Below, one piece after another: positions 1-44,733 of a DNA stretch of 44,733 bases. The stretch spans positions 1 through 44,733 of the forward strand of contig CAZHCL010000007.1 in the NCBI GenBank assembly GCA_964530955.1, read 5' to 3'. The notes under the pieces are model-generated. The model made no database searches. It was not told the DNA's origin and worked only from the letters and a program-made list of their open reading frames with translations. How positions within the stretch are numbered: position 1 is the first letter of the stretch; each line of letters begins with the position of its first letter. Source of the DNA: Candidatus Woesearchaeota archaeon. GTDB taxonomy: Archaea > Nanobdellota > Nanobdellia > Pacearchaeales > GW2011-AR1. Both the position numbers and the translations under genes were made by a program.

Positions 1-2
1 CT

Positions 3-3000
3 GGATGGGAATTAGGAGTAATTGCTGGAAAAGCATTTGTAACACAAATAGGAGCATCTATATCCTCAACCTCAAATGTAAACGATGGTAAATGGCATTT
101 TGTTCTGGCTACTTGGAATACTTCTGATTGGAATTTGTATGTTGATGGAGTTTCCCAAGCAAATGGAACGACAACAGTTAATACGCAAGCTCAGACTTTT
201 TTAATAGGCAGGGAAGTTCAATCTTTTGGTAAGGACTTTAATGGAAGTATTGATGATGTAATGCTGTTTAATAGGACTTTATCTTCTGGAGAAATATCTT
301 CATTGTATAATGCTTCTGCTACTCAGTATTACAATAACTTCACTTCTCTTGCCCAGGGCAGTCATACTTTTACTGGCTATGCAGTAGATTCTCTCGGAGG
401 TCTAAATTCAACTGAGACGCGTAATATAGGTTTGTTAGTTTCTCAATTAACTTCATGCGGTAACTTAAGCTATCCAAATGGAATCTATCTTTTACAGAAT
501 AATATTTATAATTATAACGGCACTTGCTTTACAATAACTGCTGATAATGTAACTTTAGACGGGCAAGGATTTACCATTAATGGAACTCAGGACCCAGCCA
601 ATGTTTACTGGGGAGTCAACGCTACGACCTCAACAAATGCGACCATAAGAAATATCACTATCTTGGAATTTGGAGATTATAATAGATTAAATGTTAATGA
701 CGGGGGAGGAATTTATTTATCTGCAAATAATTCATTGATAAATAATGTAAACTTAGGTCTTAATTATCAGGGATTGTTGATTTCTTCTACCTCTTCTAAT
801 AACTCTATGCTAAACAGCGCTTCTTCTTTTAATAGAATAGGAATAACTGTGAATGGTCAGAATAATATTCTTACAAATGTGAATGCAAAGACAAATACCG
901 GTGGAGATGGAATTGATATTAGAGGTAATTATACTAATTTAACAAATATACAAGCAAATTCTAATACTTTAAGTGGTATTTCTGCTGTCAGCAGTTTTAA
1001 TATATTTTCTAACATTACCACTAATTCAAACGCTGGTTTTGGAATAACTCATGGAGGCATGCTTGTTAGCGGTCAGAATAACACTTTTTACAACATTACC
1101 ACTAATTCAAACACTGGTCTTGGAATATTATTTAGTGGATCTAATAGTAGTTTTACCAATGTAGTTGCAAATTTTAATACTAACGGAATACTTGCTGGTA
1201 CTTCAAATATTATCTTTTCTAATTTTGTTGCCAACTCAAACAATAATACAGGTATATCGATTTCTGGGTTAAATCATGTATTTTCTAATATAACCGCCAA
1301 CTCAAACAATAATACAGGTATATCAATTGGCTCAAATTCAAGCAACTTTACCAATGTAGTTGCAAATTCTAATAAAGCTAGCGGAATATCATTTGGCACA
1401 GCTAGTTTTAATATTTTATCTAATGCAACTACGATGTTAAATAACTTAGGTTTATACTTTTCTGCTTCTTCTCAGTTTTCAAACACATTAATCAATTTGA
1501 CTTCCACTAACAATACATTATATGACTTAAATCAGAGTAAAGTAGCCGTAAAAGGAGCATACTTTATTGACGACGTTATTTCTACTTACAACCTTCAAAA
1601 TTCATCTGACCAGATATTCTTCCAGAACTCAAGTTCTGGAGAAATAAGATTTCTGGCAACAACAAGCGGGGCCGGAATAAATGGAACTGGCTTAAATTTG
1701 ATAGGTAATTCAACTTCAGATATAGTAATTATCAATAACAGCGTATTTGTAAATTCAGTCCAGTCTGGACTGAATAGGAGCGCAAATATAACTCTTTACA
1801 ATCTTCCCACTACTCTAGCTAATCCAACAATATTAAGAGATGGAGGTGTATGTCCTTCAAGCATTTGTTACAACTTTACCTCATTAAATGCGGGAAATGT
1901 ATCCTTTAATGTAACTGGTTGGAGTAATTATAGTATATTTGGTAATTTTAATCTTGATTCATGTGGTACTTTAAGTTCTCCAAACGGAATTTACTTCTTA
2001 GGGAAAAATGTTAAAAATTATGCCGGAACTTGCTTTACAATAACTGCAGATAATGTAACCTTAGACGGACAGGGACATACAATAAATGGAACGCAGGATA
2101 TTAATAATGCCTATTGGGGAGTCAATGTTACTAGCGTTAATAATGTGACGATAAAGAATATCACTATTCTTAATTTTGGAAATTATCCCAATCTGGTAGG
2201 TGTACTTGATGGAGGAGGAATTTATCTTTCAGCAAATAAATCAGTAATAAGTAATGTGAATATTAGTTTGAACTATTACGGGCTATTAATAAAATCTGAT
2301 TACAATAATCTAAACGGTATCTACTATTATTCAAATATAAATGGGATTATAATAAATGGCAATTCCAGTGTTATCTCTAATACTACTTCTAATTCATGTT
2401 ATTATGATGGTATAGATTTGAATGGTAACTCTAATAATCTCACAAACATACAATCAAATTCCAACGGACTTGCAGGAATATCTATTGGTTCTAGTTTCAA
2501 CATATTATCTAATGTAACGACTATGCTTAATAAATTGGGAGTATACCTTTCTGCATCCCCTCAAGTTTCAAACACAATAATCAATTTAACTTCCACCAAT
2601 AATACAGTATATGACTTAAATCAGAGCAAAGTAGCAGTAAAAAGCACATACTTTATTGACAGTATTATTTCAACTTATAATCTGCAAAATTCATCCGACC
2701 AGATATTCTTCCAGAACTCAAGTTCTGGAGAAATAAGGTTCCTAACAGGAATAAACGGAACTGGAACAAATCTTATAGGTAATTCAACTTCCGACATAGT
2801 AATTATCAATAACAGCGTATTTGTAAATTCAGTCCAGTCTGGACTGAATAGGAGCGCAAATATAACTCTTTACAATCTTCCCACTGGAGTTGTACTTCCG
2901 ATAATGCTTCGAGATGGTTTTGTTTGTCCTTCAAGCATTTGTTACAACTTTACCTCATTAAATGCAGGAAATGTATCCTTTAATGTAACTGGTTGGAGTA

Positions 3001-6000
3001 ATTATAGTATAGGTAGCAGCATCACTCTAATTAATTCATGTGGAATCTTGAACAATCCAAATGGAATTTACCTTTTACAGAACAATATCTCCAATTACAA
3101 TGGAACCTGCTTCACAATAACTGCAGATAATGTAACCTTAGACGGACAGGGATTCACTATCAACGGAACTCAGGATCCTGCTCATGCATATTGGGGAGTC
3201 AACGCAACAGGTGTTAATAACGCAACCATAAGAAACATCACTATTCTAGATTTCGGAGATTACAACAAAGTAGGTTTATTGGACGGAGGAGGAATATATC
3301 TTTCTGCAAATAGCTCTACTATAATGAATGTAGGTTTAAGCTTTAATTACCAGGGAATTGTTTCAACTATTTACAATTCTACGTTGAATAACATTTCTTC
3401 AGATAATAACCGGGCAGGTATTATCGCTAGTGGCCAGAGTAATATTTTCTCCAATATAGATACAAGTTCAAATTCATTGGGAACAGGTTTTTCATATAAT
3501 GGAAATTTTAGCATCATGACTAATATAACCGCAAATTCAGATTATCGCTCAGTCCTTATAGTGCACACAATAGCCTTTTCTGTTACGGGTAATTCAAATA
3601 ATTTCACATCAATAACTTCAAGTAATAATATAGGAACTGGTCAAAGCGATGGAATTTCAATAACAGGAAATAATCTTAACTTGTTTAATATTACTTCTCT
3701 GAATAATAGGGGAGTAGGCCTTTCGGTTTCAGGAGATTCAGCAAATCTTAATTGGGCAAATCTAAGTTACAATAATTATGATGGGTTAGATATATACGGA
3801 AATTCGGGAAACTTTTCTAATATAGATTCATCATTCGATAATTATGGTATCTATGTTATAGGTAATTCTACCTATTTGAATAATATAACCTCAAACTCAA
3901 ATGGTTTTGATGGAATTTATATTTCTGGAAATTATGATGGATTATCTTTGGCAAACGCTAATTCCAACGGAGGCAACGGTATGACCCTTACCTCAAGTAC
4001 CTCTTGTAACTTCACAGGTATAAATGCAAGCTATAACACTTTAGGTAACGGAGTGTATATTGAATTAAGTAATTCCAATATACTTGCAAATGTAAACGCT
4101 TCATTAAATAGTTATGGAATACTTGCAACAGGAAGTTCTTCAAATAATTTCAATAATATTACTACTTTCTCAAATTCTTTGGATGGAATATATATAACTG
4201 TGGGTTCTTCAAATATACTTGGAAATATTACTTCGAGATTTAATTCAGGTAATGGAATAACTCTTTATCAGTCTGCGGATAGCACTAATCTATCAAATGC
4301 AATATTAAATAACAATACAAATGCTGGATTAAGTGTGCAGAGTAGCTCATATGCAACAATATCCAATATAACGGCAAATACTAACGGGTTTGGATTACTA
4401 GCTTCTTCATTCACATCAAATAATTTCATTAATTTGACTGCTCTTAATAACAGCCAGTATGATTTGAATCAAAGTGATATGGCAATAAATCTTACTTATT
4501 TCATTGACAGTAGAATTGCAAGCTATTCTCTTCTTAATTCATCTAACCAGATATTCTTCCAGAACTCAACATATGCAGAAATAAGATTTTTATCTGGAAT
4601 AAACGGCACTGGAACTAATTTTATAGGAAATGACACTTCAGATATAAGACTTTCTAATAATAGTGTTTTTGTAAACTCAGCACAAAGTAGTCTTAACCAG
4701 CCGGCAAATGTTACTCTTTATGGAAATCCTGCTGGTTCTGCTTCCAATCCTAGAATATTTAGAAATGGTCTTTCCTGTTCATTTAATGTGTGTTATAATT
4801 TCACTTCTTTGACTGCTTCAACAGTTATTTTCAATGTAACTGGATGGAGCAATTACAGTATAGGGAACTTAGATGTTCCTAATATAAGTTTTGTTTATCC
4901 TACTCCCGTAAATACTAGTTTTATTACTTCACCAAGTTTAATAGTTAATTTAAGCACGGCTAATCCAACCAGCCATTATTCTTTTGTTGATTTTGATAAA
5001 TCTTTGGTAGGGTTGTGGAGAATGGAACAAAATAATGCAACTTTTTTTGCTGATGAAGGAAATTATGGATATAATGGAACATGTTACGGAACAAACTGCC
5101 CTACTTTTAATGCCACAGGAAAATTCGGGGGAGCAGTTTATTTCAACGGCTCACAATATATTAATATAACCAGCAATACAACTAACTTACCTATTGGAAG
5201 TCAAAATAGAACGGTAAGTGCTTGGGTAATGTATAATGGAAGCGTTGATTCTCAGGATAGGTATTTCTTCTCTTATGGGCAATTGGCAACTACTAATTTT
5301 TGGGGAATGGGTGTAATTTCTGGCAAATTTATATTTACCCAGGTCGGGGCGAATATTCAGTCAAATACATTGGTAAGCAATGGTAAGTGGTATATGATGA
5401 CTGTAATGTACAATGGAACTGGTACTGGTTTATATGTCAACGGAGTGCTAGAACAGTCAGCTACTTCTGTTGCTTTACCTATCAATACAGTTATTCAGCA
5501 GGCTCACTTTGGAGATGCTTTCTCAGTTGGATCTCAAAGTTTTAATGGACGCGTTGATGACTTAATTATTTTCAACAGAACTTTATCCTCTGGAGAAATA
5601 TCTTCATTGTATAATGCTTCGATAAAGCAATATTCTAATAATTTTAGTTCTTTGAATCAAGGAATTCATACTTTTACTGGTTATGCCGTAAGCAGTCTGG
5701 GAACTAAAAATCAGACTGAAAAAAGAACCGTAAATTTAGATAGTATAAATCCAAATATACAATTTGTCTCTCCAACTTATTCAAACGGAACTTTCTTTGC
5801 AGGGTCTTTGCCAGTGAATATAAGCAGCAGTGATGCGAACACACATTACACTTTTGTAGACTTTGATAAATCATTAGTGGCTTGGTTCAGGTTCAACAAT
5901 GAATCTGGTGAAAATGCTAGCTTCTTCAAAGATTACAGTACATATGGAAATAATATGACTTGCTTCGGAACCTGTCCTACAAGTAATATCTCTGGAGCAT

Positions 6001-7358
6001 TTGGAAAGTCAATTAATGTATTCGGAGCATCGAATTCCTCGCTGAATGCATCATTAAATGGCAATTCACCAAGAAACTTTACTGTGTCAATCTGGATGTC
6101 AACAACATTAACTGGAGATGTTCTTCCATTTTGGTGGGGAACTGGATGTTCAGGCGGAATGATATATATCGGAACAAAATCGTCCCAAGCAGAGTTTGGA
6201 TATTGTGGGGCTGGTCAGAATGTTAATGGTGGCTCAAATCTTAATAACGGAGCTTGGCACAATATTATTGCTGTTGTAAATGACTCTAAAACAATCTTAT
6301 ATGTTGATGGCTTAAGTGTTGCCACTTCTACCCTTCTTCCAGGTAGTATAAATGGAACCTGGAATCTCAACCCTTCGGCGAGGACCACTCCTGAAGGAGA
6401 AGTAGTTGATGAGATATTAGTTTTCAACAGAACTTTATCTGCTGGAGAAATATCTTCTCTTTATAATGCAACTGCAAATCAATATTATAATAATTTTACA
6501 GTAGGATCTGGAAAACACAATTACATCGGATATGCGGAAGATATAGCAGGCAATACAAATCAAACAGACTTTAGAACAGCAATATTTGATTCTCCTCCAA
6601 ATGTCAGCCTCATATCTCCTTTGGATGGTGCCTCAACTACTAACAGAACTCCATTATTTAATTGGACAGGTTCAGATCCGGATAATAATTCTTTGACTTA
6701 TGAGCTTAATATAACCTGCTATGCGCTTGCTGGAGGAATATGCACAGGTAAGGGTAGTGATGATAGGTACTACAACAATAATACTATTTTGGGTAATACG
6801 ACATTTATAATTCCGGGAGATTTGCTTTATTTGTATGACCACAATTATTATTATAATTGGAGCGTTAGGGCTTACGATGGAACCATGTATGGAAATTGGA
6901 CAAATGCTTATAGACTTAATATAAGTTCCTTAGTATTAATAAGCAATCCAGTTAATTCAGTGGTATTCGGTTCCATATCTCTTTTAGCTTCTAATGATAC
7001 GACTAAAAATAATCCAAGTCCATTTGTTCTCCAAAATGATGGAAATTCTTTTGTTAATGTAACTATTACAGGAACTTCACTTTGGAGCGCTATTACAAAT
7101 CCAAGCAAGTATTTCCAGTTTATGGTCGGTAATAATACTGCTCCAGGCTATTCCGAAAATGGTTCATTTATATGGGGAAGTTCTTCAACATTATTCACTA
7201 ATGTTTCCTCTTCAAGCAGCGCAGTAGATATTTCAACTCTCAACTATTCGGATGTAACTGATAGTGCAAGAGTAGACATCAATGTAACGGTTCCTGTCGG
7301 AGAGCCTCCTGGAGCAAAAAACTCAACTATAACTTTCCTGGCGGTGTTGGGAGAATAA
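3..7358 (+). CDS. Giant secreted/surface protein (adhesin or S-layer-associated): LamG-like domains, three right-handed beta-helix (NosD/pectin-lyase-like) modules, an Fn3-like domain and a beta-rich C-terminal domain; 5'-truncated by the window edge
   Basis: The frame is open from base 3 (GWELGVIAGKAFVTQIG...DGKWHFVLATW), so the ORF-track start at 135 is internal. LamG motifs (GKWH/GAWH, LYVDG/LYVNG, FNRTLSxGEISSLYNA) occur three times. Three repeats begin SCGxLxxPNGIY...CFTITADNVTLDGQG. Very Asn/Ser/Thr-rich. Confidence 0.85.
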   Translation, partial: GWELGVIAGKAFVTQIGASISSTSNVNDGKWHFVLATWNTSDWNLYVDGVSQANGTTTVNTQAQTFLIGREVQSFGKDFNGSIDDVMLFNRTLSSGEISSLYNASATQYYNNFTSLAQGSHTFTGYAVDSLGGLNSTETRNIGLLVSQLTSCGNLSYPNGIYLLQNNIYNYNGTCFTITADNVTLDGQGFTINGTQDPANVYWGVNATTSTNATIRNITILEFGDYNRLNVNDGGGIYLSANNSLINNVNLGLNYQGLLISSTSSNNSMLNSASSFNRIGITVNGQNNILTNVNAKTNTGGDGIDIRGNYTNLTNIQANSNTLSGISAVSSFNIFSNITTNSNAGFGITHGGMLVSGQNNTFYNITTNSNTGLGILFSGSNSSFTNVVANFNTNGILAGTSNIIFSNFVANSNNNTGISISGLNHVFSNITANSNNNTGISIGSNSSNFTNVVANSNKASGISFGTASFNILSNATTMLNNLGLYFSASSQFSNTLINLTSTNNTLYDLNQSKVAVKGAYFIDDVISTYNLQNSSDQIFFQNSSSGEIRFLATTSGAGINGTGLNLIGNSTSDIVIINNSVFVNSVQSGLNRSANITLYNLPTTLANPTILRDGGVCPSSICYNFTSLNAGNVSFNVTGWSNYSIFGNFNLDSCGTLSSPNGIYFLGKNVKNYAGTCFTITADNVTLDGQGHTINGTQDINNAYWGVNVTSVNNVTIKNITILNFGNYPNLVGVLDGGGIYLSANKSVISNVNISLNYYGLLIKSDYNNLNGIYYYSNINGIIINGNSSVISNTTSNSCYYDGIDLNGNSNNLTNIQSNSNGLAGISIGSSFNILSNVTTMLNKLGVYLSASPQVSNTIINLTSTNNTVYDLNQSKVAVKSTYFIDSIISTYNLQNSSDQIFFQNSSSGEIRFLTGINGTGTNLIGNSTSDIVIINNSVFVNSVQSGLNRSANITLYNLPTGVVLPIMLRDGFVCPSSICYNFTSLNAGNVSFNVTGWSNYSIGSSITLINSCGILNNPNGIYLLQNNISNYNGTCFTITADNVTLDGQGFTINGTQDPAHAYWGVNATGVNNATIRNITILDFGDYNKVGLLDGGGIYLSANSSTIMNVGLSFNYQGIVSTIYNSTLNNISSDNNRAGIIASGQSNIFSNIDTSSNSLGTGFSYNGNFSIMTNITANSDYRSVLIVHTIAFSVTGNSNNFTSITSSNNIGTGQSDGISITGNNLNLFNITSLNNRGVGLSVSGDSANLNWANLSYNNYDGLDIYGNSGNFSNIDSSFDNYGIYVIGNSTYLNNITSNSNGFDGIYISGNYDGLSLANANSNGGNGMTLTSSTSCNFTGINASYNTLGNGVYIELSNSNILANVNASLNSYGILATGSSSNNFNNITTFSNSLDGIYITVGSSNILGNITSRFNSGNGITLYQSADSTNLSNAILNNNTNAGLSVQSSSYATISNITANTNGFGLLASSFTSNNFINLTALNNSQYDLNQSDMAINLTYFIDSRIASYSLLNSSNQIFFQNSTYAEIRFLSGINGTGTNFIGNDTSDIRLSNNSVFVNSAQSSLNQPANVTLYGNPAGSASNPRIFRNGLSCSFNVCYNFTSLTASTVIFNVTGWSNYSIGNLDVPNISFVYPTPVNTSFITSPSLIVNLSTANPTSHYSFVDFDKSLVGLWRMEQNNATFFADEGNYGYNGTCYGTNCPTFNATGKFGGAVYFNGSQYINITSNTTNLPIGSQNRTVSAWVMYNGSVDSQDRYFFSYGQLATTNFWGMGVISGKFIFTQVGANIQSNTLVSNGKWYMMTVMYNGTGTGLYVNGVLEQSATSVALPINTVIQQAHFGDAFSVGSQSFNGRVDDLIIFNRTLSSGEISSLYNASIKQYSNNFSSLNQGIHTFTGYAVSSLGTKNQTEKRTVNLDSINPNIQFVSPTYSNGTFFAGSLPVNISSSDANTHYTFVDFDKSLVAWFRFNNESGENASFFKDYSTYGNNMTCFGTCPTSNISGAFGKSINVFGASNSSLNASLNGNSPRNFTVSIWMSTTLTGDVLPFWWGTGCSGGMIYIGTKSSQAEFGYCGAGQNVNGGSNLNNGAWHNIIAVVNDSKTILYVDGLSVATSTLLPGSINGTWNLNPSARTTPEGEVVDEILVFNRTLSAGEISSLYNATANQYYNNFTVGSGKHNYIGYAEDIAGNTNQTDFRTAIFDSPPNVSLISPLDGASTTNRTPLFNWTGSDPDNNSLTYELNITCYALAGGICTGKGSDDRYYNNNTILGNTTFIIPGDLLYLYDHNYYYNWSVRAYDGTMYGNWTNAYRLNISSLVLISNPVNSVVFGSISLLASNDTTKNNPSPFVLQNDGNSFVNVTITGTSLWSAITNPSKYFQFMVGNNTAPGYSENGSFIWGSSSTLFTNVSSSSSAVDISTLNYSDVTDSARVDINVTVPVGEPPGAKNSTITFLAVLGE
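1011..1324 (+). repeat. Coil-level direct repeats: 21 bp at 1011-1031 and 1092-1112 (offset 81); 29 bp at 1230-1258 and 1296-1324 (offset 66)
   Basis: AACATTACCACTAATTCAAAC twice and GCCAACTCAAACAATAATACAGGTATATC twice; offsets equal 27 and 22 codons, i.e. single beta-helix coils. Confidence 0.85.
1722..3010 (+). repeat. Near-identical direct repeats at offset 1074 bp: 1722-1811 = 2796-2885 (90 bp, identical) and 1851-1936 vs 2925-3010 (86 bp, one mismatch)
   Basis: Direct nucleotide comparison of the two copies. Confidence 0.85.
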
Positions 7359-7359
7359 A

Positions 7360-7854
7360 ATGGAAAGAAGAAAGATGATAATAGCTATTGATATTGCAGT
7401 GATAGGAATTAGTTTTGTTTTAGTTTTACTTGCAGTAAACTATGCAAGGCCTCTTGTAATCTCTCCAGTAAATGATTTTAGCACAACCAATGATTCCGTT
7501 CTATTCTCTTTCCAGAAAGGTAATATTATTGAGATAGACGACAATCCTAATTTCACTTCTCCGCAAAAAATATCTGCTGCAAATAACTTAGTAATAAATC
7601 TTGAGCCAGGATTATATTACTGGAAAGTTGAGGGAATATTGGACAGTTCGGTCAGAACAATTACTATAAAATCTAGGGTAGATCTCAAATTAAAAGACGC
7701 AGGAAGTCAATATCAGTTAGTTAATGCGGGCAATACTCTTCTTAATGTTGATATGTATAATGGAACAAAATATACTGGGAATATTACTCTTGAAACAGAG
7801 CAGAGCAAGAATGTTTCAGGAACTGTTTTTATTGGGAGACAATCCAATGGATAA
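7360..7854 (+). CDS. N-terminally membrane-anchored beta-rich protein (Fn3/Ig-like), 164 aa
   Basis: Hydrophobic helix at residues about 7-26; PLVISP..LEPGLYYWKV resembles an Fn3-like strand pattern; starts 1 nt after the giant gene stop, with GGAG upstream. Confidence 0.7.
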   Translation: MERRKMIIAIDIAVIGISFVLVLLAVNYARPLVISPVNDFSTTNDSVLFSFQKGNIIEIDDNPNFTSPQKISAANNLVINLEPGLYYWKVEGILDSSVRTITIKSRVDLKLKDAGSQYQLVNAGNTLLNVDMYNGTKYTGNITLETEQSKNVSGTVFIGRQSNG

Positions 7855-9040
7855 ATTTACAGTTATATTTATATCTTTGATAATTTTGCTAGCTAGCAGT
7901 TCTTTCACTGCAGCTTTAGGGATAACTCCTGGAATGACCACTCTTGAGTTTTCACCTGGTCAGGAAAAGACAATTTCATTTACAATAATCAACTCTGAGC
8001 ACAAGGATTTGCGCTTGCAGATATACTCTCAGGGAGAGCTTAATCAAAGTGTAGTTTTAAGTACGGAACAGATTAATATGAGCTCTTCTCAAGAAGAACA
8101 GACTTTTCAAGCAATTCTTAAGTTGACTGGAAACTTATCTCCAGGAAAACATACTTTGGGAATAGTTGTGATGGAACAGGCTACTCCCGCAGCTAGGGGT
8201 GCGCAGGCATCTATCGGTGCTCAGCTGGCAGTAATGCATCAAGTTGTAATCAATGTTCCTTACCCGGGTAAATATTTGGAAGGAAATTTACAAATAACTG
8301 GAGATAATCCTAAGAATTTTGTTATATCTTTAAATAATCTTGGAAGAGCAAATATAAATAAAGTTTCTTCTAGCATACTAATATACAATTCTTCTGGAGA
8401 TAATGTTAAAAATTTGACAACAAATGAAATTTCTCTTAAGTCTGGAGAACAAAATGAGATAACTGCTCAGTGGAATGTTGATGCTCTTGATGGTAATTAT
8501 CTTGCAAAGGCAGTTCTTGATTATGACAATCAAGAGGTTTTGCTTCAAGCTAATTTTGATGTGGGTCAATTTTTGCTTGAACTTCAGCAGCTTTTCGTAA
8601 AAGATTTCACTTTAGGAGGAATTGCAAAGTTTAACTTAGTTGTGCAGAACAGGTGGAGTCAGACGTTAAATGATGTTTATGCAGAAATGAATGTTTACAA
8701 CAATAACATTGAGGAAATCGCATCAGAAAAGTCTGCTACTTATAATATTCCTTCAGGATTACAGACCACTATTAATTATTATTGGGATACTGCTAACGTA
8801 AGTCCAGGTCAGTACAATGCTAGTGTCATTCTTCATTATGGAGATAAGAATACTCAGAGTAACATAGGACTTAACGTAGGGCAGAACTCCATAGATGTGA
8901 CTGGATTGGGTTACGTAATCTCTTCTCAAGGCACAGGTTCAGGTTCAAATGTTAATATGACTTTAGTAATTATAATAGGGTTCCTTGTGCTTCTTAACGT
9001 GGCTTGGTTCCTAATATTCAGAAGAAAGAAAAAGCAATAA
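7847..9040 (+). CDS. Secreted, C-terminally anchored multi-Ig-like surface protein (DUF916/PapD/CARDB-like), 397 aa
   Basis: Start reassigned to ATG 7847 (GGAG at 7835-7838; 8-nt overlap with the upstream stop). Signal peptide MDKF...SFTAA, LGITPG motif, repeated NxG strands, C-terminal TM followed by RRKKKQ. Confidence 0.75.
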   Translation: MDKFTVIFISLIILLASSSFTAALGITPGMTTLEFSPGQEKTISFTIINSEHKDLRLQIYSQGELNQSVVLSTEQINMSSSQEEQTFQAILKLTGNLSPGKHTLGIVVMEQATPAARGAQASIGAQLAVMHQVVINVPYPGKYLEGNLQITGDNPKNFVISLNNLGRANINKVSSSILIYNSSGDNVKNLTTNEISLKSGEQNEITAQWNVDALDGNYLAKAVLDYDNQEVLLQANFDVGQFLLELQQLFVKDFTLGGIAKFNLVVQNRWSQTLNDVYAEMNVYNNNIEEIASEKSATYNIPSGLQTTINYYWDTANVSPGQYNASVILHYGDKNTQSNIGLNVGQNSIDVTGLGYVISSQGTGSGSNVNMTLVIIIGFLVLLNVAWFLIFRRKKKQ

Positions 9041-9041
9041 T

Positions 9042-9818
9042 TTATTTATTTTTTATTTTATCCCAGAGATTCATTCCTTCTACACTATCTTTAAGCATTT
9101 CAGGGCTTTCATTGATTATTCTTATCTCTTTATTTTTTGGCAGGTTTTCGAGAAGTTCTTTCCACGCTTTTTTTTCAGTAGGAATATGGTTTTTTTCTCC
9201 CTTTTCTCCGTAAACTATTCCTGAGAAGTGTACATGCCATTCTTTTGAAGGAAATAAATTTGAAATTTTTTCATAATCTACTTTTTTGTCTCTGGCAAGT
9301 ATATGTGCGAAATCTATGCAGAAAGAGCAATCTGTTTCCTTTACTAATCTGGAAATTTCTTCTACACTACCAAAGACATTTATTTTTCCCATTGTTTCAG
9401 GAGCTATTTTTATTTTCCAACCTTTGTTTTTTATTTCTTTTATTATTTCTATAACTCCTTCTTTTATAGTTTCATATGCCTTTTCTTTATCGTCTCCGTA
9501 ATAGCCTGGATGAAAAACAACAACTTTTACTCCAAGAAGTTCTCCTATCTCGCAGCATTGCAATATTCTTTGCTTAGTTGCTTCTCTTTTTTCTTTCTCA
9601 GCAGAGTTGAGATTCACCCAGTATTGTGCATGGATGCTTAGGTCTATTCCTAACTCGGCTGCCTTTTTGCCTATAATCCTGGCTTCATCAGGTTTTATGT
9701 AAACTGAATAGGTAAAAGCTATTTCGCAGGCTTTCAGTCCTAGTTTATGATATTTTTCAAGTGTTTCTAGAGCTGTTTTTACAGGACCTAAACCTGCTGG
9801 TCCAAATTTTATCACCAT
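9042..9818 (-). CDS. nfo: Endonuclease IV / AP endonuclease family 2 (TIM barrel)
   Basis: FGPAG, SIHAQYWVNL, FHPGYY, PETMGK, CIDFAH, HVHFSG and NESP motifs. Confidence 0.85.
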   Translation of the reverse strand: MVIKFGPAGLGPVKTALETLEKYHKLGLKACEIAFTYSVYIKPDEARIIGKKAAELGIDLSIHAQYWVNLNSAEKEKREATKQRILQCCEIGELLGVKVVVFHPGYYGDDKEKAYETIKEGVIEIIKEIKNKGWKIKIAPETMGKINVFGSVEEISRLVKETDCSFCIDFAHILARDKKVDYEKISNLFPSKEWHVHFSGIVYGEKGEKNHIPTEKKAWKELLENLPKNKEIRIINESPEMLKDSVEGMNLWDKIKNK

Positions 9819-9859
9819 TTTAATAAAAGAAAAAGGTAATTAATAAAACTATCCTTGAA

Positions 9860-10594
9860 TTAGAACTTCTTGTTGAGATTTATTCCGAATACGACTCTAT
9901 TCTTGAATATTCCGTGTATTCCATCTATTTTTCTCTGTGCGCTCAGAGAAGGAGTAAGCGTAAATCCTTTTCCAAGATCAAAGTTTACTTTACTTTGTGC
10001 CGCAACATGAGTAATTCCCGATTCAGAGGTGAAGAAATAGTCGTTGTAGGTGACTCTTCCTTCAAGTGATAGACTGATCTTTTGTGAAAGTTTCAGCGTC
10101 TTGTCTAAGGTAATTTGACCGAGATTTCCTTGATTACTTGTCTCACCGTGTGCATGGCTGAAATAGAGCTTTAAGTTTATTGGAAGATTTTTTGTTTTGA
10201 GAGAATATTCTTCAGTTATAGCATCAGGACTTGTTGAATCTGGGAAAGTGAAATAAATCACTCCTGCCCTGAAATCAAAGTTTTTTGTTGAATAGGTATA
10301 TCCTAGACTATTGTCTATTTCATTGACGCTGCCTTTTTTTTCATCAAGGTTGTTCCAGATATTGTATTCAATAGGACCAACATTGAAACCAATGTCGCTT
10401 TGCATTACAGGACCTTTTGATAGTGTAAACCCGAATGTTCCTAAGTATCTAGAGAATAAACCTGCATCAGTATATACACCATTTATTACCGGTTTATTAG
10501 CTTCTTCAGGTGTATTTTCTCCTGCCTTTGCGTAGGGCGTTGCAAGAGCTAAAGCCAGTGCTCCGAGCGCAGTTATCTTTGAAAGTATTTTCAT
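9860..10594 (-). CDS. Secreted beta-barrel-like protein resembling TorF/Gcw_chp putative porins, 244 aa
   Basis: Signal peptide ending AKA; SRY..G......PVMQ, NEIDxxLGY and AGVIYFTFP patterns; many amphipathic strands; ends GINLNKKF with a terminal Phe. Confidence 0.65.
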   Translation of the reverse strand: MKILSKITALGALALALATPYAKAGENTPEEANKPVINGVYTDAGLFSRYLGTFGFTLSKGPVMQSDIGFNVGPIEYNIWNNLDEKKGSVNEIDNSLGYTYSTKNFDFRAGVIYFTFPDSTSPDAITEEYSLKTKNLPINLKLYFSHAHGETSNQGNLGQITLDKTLKLSQKISLSLEGRVTYNDYFFTSESGITHVAAQSKVNFDLGKGFTLTPSLSAQRKIDGIHGIFKNRVVFGINLNKKF

Positions 10595-10595
10595 G

Positions 10596-11798
10596 TTAGA
10601 AAGTATAAAGAAAAGCTCCTTTGACAGTTAAATCTCCCTTTCCTGCTATTGGAATGCTTGCACCAAAAGCTGGACCCATATAATGATTTCCATACTTAAT
10701 TCTGAAAATTGTTTGAGGCTCAATTGTATCCGCGCTCTTTTTGCTATCGAAAGCATGCTTTTCTTCAACTGTCAGGCCTAATTTATAATGTCCTAGTAAG
10801 ACCTTAGGAGTAAAGTAGCTTACACCAGCTGCTAAGAATCCTGCATGACTTTTAGTATTCAAGCTTGTTCTAACATCGAATGAAATTCCTCCATTTGATC
10901 TATCATAAGGATTTATTGTTTCAGTTTTAGTAACTGAAAGTGGCAAAACACTCTGATTAAAACTATCATCTCCATTTACCCCTCTTCCAACAGCCCATAT
11001 TGCTCCGCTCTTGCTTGTTGAAGGGTTTTTAGAGAAATAAAATTCTCCGTTTAATAATTTTTCATCATTTTGAGAATTCCAGTCTATCCTTCCATTAAAG
11101 AATGCTCCCCACTGGTCCTTATTTCCCGAAGTCATCCAAAATCCGCCTAGGCTTTTATTTATTCTTACTTTATCTTCTCTTTCTGCAAAAGCGAGGCCTA
11201 TACTATTTCTTTCTGAGAAGTCGAAAATTCCATTAACTAAATACTGATCTTGTTGTAGGGGATTTTGAATATTATCGAAACCGAGCCCAATATTTAATCT
11301 TTCAGTTAATTGGTAATTCAATCCAGTTCCTAATCTTTGTGCATAGTCTGTTGTTTTTTCTTCTACGTTTATTGTTAAAGTAGTTTTACTATCTATTTTA
11401 TGTTCTGATTCAAATCCGAGACCTGCAATGTCTCCTGTGCTGCCAAAGATTCTCATCTTTGTATTTAGACCACCCAATGAGAACTCGGGAGTTCTTAATC
11501 CAATAGGAACATAATGAATATTTTTCCCGTTGGATTCTTGAATTATATCATATGCTCTAAAATATTCCATAAATTGCCCTTTTACCGCAATAACTGCTCC
11601 GTCATAAGAGCCTGAAGGAGCAAAGCCAAACGTGCTCTTTATAGTAGAATTATTATTAAGGTCTCCAGAATAGCTTATTGCTGTTCTATAAACATTTTCC
11701 TGAGGTGTTTCCTGTGCTTTTGCTACCTTGCTTGTAAGTAATGATGCTGCCGCAAGCGCTACGGCGAATCTTGACTTTACTTTATTTTTTGTTTTCAT
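10596..11798 (-). CDS. Secreted beta-barrel-like protein, 400 aa
   Basis: Signal peptide ending AKA; many alternating hydrophobic/polar strands with aromatic ends (LGTGLNYQL, LNIGLGFD, WGAFFNGRIDW); ends VKGAFLYTF; RBS GAGGT at 11812-11816. Confidence 0.6.
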   Translation of the reverse strand: MKTKNKVKSRFAVALAAASLLTSKVAKAQETPQENVYRTAISYSGDLNNNSTIKSTFGFAPSGSYDGAVIAVKGQFMEYFRAYDIIQESNGKNIHYVPIGLRTPEFSLGGLNTKMRIFGSTGDIAGLGFESEHKIDSKTTLTINVEEKTTDYAQRLGTGLNYQLTERLNIGLGFDNIQNPLQQDQYLVNGIFDFSERNSIGLAFAEREDKVRINKSLGGFWMTSGNKDQWGAFFNGRIDWNSQNDEKLLNGEFYFSKNPSTSKSGAIWAVGRGVNGDDSFNQSVLPLSVTKTETINPYDRSNGGISFDVRTSLNTKSHAGFLAAGVSYFTPKVLLGHYKLGLTVEEKHAFDSKKSADTIEPQTIFRIKYGNHYMGPAFGASIPIAGKGDLTVKGAFLYTF

Positions 11799-11854
11799 TG
11801 TATTTTTTGTAACCTCTATAAAGTTACAATGTAAAATAGAAATAATAGACTTTA

Positions 11855-11862
11855 ATATTTAA
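11855..11862 (-). promoter_or_regulatory. Candidate TATA box for the two beta-barrel genes
   Basis: TTAAATAT on the minus strand about 56 nt upstream of ATG 11798, leaving room for the RBS-containing leader. Confidence 0.45.
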
Positions 11863-11863
11863 C

Positions 11864-11889
11864 TGATATTATTGATATCACTAATATCA
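11864..11889. promoter_or_regulatory. 26-bp symmetric operator-like site TGATAT-N3-TGATATCA-N3-ATATCA
   Basis: Inner palindrome (11873-11880) and outer half-sites (11864-11869, 11884-11889) share one centre; the site lies between two divergent TATA boxes. Confidence 0.6.
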
Positions 11890-11894
11890 TTATA

Positions 11895-11902
11895 TTTATA
11901 TA
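11895..11902 (+). promoter_or_regulatory. TATA box of the PhoU-family regulator (probably leaderless transcript)
   Basis: TTTATATA ending 21 nt before ATG 11924; no RBS. Confidence 0.65.
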
Positions 11903-11923
11903 GTCCGTTTTTCTCTCACAGTC

Positions 11924-12847
11924 ATGGAAAGAAAACTGATAAAGCAGGGGGGCGGAGGATATACAATTTATCTTCCGAAAGGTTGGGTTGAGAAGCATGG
12001 TCTTGATAAAGGAAAAGGAGTTTCAATCATTGAAAAGGAAGATAATCTTGTAATAAGCTCTTCAATAAAGACAAAAAATGAAATAAGAATAGAAGTGGGG
12101 AAAAAGGCAGAAGAGGAAATACACAATATCCTTACCCATGCTTACAGAAAAGGCTATTCTAGAATTGTTTTGACTGGAAAATCAAATCAGATAGTAAAGA
12201 AAGTAAAGGAATCAGTAAGCACCATTCTCCTAGGTTTTGAAGTTACAGATATTTCCGATGATTCTATAACAATAGAGAATATTTCTGAACCTGCTGAACA
12301 GAAGTATGACCTTATACTCAAGAAAATATTTTTCCTGATAGAGGAGACACATTCGCTTCTTAGTTCAGGAATGGAGAAGAAAAAACTTGCTGATTTTAAT
12401 GAAATAACCCAAATAAAGGAACAGACTGATAAATATATATTGTTTTGCAGAAGACTTTTATTTAATGAAAGCTCTGGGAGAAATATCTTTTTTGATTGGG
12501 AATTTCTGACTTTTCTCAATCACATAGAGCATATTTATTATTATCTCTATAAGTACGCTAAAGATTCTGATAAACTGCAGTATGATGAAATAGGAAAAAT
12601 GGTTGCAGAGGTAAAAGATTATTTTGCGCTTCTTAAGTCGTCATATTATGAAAAGGATTTTGGAAAGATAGAGAAGATAAATGAATTAAAAAAGAAGTAT
12701 CAGTTTGGCAAATGTCTCGAAGCAATAGAAAAAAGCAGAGGCGATTCAGCAGTCGTCTTCTCTTACCTAAGGGAACTTTTCAGGATGATTCAGATAGCGA
12801 CAAGCCCAATCCTAAGTGAAATTTTAGAAGAAAAGAACAAGTATTAA
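11924..12847 (+). CDS. Archaeal phosphate-uptake regulator: AbrB/MazE-type DNA-binding domain fused to PhoU-like helical domains
   Basis: N-terminal RKLIKQGGGGYTIYLPKGWV, then AYRKGY..I and GFEVT, followed by a helical PhoU-like region. Confidence 0.85.
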   Translation: MERKLIKQGGGGYTIYLPKGWVEKHGLDKGKGVSIIEKEDNLVISSSIKTKNEIRIEVGKKAEEEIHNILTHAYRKGYSRIVLTGKSNQIVKKVKESVSTILLGFEVTDISDDSITIENISEPAEQKYDLILKKIFFLIEETHSLLSSGMEKKKLADFNEITQIKEQTDKYILFCRRLLFNESSGRNIFFDWEFLTFLNHIEHIYYYLYKYAKDSDKLQYDEIGKMVAEVKDYFALLKSSYYEKDFGKIEKINELKKKYQFGKCLEAIEKSRGDSAVVFSYLRELFRMIQIATSPILSEILEEKNKY

Positions 12848-14583
12848 TGAGAATTAATTTCGTCCATTTCGTGGTGGGGGCTATCAGGATAATAGCTGTA
12901 TAATCTGGGATTATCAGCATAGTAAACCTGACTGAGCCAAGCCTTTAGGAAATCTTTTTCATCTCTACCTATTAAATAATTTCCTTTTTTGTCTTTTGCA
13001 TCTACATATTTGATAAAATCAGGGCTTCCTGAATATTTTTTTGCTGAATTAACCCTATTTTCTCCAAGAAGGGATATTGCCAAAGTATCTTCAAGGTCAC
13101 AGGTTCCATCACTTTTTCTTGATTGTGATAATGCATGTTCAATTGATTTTGCAACTATTAGGTGGAATTCACATATCTTTGATTCTGAGATGATCTTGGT
13201 TCTTTCGCTAAATTTGTAGTGTACCATCCAATTTATGAACGCTCCTTCAGAATAATAGTTAGGGTTATCAGCTTCAGATTCCGAGAGGTTATCAGGTACT
13301 TGATGGTGGTCTGGTACAGTACATCTTCTAGCCCAAACAGCAGAGTTATATGCATTCAGCAAAAAGGCTGCGCTTCTGTTTTTAGTGGCATATCTAGCTA
13401 TATTTTCTGCGAATCCATAGGTCATAAATGAATCCTGGTATGGTTTAGGAAGCTTTAGCGAGCTCAAATCTTCCCTTGAAAAGACAATTGGAGTTTCCTT
13501 TGGGCTTTCCAAATAAAGAAGCCCTTCTGCCTTAATATTAGCAGGAATTACTTCCTTTTCTGGTATGCTTTTTATTTTATATGTTGCATAGGCTGCTAAG
13601 GCAAGAGGAGCCATTATATAGAATGCTCTTCTTGCATGTTTCTTCAAGACTTCAAGAGCATTTTGATTGTCTATTGCCCTTTTCACACCATCAACTATAC
13701 TTGCTCCGCTCCATGGGCGTATAGAAGGCTTAAACGAAGAACATTCTTCAAGAATTTTTCTATATGTTCTTGGGATTTTTTTCAGTTTCTTTTTGACGGA
13801 TAGTTTAAAATCTTTAGGATTAATTTCTTTGAAAAATTCTGGATTAGAATTAAGCTCATCCTCAAATGGGTATTTACCAGTCATTATTCTATAGCTAAGA
13901 GAAAAGAATGAATAAGCATCTGCTTCTCTTGTTGGATGGCTTTTTTCATCAAAGCATTCAGGCGCCCTTGTTTGGAGGAAGCCCATATTATCTCTGGGAG
14001 ACACGGTTGCTCCTGAAAGTGAAGCACAGGTTGATGTTCCTAAATCGTTTAGCAAAGGTCTTTCATCATAATTATCCAGAGCAATATTATCTGGTTTTAT
14101 ATCCGAATGGGCTCGGTTAAGCAAGGAGTGCGTTTCGGATATTCCTCTAGCTATTCCAAGCAAGGTATTATTTACATCTTCTTTCGTTAATCCATGGTTG
14201 AGATATTTTCTTTCCACTCCATCATCGAGCTTATCTGATAAAAATTTCTTATATTCAGGCATGACAATAAATGGCTTGTCTTCTTCATCTGTTTCGATAA
14301 ATCCAGGAACTATATGCGCGCAAGGCTTAAGTTTTCTTGATTCGTTCATTATTGCTTTTTCAGCGCTTATATTTCTGTAATCCATTTGTCTTGCTGCCAA
14401 TGGACTTGGGTCAAGAACTTTTATGGCTACTTTTTCTCCAGTAAGAGCATCGACTGCAGAGTAGACTTTTCCCCATGTGCCTTCTCCAATTCTTCTGGCT
14501 ATTTTGTACCTTTTACTCTGAATTATTCCTTCTAATCCTTCTACTTCTTTGTTATGAGTGGCTTCTTCAGATAGAACTGCCAT
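12844..14583 (-). CDS. Hanks-type Ser/Thr protein kinase with a central TM helix and a C-terminal extracytoplasmic domain, 579 aa
   Basis: GEGTWG, VAIK, HSDIKPDN, NDLG, RAPE, DAYS and GKYPF motifs; TM AFYIMAPLALAAYATY. Start reassigned to ATG 14583 behind AGGAGG. Confidence 0.85.
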   Translation of the reverse strand: MAVLSEEATHNKEVEGLEGIIQSKRYKIARRIGEGTWGKVYSAVDALTGEKVAIKVLDPSPLAARQMDYRNISAEKAIMNESRKLKPCAHIVPGFIETDEEDKPFIVMPEYKKFLSDKLDDGVERKYLNHGLTKEDVNNTLLGIARGISETHSLLNRAHSDIKPDNIALDNYDERPLLNDLGTSTCASLSGATVSPRDNMGFLQTRAPECFDEKSHPTREADAYSFFSLSYRIMTGKYPFEDELNSNPEFFKEINPKDFKLSVKKKLKKIPRTYRKILEECSSFKPSIRPWSGASIVDGVKRAIDNQNALEVLKKHARRAFYIMAPLALAAYATYKIKSIPEKEVIPANIKAEGLLYLESPKETPIVFSREDLSSLKLPKPYQDSFMTYGFAENIARYATKNRSAAFLLNAYNSAVWARRCTVPDHHQVPDNLSESEADNPNYYSEGAFINWMVHYKFSERTKIISESKICEFHLIVAKSIEHALSQSRKSDGTCDLEDTLAISLLGENRVNSAKKYSGSPDFIKYVDAKDKKGNYLIGRDEKDFLKAWLSQVYYADNPRLYSYYPDSPHHEMDEINSH

Positions 14584-14740
14584 TTTTTTCCTCCTTCTGG
14601 CCTTCCAGAATTTCAATAGTGACCTGAGTGATTGTTCCTGGTCTTAGCTGTGATTCAATAACTCGGGGTATTACTATGATTGCCTGGCTTCCGTGCTTGG
14701 CTATTTTCTTTGTTATAACGAATTTTTTCTGTTTTTCCAT
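14567..14740 (-). CDS. Small AbrB/MazE-like (DUF2080-like) swapped-hairpin protein, 57 aa
   Basis: KKIAKHGSQAIIVIP..LRPG...VTI pattern; start reassigned to ATG 14740; the end overlaps the kinase start by 17 nt. Confidence 0.65.
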   Translation of the reverse strand: MEKQKKFVITKKIAKHGSQAIIVIPRVIESQLRPGTITQVTIEILEGQKEEKNGSSI

Positions 14741-14775
14741 TCTTTTACTTATACATTTTTTATACATAAGTCTTT

Positions 14776-14840
14776 TTTAAACCTTTCTAATAATGTAATT
14801 ATAGAGTAATAACAATATCTGAACTTTCAAAAGGTTTAAA
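14776..14840. promoter_or_regulatory. Back-to-back BRE/TATA promoters (AAAGGTTTAAA on each strand)
   Basis: 14776-14786 on minus serves the AbrB-kinase operon; 14830-14840 on plus serves the gene at 14867. Confidence 0.7.
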
Positions 14841-14866
14841 AGGCTGGTTAAAGAGGGTCTACTACT

Positions 14867-15391
14867 ATGGCGAGCAGATTATCAAGAAAGGTATCGGATA
14901 AGATTGGGCTATTTGGTAATACCTATGTTGCATCTTCTCGAGGAAACAACTTTTTGGCCTGGGCAGTAATGCATAATTTATATGCGCATGCCGAGAGGAA
15001 TCCTGCATTTGCAGAAGAATTGTCTTCAACGACTGCTGATCCAAATATGAAACAGTTGTTTAATCTATGGCTTAATATTGCAGATTCAGTTGAAGTTGCA
15101 GGCTATTACGTATTAACAGAAGGCAGATTACACGCAGGAAACTCTAAACTATCTAATGGTTTGGCATGTCTTTTTGGACAGACAGATAATAAATCTAATG
15201 GATATTTTTCTAGAAAGGATGAGGCTAGGGAGCTATTAATTGAAAAGGGTTATAGAGATGTTGTTGATCTTGCCGATCATATCAATATTCATTTTCCTCA
15301 AGATAATAGTAATGGTTCTAGACTAAGAGCAAATTATGTAAGAGCTTCTAGAATGACTGTGCCCAAGAGTGGAAGGGCATATCATTCATAA
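14867..15391 (+). CDS. Hypothetical protein, 174 aa
   Basis: Clean ORF with its own TATA and a GAGGG RBS; no family recognised. Confidence 0.65.
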   Translation: MASRLSRKVSDKIGLFGNTYVASSRGNNFLAWAVMHNLYAHAERNPAFAEELSSTTADPNMKQLFNLWLNIADSVEVAGYYVLTEGRLHAGNSKLSNGLACLFGQTDNKSNGYFSRKDEARELLIEKGYRDVVDLADHINIHFPQDNSNGSRLRANYVRASRMTVPKSGRAYHS

Positions 15392-15407
15392 TTTAAGAAT
15401 TTTATTT

Positions 15408-16619
15408 TCATTCATATCTCAAAGCAACAACTGCTTTTAATTTAGAGGCTCTCCAGGCAGGCCATAATCCTGAAATTGCTCCCGAAAGAAAAGCGAATAA
15501 TAAACATCCTAGAATGAGATACCAAGGGAATGCTGCCTGAACAAGATTAGTATCTAACTGAGTTTTTGCGATGTATTCTATTAGTTTTGCAACTCCTGCT
15601 CCCAGTAGAACTCCCATTATTCCTCCTATCAGCCCTAGTGTTCCTGATTCAATAAGGAAAATATACATAATGTCTGCGTTTTTAGCTCCGACTGCTTTCA
15701 TAGTTCCGATTTCTCTTGTTCTTTCAAGAACAGAAGTGAACATTGTATTTGCAATTCCTATTCCTCCAACAAGAAGAGATATTGCTGCTATTGCAAAAAG
15801 GAAAGAAGTAAGTATGGAAAGAATTCCATTAAGAGTTGCGAGAACTTCATCGGGAGTAAGTATAAAAAAATCCTGATCTTTCTCACTTACAGAACGTTCG
15901 GATCTTAGTTTTTTTGCAACTTTCTCTGAAATATCTGTTATGTTTTCTCCTGGCTGGATTTGCACGACTATTTCATCAACTCTATCGGTTATATTAAACA
16001 AAGAGCGTAAATCATCTATAGGCATCAATATATTTTTATCATCTATTGGATTACCAACTGATTGTAAAATAGATGAAACTTTAAATTTCTGTTCATTAAT
16101 AACTAATACATCGTTAGTATTTAATGGATGTTTGAAAATGCTATTATATTTATATTGTGAACCCAAAGCTATTACTCCGCTATCTCCTACTCTGAGGAAT
16201 CTGCCTTCATCTATTTTATACATTCCAGTGTCAAGGAAAATATGCCCCGTGTCGAGAGGGAATCCGTAGACTGTGAAAAATCTTATCTCATTCCCAACTT
16301 GTATTTTTGCGTTTGCTCCTGTGATGTAAGTAACTCCGCCGACTCCAGAAACTTTTTTTACTGTATCAACGTCTTTTGTTGTAAGTTCAACAGCTCCTCC
16401 TGTTCCTGGAGCTCCAAGTTGCCCTTTCGGCTCAATGAAAAATTTGTCTGCCCCCAACTGGCTAAACTGTTCTTTAACTGAATCTTGTAGACCTATTGAA
16501 ATGCTGACAAGAACAAAGATTGTGGCTATTGAAACTATTATACCTATCATTGTAAGCCAGGATCTTAATTTTCTTTTTCTTAAATTTCTTAAAGAGAGAG
16601 TAAAATAATCTTTGTTCAT
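15408..16619 (-). CDS. ABC transporter permease, MacB/FtsX family
   Basis: LRSWLTMIGII..ATIFVL, large extracytoplasmic domain, SLLVGGIGIANTMFTSVLERTREIGTMKAVGA, PAWRASKLKAVVALRYE. Confidence 0.9.
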   Translation of the reverse strand: MNKDYFTLSLRNLRKRKLRSWLTMIGIIVSIATIFVLVSISIGLQDSVKEQFSQLGADKFFIEPKGQLGAPGTGGAVELTTKDVDTVKKVSGVGGVTYITGANAKIQVGNEIRFFTVYGFPLDTGHIFLDTGMYKIDEGRFLRVGDSGVIALGSQYKYNSIFKHPLNTNDVLVINEQKFKVSSILQSVGNPIDDKNILMPIDDLRSLFNITDRVDEIVVQIQPGENITDISEKVAKKLRSERSVSEKDQDFFILTPDEVLATLNGILSILTSFLFAIAAISLLVGGIGIANTMFTSVLERTREIGTMKAVGAKNADIMYIFLIESGTLGLIGGIMGVLLGAGVAKLIEYIAKTQLDTNLVQAAFPWYLILGCLLFAFLSGAISGLWPAWRASKLKAVVALRYE

Positions 16620-17836
16620 CTTCTCAATGCCTCCACTGGTTTGAGTTTGGATGCCTGCAGAGCTGGAATAACTCCTGAGCCTATTCCGACTACGAATGAA
16701 AAAGTAATTGCGACAAAAACTAAGGGCCAGGAAATACTGACTTGAATAATTGTTGTTCCAAGTGCAGCGTTTGCTATTTCCGATACAGAAAGAGCAAGGA
16801 TTATTCCTAAACTCGCTCCTATAATTCCTCCAGTTAATCCAAGTAAGCCTGATTCAATTAGGAAAAGAGATAAAATATCTGAATTCTTTGCGCCTATCGC
16901 TTTCATCGTTCCTATCTCTTTTGTTCTTTCAAGAACAGAAGTAAACATGGTATTTGCAATTCCTATTCCTCCAACAAAAAGGGAGATTGCTGCTATTCCT
17001 ATTACAATTATATTGACTGCCATCAGGATTGTATTTACTGTGCCCAATACCTGAGTTGGAGTTTGAACCGTAAAATCTTCTTCACCTATTTTTTCATGTC
17101 TATCTTTTCTCAATTTAGTTTCTATGTTATTTGCAGTGGTTTCTATCTGGCGGTCATCAGACACGGAAGCCACTAGGACGTCAATTTCATCACCTATGTT
17201 TAGCAAGTCTTTCATGTCTTTCTCAGTCATAAGAATTGCAGAATTGAACTGGAAAGAGCCAGATCTCTGTAGTACACCTATCACTTGGAAGTTTTTGCCG
17301 TTGATCTTTATGTTATCTCCAGAGTGTATTGCTTTTCCAAATCCATTAGAATCTTTTGAAAAGTCGTTTCCTAGAACGACCTTTCCATCGTCTCCTGCTT
17401 TAAGTAGTCTTCCTTCTAGTGACTTTATTCCGGAAGATGAATATATGAAATCGACTTGCTCAGGATTATTAGGCATGCTTCCCAAATATCCGAAAGAAGT
17501 TATTGAATTGAATTCTATTTTTGAAATTCTTATAATACGAGGTATAACTTCTTTTACATTAGGCACGCTTTCTATTACTTTTATATCGTGTTCTGCAAGT
17601 TTGGTTATTACTGTTGAGCCCGGGGGTCCGAATCCAGTTCCCGCATTTTGAATAACAAGAACATTTGTAGAGAGAGCGTTAAATTGACCCAGGATTGCTT
17701 GCTGTAATCCGTTTCCTAGAGAGATAAGGGAGACTACTGCTGCTATGCCTATGAATATGCCTAGCATGGTAAGCCAGGAACGCAGACCTCTGTGCTTAAG
17801 GTTCTCCAAGGCGAGAAGAAGGTAGTCTTTTTTCAT
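16616..17836 (-). CDS. ABC transporter permease, MacB/FtsX family (paralogue)
   Basis: LRSWLTMLGIFIGIAAVV, VLERTKEIGTMKAIGA, PALQASKLKPVEALRR; 4-nt overlap with the next permease. Confidence 0.9.
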   Translation of the reverse strand: MKKDYLLLALENLKHRGLRSWLTMLGIFIGIAAVVSLISLGNGLQQAILGQFNALSTNVLVIQNAGTGFGPPGSTVITKLAEHDIKVIESVPNVKEVIPRIIRISKIEFNSITSFGYLGSMPNNPEQVDFIYSSSGIKSLEGRLLKAGDDGKVVLGNDFSKDSNGFGKAIHSGDNIKINGKNFQVIGVLQRSGSFQFNSAILMTEKDMKDLLNIGDEIDVLVASVSDDRQIETTANNIETKLRKDRHEKIGEEDFTVQTPTQVLGTVNTILMAVNIIVIGIAAISLFVGGIGIANTMFTSVLERTKEIGTMKAIGAKNSDILSLFLIESGLLGLTGGIIGASLGIILALSVSEIANAALGTTIIQVSISWPLVFVAITFSFVVGIGSGVIPALQASKLKPVEALRR

Positions 17837-17919
17837 TTTATCTATCTTAAATTAAAGAATCCTCGTTTTTTAAACATTCATAACATAAAGATTATATACT
17901 TGTTTAGCTTTTTCATTAA

Positions 17920-18183
17920 ATGTTAGGTGAAATTGTGGTTTTTATTGTGCTTGTTTTGAGTGTTCCGGTTGGTTTACTTGTAGCCTGGCTCTGCTCTGAC
18001 GAACTGGTAAGGGGAAGAAAATGGTTCAAGATAATAATCGGAGTTTCATTTATTATAGGGATAGTTGCCTTTTTACTTAGTAATTTATCTGTATTTTTTA
18101 CCTCGATTTTTATTATAATTGTTTCTCTTATTTCATTTATAAAAAGTTTTGATAAAAAGTGGATTGGCAGAGTCATAGAATAG
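17920..18183 (+). CDS. Small three-TM membrane protein
   Basis: Three hydrophobic segments, LVRGRKWF loop; co-oriented with the downstream genes. Confidence 0.65.
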   Translation: MLGEIVVFIVLVLSVPVGLLVAWLCSDELVRGRKWFKIIIGVSFIIGIVAFLLSNLSVFFTSIFIIIVSLISFIKSFDKKWIGRVIE

Positions 18184-18246
18184 GTTAAACAGATTTATTT
18201 GGGAAAGGTATTTATATCACTCATTCTGGTAATTGGAGAGGTGTAA

Positions 18247-19023
18247 ATGAGAGTATGTGCTTTAGCATCCGGTTCTTCCGGAAATTCGTTTTATATTGAA
18301 GAGGGTAACTCTGCAGTGCTTGTAGATGCAGGACTAAGTGCTAAACAGCTTATTGAAAGAATGCGTGAAAAGAAGATAGATTCTTCAAATTTAAAAGGAA
18401 TATTCATAACACACGAGCATATCGACCATATAAGAGGAGCTGATGTTCTTGCAAGGCAGCTCGATATACCTTTATTCGCAACTCAAAAAACTATATCTAA
18501 TTCGTCTCTTTCATTAAGTAAGTCAAATTTAAAGGAAATTCCCAGCAAGGGTTCTTTTTCATTGGGAAAGCTTAAAATTACTGCTTTTCCTAAATCTCAT
18601 TCAGCTTCTGACCCTGTTTCTTTCCTTATTCAGAGCAGATTGAATAAAAAAAGCGTTGGAGTTATTACTGATTTGGGATACGTATGTGAAAATGTTTCTG
18701 AGGCAGTTTCAAAATCTGATTTTCTTTTTCTTGAATCCAATCATGACATTAAGATGCTCGAGCAGGGGCCTTATTTAGCCTGGCACAAAAAGTGGATATT
18801 GAGCAATGAAGGACACTTATCGAACACTCAGGCAGCTTTATGCATTCTTGAGCATGCAAAACAAGATTTGGGAGGAATTGTTCTTTCTCATTTGAGTAGC
18901 GTAAATAATACTCCCCAGGTAGCTTTGAAGACTTTTAGAAATGTATTGAAAGAAAGAGATAGCTTTTCTCCAATGCTTAAAGTTTCCTTGAAGACTGAGC
19001 CAACAGAGTTTTTTGAGATATAA
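18247..19023 (+). CDS. MBL-fold metallo-hydrolase (YycJ/WalJ-like)
   Basis: LASGSSGNS, THEHIDH, SHSA, TDLG, ESNHD, GHLSN and LSHLS motifs. Confidence 0.9.
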   Translation: MRVCALASGSSGNSFYIEEGNSAVLVDAGLSAKQLIERMREKKIDSSNLKGIFITHEHIDHIRGADVLARQLDIPLFATQKTISNSSLSLSKSNLKEIPSKGSFSLGKLKITAFPKSHSASDPVSFLIQSRLNKKSVGVITDLGYVCENVSEAVSKSDFLFLESNHDIKMLEQGPYLAWHKKWILSNEGHLSNTQAALCILEHAKQDLGGIVLSHLSSVNNTPQVALKTFRNVLKERDSFSPMLKVSLKTEPTEFFEI

Positions 19024-19089
19024 TCTATTACTATTTACCTATTTTTACTCCTAGGGGAAAATTTATAAGCAGGCGGAGGAAATAATATT

Positions 19090-21909
19090 ATGGCATCAAT
19101 AAATGAGAATGAGCAACAGGTACTTGAATTTTGGAGGAAAAATAATACTTTTAAGAAGTCTCTTGATAAGACTAAAAAAGATAAGCCTTACATTTTTTAT
19201 GATGGACCTCCTTTTGCAACAGGAATGCCTCATCATGGCAGCCTTTTAGGTTCAATTACAAAGGATTTGTTTGGAAGATTCTGGACAATGAATGGAAGAT
19301 ATGTAAGAAGAGTCTGGGGATGGGATTGTCATGGTCTTCCTATTGAAACTCTTGCCGAAAAAGGATTAAATATAAATTCAAAGGATGAAATTGAAAAAAT
19401 AGGTGTAAAGAAGTTTAATGATTACTGCAGAAGCAAAGTTTTAGGTTATGTTCATGACTGGAAAGCAGTTATTGAAAGAATTGGGCGCTGGGTAGATATG
19501 GATGATGCATACAAAACTATGGATAATGAATATATTGAGTCTGTCTGGTGGGCTTTCAAGCAGCTTTATGAAAAAGGATATATCTATGAAGGTAAAAAAA
19601 TATTAATGTACTGTCCTAGGTGCTCAACTCCTCTTGCAAAGGCTGAAATCGCAATGGATAATTCTTACAAAGTTGTTAAGGATGATACTATTGTTGTTAA
19701 ATTTAAGTTGAAGAACGAAGAGGGTTATGCTCTTGCCTGGACAACCACTCCTTGGACTTTGCCCTCCAACCTTGCTTTGACAGTTAATCCAAAGTTGAAA
19801 TATTGCTATATCAAAGATAAATCTGATGGGAATGTATACCTTCTTGCAAAAGACCTTGTTTACAAGTTTTATAAAAATCCAGAGGAATATAATATTTTAA
19901 AGGAAGTTTCAGGAAAAGAGCTGGAAGGTAAGGAATTCGAGCCTCTTTTTCCCTATTTTAAAGGAACTAAGAATGCTTTTAAGATATTATTGGGTGATTT
20001 TGTAACCGAGGAAGAAGGTACTGGGATAGTTCATACCGCTCCTGCTTTTGGAGAAGAAGACTACGATGTCTGCTTGAAATATAAAATCCCTATTGTTGAG
20101 CCCGTTGATGAAAAAGGTCTTTTTACAAAAGAAGTTAGTGATTTTGAAGGGAGATACGTTCATGATTCAAATAAGGATATAATTGAATTTTTAAAGAAGC
20201 AGGGCAAGATAGTTTCAATCAAGAAAATTGATCATGAGTATCCTTTCTGTTATAGATGTGAAACTAAATTGATTTATAGAGCTTTGCCTGCCTGGTTTGT
20301 AAATATTCAGAAAGTAAAGCCTAAACTTTTAAAACTGAACAAAAAACTAAATTGGCACCCTGAATTCTTGAAGGAAGGAAGAGTAAAACATACTATTGAA
20401 ACTGCTCCTGACTGGAATATCTCTAGGAATAGATATTGGGCTTCTGCAATACCTATCTGGCAGTCGAAGGATGGAGATAAGATAGTAATAGGAAGTATTG
20501 AAGAACTTAAAAAGTATGCAAAAAATCTTCCCAAAGAAAAGATTGACTTGCATAAGGATTTTCTTGATGAAATTGTTTTAGTAAAGAATAAAAAAGAATA
20601 TTTTAGGATACCTGAAGTTCTTGACTGCTGGTTTGAGAGTGGAAGTATGACTTTTGCCCAGTTTCATTACCCTTTTGAAAATAAGGAATTTTTTGAGAAA
20701 AACTTCCCTGCTCAATTCGTTGCAGAATATATTGGACAGGTTAGGGCCTGGTTTTATTATATGCTTGTTTTATCTACCATATTATTTGAGGATATTCCTT
20801 TTGAAAATGTGGTTACTACTGGAACTATTCTTGCGGAAGATGGTCAAAAATTAAGCAAAAGCAAAAATAATTTCACTGATCCAATGAAATTGTTTGAAAA
20901 ATATGGAGCAGATGCATTTAGATTCTATTTAATGGAAAGTCCTGTGATGAATGCCGAGAATGTCAATTTCCTCGACAAAGGAATAGATGAAGTATACAAG
21001 AAAGTTCTTGTTCTTATTTACAACGTCAATAACTTTTATAAATTGTATGATTCAATACCCGTCTCTAAAAATATCAAGAGTAAGAATATTATGGATACTT
21101 GGATTATTTCAAGAGTAAATGAACTTAATTTGAATGTTGAAAATTATTTGAAAGATTATAATACTGTAAAAGCATGTGATGAAATAAAAAAATTCATAGA
21201 TGAACTCTCCACATGGTATATCAGAAGGTCAAGGGATAGATTTAATGAGTCTGATTCTGAAGCAAAATCAGTTTTAAATTATGTTTTGGGAAGATTTTCC
21301 AAGATCACTGCTCCAATTATGCCTTTTGTCAGCGAAATAATCTATCAAAGTGTTGTTGACAAGAATAATTCTGTTCATCTGCAGGATTGGCCTAAAGCTG
21401 AAACTAAAAAAATACTTTCTGATGTAAATGAGAATATGGAAAAGGTAAGAGAAGTGGTTTCCATGGCTCTAAAGGAAAGAGATAAACTTAGAATTTCTCT
21501 TAAACAACCTTTGGCGGAGCTTAAGGTTTCTGGATTTGCCCTTGGGAAAGAATATATTGAACTCATTGGAGATGAAGTTAATGTTAAAAAAGTTAGTTTA
21601 ACTGGCTCAAAGGAAAAGAAAGTTGAACTTGATACAAAACTGACTCCTGAGCTTGAGGCGGAGGGATATGCAAGAGAATTTTCAAGGAATATTCAGACTA
21701 TGAGGAAAGAGGCAGGCTTACAGAGGTCAGATTTCATCAGTTTAATTGTCAATTGCAGTCCAAAAATGAAGTCAATTTTGAATAAGAATATTCACTTCCT
21801 TATAGAGAGAACAAATTCAAAAAAAATTGAATTTTCCGACGTGAAATTGAATGGGGAGAGTAAGAACTTTTTGATAAAAGAGGAAGAAATAAATATCAAA
21901 TTTTTGTAA
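19090..21909 (+). CDS. ileS: Isoleucyl-tRNA synthetase, type 2
   Basis: DGPPFATG, GWDCHGLP, WTTTPWTLP, GTGIVH, WNISRNRYW and KLSKS motifs; the HIGH position reads HHGS. Confidence 0.95.
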   Translation: MASINENEQQVLEFWRKNNTFKKSLDKTKKDKPYIFYDGPPFATGMPHHGSLLGSITKDLFGRFWTMNGRYVRRVWGWDCHGLPIETLAEKGLNINSKDEIEKIGVKKFNDYCRSKVLGYVHDWKAVIERIGRWVDMDDAYKTMDNEYIESVWWAFKQLYEKGYIYEGKKILMYCPRCSTPLAKAEIAMDNSYKVVKDDTIVVKFKLKNEEGYALAWTTTPWTLPSNLALTVNPKLKYCYIKDKSDGNVYLLAKDLVYKFYKNPEEYNILKEVSGKELEGKEFEPLFPYFKGTKNAFKILLGDFVTEEEGTGIVHTAPAFGEEDYDVCLKYKIPIVEPVDEKGLFTKEVSDFEGRYVHDSNKDIIEFLKKQGKIVSIKKIDHEYPFCYRCETKLIYRALPAWFVNIQKVKPKLLKLNKKLNWHPEFLKEGRVKHTIETAPDWNISRNRYWASAIPIWQSKDGDKIVIGSIEELKKYAKNLPKEKIDLHKDFLDEIVLVKNKKEYFRIPEVLDCWFESGSMTFAQFHYPFENKEFFEKNFPAQFVAEYIGQVRAWFYYMLVLSTILFEDIPFENVVTTGTILAEDGQKLSKSKNNFTDPMKLFEKYGADAFRFYLMESPVMNAENVNFLDKGIDEVYKKVLVLIYNVNNFYKLYDSIPVSKNIKSKNIMDTWIISRVNELNLNVENYLKDYNTVKACDEIKKFIDELSTWYIRRSRDRFNESDSEAKSVLNYVLGRFSKITAPIMPFVSEIIYQSVVDKNNSVHLQDWPKAETKKILSDVNENMEKVREVVSMALKERDKLRISLKQPLAELKVSGFALGKEYIELIGDEVNVKKVSLTGSKEKKVELDTKLTPELEAEGYAREFSRNIQTMRKEAGLQRSDFISLIVNCSPKMKSILNKNIHFLIERTNSKKIEFSDVKLNGESKNFLIKEEEINIKFL

Positions 21910-21929
21910 TTTAATAGGAATACAAACTG

Positions 21930-21945
21930 GAAAAAGATTTAAATA
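21930..21945 (+). promoter_or_regulatory. BRE/TATA promoter of the TrmB-like gene
   Basis: GAAAAAGATTTAAATA about 41 nt upstream of ATG 21987, with a purine-rich RBS between. Confidence 0.65.
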
Positions 21946-21986
21946 CTCCTGTTCATTAAAAAATTAAGAGAGGATGATAATATATC

Positions 21987-22820
21987 ATGATAATTAAGGA
22001 AGAATTTTTAAGCAGGTTAAGGAAGATTTTCGATTTAAATTTGTATGAGGCTCGTGTTTGGACTGCTCTTCTTTCAAGAGGCGTTTCAACTGCAGGCGAA
22101 TTAAGTAATATTTCTGATGTTCCAAGATCAAGGACTTATGACATTTTAGAGTCTCTTGAGAAGAAGGGATTTATTGTTATGAGAATAGGTAAACCAATAA
22201 AGTTTGTTGCTCTTAAGCCTGAAGAAGTAATTGAAAGGGTAAAGAGAAATCTTGTTGTTAATGCTCAGGAAAAGAGCAAGAGATTGGAGAAATTAAGAAA
22301 GGATGAGGTTCTTGAAGAGTTGAATTCTCTTTATACCAATGGAGTTAAGTTTGTTGAGCCTTCTGATCTTTCTGGAAGTTTGCGTGGAAGACAGAATATG
22401 TACAATCATCTTGATATGATGATAAGAAGTTCTGAAAAGACGATTACAATTGTTACAACTGCTGAAGGTCTTAATAGAAAGATTGAGATGCTTTCTCCTG
22501 CTTTGGAAAAGGCAAAGAAGAGAGGCGTTGTTGTCAGAGTTGCTGCTCCTATAGTAAATGAGAACTTGAGAGTTGCTAAAGAATTGTCCAAGTTTGCAGA
22601 GGTTAGAGATTCTTCAGGTCTTGGATTGCAGGGAAGATTTGTAATAATTGATTCTGAGGAGATGATGTTCATGCTTCTTGATGATAAGACAGTTCATCCA
22701 AACTATGATGTTGCAGTCTGGCTGTCAACAGAATTTTTCGCTCGTGCTTTAGAGCAGTTGTTTGAGGTTGCTTGGAAGGAATTGACTCCACTTGCAAAAG
22801 CAGTTATAAAGTCCAGATAA
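21987..22820 (+). CDS. TrmB-family transcription regulator / chromatin protein (wHTH plus PLD-like effector domain)
   Basis: LNLYEARVWTALL..TAGELS..SDVPRSRTYDILESLEKKGF; C-terminal GRFVIIDSEE. Confidence 0.9.
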   Translation: MIIKEEFLSRLRKIFDLNLYEARVWTALLSRGVSTAGELSNISDVPRSRTYDILESLEKKGFIVMRIGKPIKFVALKPEEVIERVKRNLVVNAQEKSKRLEKLRKDEVLEELNSLYTNGVKFVEPSDLSGSLRGRQNMYNHLDMMIRSSEKTITIVTTAEGLNRKIEMLSPALEKAKKRGVVVRVAAPIVNENLRVAKELSKFAEVRDSSGLGLQGRFVIIDSEEMMFMLLDDKTVHPNYDVAVWLSTEFFARALEQLFEVAWKELTPLAKAVIKSR

Positions 22821-22835
22821 TTTTTTTAGTTTCTT
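22821..22835 (+). terminator. Oligo-T tract, likely archaeal terminator
   Basis: TTTTTTTAGTTTCTT immediately after the stop codon, between convergent genes. Confidence 0.45.
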
Positions 22836-22874
22836 GATTGTATTAATTAGCAATTTTATTTTGGGAATATTATT

Positions 22875-23609
22875 CTATTGGTAAAATCCTTCTCTTACTT
22901 TATCTTTTGTCCAGTTAAGCAAATCAATACATCTGTCTAACTTTTTGGTATGTTCGCCAAGACCATGTCTTTTCAAACAATCAGAGGATGCTTCTATCAA
23001 TCCCAAGCCATCTTCCAATGATAAAGAATTACCTCTTGCATCAAATACTTTTATACTCTTCATTCTTTCTCTTTCAATTTTTTCATCTCCTTTAGTATTA
23101 TAAAAAAATAATTTGCCTTTAGGTAGACCGAGGCTTAACTGCATAGTATGTGTAAACTCTTCTGATGCGCCATTGCTAAACTCCCAACCAGGGCTCATGT
23201 GAACTTCAGTGCATTTTTCAGCGATAATACTTAACCAAAGAGCTTGAAAATGTGATTGTTCCCATTCTTGTCTGACAGGTACCATATCTGCTGGAAAAAC
23301 AATAGGTATTTTTAATCGTGATGCCAATGATTTAACAAACTTATAACCTTGGGAGTAATTATCTTCTATTATTTCTTGCATAAACTCTTTGCTAGGCTTA
23401 TCTGATACCTGATGTTTAAGCAATCTTTCATAAAGTAGTCTACCTGAAGTAATTGGAACGCTTACATAAGCTAAACCATTAAAATTGGTTATACTTCTTA
23501 AAACTCGCATAGCGTTATGCACAACAGCTGCCTCGGGGGTTTTTTGATTCCAAACTTCATTTTTATATGCATACCAAAGAGAATTATCTTCTAAACAATT
23601 ACCTATCAT
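22875..23609 (-). CDS. DUF4406-like / nucleoside-deoxyribosyltransferase-fold protein, 244 aa
   Basis: AYVSVPITSG, IVFPAD and CTEVHMSPGWEFSNGASEE match the DUF4406 pattern (Y.SGP.T ... L.GWE.S.GA..E). Confidence 0.55.
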   Translation of the reverse strand: MIGNCLEDNSLWYAYKNEVWNQKTPEAAVVHNAMRVLRSITNFNGLAYVSVPITSGRLLYERLLKHQVSDKPSKEFMQEIIEDNYSQGYKFVKSLASRLKIPIVFPADMVPVRQEWEQSHFQALWLSIIAEKCTEVHMSPGWEFSNGASEEFTHTMQLSLGLPKGKLFFYNTKGDEKIERERMKSIKVFDARGNSLSLEDGLGLIEASSDCLKRHGLGEHTKKLDRCIDLLNWTKDKVREGFYQ

Positions 23610-23706
23610 AATTTCTTACTCTTTAAGGTGTTTAAATAGACTTTGTCAAAAAGATATATATTTTCTAGTTACATATTAGTGATTATTTAATCTCTAAGCC
23701 TAATAA

Positions 23707-24030
23707 TCAGCTAAAACTGTTATCTACAGCCTCTAGAATTTGTTCTTTGTTCATTGCTCCGACAGAAGCATGGACTATTTCTCCGTCCTGGATAAATATT
23801 GTTGTTGGGATGCTCATTACCTTGAATTTGTTTGCAAGTTCATAGTTCTCATCAACATTTACTTTTGCAAAGTTTACTTTTCCTTTCAATTCTTTTGCAG
23901 CAGAATCGAAATTAGGAGCCATTATCTTGCATGGACCGCACCAGGTAGCCCAGAAATCAATAGCCCACTTTCCTTTTTTAGTTTCCTTATCAAAATTGCT
24001 TTCAGTTAACTCGGTGGTATTTTCGCTCAT
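23707..24030 (-). CDS. trxA: Thioredoxin
   Basis: DFWATWCGPCK active site and SIPT cis-Pro motif. Confidence 0.95.
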   Translation of the reverse strand: MSENTTELTESNFDKETKKGKWAIDFWATWCGPCKIMAPNFDSAAKELKGKVNFAKVNVDENYELANKFKVMSIPTTIFIQDGEIVHASVGAMNKEQILEAVDNSFS

Positions 24031-24154
24031 TTTATTCTTTTTTATTTTTAATATATTTATTTTAAAAACTTGCTTAATAAATCTTGTTATTAACCTTGAA
24101 GTGATATATTTTTCACTACGTGATTTTCTTTAGCGATAGACAGTTCATCAGTCA

Positions 24155-24526
24155 TTATCCGAACAATTTTATTGCTTGAATCAATTTGCTTATGCTAACA
24201 TAACCGTAAAATCCGATTAAGCAGGCAATTACTAACCAATTTAACCATCCGATACTTGATAGCATATTCTTAACTCCATAGATAAGCATCCCTACGAATA
24301 ATAAATTATATCCTAAATAAAGCAACCAGCTCCATGTATTATCTATATTAATTTCTTTCAATAGATAAGAAATAAGAATAAAACTTATAAAAAATCCTCC
24401 CACTGAAATAAGATTAAACTCATTTGTAGATAAAATCATTAATGCGATAAATACTCCTAATGATGTAAATATACCTGAGTTAGACTCCATATAGTCTTTT
24501 AATTCTTTTGATACTTTTTTGTTCAT
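24155..24526 (-). CDS. Small four-TM membrane protein, probably co-transcribed with nrdJ
   Basis: Four hydrophobic segments; starts 2 nt after the nrdJ stop. Confidence 0.65.
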   Translation of the reverse strand: MNKKVSKELKDYMESNSGIFTSLGVFIALMILSTNEFNLISVGGFFISFILISYLLKEINIDNTWSWLLYLGYNLLFVGMLIYGVKNMLSSIGWLNWLVIACLIGFYGYVSISKLIQAIKLFG

Positions 24527-24528
24527 TT

Positions 24529-27360
24529 TTACTCACCACAGCCAGATCTTGTTGTCTGTTTACAGGAAGTGCAGTATATTGAACAATTCCCAAGACGCTT
24601 TGCTGCCCCACCGCAATGAGGGCAGGTAAGACCTTCGTCAGCGAATTCAGTCAAGGCTTTTTGCTCTTCGTCTTTTATTGGCGCTGTTTCAAGAGTTTTT
24701 ATTTCAAATTCTACCTTTCCCTCTCCGCTTCCAGAAATGAAACTATTAAGCATAAACTGTGCAACATAGTCTACTATTGACGAAGCTGTTCTGATAACTA
24801 TTTTATTCTGGTCAAGCTCTCCAGGCCTTCCGTTTTTAACGAATCCAGAAGGCTCGAACTTCTGATGCCTGAATTTTCCGAATAAGTCCGTAACAGTTGC
24901 TCCATATTGGAGATTCAGTGAAACTGAGGTAGCCCAGGCATCCATTAATCCTCTTATTGTAGAACCTTGCTTGTGCATTGTTATAAACAATTCGCCTGGC
25001 TTTCCATCATCATAGAGACCAACAGTTATGTATCCTTCATGTCCAGCAATATCAAACTTATGAGTTAGAGATTTATGTGTTTGAGGTAATTTCTTTCTTT
25101 CAGCTCTTTCTGCAATAGCAATGACTTTTTTCTTTATCATTTCTCCTTCTGTTTTTTGTGTGTTAAGCGGCTGGCTTCTCTTACTATTTTCTCTGTAGAT
25201 AGCAACTGCTTTCAACCCCTCTTCCCAGGCGAATGTATATGCATCAGCAATTTCAGCAACTGTTGATTGTTCAGGCATGTTTATTGTCTTACTTATCGCT
25301 CCTGATATGAATGGCTGTGTTACTGCCATCATTTTTATATGGCCCTTATATTGGATTGATCTTTTTCCTTTTGCTGGTTTGAATGCACAGTCAAAAACAG
25401 ATAAATGCTCATCTCTTATCCATGGAGCCCCTTCAATCATATCATTTTTATCAACATAATCAATGATATCCTTTATCTGGGTTTCACTATATCCAAGATT
25501 TCTCAATGCGAGTGGAACTCCCCTATTTACAATCTTAAGCATACCCCCTCCGGAAAGAACTTTATATTTAACAAGAGCAATATCTGGCTCAATTCCAGTT
25601 GTATCGCAATCCATCATGAATGCAATTGTTCCTGTGGGAGCAAGAACAGTTGCCTGTGCATTTCTAAATCCATATTTCTCACCTATTTCAATAGCATCGC
25701 TCCAGGAATCCCAAGCATCATTTACAAGATTTTTGAAATTAGAGGGCATCTTAACAACATCAATTTTCTTTACATTTTCTCTGTGCATATTCATCACTTC
25801 AAGCATTGAATCCCTATTTTTCATATATCCGGGAAAAGGACCGACAAGCGCTGATAATTCGGCAGAGGTTTTGTATGCTTCTCCGCACATTATGGCAGTT
25901 ATTGCTGCTGCTACTGCTCTCCCTTCATCCGAGTCATAGGGAAGACCATAGCTCATTAACAATGCACCGAGATTTGCATATCCTAAACCAAGAGGTCTGT
26001 AATCTCTGGAATTTCTCGCTATCAGCTCAGCAGGATAACTGCTTCCATCAACTGCTAATTCCATAGCAATTATCATTGTTCTTACTACTTTTCTGAAGCT
26101 TTCAACATCGAATCCTCCCTCTGATGTTCTGAATTTCATTAAATTGATTGAAGCCAGATTGCAGGCAGAATCGTCTAAAAACATATACTCTGAACATGGA
26201 TTACTTGCATTTATTCTTCCCGAATTTTTGCAGGTGTGATATTTGTTAATTATGGTGTCAAACTGCATTCCTGGGTCTCCGCATATCCAGGTTCCTTCAG
26301 CCATTTTATTTATTATGTCTTTTGCTTTAAATGTTTCGCATGGCTTGCCGTCTTTTACAAATCTTGTCTGCCATTCTCCATCTTTCTTTACTGCTTCCAT
26401 GAATGAATCAGGAACTCTGACGGACATGTTGCAGTTTTGAAAACAGACACTTCCGTATGCTTCTCCATTCATTCCTCCCGAATATCCCTGTTCAATTAAT
26501 GCCCATGCTTTCTTTTCTTCATTTTGTTTTGCAAGAACGAACTCCATTATATCTGGATGTTCAACATTGAGTATTTCCATTTTGGCTGCTCTTCTTGTCT
26601 TTCCGCCAGACTTGATTATGTTTGCATATGCATCGTAACCTTTCATGAAGCTTACTGGTCCAGATGCTCTGCCCCCTCCAGTTATTCTTTCTTTAGAACT
26701 TCTTAAAGCAGATCTATTTGAGCCAGTTCCGCTTCCTGCTTTGAATAAGACTGCTTCAGATGTTTGAAGTGCAAGAATTGCTTCCATATCGTCTTTTGCA
26801 CTTTGAATAAAACAGGCTGAGCATTGAGGTCTGTCATCACTTTTATTAGCATGGATGATTTTATCTGTAGCAGAATCCCACTTGAATGCAGAAACTCCTC
26901 CTGCTTCTTTATTATATTCCCATATTCCTGCATTAAACCAAACTGGAGAATTGAAAATAGCCAATTGATTTAGGCAAATAGCTGAAAGTTCATCTTTCAG
27001 TATGTTTGCTTGCTCTTGAGTGAAATATCCTTGATTTATTGACTGTCTTGAAAAATATCTTGCAACTCTTCCAATAAGCATCTCAACCGAATTTTCTCTT
27101 TCATTCTTGATTTGGTCGCCCCAGAAATATTTGCTTGCAACTACTTTTATTGCTAAAGTGCTCCAAAAGTCAGGTCTTCTTACGGAAGGTTGGACAAAAA
27201 TGACTTTTCCTAGGTCATCTGTGACTTTTACTTCTTCTGCTAGCCAATTTATCTTATTACCTAAAGGATCGTATTCAAATGGGCTTTTTCCTTCTTTTGT
27301 GAAATATCTAGGAATATCCATCTTTTTCAAACCAAGCTGTTGAAGTCTTTCGGGTGTCAT
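24529..27360 (-). CDS. nrdJ: Class II (adenosylcobalamin-dependent) ribonucleotide reductase with C-terminal TSCPD/NrdJb-like and Zn-finger regions
   Basis: FNSPVWFN, PQCSACFI, NASNPCSEY, APTGTI, GAISKTIN and YRENSK motifs; CPHC..CTSC at the C-terminus; no ATP-cone. Confidence 0.95.
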   Translation of the reverse strand: MTPERLQQLGLKKMDIPRYFTKEGKSPFEYDPLGNKINWLAEEVKVTDDLGKVIFVQPSVRRPDFWSTLAIKVVASKYFWGDQIKNERENSVEMLIGRVARYFSRQSINQGYFTQEQANILKDELSAICLNQLAIFNSPVWFNAGIWEYNKEAGGVSAFKWDSATDKIIHANKSDDRPQCSACFIQSAKDDMEAILALQTSEAVLFKAGSGTGSNRSALRSSKERITGGGRASGPVSFMKGYDAYANIIKSGGKTRRAAKMEILNVEHPDIMEFVLAKQNEEKKAWALIEQGYSGGMNGEAYGSVCFQNCNMSVRVPDSFMEAVKKDGEWQTRFVKDGKPCETFKAKDIINKMAEGTWICGDPGMQFDTIINKYHTCKNSGRINASNPCSEYMFLDDSACNLASINLMKFRTSEGGFDVESFRKVVRTMIIAMELAVDGSSYPAELIARNSRDYRPLGLGYANLGALLMSYGLPYDSDEGRAVAAAITAIMCGEAYKTSAELSALVGPFPGYMKNRDSMLEVMNMHRENVKKIDVVKMPSNFKNLVNDAWDSWSDAIEIGEKYGFRNAQATVLAPTGTIAFMMDCDTTGIEPDIALVKYKVLSGGGMLKIVNRGVPLALRNLGYSETQIKDIIDYVDKNDMIEGAPWIRDEHLSVFDCAFKPAKGKRSIQYKGHIKMMAVTQPFISGAISKTINMPEQSTVAEIADAYTFAWEEGLKAVAIYRENSKRSQPLNTQKTEGEMIKKKVIAIAERAERKKLPQTHKSLTHKFDIAGHEGYITVGLYDDGKPGELFITMHKQGSTIRGLMDAWATSVSLNLQYGATVTDLFGKFRHQKFEPSGFVKNGRPGELDQNKIVIRTASSIVDYVAQFMLNSFISGSGEGKVEFEIKTLETAPIKDEEQKALTEFADEGLTCPHCGGAAKRLGNCSIYCTSCKQTTRSGCGE

Positions 27361-27800
27361 TTTCCAACAAGCTCCTTTATTTCTTTCTTAAAATCAGATA
27401 TGTCTGTGAAATCATGATACACTGAAGCGAATCTTATGTAAGCAACTTTGTCAGCTTTCTTCAGCTCTTTAGAAACAAACTCTCCAATCACCTTGGTTTC
27501 GACTTCTTTTCCCATTTTTCTTATTTTGTCTTCAATTTTGACCACCATATTATCAATCTTCTCAGAGCTTATCGGTCTTTTCTCGCAAGCTCTTATTATT
27601 CCTTTCTTTATCTTTTCCCTATCGAAAGGCTCTCTTCGACCGTCTTTCTTGATTACTCTGAGGTTTATCTCCTCTAACGCTTCTATGGTGTTAAAGCGCT
27701 TGGAGCATTTTTCGCATTCTCTTCTGCGTTTTGTTATGCCTCCACTATCCCTTTTGTCAACGACCTTTGTTTCGGGCGACAGGCAATAGGGGCATATCAT
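27357..27800 (-). CDS. nrdR: Transcriptional repressor NrdR (Zn ribbon plus ATP cone)
   Basis: MICPYC..TKVVDKR...RRRECEKC.KRFNTIE, VIKKDGRREPFDREK, VAYIRFASVY; 4-nt overlap with nrdJ. Confidence 0.95.
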   Translation of the reverse strand: MICPYCLSPETKVVDKRDSGGITKRRRECEKCSKRFNTIEALEEINLRVIKKDGRREPFDREKIKKGIIRACEKRPISSEKIDNMVVKIEDKIRKMGKEVETKVIGEFVSKELKKADKVAYIRFASVYHDFTDISDFKKEIKELVGK

Positions 27801-27807
27801 TTTTTTA

Positions 27808-27823
27808 TCACAACCCCTTGTGT
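27808..27823. promoter_or_regulatory. NrdR box 1 (TCACAA-CCCC-TTGTGT)
   Basis: Matches the arms of the 16-bp palindromic NrdR consensus acaCwAtATaTwGtgt; 7 nt upstream of the nrdR start. Confidence 0.7.
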
Positions 27824-27839
27824 TTTTTTTGCATTTCTA

Positions 27840-27855
27840 ACACAACTGATTGTAT
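27840..27855. promoter_or_regulatory. NrdR box 2 (ACACAA-CTGA-TTGTAT)
   Basis: Second match exactly 32 bp from box 1, a spacing typical of tandem NrdR boxes. Confidence 0.7.
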
Positions 27856-27879
27856 TTCTTCTTTGCCAACTGAGATTAG

Positions 27880-27887
27880 TATTTAAA
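27880..27887 (-). promoter_or_regulatory. TATA box of the nrdR-nrdJ operon
   Basis: TTTAAATA on the minus strand, 24 nt before NrdR box 2. Confidence 0.65.
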
Positions 27888-28031
27888 CATTTCTGTAATA
27901 AACTTTTATTCCTCGACAAAAGGGAAGGATATTTTAGTTCTCTTTTTTGAGTGATAAACTTTTATTTTTAAATAAAAATTCAAAAACAAGGTTTAATGAA
28001 AATTTATAAACTCTCTAAGCTTGATTAAATT

Positions 28032-28271
28032 ATGGATTCAGTTGTTTCATTGTTTGCTCAGGATTTTGGAATTAGTATTTGGATGTTAGTTGTCTTGTTG
28101 ATATGGACTGTTGTCTGGAAGGCTATTGCTTTATGGAAGTCTGCAAGGCTTAATCAGCCAGTTTGGTTTATTTTATTGATAGTAATCAACACTCTTGGGA
28201 TATTGGAAATACTTTACATTTTTGTTTTTTCAAATATTTCAAGGTCAAGAAATAGACGAAGAAGGAAATAA
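28032..28271 (+). CDS. DUF5652-like small membrane protein
   Basis: WKAIALWKSARLNQPVWF...NTLGILEILY pattern; TATA (TTTATAAA) about 21 nt upstream. Confidence 0.75.
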   Translation: MDSVVSLFAQDFGISIWMLVVLLIWTVVWKAIALWKSARLNQPVWFILLIVINTLGILEILYIFVFSNISRSRNRRRRK

Positions 28272-28272
28272 C

Positions 28273-28512
28273 ATGCAAATGAAGTTCAAAAGGCATGACA
28301 AGGTTGTTCTTCTTACAGACCCGGATCCTGAATATATTGAATATCATAATGAGGATGAGGATGATTCTAAGGATGTTCCAATAAAAAAAGGAATGTCCGG
28401 AATAATTAATATGTTTCTTTCAAATGGAAAATATCATGTTCAAATTGTTGACAAGAAAGGCAATACAATCGCCTATGTGCCCATGGGTGAAGAAGAATTA
28501 GGAAAGGCTTAA
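28273..28512 (+). CDS. Small hypothetical beta-rich (SH3/KOW-like) protein, 79 aa
   Basis: Start reassigned to ATG 28273, 1 nt after the upstream stop; FKRHDKVVL...KKGMSGII...YHVQI pattern. Confidence 0.6.
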   Translation: MQMKFKRHDKVVLLTDPDPEYIEYHNEDEDDSKDVPIKKGMSGIINMFLSNGKYHVQIVDKKGNTIAYVPMGEEELGKA

Positions 28513-28517
28513 TTGAT

Positions 28518-29630
28518 TTATTTGATTAATTTCTTCAACTCTTTAATAACATAATCTATACCTTTCTTTGTTGTAGTTTCATTTATTGAAAATCTTATTG
28601 AGGAATCAATTTCTTTTTTGCTAATTCCCAAAGCTTTGAGGACTCTGTTTTCCTTATGTTCTTTGTTAAGGCAAGCACTCTTTGTTGAGCACATTATACC
28701 TTTTTCGGACAATGCAATAACAATATCTTCTGCATTTCCGATTTTGAATGAGAAGTTTATGTTATTGCAGACCCTTTTTTCAATTGAGCCATTGAGTTTG
28801 CCGTCTATTTTATTAAGTTCAGAGATAAAATAATCTCTAATCGCTTTTATTTTACTTTTATCAATTTTATTTGTAATCTGGACTGCTTTTGCAAATCCTG
28901 CAATAGCGGGAACGTTTTGAGTTCCAGGTCTAAGTCCTTTTTCCTGCCCTCCTCCAATCATAATAGGTTTAATTTTAATTTCTTCTCTTATGTAAAGGAA
29001 TCCAATTCCTTTTGAAGCGCCTATTTTATGCCCTGAACCAGATAGAAGGTCAATTTTCATTGAATTAACATCAATTTTTTCTTTGCAGAAGCTTTGAACA
29101 CCATCTGTATGGAACAGAACGTTTTTCTGCCTGCAAAGAGAGCCTATTCTTGCAATGTCCTGAATAGAGCCAACTTCATTATTAGCATGCATTATTGAGA
29201 CGACAAGAGTATCAGAGTCAATTTCTTCCTCAAGACTATTAAAATCAATAATTCCCTCTTTATTTACAGGGATTTCAACTATTTTATACCCTAAATTTTG
29301 CATTTCTTTGCATAACTCATATATAGAAGAATGTTCGATTGAAGAGATAATTATTTTTTTCTTGGTTGGATTTGCTTTGGATAATCCTTGCAAAGCAAGA
29401 TTGTTTGATTCTGTTGCACATGATGTGAATATTATTTCCCAAGGTCTTGCATTTATTTCAGAAGCTATAACTTTCTTCGTATTTTCAATGACTTTCTGGG
29501 CTTTTTCTCCCATTAAATGCGATGATGAAGGGTTTCCATACTCTGAAATAAGGTATTTTTTCATTTCTTCGGCAACTTCCTTGTAAACTGGAGTTGTGCT
29601 TGCGTTATCAAGGTAAATTACTTTGCTCAT
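28518..29630 (-). CDS. iscS: Cysteine desulfurase (IscS/NifS family), 370 aa
   Basis: YLDNASTT, YGNPSS, SIEHSS, HANNEVG, HTDGVQ, SGHKIG (PLP lysine) and STKSAC (catalytic Cys); start reassigned to ATG 29630. Confidence 0.92.
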   Translation of the reverse strand: MSKVIYLDNASTTPVYKEVAEEMKKYLISEYGNPSSSHLMGEKAQKVIENTKKVIASEINARPWEIIFTSCATESNNLALQGLSKANPTKKKIIISSIEHSSIYELCKEMQNLGYKIVEIPVNKEGIIDFNSLEEEIDSDTLVVSIMHANNEVGSIQDIARIGSLCRQKNVLFHTDGVQSFCKEKIDVNSMKIDLLSGSGHKIGASKGIGFLYIREEIKIKPIMIGGGQEKGLRPGTQNVPAIAGFAKAVQITNKIDKSKIKAIRDYFISELNKIDGKLNGSIEKRVCNNINFSFKIGNAEDIVIALSEKGIMCSTKSACLNKEHKENRVLKALGISKKEIDSSIRFSINETTTKKGIDYVIKELKKLIK

Positions 29631-29719
29631 AAAACAAAGAAATAAGAAAGGCTTATAAATCTGCTTTTTCTGCGATTTGCGAGGTGATTCGGTCCTCAGC
29701 GATTTCTGAGATAAATACA

Positions 29720-29986
29720 ATGTCATACGGCACAATAGAAGAAAATATCGGATGGGCTAAGAGGTCTTGGATCAAATCTATTAAATATGACTTTCCTGAT
29801 GAAAAAATGGGTCTGGGAGATAAATTGATTTTAAGAAGGGTTTTAGAAGAGAGAGTAACTCATTTTATTGAATCTTTTCCAGATATATCGCCAGCTTGCG
29901 CATATTTTTTTCTTGATGTAGATCTCGAAATGGAAAAATATGGTTTTAAAGTAAAACAAAGTTTGGGGAATTTTACTGGGTGGTAA
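29720..29986 (+). CDS. Hypothetical protein, 88 aa
   Basis: Divergent from iscS; ATG 29720 preferred over the track start; no family recognised. Confidence 0.5.
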   Translation: MSYGTIEENIGWAKRSWIKSIKYDFPDEKMGLGDKLILRRVLEERVTHFIESFPDISPACAYFFLDVDLEMEKYGFKVKQSLGNFTGW

Positions 29987-30059
29987 AATATTAAGGTTAG
30001 AATGCGTTAAAAGTCTTTTGATTAGATACTTTTTTATAACTTAATCCCTTTTGTTCTTA

Positions 30060-30665
30060 ATGGTAGTTAAGATAATATCTGTTGACTTTCAGAAAGATTT
30101 TAGTGCTGAAAAAGGGAAACATTACAAGCCAAGAAAAAATATATCTTTCATAAAAGAGATTCTGATTCCTTATTTTAGACAGAATAATATTAAAGTAGCT
30201 GAAATAATTTCAGATTATAGACTACCTAGGCCTGCTGATTCAGATGATAGTTGCAGAGCTGGTGAATGGGGATACGAATCTGAAATTCCTGAAGATATAA
30301 AATTAAAACCCTTATGGGTTAAATGTATGAATTCCCCTATCTGGATAAGAGATAATATAGGAAATCCTGATAAAAAGCCAGGCTTGCCCTATCAAGACCC
30401 TGATTCATTTACTAAATGGTTGGGTAAAGTTATAGGAAAGCCTCGCGATTCAGACATAATTGTTTTGATAGGTTTGACTGCAGATTGTTGTGTATTCTGT
30501 ACTGCTCAAGAATTAAGTTGGAGAGGCTATACTGTGAAAATTCTTAGCGAGGGAGTCGGCACGTATTCTGGGGATGAAAGTGAAAAAGAACAAATTCTTA
30601 ATAATCCTCCTTTAAATAATTGGGCTGAATCAATTAGCTGGAATGAGTTGAAGAAGTTAATTTAA
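30060..30665 (+). CDS. Isochorismatase-family (cysteine hydrolase) protein
   Basis: VDFQKDF, KCMNS and IGLTADCCVFCTAQE..RGY.V motifs; ATG 30060 preferred. Confidence 0.8.
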   Translation: MVVKIISVDFQKDFSAEKGKHYKPRKNISFIKEILIPYFRQNNIKVAEIISDYRLPRPADSDDSCRAGEWGYESEIPEDIKLKPLWVKCMNSPIWIRDNIGNPDKKPGLPYQDPDSFTKWLGKVIGKPRDSDIIVLIGLTADCCVFCTAQELSWRGYTVKILSEGVGTYSGDESEKEQILNNPPLNNWAESISWNELKKLI

Positions 30666-30712
30666 TTTATCGGAAAAGATAAATATTTAATCTAAAAGAG
30701 ATTCATGTTCCT

Positions 30713-31087
30713 ATGAAATCATCTCAATTAAAAGGAGTGGTAAATGACTTGGTTCATTTAGGTGAAGATTTTAATCCCATAGTTTATGCATTTATCCAAA
30801 ATAAATTGGAAACAGACCTCATAGATGGAACTATTATTTACCCAGAACAAGATGATGTATGGAAATTCTATAAAGATAAGATAAAATGGTTTAAGGAAAG
30901 AATATTATCTTTGAAAGGTAAACTGGAAGATTTTGAAGAGGCGAAAATAAGAGTTTTTGGTCATGAAGAAAAGGTAAGGCTAAAATACAAAGGTAAGATA
31001 TTTGAGGGAAGAATAGTTCTTAATAAAAAATCTCCTTCAGACTATAGTAGCTATTCTATCGAAGAGTGGTTTAATTGGAAAGATTAA
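30713..31087 (+). CDS. Hypothetical protein, 124 aa
   Basis: Clean ORF preceded by an AT-rich TATA-like element; no family recognised. Confidence 0.6.
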   Translation: MKSSQLKGVVNDLVHLGEDFNPIVYAFIQNKLETDLIDGTIIYPEQDDVWKFYKDKIKWFKERILSLKGKLEDFEEAKIRVFGHEEKVRLKYKGKIFEGRIVLNKKSPSDYSSYSIEEWFNWKD

Positions 31088-31111
31088 TTTAAACTTATTT
31101 TAAAACCTATC

Positions 31112-33670
31112 TCACTTCAAAGTTGTCTGCCCAGAGGGCTCGGGAACATCGGGAAGCTCATCGGCAGAAGGCACTTTGACTATTGCCGCTACTTTATCGC
31201 CTTCTTTTAGATTGACTATTCTTACTCCCTGAGTTGCTCTTCCCATGACTCTTATGTCTCTCATATTCACTCTTATTACAACTCCTTTTGCGGTTGTTGC
31301 AATGATTGAGTCTTTTCCTGAAACTGAAAGTGCAGTAAGAACATCTCCTGTCTTGTCGGTTGTGTCGAGAGTGATTACTCCTTTCGTTCCTCTGCTTGTC
31401 TTTCTGTACTCTTCAAGCTCTGTTCTCTTTCCATATCCTTTCATTGTTGCAGTTAATATTGTTGTTTTACCGTCTTTTGGAATAGCTTCAAGTGCAACAA
31501 TTTCATCTGTCTTTCCTAGGTCAGCACCTATAACTCCATAGCTTGCTCTTCCCATTGATCTTACTTCATCAGAAGCAAACCTTATTGCTTGGCCTTTCTT
31601 TGTTATAAGAAGAACTTCTTGTCCATCTTCGACTCTTGCAACATTAATCACCACATCACTTCCATCTCCGGGAAGATTAATTACTCTGACTCCTGTGTTT
31701 CTTGGCTTTGCTAAATCTTTCAAAGGTAACTTCTTCATCATTCCTTTCTTTGTGGCAAACATTAGGTATCCTGATTCGAAGTCTTTGATTGCCATTACAT
31801 TACTTATTGTTTCATCTCTTAGCTCTAGAACATTAATTAGAGCTTTTCCTTTTCCTTGTCTTTCGCTTGCAGGAACATCATTTGCTTTCAACCAGTATAC
31901 TCTTCCTCTTGAAGTAAAGAATAGAAGATAATCATGTGTTGAACAGGACAATAGTTTTGTTACAAAGTCTTCTTCTTTCAAGTCTGCTCCAGAGACCCCT
32001 GCTCCTCCTCTCTTCTGCTCTCTATAGGCTTGGACGTCAACTCTCTTTATGTAACCTCCAGAGGTTATCATTACTGCAACGTCTTTCTTTTCAATAAGGT
32101 CTTTTTCAGTTATTTCTTCAACTCTCTTAAGAATCTTTGTTCTTCTTTCATCTCCATACTTATTCTTTATATCAGTAATTTCTTTCTTAATGACTTTTAA
32201 TATTTCCTTTTCATCTCCAAGAATTGCTTTAAGCTCAGCAATTGTTTCCTTCAATTTCTTTTCTTCATCTTTAAGTTTTCCTGCTTCCAAATGAGTCAAC
32301 TGCTGTAGTCTTATTTCTAGAACTGCTTTAGCTTGTCTATCTGTTAAGTCAAATTTCTTCATTAAACCAGAATGGGCTTCAGTTGCGTTTGCGCTCTTCT
32401 TGATGAATTCAACAATTTTATCTATATCTTTCAACGCAATAAGCAATCCTAAAACAATTTCTATTCTGTCTTCTGCTTTTTTCAACTCAAACTTACTTCT
32501 ATTCCTTATGGTCAATTGCCTGTACTTTAGGTATTCACTTATAATCTCTTTGAGATTCATAACTTTTGGCTGTTTGCCAACTAGGGCAAGCATATTCGCA
32601 TCAAAAGAAGTTTCAACATTGGTAAGGGTATACAATTTGTTTAATGTAAATTTAGGATCAACGTCTTTTTTTAATTCAATAACTATTCTTACTTTTCCCT
32701 TGGCAGATTCATCTCTTAAATCATAAATATCCGGCAATTTCTTTTCAGTGGCAAGTCTGGCAATTGTTTTTACCAATTCTGCCTTGTTGACCATATAGGG
32801 TATTTCAGTTATTATAATTGAAACTCTTCCTTTCTTATCTTCTTCAATTTCTGTTCTTGCTCTGATTACAATTTTACCTTTTCCTGTTTTATACATATCT
32901 TTTATTCCTCCGCTAATCATTCCTCCAGTAGGGAAATCAGGCCCCTTCACTATTTCTGCAAGTTCATCAACAGTTACATTTGGTTTGTTAATCATTTCAA
33001 TAACTGCTTCACAGACTTCTGTTAGGTTATGAGGAGGAATATTTGTTGCCATTCCAACTGCAATTCCAGTTGCTCCGTTAAGAAGAATATTTGGCAATGC
33101 TGCTGGAAGTGTTTCTGGTTCTTCAAGAGAGTTATCGAAGTTAGGCCTCATCTTGACCGTTTCTTTTTCAATATCTGCTAAAAGTTCCTGGGAAACCTTG
33201 CTTAGCTTTGCTTCAGTATATCTGTCTGCTGCTGCGCTGTCTCCATCCATGCTTCCAAAGTTTCCCTGTCCGTGAATAAGAGGATATCTTAGGGAGAAAT
33301 CTTGGGCCATTCTTACTAATGCATCATAAATTGCGATATTACCATGAGGGTGGTACTTACCCATTGTTTCTCCAACAATTCTTGCTGATTTCATTGTTGA
33401 TTTAGAATTGTCTAAGCCTAGGGTGTGCATTGCATAGAGAATTCTTCTGTGAACTGGCTTAAGTCCGTCTTCAACACTTGGCAAAGCTCTGTCAACTATA
33501 ACTGACATTGCATAGTCTATGAATGCCTGCTCCATCTCTTCAACAATTTCTGCTCCGGCTACTCCTTTTTCATTTCCTATCTGGTCTTTTTCCCTTCTCT
33601 TGCTTTCTTCAGCAACCATTTCCTGTTCTGTTTTGTTTTCGCCGTTTCCGTTGTTTTCTTCTTTTGCCAT
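31112..33670 (-). CDS. gyrA: DNA gyrase subunit A
   Basis: [29 protein letters not shown] (catalytic Tyr), GyrA-box QKRGGAG and C-terminal pinwheel repeats. Confidence 0.97.
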
Positions 33671-33671
33671 T

Positions 33672-35585
33672 TTAAATGTCTATTTGAGCATCCTGGGCTC
33701 TTTCAGCAATGAATATTTTTCTTGGTTCAACATCATCACCCATTAATTTTGAGAATACTTCATCCGCTTTAACGGCATCTTCAATAGTTATTTTGTTTAG
33801 CAATCTGGCTTTAGGATCCATGGTTGTCTCCCAAAGCTGTTCAGGATTCATTTCTCCAAGACCTTTGAATCTTTGGACTACCAAATTTCCTCCGAGCTTT
33901 GCAACTATTTTCTTTAATTCTTCATCACTATAAACGTAATGGTCTATTTTTTTTCTTACTTTGTATAATGGAGAAACTGCGATGTAAATATGTCCATTTT
34001 CAATTAATTTAGGCATGAATCTGAAGAAAAAGGTTAGTAATAATGTTTTAATGTGCGCGCCGTCTACGTCTGCATCAGTCATGATTACTATTTTTCCATA
34101 TCTTAATTTTTCCAGATCAAACTGGTCTGTAATTCCTGTTCCTATTGCAGTGATTATATTAGCTATCTCATCATTTGACAAAACTTTTACTGCATTTGCT
34201 TTTTCTACATTAAGAGGTTTACCTTTCAATGGAAGTATTGCCTGATGCTCTTTATTTCTTGCCATCTTTGCACTGCCACCTGCGGAATCTCCCTCTACAA
34301 TGAAAAGTTCTGATTCTTCTTTTTTGCTGCTAGAGCAGTCAGCAAGTTTTCCTGGCAATCCCCCTACTGCAAATGCATTCTTTCTTCTGACTAGTTCTTT
34401 TGCTTTCTTTGCCGCGTTTCTTGCCTTCTGGGCTTCCATTGCTTTGTCAACTATGCGTCTTGCAATGGCTGGATTTTCCTCAAAGAATTCTGTAAGAGCT
34501 TTCATTGCAACTCCATCTACTATTCCTTTAACTTCACTATTTCCTAATTTTGTTTTTGTTTGACCTTCAAACTGAGGTTCTGGAACTTTTACAGAAATTA
34601 TTGCAGTTAATCCTTCACGAACATCATCTCCCGTGAGATTCTCAGATTTGTTCATCTTATTTTTATTTGCATAATCGTTAATTGCTCTTGTTAAAGCTGT
34701 TTTGAATCCTGCTTCATGGGTTCCACCTTCAACAGTATTAATTGTATTTACAAAAGAAAGAACTGTTTCCTGATAGCTTGAATTATATTGAACAGCACAT
34801 TCCACAACTATTTTGCTGTCTTCTTTCATGAAATAAACTGGCTTTGCATGAATTGCTTCCTTTGTTTTGTTTACCCATTTCACGAATTCTATTAGACCAC
34901 CTTCGTAATGATAGGTTTCGCTCTTCCCGCTTGTGTCATCTCTTAATTTTATCTTTACTCCTTTGTTCAGGAAGGCAATTTCTCTGAATCTTGTTTCTAA
35001 TATGGAAAATTCAAATTTTGTTGTTGAGAAAATAGTGTCATCTGGGAAGAAAGTTACTTCTGTTCCCGTATCTTTTTTTTCGCATTCTCCTACAACTTTA
35101 ACATCATAAAGAGGCTTTCCTATTTTGTATTCTTGTTGGTATATTTTTCCGCCTTTCTTTACTTTAACTTTCATTAATTTAGAAAGTGCGGCGACAACGC
35201 TAATACCTACTCCATGTAAACCGCCTGAAACGGCGTAGCTTCCTTTGTCAAACTTGCCTCCTGCATGTAATCTTGTAACCACAATTTCCATTGCAGACTT
35301 TTTATAAACTGGATGTGTTTCTACAGGTATTCCTCTTCCATTGTCTATGACCGTCATACTTCCATCTTTGTTTATGCTTACTTCAATTAAGTCACAATAG
35401 CCAGCCATTGCTTCATCAACCGCATTATCAACAATTTCCCAGACTAAATGATGTAGACCTGTTTTACTTGTACTTCCAATATACATTGCAGGTCTTAATC
35501 TTACTCCTTCAAGACCTTCAAGAACCTTAATCTTCTCTGCTCCGTATTCCTTTCCGCCTTTTTCAGAATCTTTTTTTTCAGCCAT
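33672..35585 (-). CDS. gyrB: DNA gyrase subunit B
   Basis: [47 protein letters not shown] and RFKGLGEM motifs. Confidence 0.97.
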
Positions 35586-35699
35586 ATTATTAAAACGCTC
35601 TTTTAATACACTGAAAAGTCAAACTTGCTTTAAAAACCTTTCTGCACTCGACAAGCTATTTATCGACGACAAATTTAAATCAAATCACAATCAGAAAAA

Positions 35700-35918
35700 T
35701 CACTTAACAGCAGTCTTGCGGGCTTCTTTATCCAAGGCTTTCTTGGCTTCTTCTCTATAGGCGAATGTCCACTTCTGCTTTCTCTTATCTCTCTTAAGCT
35801 TCAGTGCGTTTTTTCTGCACTTGCTTGAGCAGTAATAATTGACATTCCCATCATTTCCTATTACATGAATTCCTATGAATGAATGTTCTTCTTTTCCGCA
35901 GAAAACACATTTAACCAT
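35700..35918 (-). CDS. rpl24e: 50S ribosomal protein L24e
   Basis: CVFCG...YYCSSKC..N..LKR.....WT pattern. Confidence 0.93.
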
Positions 35919-36219
35919 TTCTGCTCACTTTGAAATTGCTTCTTATTCTTCTCGCTTCAATTTCAGTCTCCCTTAATGTTAATAAATCGCCTATTCTTAC
36001 TGTTCCTTTTACGTTTCTTCTCATAGTCTTTCCAGAATTTCTTCCATCTAATATTCTGCACATAACCTGAGTAACCTCTCCTCTTGCTCCTGTTCTGCCT
36101 ACAAGCTCCTCCACTATGCCATTAACTGGTGCGTCATTGCTAAGCTTGTCAACTTTCATAGTTGAACCACTATTAGCATTCTCAGAAGTTTTATCCTTTA
36201 TTTTTTGTTGCTTAGCCAT
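35911..36219 (-). CDS. rps28e: 30S ribosomal protein S28e with an N-terminal extension
   Basis: [12 protein letters not shown]...[21 protein letters not shown]; GGTG RBS upstream of ATG 36219. Confidence 0.93.
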
Positions 36220-36230
36220 CTTGACACCTA

Positions 36231-36542
36231 TCAGCTAGATTTGGATTTTAGTTGAGCTATATCTTTGTCTGCTTCACCAGCGTTCACAACAGCAACTGCA
36301 GCAGTATTAACATTAATGCCTACAGAAAGACCTAATTTCTTTTTTGAGTCTACTTCAAAGCATGGAATGTTTTTTTCCTTGCATAGAACTGGGATATGTG
36401 CAATTATCTCTTGTGGTTCAACGTCCTTGGCATAGAGAACTAACTTAGCAACGCCTAATTCGACTGCCTTAGTCACTTCGTTTGCTCCCTTGTCAACTTT
36501 GCCTGTTTTCTTTGCTTTTTCAACGATATTGTAGAAGTCCAT
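36231..36542 (-). CDS. rpl7ae: 50S ribosomal protein L7Ae
   Basis: [28 protein letters not shown]...LC.EK.IP pattern; GGAGG RBS. Confidence 0.95.
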
Positions 36543-36547
36543 TTCGG

Positions 36548-36571
36548 CCTCCGTAATGATTACCTCATCGG
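36548..36571 (-). promoter_or_regulatory. Kink-turn in the rpl7ae 5' UTR overlapping the Shine-Dalgarno
   Basis: RNA reads CC-GAU-GA-G-GUAA-UCA-UUAC-G-GA-GG: 2-bp C-stem, 3-nt bulge ending in U, tandem G.A/A.G pairs and a capped stem; the non-bulged strand is GGAGG. Confidence 0.75.
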
Positions 36572-36594
36572 TTGATTATACCTCAAAAAGATAG

Positions 36595-36609
36595 TTTATA
36601 AATCTTTTT
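36595..36609 (-). promoter_or_regulatory. BRE/TATA of the rpl7ae-rps28e-rpl24e operon
   Basis: AAAAGAT-TTTATAAA-like arrangement on the minus strand, about 23 nt before the kink-turn. Confidence 0.7.
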
Positions 36610-36669
36610 ATGAGTTCGTTTTATGTAAAAAGAACTCATTTTATTATAATTATATTTTTAAATGAGTTC
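36610..36669. repeat. Three copies of ATGAGTTC in alternating orientation forming two overlapping inverted repeats
   Basis: ATGAGTTC 36610-36617, GAACTCAT 36632-36639, ATGAGTTC 36662-36669. Confidence 0.75.
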
Positions 36670-36683
36670 CTTATTGCCTTTTA

Positions 36684-36941
36684 ATGACTAGTGATAGAAT
36701 AGAATATCAGAAAGACTTTTCTGCATTATTAGATTTATATCATGAGTTAGGTGATAGATATAGAACTAGTGGATTGGAAGACAAAGATTTCGAAATTGAT
36801 TATTTAGATGAATTTTCTTGGATAAATAAATTCATTGAAAGATGGAAAAAAGCAGAGCTTATTAGAATGTCAAGAGGCGATATTGACAGCGCGGTTGATG
36901 AATTAGTCAGCATGGAAAAAAGTTTATGTGATATTATTTAA
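36684..36941 (+). CDS. Hypothetical acidic protein, 85 aa
   Basis: Clean ORF with TTTTTAAA about 21 nt upstream; no family recognised. Confidence 0.55.
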   Translation: MTSDRIEYQKDFSALLDLYHELGDRYRTSGLEDKDFEIDYLDEFSWINKFIERWKKAELIRMSRGDIDSAVDELVSMEKSLCDII

Positions 36942-36974
36942 AATTAAGATAAAAAATAAAAATAAAAAATTCTC

Positions 36975-37457
36975 TTAAATTTCTTCTTCGTATTTGCCTA
37001 CAATTGTGCTTCTATCTTCTTCTCTTTCCTTTGCAAGCTTTCTGCTTACATTCAAAAGGTCTGGATAAAGGCTTCTTGCAGTGTGTTCAGTAAGTCCAAG
37101 GCTAGTCATAACACCGATATAATCTTCAGTGGTAAGTCTTGAGCCCGCTCTTACGCCGAAGTAAAGATGCTGTTCAGTAAGAGTTCTTTTTTCCTCTATT
37201 TTACCTGTAAGTATTTTTCCATATTTTGGAAATTGCTCGCAGAACTCTGCTACAGCTTCTTTCATTCCTCTTGCTTTTTGCTGGTCTTCTTCTGTCACAT
37301 GAGCAAATACTCTTTCACTTTCATATTTTTGCCCGTCAAGTAGTTGCGCAAGACTTTTTGCACTTTTGCTTTTCGCGCTTTTGACTTTCTGATACATACT
37401 TGAAAGAGGTATTTCAAGACGATCCCTTGCAATCAGTTCAATTATTTTTCTTTCCAT
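36975..37457 (-). CDS. Hypothetical protein, 160 aa
   Basis: Start reassigned to ATG 37457 behind AGGAGG; helical and charged; no family recognised. Confidence 0.7.
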   Translation of the reverse strand: MERKIIELIARDRLEIPLSSMYQKVKSAKSKSAKSLAQLLDGQKYESERVFAHVTEEDQQKARGMKEAVAEFCEQFPKYGKILTGKIEEKRTLTEQHLYFGVRAGSRLTTEDYIGVMTSLGLTEHTARSLYPDLLNVSRKLAKEREEDRSTIVGKYEEEI

Positions 37458-37572
37458 GTTTTGTTTTCCTCCTTTCAATTGGATTAATTAAAATAGCTCA
37501 GACTGATAGATTAACTTTTGAGGTGAGTTTTATCACCACAATATTTATTAAGATGATTTTACAGATTTGATT

Positions 37573-38283
37573 ATGGAAGATGAGCTGAGGAAAGCTGATT
37601 TGACTGAGAATGAGGCTAAAATTTATCATTCGATGCTTGAGTTGGGACCGAGCAATGCCGGAGCCATAGCAAGAAAAAGTGGATTGCATAGAAGAGTAGT
37701 CTATGATACTCTTTACAGGCTTATCAAGAAAGGTCTTATAGGTTATATTATGCAGAATGGAGTGAGACTTTTCAGGGCTTCTGATCCTAAAAGAGTTCTT
37801 GAGATAATAAAAGAGAAAGAAGAGGCATTGCTTGAGATTATGCCTAGGATGGAAGCTCTATTTAATGAAAAAAAGGAAAAAGAGGAAACAAGTTTTTACA
37901 AGGGAAAGAATGGTCTTAAAACTGTTTTTGAAGAACAAATTAATGCTGGAAAGGAAATTCTTGTTATTGGTGGCTCCCCTTTAGCTTATGAAGTTTTACA
38001 GTTTTATTTTAAATGGTATGACAAAAGAAGAAAGGAAAAGCATGTAAAGACCAGAATAATATTTCATAGGACAAATAAAAAGTTCAATGTTCCCTATGCA
38101 GAAATAAGGTATCTTCCTGCAAAGTATGCCTCTCCTGTTGCCATAAACATATATGGAGATAAGATTGCACTTATTTTATGGAGCAAAGAGAATCCTTTTG
38201 CGGTCGTAATAAAGAACAAAGAGATTGCTAATGGCTATAGAAAGTATTTCGAGCTTGTCTGGAAAAGCTCTTCCAAGGGTTAG
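37573..38283 (+). CDS. TrmB-family transcription regulator
   Basis: LTENEAKIY..MLELG..NAGAIARKSGLHRRVVYDTL.RLIKKGL, SFYKGKNG, INIYGDKIALI; ATG 37573 preferred. Confidence 0.88.
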   Translation: MEDELRKADLTENEAKIYHSMLELGPSNAGAIARKSGLHRRVVYDTLYRLIKKGLIGYIMQNGVRLFRASDPKRVLEIIKEKEEALLEIMPRMEALFNEKKEKEETSFYKGKNGLKTVFEEQINAGKEILVIGGSPLAYEVLQFYFKWYDKRRKEKHVKTRIIFHRTNKKFNVPYAEIRYLPAKYASPVAINIYGDKIALILWSKENPFAVVIKNKEIANGYRKYFELVWKSSSKG

Positions 38284-38297
38284 AAAAGGTTTAAAAA
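38283..38297 (+). promoter_or_regulatory. BRE/TATA promoter of rpl15e (leaderless)
   Basis: GAAAAGGTTTAAAAA ending 21 nt before ATG 38319. Confidence 0.7.
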
Positions 38298-38318
38298 GCA
38301 ATTCTATTATCAAGAAGA

Positions 38319-38891
38319 ATGGCGAAGGGAGTTTATCACTACATAGGCGAGATTTGGAAAAAGCCTACAAGACAATTGCTTCAGACAAGATTAATTGAAT
38401 GGAGAGCTGGAGGCAGCATAGTAAAAGTAGTGAAACCTCTTAGACTTGATAGAGCAAGAGCACTGGGATACAAGGCTAAAAAGGGTTTTGTTGTCTTTAG
38501 AGTAAGAGTAAAGAGGGGCGGAAGAAAGAGAACAAGACATAAGCACGGAAGAAAAAGCAGAAAGCAGCACGTAAGAAAGATTCTTAAGATGAATTATCAG
38601 TGGGTTGCTGAAATAAGAGCAGAGAGAAATTATCCTCATCTTGAAGTGCTTAATTCTTACCAGATTGGAAAGGATGGAAAGAACTATTTCTATGAAGTTA
38701 TCATGATAGATCCTCAGAGACCTGAGATTTTCAAGAGCAAGGATATGAAATGGATAGCCAAGCCTGAAAATCAAAACAGAGCTCAGAGAGGATTGACTTC
38801 TTCTGCAAGAAAGTCCAGAGGATTGAGAAGCAAGAGTCCAAATCTTAAAGTAAGACCAAGCTTAAGGTCATGGCAGAGACAGGGTAAGTAA
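38319..38891 (+). CDS. rpl15e: 50S ribosomal protein L15e
   Basis: LRLDRARALGYKAKKG, RVRVKRGGRKR, EVLNSY..G.DG....YEVI.IDP motifs. Confidence 0.95.
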   Translation: MAKGVYHYIGEIWKKPTRQLLQTRLIEWRAGGSIVKVVKPLRLDRARALGYKAKKGFVVFRVRVKRGGRKRTRHKHGRKSRKQHVRKILKMNYQWVAEIRAERNYPHLEVLNSYQIGKDGKNYFYEVIMIDPQRPEIFKSKDMKWIAKPENQNRAQRGLTSSARKSRGLRSKSPNLKVRPSLRSWQRQGK

Positions 38892-38928
38892 TTTTTATTT
38901 ATTTTTAATTAAATTATTGTGTTAGAGA

Positions 38929-39117
38929 TTAATTTTTATTTCTTTTCAATAAAATTATATTAAGAATTAAACCTATAACTGCAACTCCAGTTATTATATA
39001 ATTATAGTTTAGGACCTTGCTCTGGGCAATACCCTTAAAATTCAAAATCATATTAACTATACTGTAAAGTCCAGCACCAATCCAAAAACCTATTCCAAAC
39101 TTATTCATTTCTCTCAT
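38929..39117 (-). CDS. Small two-TM membrane protein, 62 aa
   Basis: Two hydrophobic segments and a basic C-terminus; fills the gap after topA in the same orientation. Confidence 0.5.
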   Translation of the reverse strand: MREMNKFGIGFWIGAGLYSIVNMILNFKGIAQSKVLNYNYIITGVAVIGLILNIILLKRNKN

Positions 39118-39151
39118 ATATTAGCTAGGATAACCTTCATTATAAACTATC

Positions 39152-41560
39152 TTATTTACTTCCAGAGTATTTTGCCAGCTTTTTGCTTTCCCACTCAGCG
39201 CGTTTTGCTTTCTCTAGTGGGCAGTCGGGATTAAAGCAGAATTCCCAGGGTCTTTTTCCTTTTCTTATTGCAAGAAGCTTTGGGAAGTTGTCTGCTTCGC
39301 ATGTTTTATTTGCTTTTTTTATCAGTGCGTTTGGAGGCAAAGAATAGGTTTGTCTGCAATTAGGATAACCTGAGCAGGCAATGAAATACCTTCTAGTTTT
39401 CTTTGAGTACATTATTCTTAAAGGATTAGTTTTGCAGGTTGGACATTGCATCAGTGTTGCTGACTCTCTGTCAACGCTTCTCTGGTGCTCTATTCCTTTA
39501 AGCAATTCCTGCCCAATGTTTAATTCATGAACTTTAAACTCTTTGGAGATATCTGTAATAAGTCTTTTTGCTTTTTCAATGACTTCTTTTTCCTTTGTTT
39601 CGAGATTTTCTTTGCTTTCCTGAATATTTTGCATTTCTTCTTCTAACTGACGAGTAAGATTTTCATCTATTATTATGGGAGAATATTTGCTCAATGCATC
39701 AATAAGTCCAATTCCTAGAGTTGTTGCTTGTATGCTCTTTCCATCAAGATATCCTCTATCGAAAAGAGTTTCAACTATCATAGAACGTGTTGCCTTAGTT
39801 CCTAAGTTTTTCTTTTCTAAAATAGATACAAGGGAGGCAGGAGTGTATCTATTAGGGGGTTGAGTTTCTTTCTTAGTTATTTTAATTTCATCAATCTTTA
39901 CTTTTCCATTAAAGTCGGGAAGGACATTTTCCTCTAATTTTATAGGGTAAAATGAGGTCCATCCCTTATCTCTTATTTCTAGGCCCGATGCAACAAATGT
40001 TATTATTGTCTCTTTCTTTTGGGAATCTTTTTCTCTAGTTTTACTTTCTTTTTCATCCTCTTCCTCATCATCTGACTCTTGAGTCTCTGCTTTGCTTGGT
40101 TGTGTTAAATATGTGATAGTTTTTCCTTTTTCATCACAGGCGGTAAGAATTATTCTTTTGTTTGAAGTAAGAGCATCATTTGAAAAGCAGGCAATAAATC
40201 TTTTTGCTATAATATTATAAAGTTTTTCTTCTCTTCCTTCAAGACTTTTATATTCTCCTGTTGGATAAATTGAGGGGTGTGCAGGATCTGCTTTCTTTCC
40301 TTCAACTGGCTTTTCCCTTGTTGCAAATTTTGCTTCTGGGAAATGTTTTTCAAGCATCTTCAGGATTTTTTTAGGCTGAATTTCATTTGGTATTTTCTGG
40401 GAGGATGTTCTTGGATATGAAATAAGTCCATCAAGATAGAGCTTCTGCGCTACTGTAAGCGTTTCTGAAGGATTCATCTTGTATAATCTATAGGCTTCTC
40501 TTTGCAAAGTTGTTAAATCAAAAGGAACTGGAGGAGATAGCTTTTCTTCTGTTTTCTTTGTTTCTGCAATTGCTTCTTTTATTCCTTTAAACTTAGGAAG
40601 AACGGATTCATCAAATATGCTTTTTGGATGGAGAAATTCTATTTCTCTTGACAATGCTACTGCTTCCCAGTAAGGTTCTGGTTTAAATGAGGAAATTTCT
40701 TTTTCTCTATCTACAATTATTTTAAGAGCAGGACCTTGCACTCTTCCTATACTTAAAATCTTGAATGAACCAGTCTTCTTTATTGCAGACATAAGCGCTC
40801 TTGAAAGATTTATTCCGTAAAGCCAGTCAAGAATATGTCTTGTTTCTCCTGCATATGCGTTTCCCCAGTCAAGTTCAGGCATTAGATTATCATAGGACTT
40901 CTCCAGTTCGGGAGCAGTTAATGTGGAGTATTTCATTCTTTTTGCTGTCTTTCTGTTGCAGATAAAGCGAAGAACATTCCAACCAATAACTTCTCCTTCT
41001 ATATCATAGTCTGTTGCAATTACTATCTCTTCTGCTTTTCTTGAAAGTTTTTTGAGTAGGTCAAGATATTTTTTTGTGAAAGATGATTTTTCTTTATGAT
41101 AGGAGGGCTGCCATTCAAGGTCAAATATGGGCCAACCTTTCTGGCCTTCTTTGTAGGTAAGATTAAACAGATGTCCTACTGCTGAAGCAACAAGTATATT
41201 TTTACCTAGTCTTTCAACTTCATAATAGGAAACTCCGAATTCTGATATTTTTCTCGCATTTCCGAGTGCATTAGCAATTTTCTGCGCCGCCTGGGGCTTT
41301 TCAGTGATAATAAGTATAGAATCTTTTATGGGCGCAGATACTTTAGTGTTTATTTCTGCACTCTTTAGGTTCTTTTTAGAACTTGGTCTTTTTCCCTTGT
41401 TTGGTTTTTCTTTTTTTGGTTCTGATTCCAGAAGTGATGCAGGAGAAGGCTTTCCAGGCATCTCAACAGTTGTTAACTGCTCTACGCTTGGCTTTTGTGC
41501 AACTCTCTTTTCTACTGTTTGTTTAGGTTCTGTGAACTGAATAAATTCTTTTACTGACAT
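39152..41560 (-). CDS. topA: Type IA DNA topoisomerase with C-terminal Zn ribbons
   Basis: IITEKP (TOPRIM), AVGHL, ATDYDIEGE, SIGRVQGPAL, GLISYPRT (catalytic Tyr), LGTKATR, CPTC..CSGYPNC. Confidence 0.95.
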   Translation of the reverse strand: MSVKEFIQFTEPKQTVEKRVAQKPSVEQLTTVEMPGKPSPASLLESEPKKEKPNKGKRPSSKKNLKSAEINTKVSAPIKDSILIITEKPQAAQKIANALGNARKISEFGVSYYEVERLGKNILVASAVGHLFNLTYKEGQKGWPIFDLEWQPSYHKEKSSFTKKYLDLLKKLSRKAEEIVIATDYDIEGEVIGWNVLRFICNRKTAKRMKYSTLTAPELEKSYDNLMPELDWGNAYAGETRHILDWLYGINLSRALMSAIKKTGSFKILSIGRVQGPALKIIVDREKEISSFKPEPYWEAVALSREIEFLHPKSIFDESVLPKFKGIKEAIAETKKTEEKLSPPVPFDLTTLQREAYRLYKMNPSETLTVAQKLYLDGLISYPRTSSQKIPNEIQPKKILKMLEKHFPEAKFATREKPVEGKKADPAHPSIYPTGEYKSLEGREEKLYNIIAKRFIACFSNDALTSNKRIILTACDEKGKTITYLTQPSKAETQESDDEEEDEKESKTREKDSQKKETIITFVASGLEIRDKGWTSFYPIKLEENVLPDFNGKVKIDEIKITKKETQPPNRYTPASLVSILEKKNLGTKATRSMIVETLFDRGYLDGKSIQATTLGIGLIDALSKYSPIIIDENLTRQLEEEMQNIQESKENLETKEKEVIEKAKRLITDISKEFKVHELNIGQELLKGIEHQRSVDRESATLMQCPTCKTNPLRIMYSKKTRRYFIACSGYPNCRQTYSLPPNALIKKANKTCEADNFPKLLAIRKGKRPWEFCFNPDCPLEKAKRAEWESKKLAKYSGSK

Positions 41561-41619
41561 GTTATTTATAGAGGTGATAATTGTTTATATACTTATTTTA
41601 ACTGCTTTATTGGACTTAG

Positions 41620-42234
41620 TCAGATGTCAATAATTTTTCCTTCCCTGCCTACATTAATTACTCTTGTTTTTCCTATGTACTCTTCAAAACCAGATGCTTC
41701 ATGGATATGACCATGTAAGAGGATATCTGGTTTGAATTGTTTTATTGCTTTGGTAACTGCATCTGAGCCTCTTATTCCTGAAAACTCTGATTTGCTTCCA
41801 GATGGGTGCATATGAGTTACCATTATTTTCTTTTCAATGCCTTTTAATCCGTTATGTGCTTTTTTGAGAGTCTCAAATAATTCTTTTTCTGTTATATGTC
41901 CTGGGAACATGGGTAGATCTTCTGCTCCACCTGCCCCAAAAAAGCCCACCCCATCATATTTTACAGAGTAGCCATGTATGTTCCTAATGTTGTAAAGTGA
42001 TGCCAGGAAGTCTGCCGTTGCGAATGAGTCATGGTTTCCAGGTATAATAAGGACTTTCTTGTTTCTGTCTTTGAATGGTTTGATTAAATTGGAGGTTTCT
42101 GACCATCCCACTATATCTCCACACAACACAACTATGTCTACATTTTCCTTTTCAGCTCTCAGAGCTAATTTTTTGATGAGTTTTGTGTCTCCTTCTACGT
42201 CCGAGGCTGCGAGTATTCTGAGTTTTTTGGCCAT
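41620..42234 (-). CDS. Calcineurin-like metallophosphoesterase (Icc-related)
   Basis: SDVEG, LCGD, PGNHD, THMHP and GHIHE motifs. Confidence 0.85.
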   Translation of the reverse strand: MAKKLRILAASDVEGDTKLIKKLALRAEKENVDIVVLCGDIVGWSETSNLIKPFKDRNKKVLIIPGNHDSFATADFLASLYNIRNIHGYSVKYDGVGFFGAGGAEDLPMFPGHITEKELFETLKKAHNGLKGIEKKIMVTHMHPSGSKSEFSGIRGSDAVTKAIKQFKPDILLHGHIHEASGFEEYIGKTRVINVGREGKIIDI

Positions 42235-42307
42235 TTTAACTTCAATGCAATGGGATTAAAAAGCCTTTGCTCGGCATCTTTAAATAGATATTTTGTCTTC
42301 TTTTATA

Positions 42308-42874
42308 ATGCATAAAAAAGGTGGTTGGGCTTTGGGACTCTCTATTGCTCTTGTTGTTATTTTAGCGGTTGGAGCATTTTTGTTTTTCGCGCTTTATCAT
42401 TTCTCCTATGATTCCATATATCAGCAAAGGTATTCTTCTGGGGAGATTGTCAATCCTATAAATGGACTGACGAGAGAACAGGCAATTTCTCAGTTTAACG
42501 AATCTTTTGTTTACTATCTGCTTTATAACATAAAAGCTTACAATTTACATCCTGCACCTTTAAGCTCGGCGCCTCCAAGAATGGAAATTATTGTTGATTC
42601 GGACACTTACAATGCCGAAGTATCAAAAGGAGAGATATATGTTTCTGCTGGGGAGATTGTAACTAAAGATATTATAATAAAAACTACTAAGGAAGAGGGA
42701 GTTAAGATGCTTGAAAATAGTTCTTACATCTCTGAATCTTTTTCTAGTGGACTTTCAAGTATTCAAACAGTTGAAAGCAAATCAACTTTGTTTGGAAAAG
42801 GATATCTTAGCATTTATAATCAACTTACTGGGAAAAGCATAACAGGGAATATAATAAAAATTTATAGAGGATAA
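42308..42874 (+). CDS. Membrane-anchored protein with a possible class III (prepilin-type) signal and an SCP2-like C-terminal region, 188 aa
   Basis: MHKKG-GWALGLSIALVVILAVGAFLFF; later MEIIVDSDTYNAEVSKGEIYVSAG...DIIIKTT resembles SCP2-fold strands; ATG 42308 preferred. Confidence 0.6.
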   Translation: MHKKGGWALGLSIALVVILAVGAFLFFALYHFSYDSIYQQRYSSGEIVNPINGLTREQAISQFNESFVYYLLYNIKAYNLHPAPLSSAPPRMEIIVDSDTYNAEVSKGEIYVSAGEIVTKDIIIKTTKEEGVKMLENSSYISESFSSGLSSIQTVESKSTLFGKGYLSIYNQLTGKSITGNIIKIYRG

Positions 42875-43028
42875 ATTTATTTTAATCTGTAGTCGTAATT
42901 TTCAAGTGTAATTTTTTAATAAATTGCTACTTTTTTAGATGACATTTGTCAGAAAGATTTAAAAGGCAATATAATGGTTAAAATATATATCTTGCATCAT
43001 ATGTTATGAATGCTTATATAGAAACAAA

Positions 43029-43295
43029 ATGAAAGACAACTTCGATATATTTTTCAGGAGAAAGCCTGCCTTGCTTTTGGTAGCCTTGAAGAGAATGGCT
43101 CGTGCGAGATATGGAAGTGTTCTTGCAAAAGAAGTTGATTGCACATATAGTCATGCAGTAAAGATTCTTCAGAGCCTTGAGAAGCTTGGATTGGTAGGTT
43201 TTGAGAAGCAGGGACGTATAAAACTCATAAAATTGACAAAGAGAGGTCAGGAAATTGCTGACAATATTGAGAATATCAGAAGATTGATTGGCTGA
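43029..43295 (+). CDS. Winged-helix DNA-binding protein (MarR/ArsR-like), 88 aa
   Basis: LAKEVDCTYSHAVKILQSLEKLGLV.FEKQGRIK.I.LT.RG pattern. Confidence 0.85.
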   Translation: MKDNFDIFFRRKPALLLVALKRMARARYGSVLAKEVDCTYSHAVKILQSLEKLGLVGFEKQGRIKLIKLTKRGQEIADNIENIRRLIG

Positions 43296-43324
43296 TTTTA
43301 GTTTTTAATTACTTAATATTTTTA

Positions 43325-44086
43325 TTAATTAACAATCTGAAAATTTATAGAAAGAGGTTTATATTTTCCTGCTTGTCTCAATAAGATTGGATAAACAACT
43401 TCTAACGTATGTTTTATTGGAAAACTTCCTTTAAATTCTCCACTTTTTTGTTCTATGTCTTTTCCCATTAATTCTCCAAGAATCACTCCTCTGGCATTAA
43501 AACTATCTTTATCTCCTGCTTTTTTAGCTGAATAACTCCACTTGCTGCCGTCAGACATAAAAGCAGTTCTATTGTAATAAACATTAGGTATCCATTTACC
43601 ATTTTTGAATTTCATAGGTGGATGAATTACTGTATAGGCGCTTGTTTCTGGTAATTTAGATAATAGTCCTCTTGGATAATAGTATTGTCTGCCGTTTTCT
43701 GTTCTTTTAAGATAGTCTTCCGGTAGAGCAGAATATTCTAAAATAGGCATAGGTTCATTTGTTATTGAAAGATTCATAGGAACTTCATCATTAAAAGTTT
43801 CTAAGAAATACTTTTTGTGTGCGTTCAACCAAGTCATTCCATTCTCATCATTCTTTAGTATATCATTTAAGTCAACTACTGAATCTTTGAAATCTAAAGT
43901 TGTTTGAAATAAGCAGTAATCAACAAATCCCAGTTCTTGGAGTCTTTTTACATCAATAACTCTTCCAAATTCAGTCTTTCCATCTTTTATTCTATATGCT
44001 GGCTCAAATCCTCTTACTGTCTTTCCTGATCTATCTGCATCTAAAAATTCTCTTTCTAAAAAGCTAACTGTAATTTTTCTTTCCAT
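43325..44086 (-). CDS. Hypothetical protein, 253 aa
   Basis: Start reassigned to ATG 44086 because the track start lies inside the tRNA; no family recognised. Confidence 0.65.
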   Translation of the reverse strand: MERKITVSFLEREFLDADRSGKTVRGFEPAYRIKDGKTEFGRVIDVKRLQELGFVDYCLFQTTLDFKDSVVDLNDILKNDENGMTWLNAHKKYFLETFNDEVPMNLSITNEPMPILEYSALPEDYLKRTENGRQYYYPRGLLSKLPETSAYTVIHPPMKFKNGKWIPNVYYNRTAFMSDGSKWSYSAKKAGDKDSFNARGVILGELMGKDIEQKSGEFKGSFPIKHTLEVVYPILLRQAGKYKPLSINFQIVN

Positions 44087-44167
44087 ATCTATTTGACAGA
44101 ATAAGGCTTCTGGTTTGCCAACACCTCTAAATTTCAATTTAGTTCTATTTTTAAATCTTATTGTAAA

Positions 44168-44242
44168 TGGCCCCGACGGGATTTGAACCCGCGACACCTG
44201 GATTAAGAGTCCAGTACTCTAACCGGGCTGAGCTACGAGGCC
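44168..44242 (-). tRNA. tRNA-Lys, anticodon CTT, no intron, CCA not encoded
   Basis: GGCCUCG/CGGGGCC acceptor stem, GCUC/GAGU D-stem, CUGGA/UCCAG anticodon stem with loop CU-CUU-AA, GCGGG/CCCGU T-stem with UUCAAAU; 75 nt. Confidence 0.95.
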
Positions 44243-44290
44243 TTATTAGTTGTATAAGAATTATGTTTAAAAACATATTTAAAAACGTAT

Positions 44291-44689
44291 CTAAGCGACT
44301 TTGGCAGGCATCCTAACCTTAGGAAGCAGTTTCTCAATAGATATTCTTAGTTCATCTATTCCAAATGGCTTTGGCAAGACCCCAACATAAGATATATCTC
44401 CGTAGGTTCCTAAGTTTCTATCATTCCCAGTAACTATCAATGCAGGAGTGTAATCTCCTTCTTCGCGCAGTTTTCTTAATGCATCCGAACCATTCATTCT
44501 AGGCATGTTGTCATCAGTCATATAAAAGTTATGTTTTTTCCTCCTTGCTTTTTCAAGAAATTCGCCACCGTCAGCGCATAGGTCAATAACTGGAAGGTAA
44601 CTCTCTCTAAATAAAGTTAGTACTAATTCAGAATTCATGAATCTTAAGTTATCTTTGTCTTCAGCAAATAATATGTTAAATTGAGTCAT
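44291..44689 (-). CDS. Stand-alone response-regulator receiver (CheY-like) protein
   Basis: ILFAED, TDDNMPRMNG (phosphoacceptor Asp), VTG and KPF motifs. Confidence 0.9.
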   Translation of the reverse strand: MTQFNILFAEDKDNLRFMNSELVLTLFRESYLPVIDLCADGGEFLEKARRKKHNFYMTDDNMPRMNGSDALRKLREEGDYTPALIVTGNDRNLGTYGDISYVGVLPKPFGIDELRISIEKLLPKVRMPAKVA

Positions 44690-44733
44690 AAAATTCGGTC
44701 TTAAGAGGCCTACTTAAATCTTTACATTTTTGA

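Follow-up and report, generated by a model that had tools for sequence, protein, structure and literature searches.

The window (the whole 44,733-nucleotide stretch of DNA analysed) carried a tandem pair of reverse-strand genes for exported proteins, B400 and B244, and, divergent from them across a short control region, a gene for an AbrB-type regulator followed by a gene for a membrane Ser/Thr kinase. The features of the locus were as follows:

9860-10594, reverse strand: B244, exported 244-aa protein, predicted 12-stranded beta-barrel and remote TorF/Gcw_chp relative; second gene of the operon (from the ORF and an AF2 model)
10596-11798, reverse strand: B400, exported 400-aa protein, predicted membrane beta-barrel of ~18-20 strands; first gene of the operon (from the ORF and an AF2 model)
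11799-11923, no strand: divergent control region between the barrel operon and the AbrB-type regulator gene
11808-11828, in the control region: palindrome TGTAAC-N9-GTTACA, surrounding the TATA-like TTTATAG
11852-11873, in the control region: block AATAATATCAG-N2-A-N-ATATTAA
11864-11889, in the control region: palindrome TGATATTA-N10-TAATATCA
11924-12847, forward strand: AbrB/SpoVT-type regulator (307 aa) whose C-terminal domain is helical, transcribed away from the barrel operon (PF04014, E = 1.9e-5)
12844-14616, reverse strand: membrane Hanks-type Ser/Thr kinase, tail-to-tail with the regulator (Pkinase, E = 1.9e-24)
14567-14767, reverse strand: small conserved ORF of 66 aa, overlapping the kinase start and part of the kinase cassette

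B400 and B244 were separated by one base (10595) and form a translationally coupled operon. Both N-termini began with a charged segment, followed by a hydrophobic core and by A-K-A ahead of the likely cleavage site, predicted for the two barrels between ...TPYAKA and GEN and between ...SKVAKA and QET. The C-termini, ...GINLNKKF in B244 and ...KGAFLYTF in B400, both carried the terminal aromatic residue of a beta-signal. No transmembrane helix was detected in either mature protein over 19-residue windows, the highest Kyte-Doolittle values (0.58 for B244 and 0.95 for B400) being below the 1.6 expected for such a helix. The ORFs and hydrophobicity scores thus bore out the first-pass annotation, which had described coupled genes with A-K-A signal peptides, helix-free mature parts and a terminal Phe; the TATA-like element that it had placed ahead of them corresponds to TTTATAG, starting 24 nt before the B400 ATG.

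The genes also lay in the archaeal surroundings that had been described for them, with ribosomal L15e and two TrmB regulators adjoining. They were located mid-contig on the 44.7-kb contig together with L15e, TrmB, gyrase and RNR genes, and the same gene pair with the same archaeal neighbours was present in independent ENA, JGI and Logan assemblies and in sister genomes. Their GC content (0.35-0.37) fell within the range across the window (0.31-0.39), and contamination of the source genome (82.7% complete) was 0.15%. The linkage break or misassembled bacterial segment against which the first-pass annotation had warned was not seen, as contig context, synteny and GC were all consistent, and the locus is native to the archaeal genome. 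A bacterial fragment misassembled or mis-binned into this archaeal MAG, which might be suspected from the presence of OMP-type genes unexpected in archaea and from the 'Bacteroidota bacterium' label of one close homologue in NCBI, is extremely improbable given these observations and the archaeal nature of the contig of that homologue, which carries NreA, NucS and TrmB.

Predicted folds and structural neighbours

The AF2 model of B244 (pLDDT 93, pTM 0.84) was a closed 12-strand barrel, with the antiparallel meander and even strand number of outer-membrane proteins (OMPs). Its closest PDB fold was KdgM (Z 16.9, rmsd 2.5 A, 167/171 residues aligned), and the matches to KdgM, NanC, FapF and PcoB were all at Z 16-17. 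Foldseek returned 179 matches at E<1e-3, including PcoB, NanC, FapF and Tsx, and each match listed was a membrane barrel or a designed/engineered barrel. All 12 of the 12 DSSP strands were amphipathic when their dyads were analysed at the sequence level: the hydrophobic face comprised 70 residues, 5 of them charged and 47 aliphatic or aromatic, and the polar face 71 residues, 20 of them charged. The hydrophobic face was taken as outward from barrel geometry. The prediction of B244 as an OM-type transmembrane beta-barrel is one of high confidence.

The best structural match to B244 was provided by the 12-stranded specific porins of the KdgM/NanC type (PDB 4pr7, 4fqe, 2wjq, 8xua), NanC and VhGalP both reaching Z 16.2. 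Like them, B244 is a small monomer-sized 12-strand barrel with a polar lumen, short loops and an aromatic last residue; the likeness is structural only, at 7-10% identity and with no match of B244 to the KdgM model PF06178 at E<=1, and B244, unlike them, comes from an archaeon for which neither an outer membrane nor BAM is known. Two other 12-stranded proteins were similarly close, namely the copper channel PcoB (7pge; TM-score 0.58 by query and 0.69 by target, Z 16.2) and the amyloid secretion channel FapF (5o65; Z 16.5). Unlike FapF, B244 has no N-terminal coiled coil or plug, and unlike both it is found in no copper or amyloid operon and shows no sequence similarity to them.

The AF2 model of B400 (pLDDT 62.5, pTM 0.60, ~20 strands) was built on 5 sequences, and its structural matches were weak (TM-scores 0.2-0.36, rmsd 4-6 A). 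The Foldseek matches were nevertheless exclusively membrane barrels, as were all of the top 50 in a comparison with 48,161 PDB chains (VIA-wide), headed by VDAC1 (Z 12.4). Charged residues numbered 9/107 on one strand face versus 30/115 on the other, so that B400 as well as B244 displayed, by these counts, a presumed lipid-facing hydrophobic belt and a polar lumen. The large-barrel classes VDAC/Tom40 (19 strands), the Omp85-type barrels CdiB/FhaC/BamA/TamA (16) and OprD/Occ (18) aligned with B400 at Z 11-12.4 over 225-245 residues, with the rmsd of 4-6 A on a pLDDT 62 model, and its ~20 predicted strands fit none of them exactly. B400 is predicted with moderate confidence to be an OM-type transmembrane beta-barrel. 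Its loop 257-303 was long and conserved, with six invariant residues, and could fold into the lumen; the GRGV of this loop was absent as a conserved motif from the two distant relatives (2/5). The models and Foldseek searches agree with the first-pass annotation in assigning both proteins to OM-type barrels, with the difference in confidence given above, and the soluble sandwich or propeller fold that it had set against this assignment was looked for in the models and structure searches and did not occur.

Single-sequence and profile searches of a 5.8-billion-protein set yielded only four relatives of B400 among proteins of comparable length, neither fused nor split, and from these searches B400 is apparently lineage-restricted. 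A scan of genome contigs with a 5-sequence alignment recovered three archaeal loci only. Neither the Omp85 barrel model PF01103 nor the POTRA model PF07244 matched B400, and no conserved counterpart of the Omp85 loop-6 RGY/F motif was seen. A cryptic Omp85 identity of B400 thus had no sequence support and was kept as a speculation only; structurally, its Z to Omp85-type barrels (11-12) ties with that to VDAC and Tom40. A paralogous relationship between B400 and B244 was also dropped, the profile-profile probability of B400 against the B244 family being 5.6%.

The B244 family, its distribution and its control region

The B244 family comprised 1951 clusters. A signal-peptide-like N-terminus was found in 134/147 family representatives, and 105/144 (73%) ended in F, W or Y, compared to 59/595 of the ORFs in this genome that encode 150 aa or more, so that the terminal aromatic is far above chance. 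TorF/Gcw_chp (PF09694, TIGR02001) and MipA (PF06629) were the sole sequence-level link of the family. For B244 itself this link was faint: it matched TIGR02001 with E = 0.019 and 14.5 bits, far below the curated cut-off of 47.15, and Pfam YaiO with E = 0.014, while PF09694 was not among its hmmscan matches at E<=1 and gave no match in a six-frame search of five carrier genomes. At the level of the family, 27/150 representatives matched Gcw_chp (PF09694) at E<0.01 (best 1.4e-8), 7/150 matched MipA (PF06629), and a few matched OMP_b-brl, Porin_4 or Porin_2, which points to a distant superfamily link with bacterial TorF/Gcw_chp at the profile level. The resemblance of B244 to TorF/Gcw_chp noted by eye in the first-pass annotation is therefore real, but lies below threshold.

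In contrast to the bacterial TorF/Gcw_chp proteins, the 150 clusters nearest to B244 look archaeal. All five of the sampled genomic contexts of the family (5/5) were archaeal, to which two records named archaeal can be added, and the sampled members were each paired with a TrmB- or AbrB-type archaeal regulator. Carriers of the family represented 20/400 high-quality genomes of the phylum (~5%), belonging to 16/281 genera, and 5/16 genomes inside the genus. The genome possessed one copy each of B244 and B400, and a whole-genome screen detected no paralogue and no other ORF combining a signal peptide with a barrel-like C-terminus.

Alignment showed that the control region was kept in 8 loci, ahead of three different barrel types, and was more conserved than the genes themselves. 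The operator block was unique in the genome by motif search, and TGTAAC-N9-GTTACA recurred once, ahead of an unrelated gene. The regulator adjoined barrel genes in the window and at further loci (L001, L005/6, L009, L011, L019, L020 twice, and L036). PF04014 was found in 8/8 regulator orthologues (best E = 1.3e-9) and PhoU weakly in 1/8, and a search of the regulator profile against the PDB gave no useful match. The 590-aa kinase consisted of an N-terminal kinase domain, one transmembrane segment near residue 340 and a C-terminal domain of ~240 aa with no Pfam match. Its tail-to-tail arrangement with the regulator was shared by four cassettes (L001, L019 and two in L020) and a fragment in L036, and kinase, regulator and barrel recurred as a triad. 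The conserved control region, a feature new to this analysis, links three barrel types to the AbrB-type regulator and the receptor kinase.

By analogy, this arrangement may be likened to PrkC/PrkD/YabT and AbrB in Bacillus subtilis, as in both a membrane Ser/Thr kinase is found with an AbrB-fold regulator, here encoded side by side (Pkinase; PF04014). The regulator described here differs from AbrB of B. subtilis by a large helical, weakly PhoU-like C-terminal domain, and the cassette is archaeal and putatively drives porin-like genes. The 66-aa ORF was 61% identical to an ORF of 57 aa that precedes the L001 kinase; it had been considered as an AbrB protein, which was not confirmed, as no Pfam family was found in it.

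Membrane insertion and possible sites of action

Omp85-assembled transmembrane beta-barrels are regarded as characteristic of the outer membranes of bacteria, mitochondria and plastids, and none is known to be made by archaea. The models for Omp85 (PF01103), POTRA (PF07244) and TamB (PF04357), positive in diderm bacteria used as controls, and those for Skp and LptD gave nothing above cut-off in five carrier genomes, namely the source genome G000 (82.7% complete) and G099, G108, G145 and G154 (97-100% complete). The Omp85/BamA and TamB homologues that the first-pass annotation had proposed to look for were therefore sought and not found, and assembly by Omp85/BamA with periplasmic chaperones, as is usual for OMPs, was not apparent from these five models in these five genomes. 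As no insertase was found and only 20/400 genomes carry the family, the evidence favours accessory, BAM-independent barrels over components of a true second envelope.

The reading we prefer, and to which we give about an even chance, is that B400 and B244 are natively archaeal, Sec-exported barrel channels that are inserted independently of BAM and switched by the kinase and AbrB-type regulator. Once exported, the two proteins would fold, with no help from BAM, into an extracytoplasmic lipid bilayer, where they would act as passive channels. Gene order and the conserved operator suggest that, instead of being constitutive parts of the envelope, they would be turned on by the neighbouring module, where the receptor Ser/Thr kinase, through its extracytoplasmic domain, may signal to the AbrB-type regulator. 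The targets of the latter may in turn be the conserved palindromes that lie between the two divergent promoters. The wiring of the barrel genes to a dedicated kinase and regulator leans towards a conditional accessory function, and the barrels would most plausibly act at the cell surface or in a zone of contact with a partner cell.

Spontaneous folding of OMPs into permissive bilayers is possible. Several points nevertheless count against the preferred reading, among them the weak B400 model and the 82.7% completeness of G000. A BAM-like reader, which was looked for and not found, would be the simplest explanation for the strong conservation of the C-terminal Phe. For a monomeric barrel with a hydrophobic exterior, moreover, there is no obvious way of getting from the Sec pore to a distant bilayer unless chaperones assist, and no chaperones were found. 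It is conceivable, albeit doubtful, that DPANN archaea insert barrels without an Omp85-family insertase into an outer lipid layer of their own or into the envelope of a partner, which would be opened on the kinase signal to draw nutrients. B400 might then help to insert B244, the Omp85, Sam50 and Tom40 barrels being among the folds closest to B400.

Alternatively, the barrels could be destined for the outer membrane of a partner that is a Gram-negative bacterium, or for a fused contact zone, the channel tapping host metabolites and the kinase sensing contact. An OM-type fold with a conserved terminal aromatic residue would suit a bacterial outer membrane, the patchy accessory distribution and dedicated signal control resemble those of host-interaction genes, and a giant adhesin-like surface protein adjoins the operon. 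Murein-transglycosylase (SLT) domains, whose substrate is the bacterial wall, were found in 209/400 genomes of the phylum; they were present in 14/20 carriers versus 195/380 non-carriers, a weak difference uncorrected for relatedness that was discarded as evidence of a bacterial host, and neither this genome nor its relative G145 gave an SLT match. Moreover, recognition of the beta-signal by BAM takes place on the periplasmic side, out of reach of an external donor. Cultivated DPANN are all reported to have archaeal hosts (10.1101/2023.02.24.529834). Taken together, delivery into a bacterial partner appears unlikely.

Another explanation is that the barrels are secreted or surface-attached proteins binding hydrophobic cargo such as scavenged lipids, or that they enter the cell's own cytoplasmic membrane from outside. 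DPANN rely on external lipids and metabolites, and the insertion machinery was not found, both of which would suit such a role. A porin-like 'lipid-trapping' superfamily with a possible Altiarchaeales relative has also been described (PMC12228718). However, the hydrophobic outer face on 12/12 B244 strands across 150 sequences would be unfavourable for a soluble monomer, all structural neighbours are integral membrane barrels, and the polar, charged lumen side is unlike a lipid-binding pocket; this explanation as a whole is quite improbable.

The last explanation to be weighed is a real second (outer) membrane, in which the barrels would be resident porins assembled by a non-Omp85 route. Resident OMPs are typically compact, short-looped barrels with such a hydrophobic belt, and Ignicoccus has an established outer membrane (PMC4243693; 10.64898/2026.09.08.750209), I. 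hospitalis being the one archaeon in which it is accepted (PMC4243693). The patchy carriage of the family among genomes, among genera and within the genus counts against a second membrane, as close relatives would be expected to share one envelope plan. I. hospitalis, for its part, is a crenarchaeon unrelated to the present lineage, and the protein that dominates its outer membrane, Ihomp1/Imp1227, forms small helical oligomers rather than a beta-barrel. With just two barrel genes in the genome, none of the five assembly components found in the five genomes, carriage in ~5% of the genomes of the phylum and a dedicated kinase and regulator, the evidence leans against a true diderm envelope with 'true porins', and we regard this explanation as very unlikely.

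In the literature searched, 'Gcw_chp' was not found, and porin-like barrels in Woesearchaeota/DPANN were represented by one passing sentence on the possible Altiarchaeales relative (PMC12228718). A barrel family that is large and for the most part archaeal would be relevant to barrel assembly without BAM and to the exchange of material between genome-reduced DPANN symbionts and their partner cells, and the locus gives experimental handles on both proteins and their control, namely two small refoldable proteins, a defined operator and a kinase-regulator pair. Among protein language-model look-alikes of B400, which serve as leads only, uncharacterised bacterial clusters scored 0.92-0.94 and OmpG families 0.90.

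The barrel gene pair and its surroundings

Two minus-strand genes separated by a single base encode a 400-aa protein (B400) and a 244-aa protein (B244). Both predicted proteins began with a basic stretch followed by a hydrophobic core and A-K-A, both ended in Phe, and no helix-grade hydrophobic segment was present in either mature part (19-residue Kyte-Doolittle maxima of 0.95 for B400 and 0.58 for B244), bearing out the description of two tandem outer-membrane-type barrel genes in the first-pass annotation.

Features of the window (position, strand, description)
3-7358 (+): giant surface protein, >2407 aa, open at the contig start; three Laminin_G_3 stretches and a beta-helix
7360-7854 (+): 164-aa protein following the giant surface protein
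7724-9040 (+): 438-aa protein, membrane-anchored at its C-terminus
9042-9818: AP_endonuc_2/xylose-isomerase-like TIM barrel, 258 aa, downstream of the barrel genes
9860-10594 (-): B244, ORF, 244 aa
10596-11798 (-): B400, ORF, 400 aa
11808-11828: palindrome TGTAAC-N9-GTTACA around a TATA-like box
11864-11889: palindrome TGATATTA-N10-TAATATCA, control region
11924-12847 (+): AbrB-type regulator
12844-14616 (-): kinase
14867-15391 (+): orphan ORF, 174 aa, adjoining the kinase cassette

The window is one entire 44.7-kb contig of the source genome G000 (761 kb; completeness 82.7%, contamination 0.15%), and its archaeal genes included those for ribosomal protein L15e, two TrmB regulators, IleRS, a class II RNR and gyrase. 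Same-genus genomes are labelled 'Candidatus Woesearchaeota archaeon' or 'Nanoarchaeota archaeon' in the databases. An assembly artefact was ruled out, as the pair and the same neighbours (AbrB-type regulator, Ser/Thr kinase, two MacB/FtsX genes, TrmB and IleRS) were found again in independent assemblies (ENA, JGI and Logan) and in sister genomes, and the GC content of the barrel genes (0.35-0.37) lay within the window range (0.31-0.39). Neither the linkage break nor the soluble fold envisaged in the annotation was encountered, and the barrels are real predictions in an archaeal genome.

The three genes at 3-9040 look like an adhesin-type cluster, its Laminin_G_3 stretches being of the concanavalin-like lectin kind; only the AP_endonuc_2 gene lies between this cluster and the barrel operon. 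That gene occupies the slot in which several other genomes possessed one or two SAM-methyltransferase-like genes on the same strand after the barrel gene (L020:2631-4071, L020:12862-14360, L031:564-1478, L042:2015-2953 and L050:7793-8752). The 174-aa orphan matched no Pfam family.

Predicted folds and relatives

B244 itself gave only sub-threshold family matches (YaiO, E 0.014; TorF/TIGR02001, E 0.019). An exhaustive search of 1.84 billion representatives with a nine-sequence profile of its relatives (alignment A1) retrieved 1951 clusters at E<=1e-3, of which 592 passed E<=1e-10. Among the 150 best representatives, 27 matched Pfam Gcw_chp (best E 1.4e-8), seven matched MipA and a few matched generic OMP/porin models, which places B244, as judged from sequence, as a remote branch of the bacterial outer-membrane barrel superfamily. 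The TorF/Gcw_chp resemblance noticed by eye thus persisted as a remote profile link, B244 itself falling below the curated score for Gcw_chp membership.

The AlphaFold2 model of B244 (150-sequence alignment) was a 12-strand barrel (pLDDT 93, pTM 0.84), and its matches in Foldseek and VIA-align were all membrane barrels, natural or designed. Foldseek matches were PcoB, FapF, Tsx, NanC and OmpG; in VIA-align, KdgM reached Z 16.9 (rmsd 2.5 Å, 167/171 residues) and FapF, PcoB, VhGalP and NanC Z 16.2-16.5. Across the family, all 12 strands had one hydrophobic and one polar face, with charged residues in B244 at 5/70 hydrophobic-face positions versus 20/71 polar-face positions. Since a 12-strand barrel of such radius is unable to bury a hydrophobic interior, the hydrophobic faces are inferred to point outward. 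A terminal aromatic residue was found in 73% of family representatives, versus 10% of G000 ORFs.

B400 matched no Pfam or NCBIfam family and had only four relatives in a 5.8-billion-protein set, all of the same lineage; kinship with B244 was rejected, as profile comparison showed no relation. Its five-sequence model was weak (pLDDT 62.5, pTM 0.60, ~20 strands), but its significant Foldseek matches were membrane barrels without exception, as were the best 50 of 48,161 PDB chains in an unbiased comparison (50/50). These included VDAC1 (Z 12.4), CdiB, FhaC, BamA and TamA (Z 11-12), Tom40 (Z 11.5) and OccD3 (Z 11.0). B400 is taken to be a large barrel of no assignable class. Its strand faces were asymmetric (charged 9/107 versus 30/115), and a long, low-confidence loop with six invariant residues (257-303) may fold into the lumen.

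Control region and kinase-regulator cassette

The 125 bp between B400 and the divergent regulator gene contained the two palindromic elements. The same blocks were kept at eight loci with protein identities of only 25-55% (alignment A5), preceding three barrel types (B400, B244-like and a 220-aa barrel-like protein); this conservation and the regulation it suggests are new in the present analysis. Sister genomes encoded small secreted barrel-like proteins of 220 aa (L019:3965-4627) and 208 aa (L036:519-1145), with weak matches to bacterial DUF481 (E 0.0074) and DUF2490 (E 0.019), respectively. Of the two, the gene for the 220-aa protein directly follows the same conserved operator. The operator block occurred once in G000, while TGTAAC-N9-GTTACA had only one other copy (TGTAACTACATAGAAGTTACA, C15:14811-14831), which precedes an unrelated 274-aa ORF (C15:14871-15695) by ~40 nt; this palindrome may flank promoters more widely.

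An AbrB/SpoVT domain was present in 8/8 regulator orthologues, one of which also gave a weak PhoU signal. In the window, the regulator gene and that of a membrane Hanks kinase are arranged tail-to-tail, an order repeated in four other cassettes (one each in L001 and L019, two in L020); in L036, a C-terminal fragment of the kinase was seen. The C-terminal kinase domain (~240 aa) matched no known family, and a 66-aa ORF that overlaps the start of the kinase gene showed 61% identity between species. Outside the genus, the divergent partner of the barrel gene was usually a TrmB-type regulator instead. Because two additional members of this AbrB-type regulator family adjoin other operons in G000 (C2:3694-4602 (-) and C4:33813-34868 (+)), the cassette is probably a general switch of which the barrels would be one output. 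The C2 regulator gene converges on a 414-aa gene, and an operon including CheY-like receivers is transcribed away from it.

Distribution, insertion machinery and possible role

The B244 family was found in 5/16 same-genus genomes, 7/60 close relatives overall and, phylum-wide, 20/400 high-quality genomes (16/281 genera). All five sampled genomic contexts of family representatives (hit-list ranks 20 to 138) were archaeal, with NreA/NucS/TrmB, GatDE and an ATP-dependent ligase, diphthamide synthase, archaeal D-Tyr-tRNA deacylase or Elp3, and two more representatives bear the names archaeon or Nanoarchaeia; the nearest part of the family therefore looks predominantly archaeal. One of the five, L046 (JBHOSX010000018.1, MFC2133922.1), bears the label 'Bacteroidota bacterium', although NreA, NucS, TrmB, an H+-PPase and a fused PyrB-PyrI are encoded on its contig, which is thus probably archaeal and mis-binned or mislabelled.

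Homologues of Omp85 and TamB, suggested as a check, were not detected: no Omp85, POTRA or TamB match exceeded the cut-offs in G000 or in four family carriers 97-100% complete, whereas the same searches detected matches in diderm control genomes, and Skp and LptD searches also found nothing. The strongly kept terminal aromatic contrasts with the lack of a detected insertase. B244 and B400 were single-copy in G000, where no further ORF had the same signature. Three other G000 ORFs with bacterial-looking signal peptides (C12:28148-29053 (-), C2:41645-42706 (+) and C9:16837-17211 (+)) lacked barrel-like C-termini; one has a lipobox-like ...LSAGC motif.

Such barrels were not found described in the Woesearchaeota/DPANN literature, save for a single sentence that mentions a possible PopA-like relative from Altiarchaeales (PMC12228718). 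The few barrels, their patchy distribution, the lack of detected biogenesis genes and a putative signal switch of their own point to an accessory channel deployed under certain conditions, probably sited at a cell-cell interface, rather than the standing second envelope proposed among the earlier options. Delivery of the barrels to a bacterial partner is possible: SLT murein-transglycosylase domains occurred in 209/400 phylum genomes (e.g. G157:C10:7882-8178 and G369:C11:12205-12477; G304 was also positive) and in 14/20 carriers, although enrichment among carriers was weak and none was found in G000. These domains point to widespread bacteria-directed wall-cutting proteins in the phylum, and often lie inside open frames of 2000-3000 aa.

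Follow-up and report, generated by a model that had tools for sequence, protein, structure and literature searches.

A possible archaeal sensor of the bacterial cell wall

The question raised by this locus is whether an archaeal receptor-like Ser/Thr kinase, with an outer domain resembling a degenerate lytic transglycosylase, could allow its owner to detect the bacterial cell wall, as the original prediction proposed. The gene lies on contig C7 of a 761-kb genome that is 83% complete, and the window below is the whole stretch of 44,733 nt that was analysed.

A conserved receptor kinase restricted to one archaeal lineage

The protein combines a cytoplasmic-type kinase, a membrane helix and a C-terminal ectodomain:

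12844..14583, minus strand: receptor-like Ser/Thr kinase gene (kinase, membrane helix, SLT-derived ectodomain), 579 aa from its ATG
13714..14508, minus strand: Hanks-type kinase domain, residues 26-290, from the PF00069 match and family conservation
13570..13626, minus strand: single membrane helix, residues 320-338, by hydropathy (weak here, clear in the family)

PF00069 was matched with an E-value of 1.9e-24 (87 bits against a cut-off of 31.7), and the catalytic residues K55, E81, D161, N166 and D180 are intact, with a non-RD loop (HSDIKPDN, residues 159-166) and DLG at residues 180-182. With E209 also conserved, the protein is a Hanks-type kinase at the sequence level. As word-seeded searches for homologues retrieved only the query or one relative, an exhaustive HMMER search was required; using residues 340-579 as the query and an E-value of 0.001 or better, this identified 111 clusters, 83 of which are at least 450 aa long. 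The 28 shorter matches align to the full-length profile as fragments lacking its N-terminus and thus make no case for a stand-alone ectodomain, although one of them, P0106, may differ. D161, N166 and D180 do not vary across the 83 full-length relatives, of which 80 have K55 and 76 have E81. T108, S121 and S294 are invariant as well and make candidate phosphosites. The position just before the catalytic Asp holds Gly in 49, Cys in 10, Ser in 8 and Ala in 8, making the loop non-RD, and DLG outnumbers DFG by 57 to 16.

The best 19-residue hydropathy score in the 579-aa kinase is a weak 0.95 (residues 320-338), while the corresponding value is at least 1.2 in 76 of the 83 relatives. An excess of Lys and Arg toward the kinase side of the helix, seen in 71 of the 83, fits a topology with the kinase inside and the C-terminus outside, as judged from hydropathy and the positive-inside pattern only. 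The claims of an N-terminal kinase with intact catalytic residues, a single membrane helix (put at about 13573-13632) and an outer rather than cytoplasmic C-terminal domain were thus all supported.

Among the best 80 matches listed, the eight leading named loci belong to Woesearchaeota, Pacearchaeota or Nanoarchaeota, seven of which align over almost the full query, while the remaining 72 matches are bacterial and confined to the N-terminal kinase part. This supports an archaeal (DPANN-type) origin. Several of the named loci share identical proteins with genomes of the same genus or family. Distribution is patchy: of 400 near-complete genomes in the phylum, 6 have the kinase, and 60 close relatives gave strong matches in five plus one weak, kinase-only match. 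A search of viral contigs with one pattern found no relative.

The ectodomain is predicted to adopt the SLT fold

12895..13434, minus strand: lysozyme-like / SLT-fold core of the ectodomain, about residues 384-563

The ectodomain core was modelled as all-helical with high confidence. The top rows of two fold searches all belong to one superfamily and span the whole ectodomain, the closest folds being peptidoglycan lytic transglycosylases and not chitinases, and the start and end points of the model fall on the catalytic and last helices of SLT structures. Individual scores were low: Foldseek with the ectodomain models never attained an E-value of 0.001, and ESM Atlas gave no feature match and structure rows that all lay under its bar, three of the ten being SLT proteins at TM 0.24-0.33. 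Searching the ectodomain against Pfam, PF01464 included, gave no match, and a PDB sequence search gave nothing relevant.

Comparison by hhalign with 36 SLT rows (five E. coli enzymes, the others from the same phylum) gave an E-value of 0.11, with 3 of 40 block shuffles scoring above the real alignment. Removal of six truncated SLT rows improved this to 0.023, with a score of 19.2 against a shuffle maximum of 15.5, and global mode produced an alignment without meaning. The likeness is thus not significant at the sequence level alone. The alignments nevertheless place G507 on the Gly of AYNAG and F545 on the Tyr of ETRxY, such that the register of the SLT motifs first perceived by eye was recovered, while the sequence similarity itself did not reach significance. 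The lysozyme-like fold predicted for the outer domain re-emerged from both fold searches in place of any unrelated fold, and on the strength of these models the ectodomain very probably has it.

Loss of the active site and retention of a conserved C-lobe

13330..13377, minus strand: helix 403-418, equivalent to the catalytic helix, lacking Glu (N413 or V416)
13042..13098, minus strand: DLED...G motif, residues 496-514, corresponding to the helix that ends with AYNAG
12922..12966, minus strand: residues 540-554, equivalent to ETRxYVxKV, with F545 replacing the conserved Tyr

The two C-terminal peptides quoted in the original prediction were located at residues 496-514 and 540-554. According to the alignment end points, the trimmed model begins 16-17 residues before the catalytic Glu of SLT structures: at residue 48 for E64 of MltE, 487 for E503 of P. 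aeruginosa Slt, 124 for E141 of Ra-ChiC and 201 for E217 of MltC, where the first three Glu numbers come from PDB titles and the catalytic role of MltC E217 is taken from the alignment. The catalytic site would fall at residue 416 if the alignment is gapless, or at 413 if the helix N-caps are matched, and the residues there are V416 and N413. The choice of register is immaterial, as Glu occupies at most 10 of 106 rows at every column from 409 to 420, versus 30 of 30 in the SLT control, and the suspected absence of the catalytic Glu was thereby confirmed.

The other motifs are similarly altered. The end points set F545 on Y192 of MltE and Y345 of MltC, and Phe is found at this position in 97 of 107 rows. 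In SLTs the conserved Tyr of ETRxY assists the catalytic Glu; no paper on this role was found in the literature searched, which took in few subscription papers. The Tyr of AYNAG is replaced by Ala, Ser or Thr and the Asn by Arg, such that only the Gly and Pro of the motifs GLMQ, AYNxG and ETRxY are retained in the kinase family. The GLMQ hairpin is missing from both ectodomain models, and the hairpin region varies in length and sequence. Judging from these substitutions, the ectodomain is very probably not an active transglycosylase.

Conservation is found elsewhere in the domain. The near-invariant residues D496, E498, D499, G507, A514, S520, Y526, A529 and G534 sit in the C-lobe, with D496, E498, D499 and G507 present in 106-107 of 108 rows. 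Q448 (90 of 108 rows) and Glu or Asp at 542 (100 of 107) occupy cleft-equivalent positions, and the positions of R505 and E542 are equivalent to cleft-lining motifs of SLTs; the 579-aa kinase itself lacks Q448, R505 and P539. An EF-hand reading of the GKVDLED segment (13060-13122, minus strand, residues 488-508) was rejected: relative to the EF-hand loop pattern, positions 5-12 fit, but positions 1 and 3 are Ser/Ala and Thr and not Asp. D496 and D499 presumably form a helix capping box, which would explain their conservation.

Related ectodomains at different stages of decay

Kinases adjoining related regulators carry other versions of the ectodomain (INTERMEDIATES). Group 2 (L167, L168, L186 and L187, with L188 similar) is co-linear with SLTs over 157 columns (E-value 0.075, score 17.7 versus 15.1 for the best of 25 shuffles) and matches the main family with an E-value of 0.003 (24.8 versus 23.0 for shuffles); it retains the Tyr of AYN and has Cys, Ile, Ile or Ala at the Glu position. 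Group 3 (L169-L172 and L058) consists of the C-lobe only (E-value 0.003, 25.5 versus 17.6). As each of these profiles holds four rows, the support they give is modest. A quick kinase tree joined the main group and group 3 in one branch (99) and placed group 2 in another (98). In the group-2 ectodomain of L167:5702-7546 (G301), a Glu lies one residue beyond the catalytic position, making it the best candidate for residual activity. The kinase of the L175 cassette carries an unrelated ectodomain, and that of L002 is truncated past the membrane helix.

Intact SLT domains were found in 209 of 400 genomes of the phylum, a tally that takes in one unpublished genome, so the raw material for such a receptor was at hand. 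Three of the six kinase carriers have intact SLT genes (G108, G277 and G292, with G145, G242 and G411 absent from the SLT listing), which is no enrichment over 209 of 400. The genome of the 579-aa kinase gave no PF01464 match, and no kinase fused to an intact SLT was seen among 30 SLT loci examined out of more than 380 matches.

A tail-to-tail regulator and its putative operator

11924..12847, plus strand: 307-aa regulator with an AbrB/MazE N-domain and a weakly PhoU-like C-terminal part, from PF04014 and synteny
11852..11888, no strand assigned: operator-like motif of GATAT-type repeats with a 9-bp period, between the regulator and the divergent operon
14567..14767, minus strand: gene for a small basic protein of 55-66 aa directly upstream of the kinase, from tblastn and phmmer

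The regulator converges on the kinase tail-to-tail with a 4-bp overlap. The original prediction took no account of this partner, nor of the operator-like motif and the divergent genes for exported proteins. It matches PF04014 at 24.9 bits (cut-off 24.7), as do 37 of 39 homologues, while PF01895 (PhoU) is matched weakly in 6 of the 39 (best E-value 5e-4) and not in the 307-aa protein itself; a PDB sequence search with the regulator returned no match. The tail-to-tail pair is present in 13 of 14 informative genome loci, a set that leaves out G007, whose locus is ended by the contig; in the exception, G277, the regulator lies about 4 kb from the kinase. A metagenome scan with four close members as the query found the same pair in all 21 loci with downstream sequence, about 16 of them new, and a 22nd locus, at the end of its contig, survives as a remnant. 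The partners of main-group kinases fall in one 16-row branch (support 94/88) of a 39-regulator tree, together with L058, L146 and L149. Regulators farther off stand beside kinases of group 2 or group 3, genes for soluble phosphotransferase-like proteins, or genes unrelated to either. The predicted complex of the kinase with two regulator copies scored 0.00 and carries no weight for or against the pairing. We consider it probable that the kinase acts through this regulator.

The genome also holds a second kinase (G000:C2:2501-4602, L002), of 414 aa and group-2 type without an ectodomain, which is again tail-to-tail with an AbrB/PhoU-like regulator and has response-regulator-like genes farther along. 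At L149, L150, L152, L154, L159, L161, L162 and L165, members of this regulator family converge tail-to-tail on genes for soluble proteins with aminoglycoside-phosphotransferase-like C-termini, with a PF01636 match for L149 only; their gene order and sequences suggest a version of the cassette without a membrane helix. The small basic protein, AbrB-like by eye and without a Pfam match, precedes the kinase in many cassettes. Its family shows 50-74% identity across genomes, has three copies in this genome (contigs C1 and C2 too) and is also found after barrel-like genes in L195.

The motif at 11852-11888 is flanked on both strands by back-to-back TATA-like boxes, which we take to be TATA/BRE elements. 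Against a matrix built without the window it reaches 45.9, compared with 11.9 for the best other independent site in the genome, and it is the sole site above 13 bits in the 761 kb. Regulators with TxYLP-type AbrB strands have a motif scoring at least 23 in 14 of 19 cases (ten of the 19 being training rows, scored leave-one-out), versus a score above 1 in none of 13 SLP-type cases, and the seven TLP-type cases are mixed. Among metagenome loci, 5 of 5 of TIYLP type score 44-50 (two of them duplicates of genome loci) and 10 of 10 of SLP type are negative. Thus, in the sequences compared, the motif varies across branches in step with the AbrB domain, and we infer that 11852-11888 is the operator of the 307-aa regulator. 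SLP-type regulators (L053, L054, L143, L166, L186 and L002) have, in place of the GATAT motif, a different AT-rich, operator-like upstream motif of TATAT/AGTATA repeats. A sigma-70 scan gave results at chance level.

Divergent genes for exported proteins

10596..11798, minus strand: first gene of the divergent unit, for an exported protein of 400 aa that resembles a beta-barrel (weak)
9860..10594, minus strand: exported 244-aa TorF-like putative porin (weak, sub-cut-off matches; homologues in other cassettes)

The 400-aa protein has a signal-peptide-like N-terminus and a C-terminal Phe, with OmpG-type ESM Atlas matches at 0.90 and an alternation score at the 96th percentile of the genome, which is weak evidence for a barrel. 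The 244-aa protein also ends in Phe and matches TIGR02001 (E-value 0.019) and PF19413 (0.014), both under the cut-off, and the divergent genes as a set gave sub-threshold matches to TIGR02001, YaiO, DUF481 and DUF2490. At the other main-group genome loci, the divergent unit was read as barrel-like in five more cases, a branched-chain amino-acid ABC unit in one, a proteasome-type AAA ATPase in two and a sigma-70-like protein in one, the remainder being other or cut genes. As the 14 barrel-like proteins were chosen by eye, their scores are descriptive only.

The two ATPase units, L178:7484-12001 (G108) and L181:6154-10473 (G001), open with an ARC/Mpa-like proteasome ATPase. That of G001 matches TIGR03689 with an E-value of 6e-113 and is followed by an E1/ThiF-like gene, and that of G108 is followed by Dop-, Pup- (ending in GGQ) and PafA-like genes by eye. 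G108 also carries two tandem kinases. At L141:2585-3691 (G242), a protein with sigma-70 regions 2 and 4 is divergent from the regulator in an archaeal genome. Elsewhere in the window are a giant surface protein of at least 2407 aa, incomplete at the contig start and containing LamG and beta-helix domains (135-7358, plus strand), and, in an archaeal genome, a class II ribonucleotide reductase with an NrdR of bacterial type ahead of it (24529-27800, minus strand) and a gyrA/gyrB pair (31112-35585, minus strand).

Comparison with known systems

The PASTA kinases PknB, PrkC and StkP likewise have a cytoplasmic Hanks kinase, one membrane helix and a peptidoglycan-linked extracellular domain, and StkP is among the best PDB sequence matches of the kinase family profile. 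According to the accessible text of PMC6213207, PrkC binds muropeptides and phosphorylates AbrB. The archaeal kinase differs in its SLT-fold ectodomain, non-RD loop, archaeal host and dedicated tail-to-tail regulator, and it has no PASTA Pfam match and scores 56 against a cut-off of 450 for NF033483. Family-1 lytic transglycosylases (Slt70, MltC, MltD, MltE and MltF; PF01464, GH23) share the fold and helix order, with the Gly of AYNAG and the Pro before ETRxY in register, but in the archaeal domain the catalytic Glu and GLMQ hairpin are gone, AYN and ETRxY are altered, similarity is below Pfam detection and the domain is fused behind a kinase and membrane helix. The protein would thus function like a PASTA kinase without being one, and its ectodomain shares the SLT fold but does not qualify as the enzyme.

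Plant receptor kinases (LysM-RLKs and CHRK1) also wire a kinase to a carbohydrate-recognition or inactive glycosidase domain, tobacco CHRK1 being a receptor kinase with a dead-enzyme ectodomain. They are, in contrast, eukaryotic, with the chain in the opposite orientation (ectodomain N-terminal) and ectodomains of different folds (LysM or GH18). Within the same lineage and fold class, the accessible portions of published work describe large extracellular murein-transglycosylase proteins of Woesearchaeota and Pacearchaeota (fam00969; PMC8204110), averaging about 1,950 aa with signal peptides and a detectable GH23 domain, and GH23 genes (PMC9723730), and propose bacterial hosts or wall contact for these groups from such wall-cutting enzymes (PMC8204110, PMC9723730). 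The present proteins are instead kinases of 500-600 aa with a degenerate domain, and the accessible part of PMC8204110 mentions no kinase for fam00969; in that of PMC12352652 the word "kinase" occurs 0 times. No description of a kinase-SLT fusion or of a kinase-regulator-operator cassette was found in the accessible literature searched, which took in few subscription journals.

A tentative model for the cassette

Taken together, our analysis identifies a receptor kinase that is real, conserved and restricted to one lineage, has a pseudo-enzyme ectodomain derived from an SLT and belongs to a regulatory cassette that can be defined. As a disarmed fold lies outside and the cassette joins it to a regulator and pore-like secreted proteins, the receptor may be a sensor for bacterial contact. 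In the explanation that we favour, tentatively, a Pacearchaeota/Woesearchaeota pseudo-enzyme receptor kinase is the input of a three-part cassette. Its ectodomain would bind without cutting, most likely to peptidoglycan or peptidoglycan fragments when the archaeon touches a bacterium; binding would cluster the receptor and activate the kinase, as for PASTA kinases; the kinase would phosphorylate the neighbouring regulator and change its hold on the operator; and this would switch the divergent exported unit, which from genome to genome encodes porin-like barrels, an ABC system for amino-acid uptake or AAA/proteasome proteins. Peptidoglycan is the leading candidate for the ligand, though a tentative one: fold ancestry, extracellular position and the published proposals of action on bacterial walls favour it, while the eroded cleft, the C-lobe-only group 3, the lack of a PF01464 match in the genome and of SLT enrichment in carriers count against it.

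In a somewhat less probable explanation, the cassette is the same and the SLT-derived domain no longer binds glycan, serving instead as a dimerisation or protein-binding module that senses a surface protein of the host, barrels exported by the cell itself or the state of the envelope through the conserved C-lobe surface and not the old cleft. The invariant D496, E498, D499, S520, Y526, A529 and G534 lie in that lobe while the hairpin region is variable, group-3 kinases hold the C-lobe alone, and the L175 kinase has an unrelated ectodomain while that of L002 is truncated after the membrane helix. Against this explanation stand the retention of the entire two-lobed fold across 111 clusters, the conservation of Q448 (90 of 108 rows) and of R505/E542 at cleft-lining-equivalent positions, and the Tyr of AYN kept in group 2. 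Sensing of a non-bacterial GlcNAc polymer, such as archaeal N-glycans or S-layer glycans, whether from a host or from the cell itself, pseudomurein or chitin, is improbable, given that the closest folds are peptidoglycan lytic transglycosylases and not chitinases and that the divergent genes often resemble bacterial outer-membrane barrels. More improbable still is that the domain is an active enzyme whose acid has moved elsewhere, for example to E542 or E482, or that the SLT match reflects a common helical arrangement only, as the top rows of both fold searches come from one superfamily with whole-domain coverage, the end points coincide with the catalytic and last helices, and the sister groups bridge to SLT motifs with their order preserved.

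The favoured model, a pseudo-enzyme receptor at the head of a three-part cassette, can be extended to a cassette dedicated to bacterial contact, in which a disarmed SLT domain would sense peptidoglycan and its kinase would phosphorylate an AbrB/PhoU-like switch, which would turn on beta-barrel pores of outer-membrane type and uptake systems for use on, or against, bacteria serving as hosts; we regard this extension as unlikely on balance. Even with a ligand other than peptidoglycan, the results define a family of pseudo-enzyme receptors derived from SLTs, in which stages of decay can be seen, together with a cassette of kinase, regulator and operator new to the accessible literature searched. 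If the extended model is true, the kinase would act as an archaeal pattern-recognition receptor directed at bacteria, through which a bacterial lifestyle of these DPANN lineages could be tested. A receptor built from a wall-cutting enzyme makes the host question of Pacearchaeota and Woesearchaeota testable in separate pieces, namely ectodomain and ligand, kinase and regulator, and regulator and 37-bp operator.
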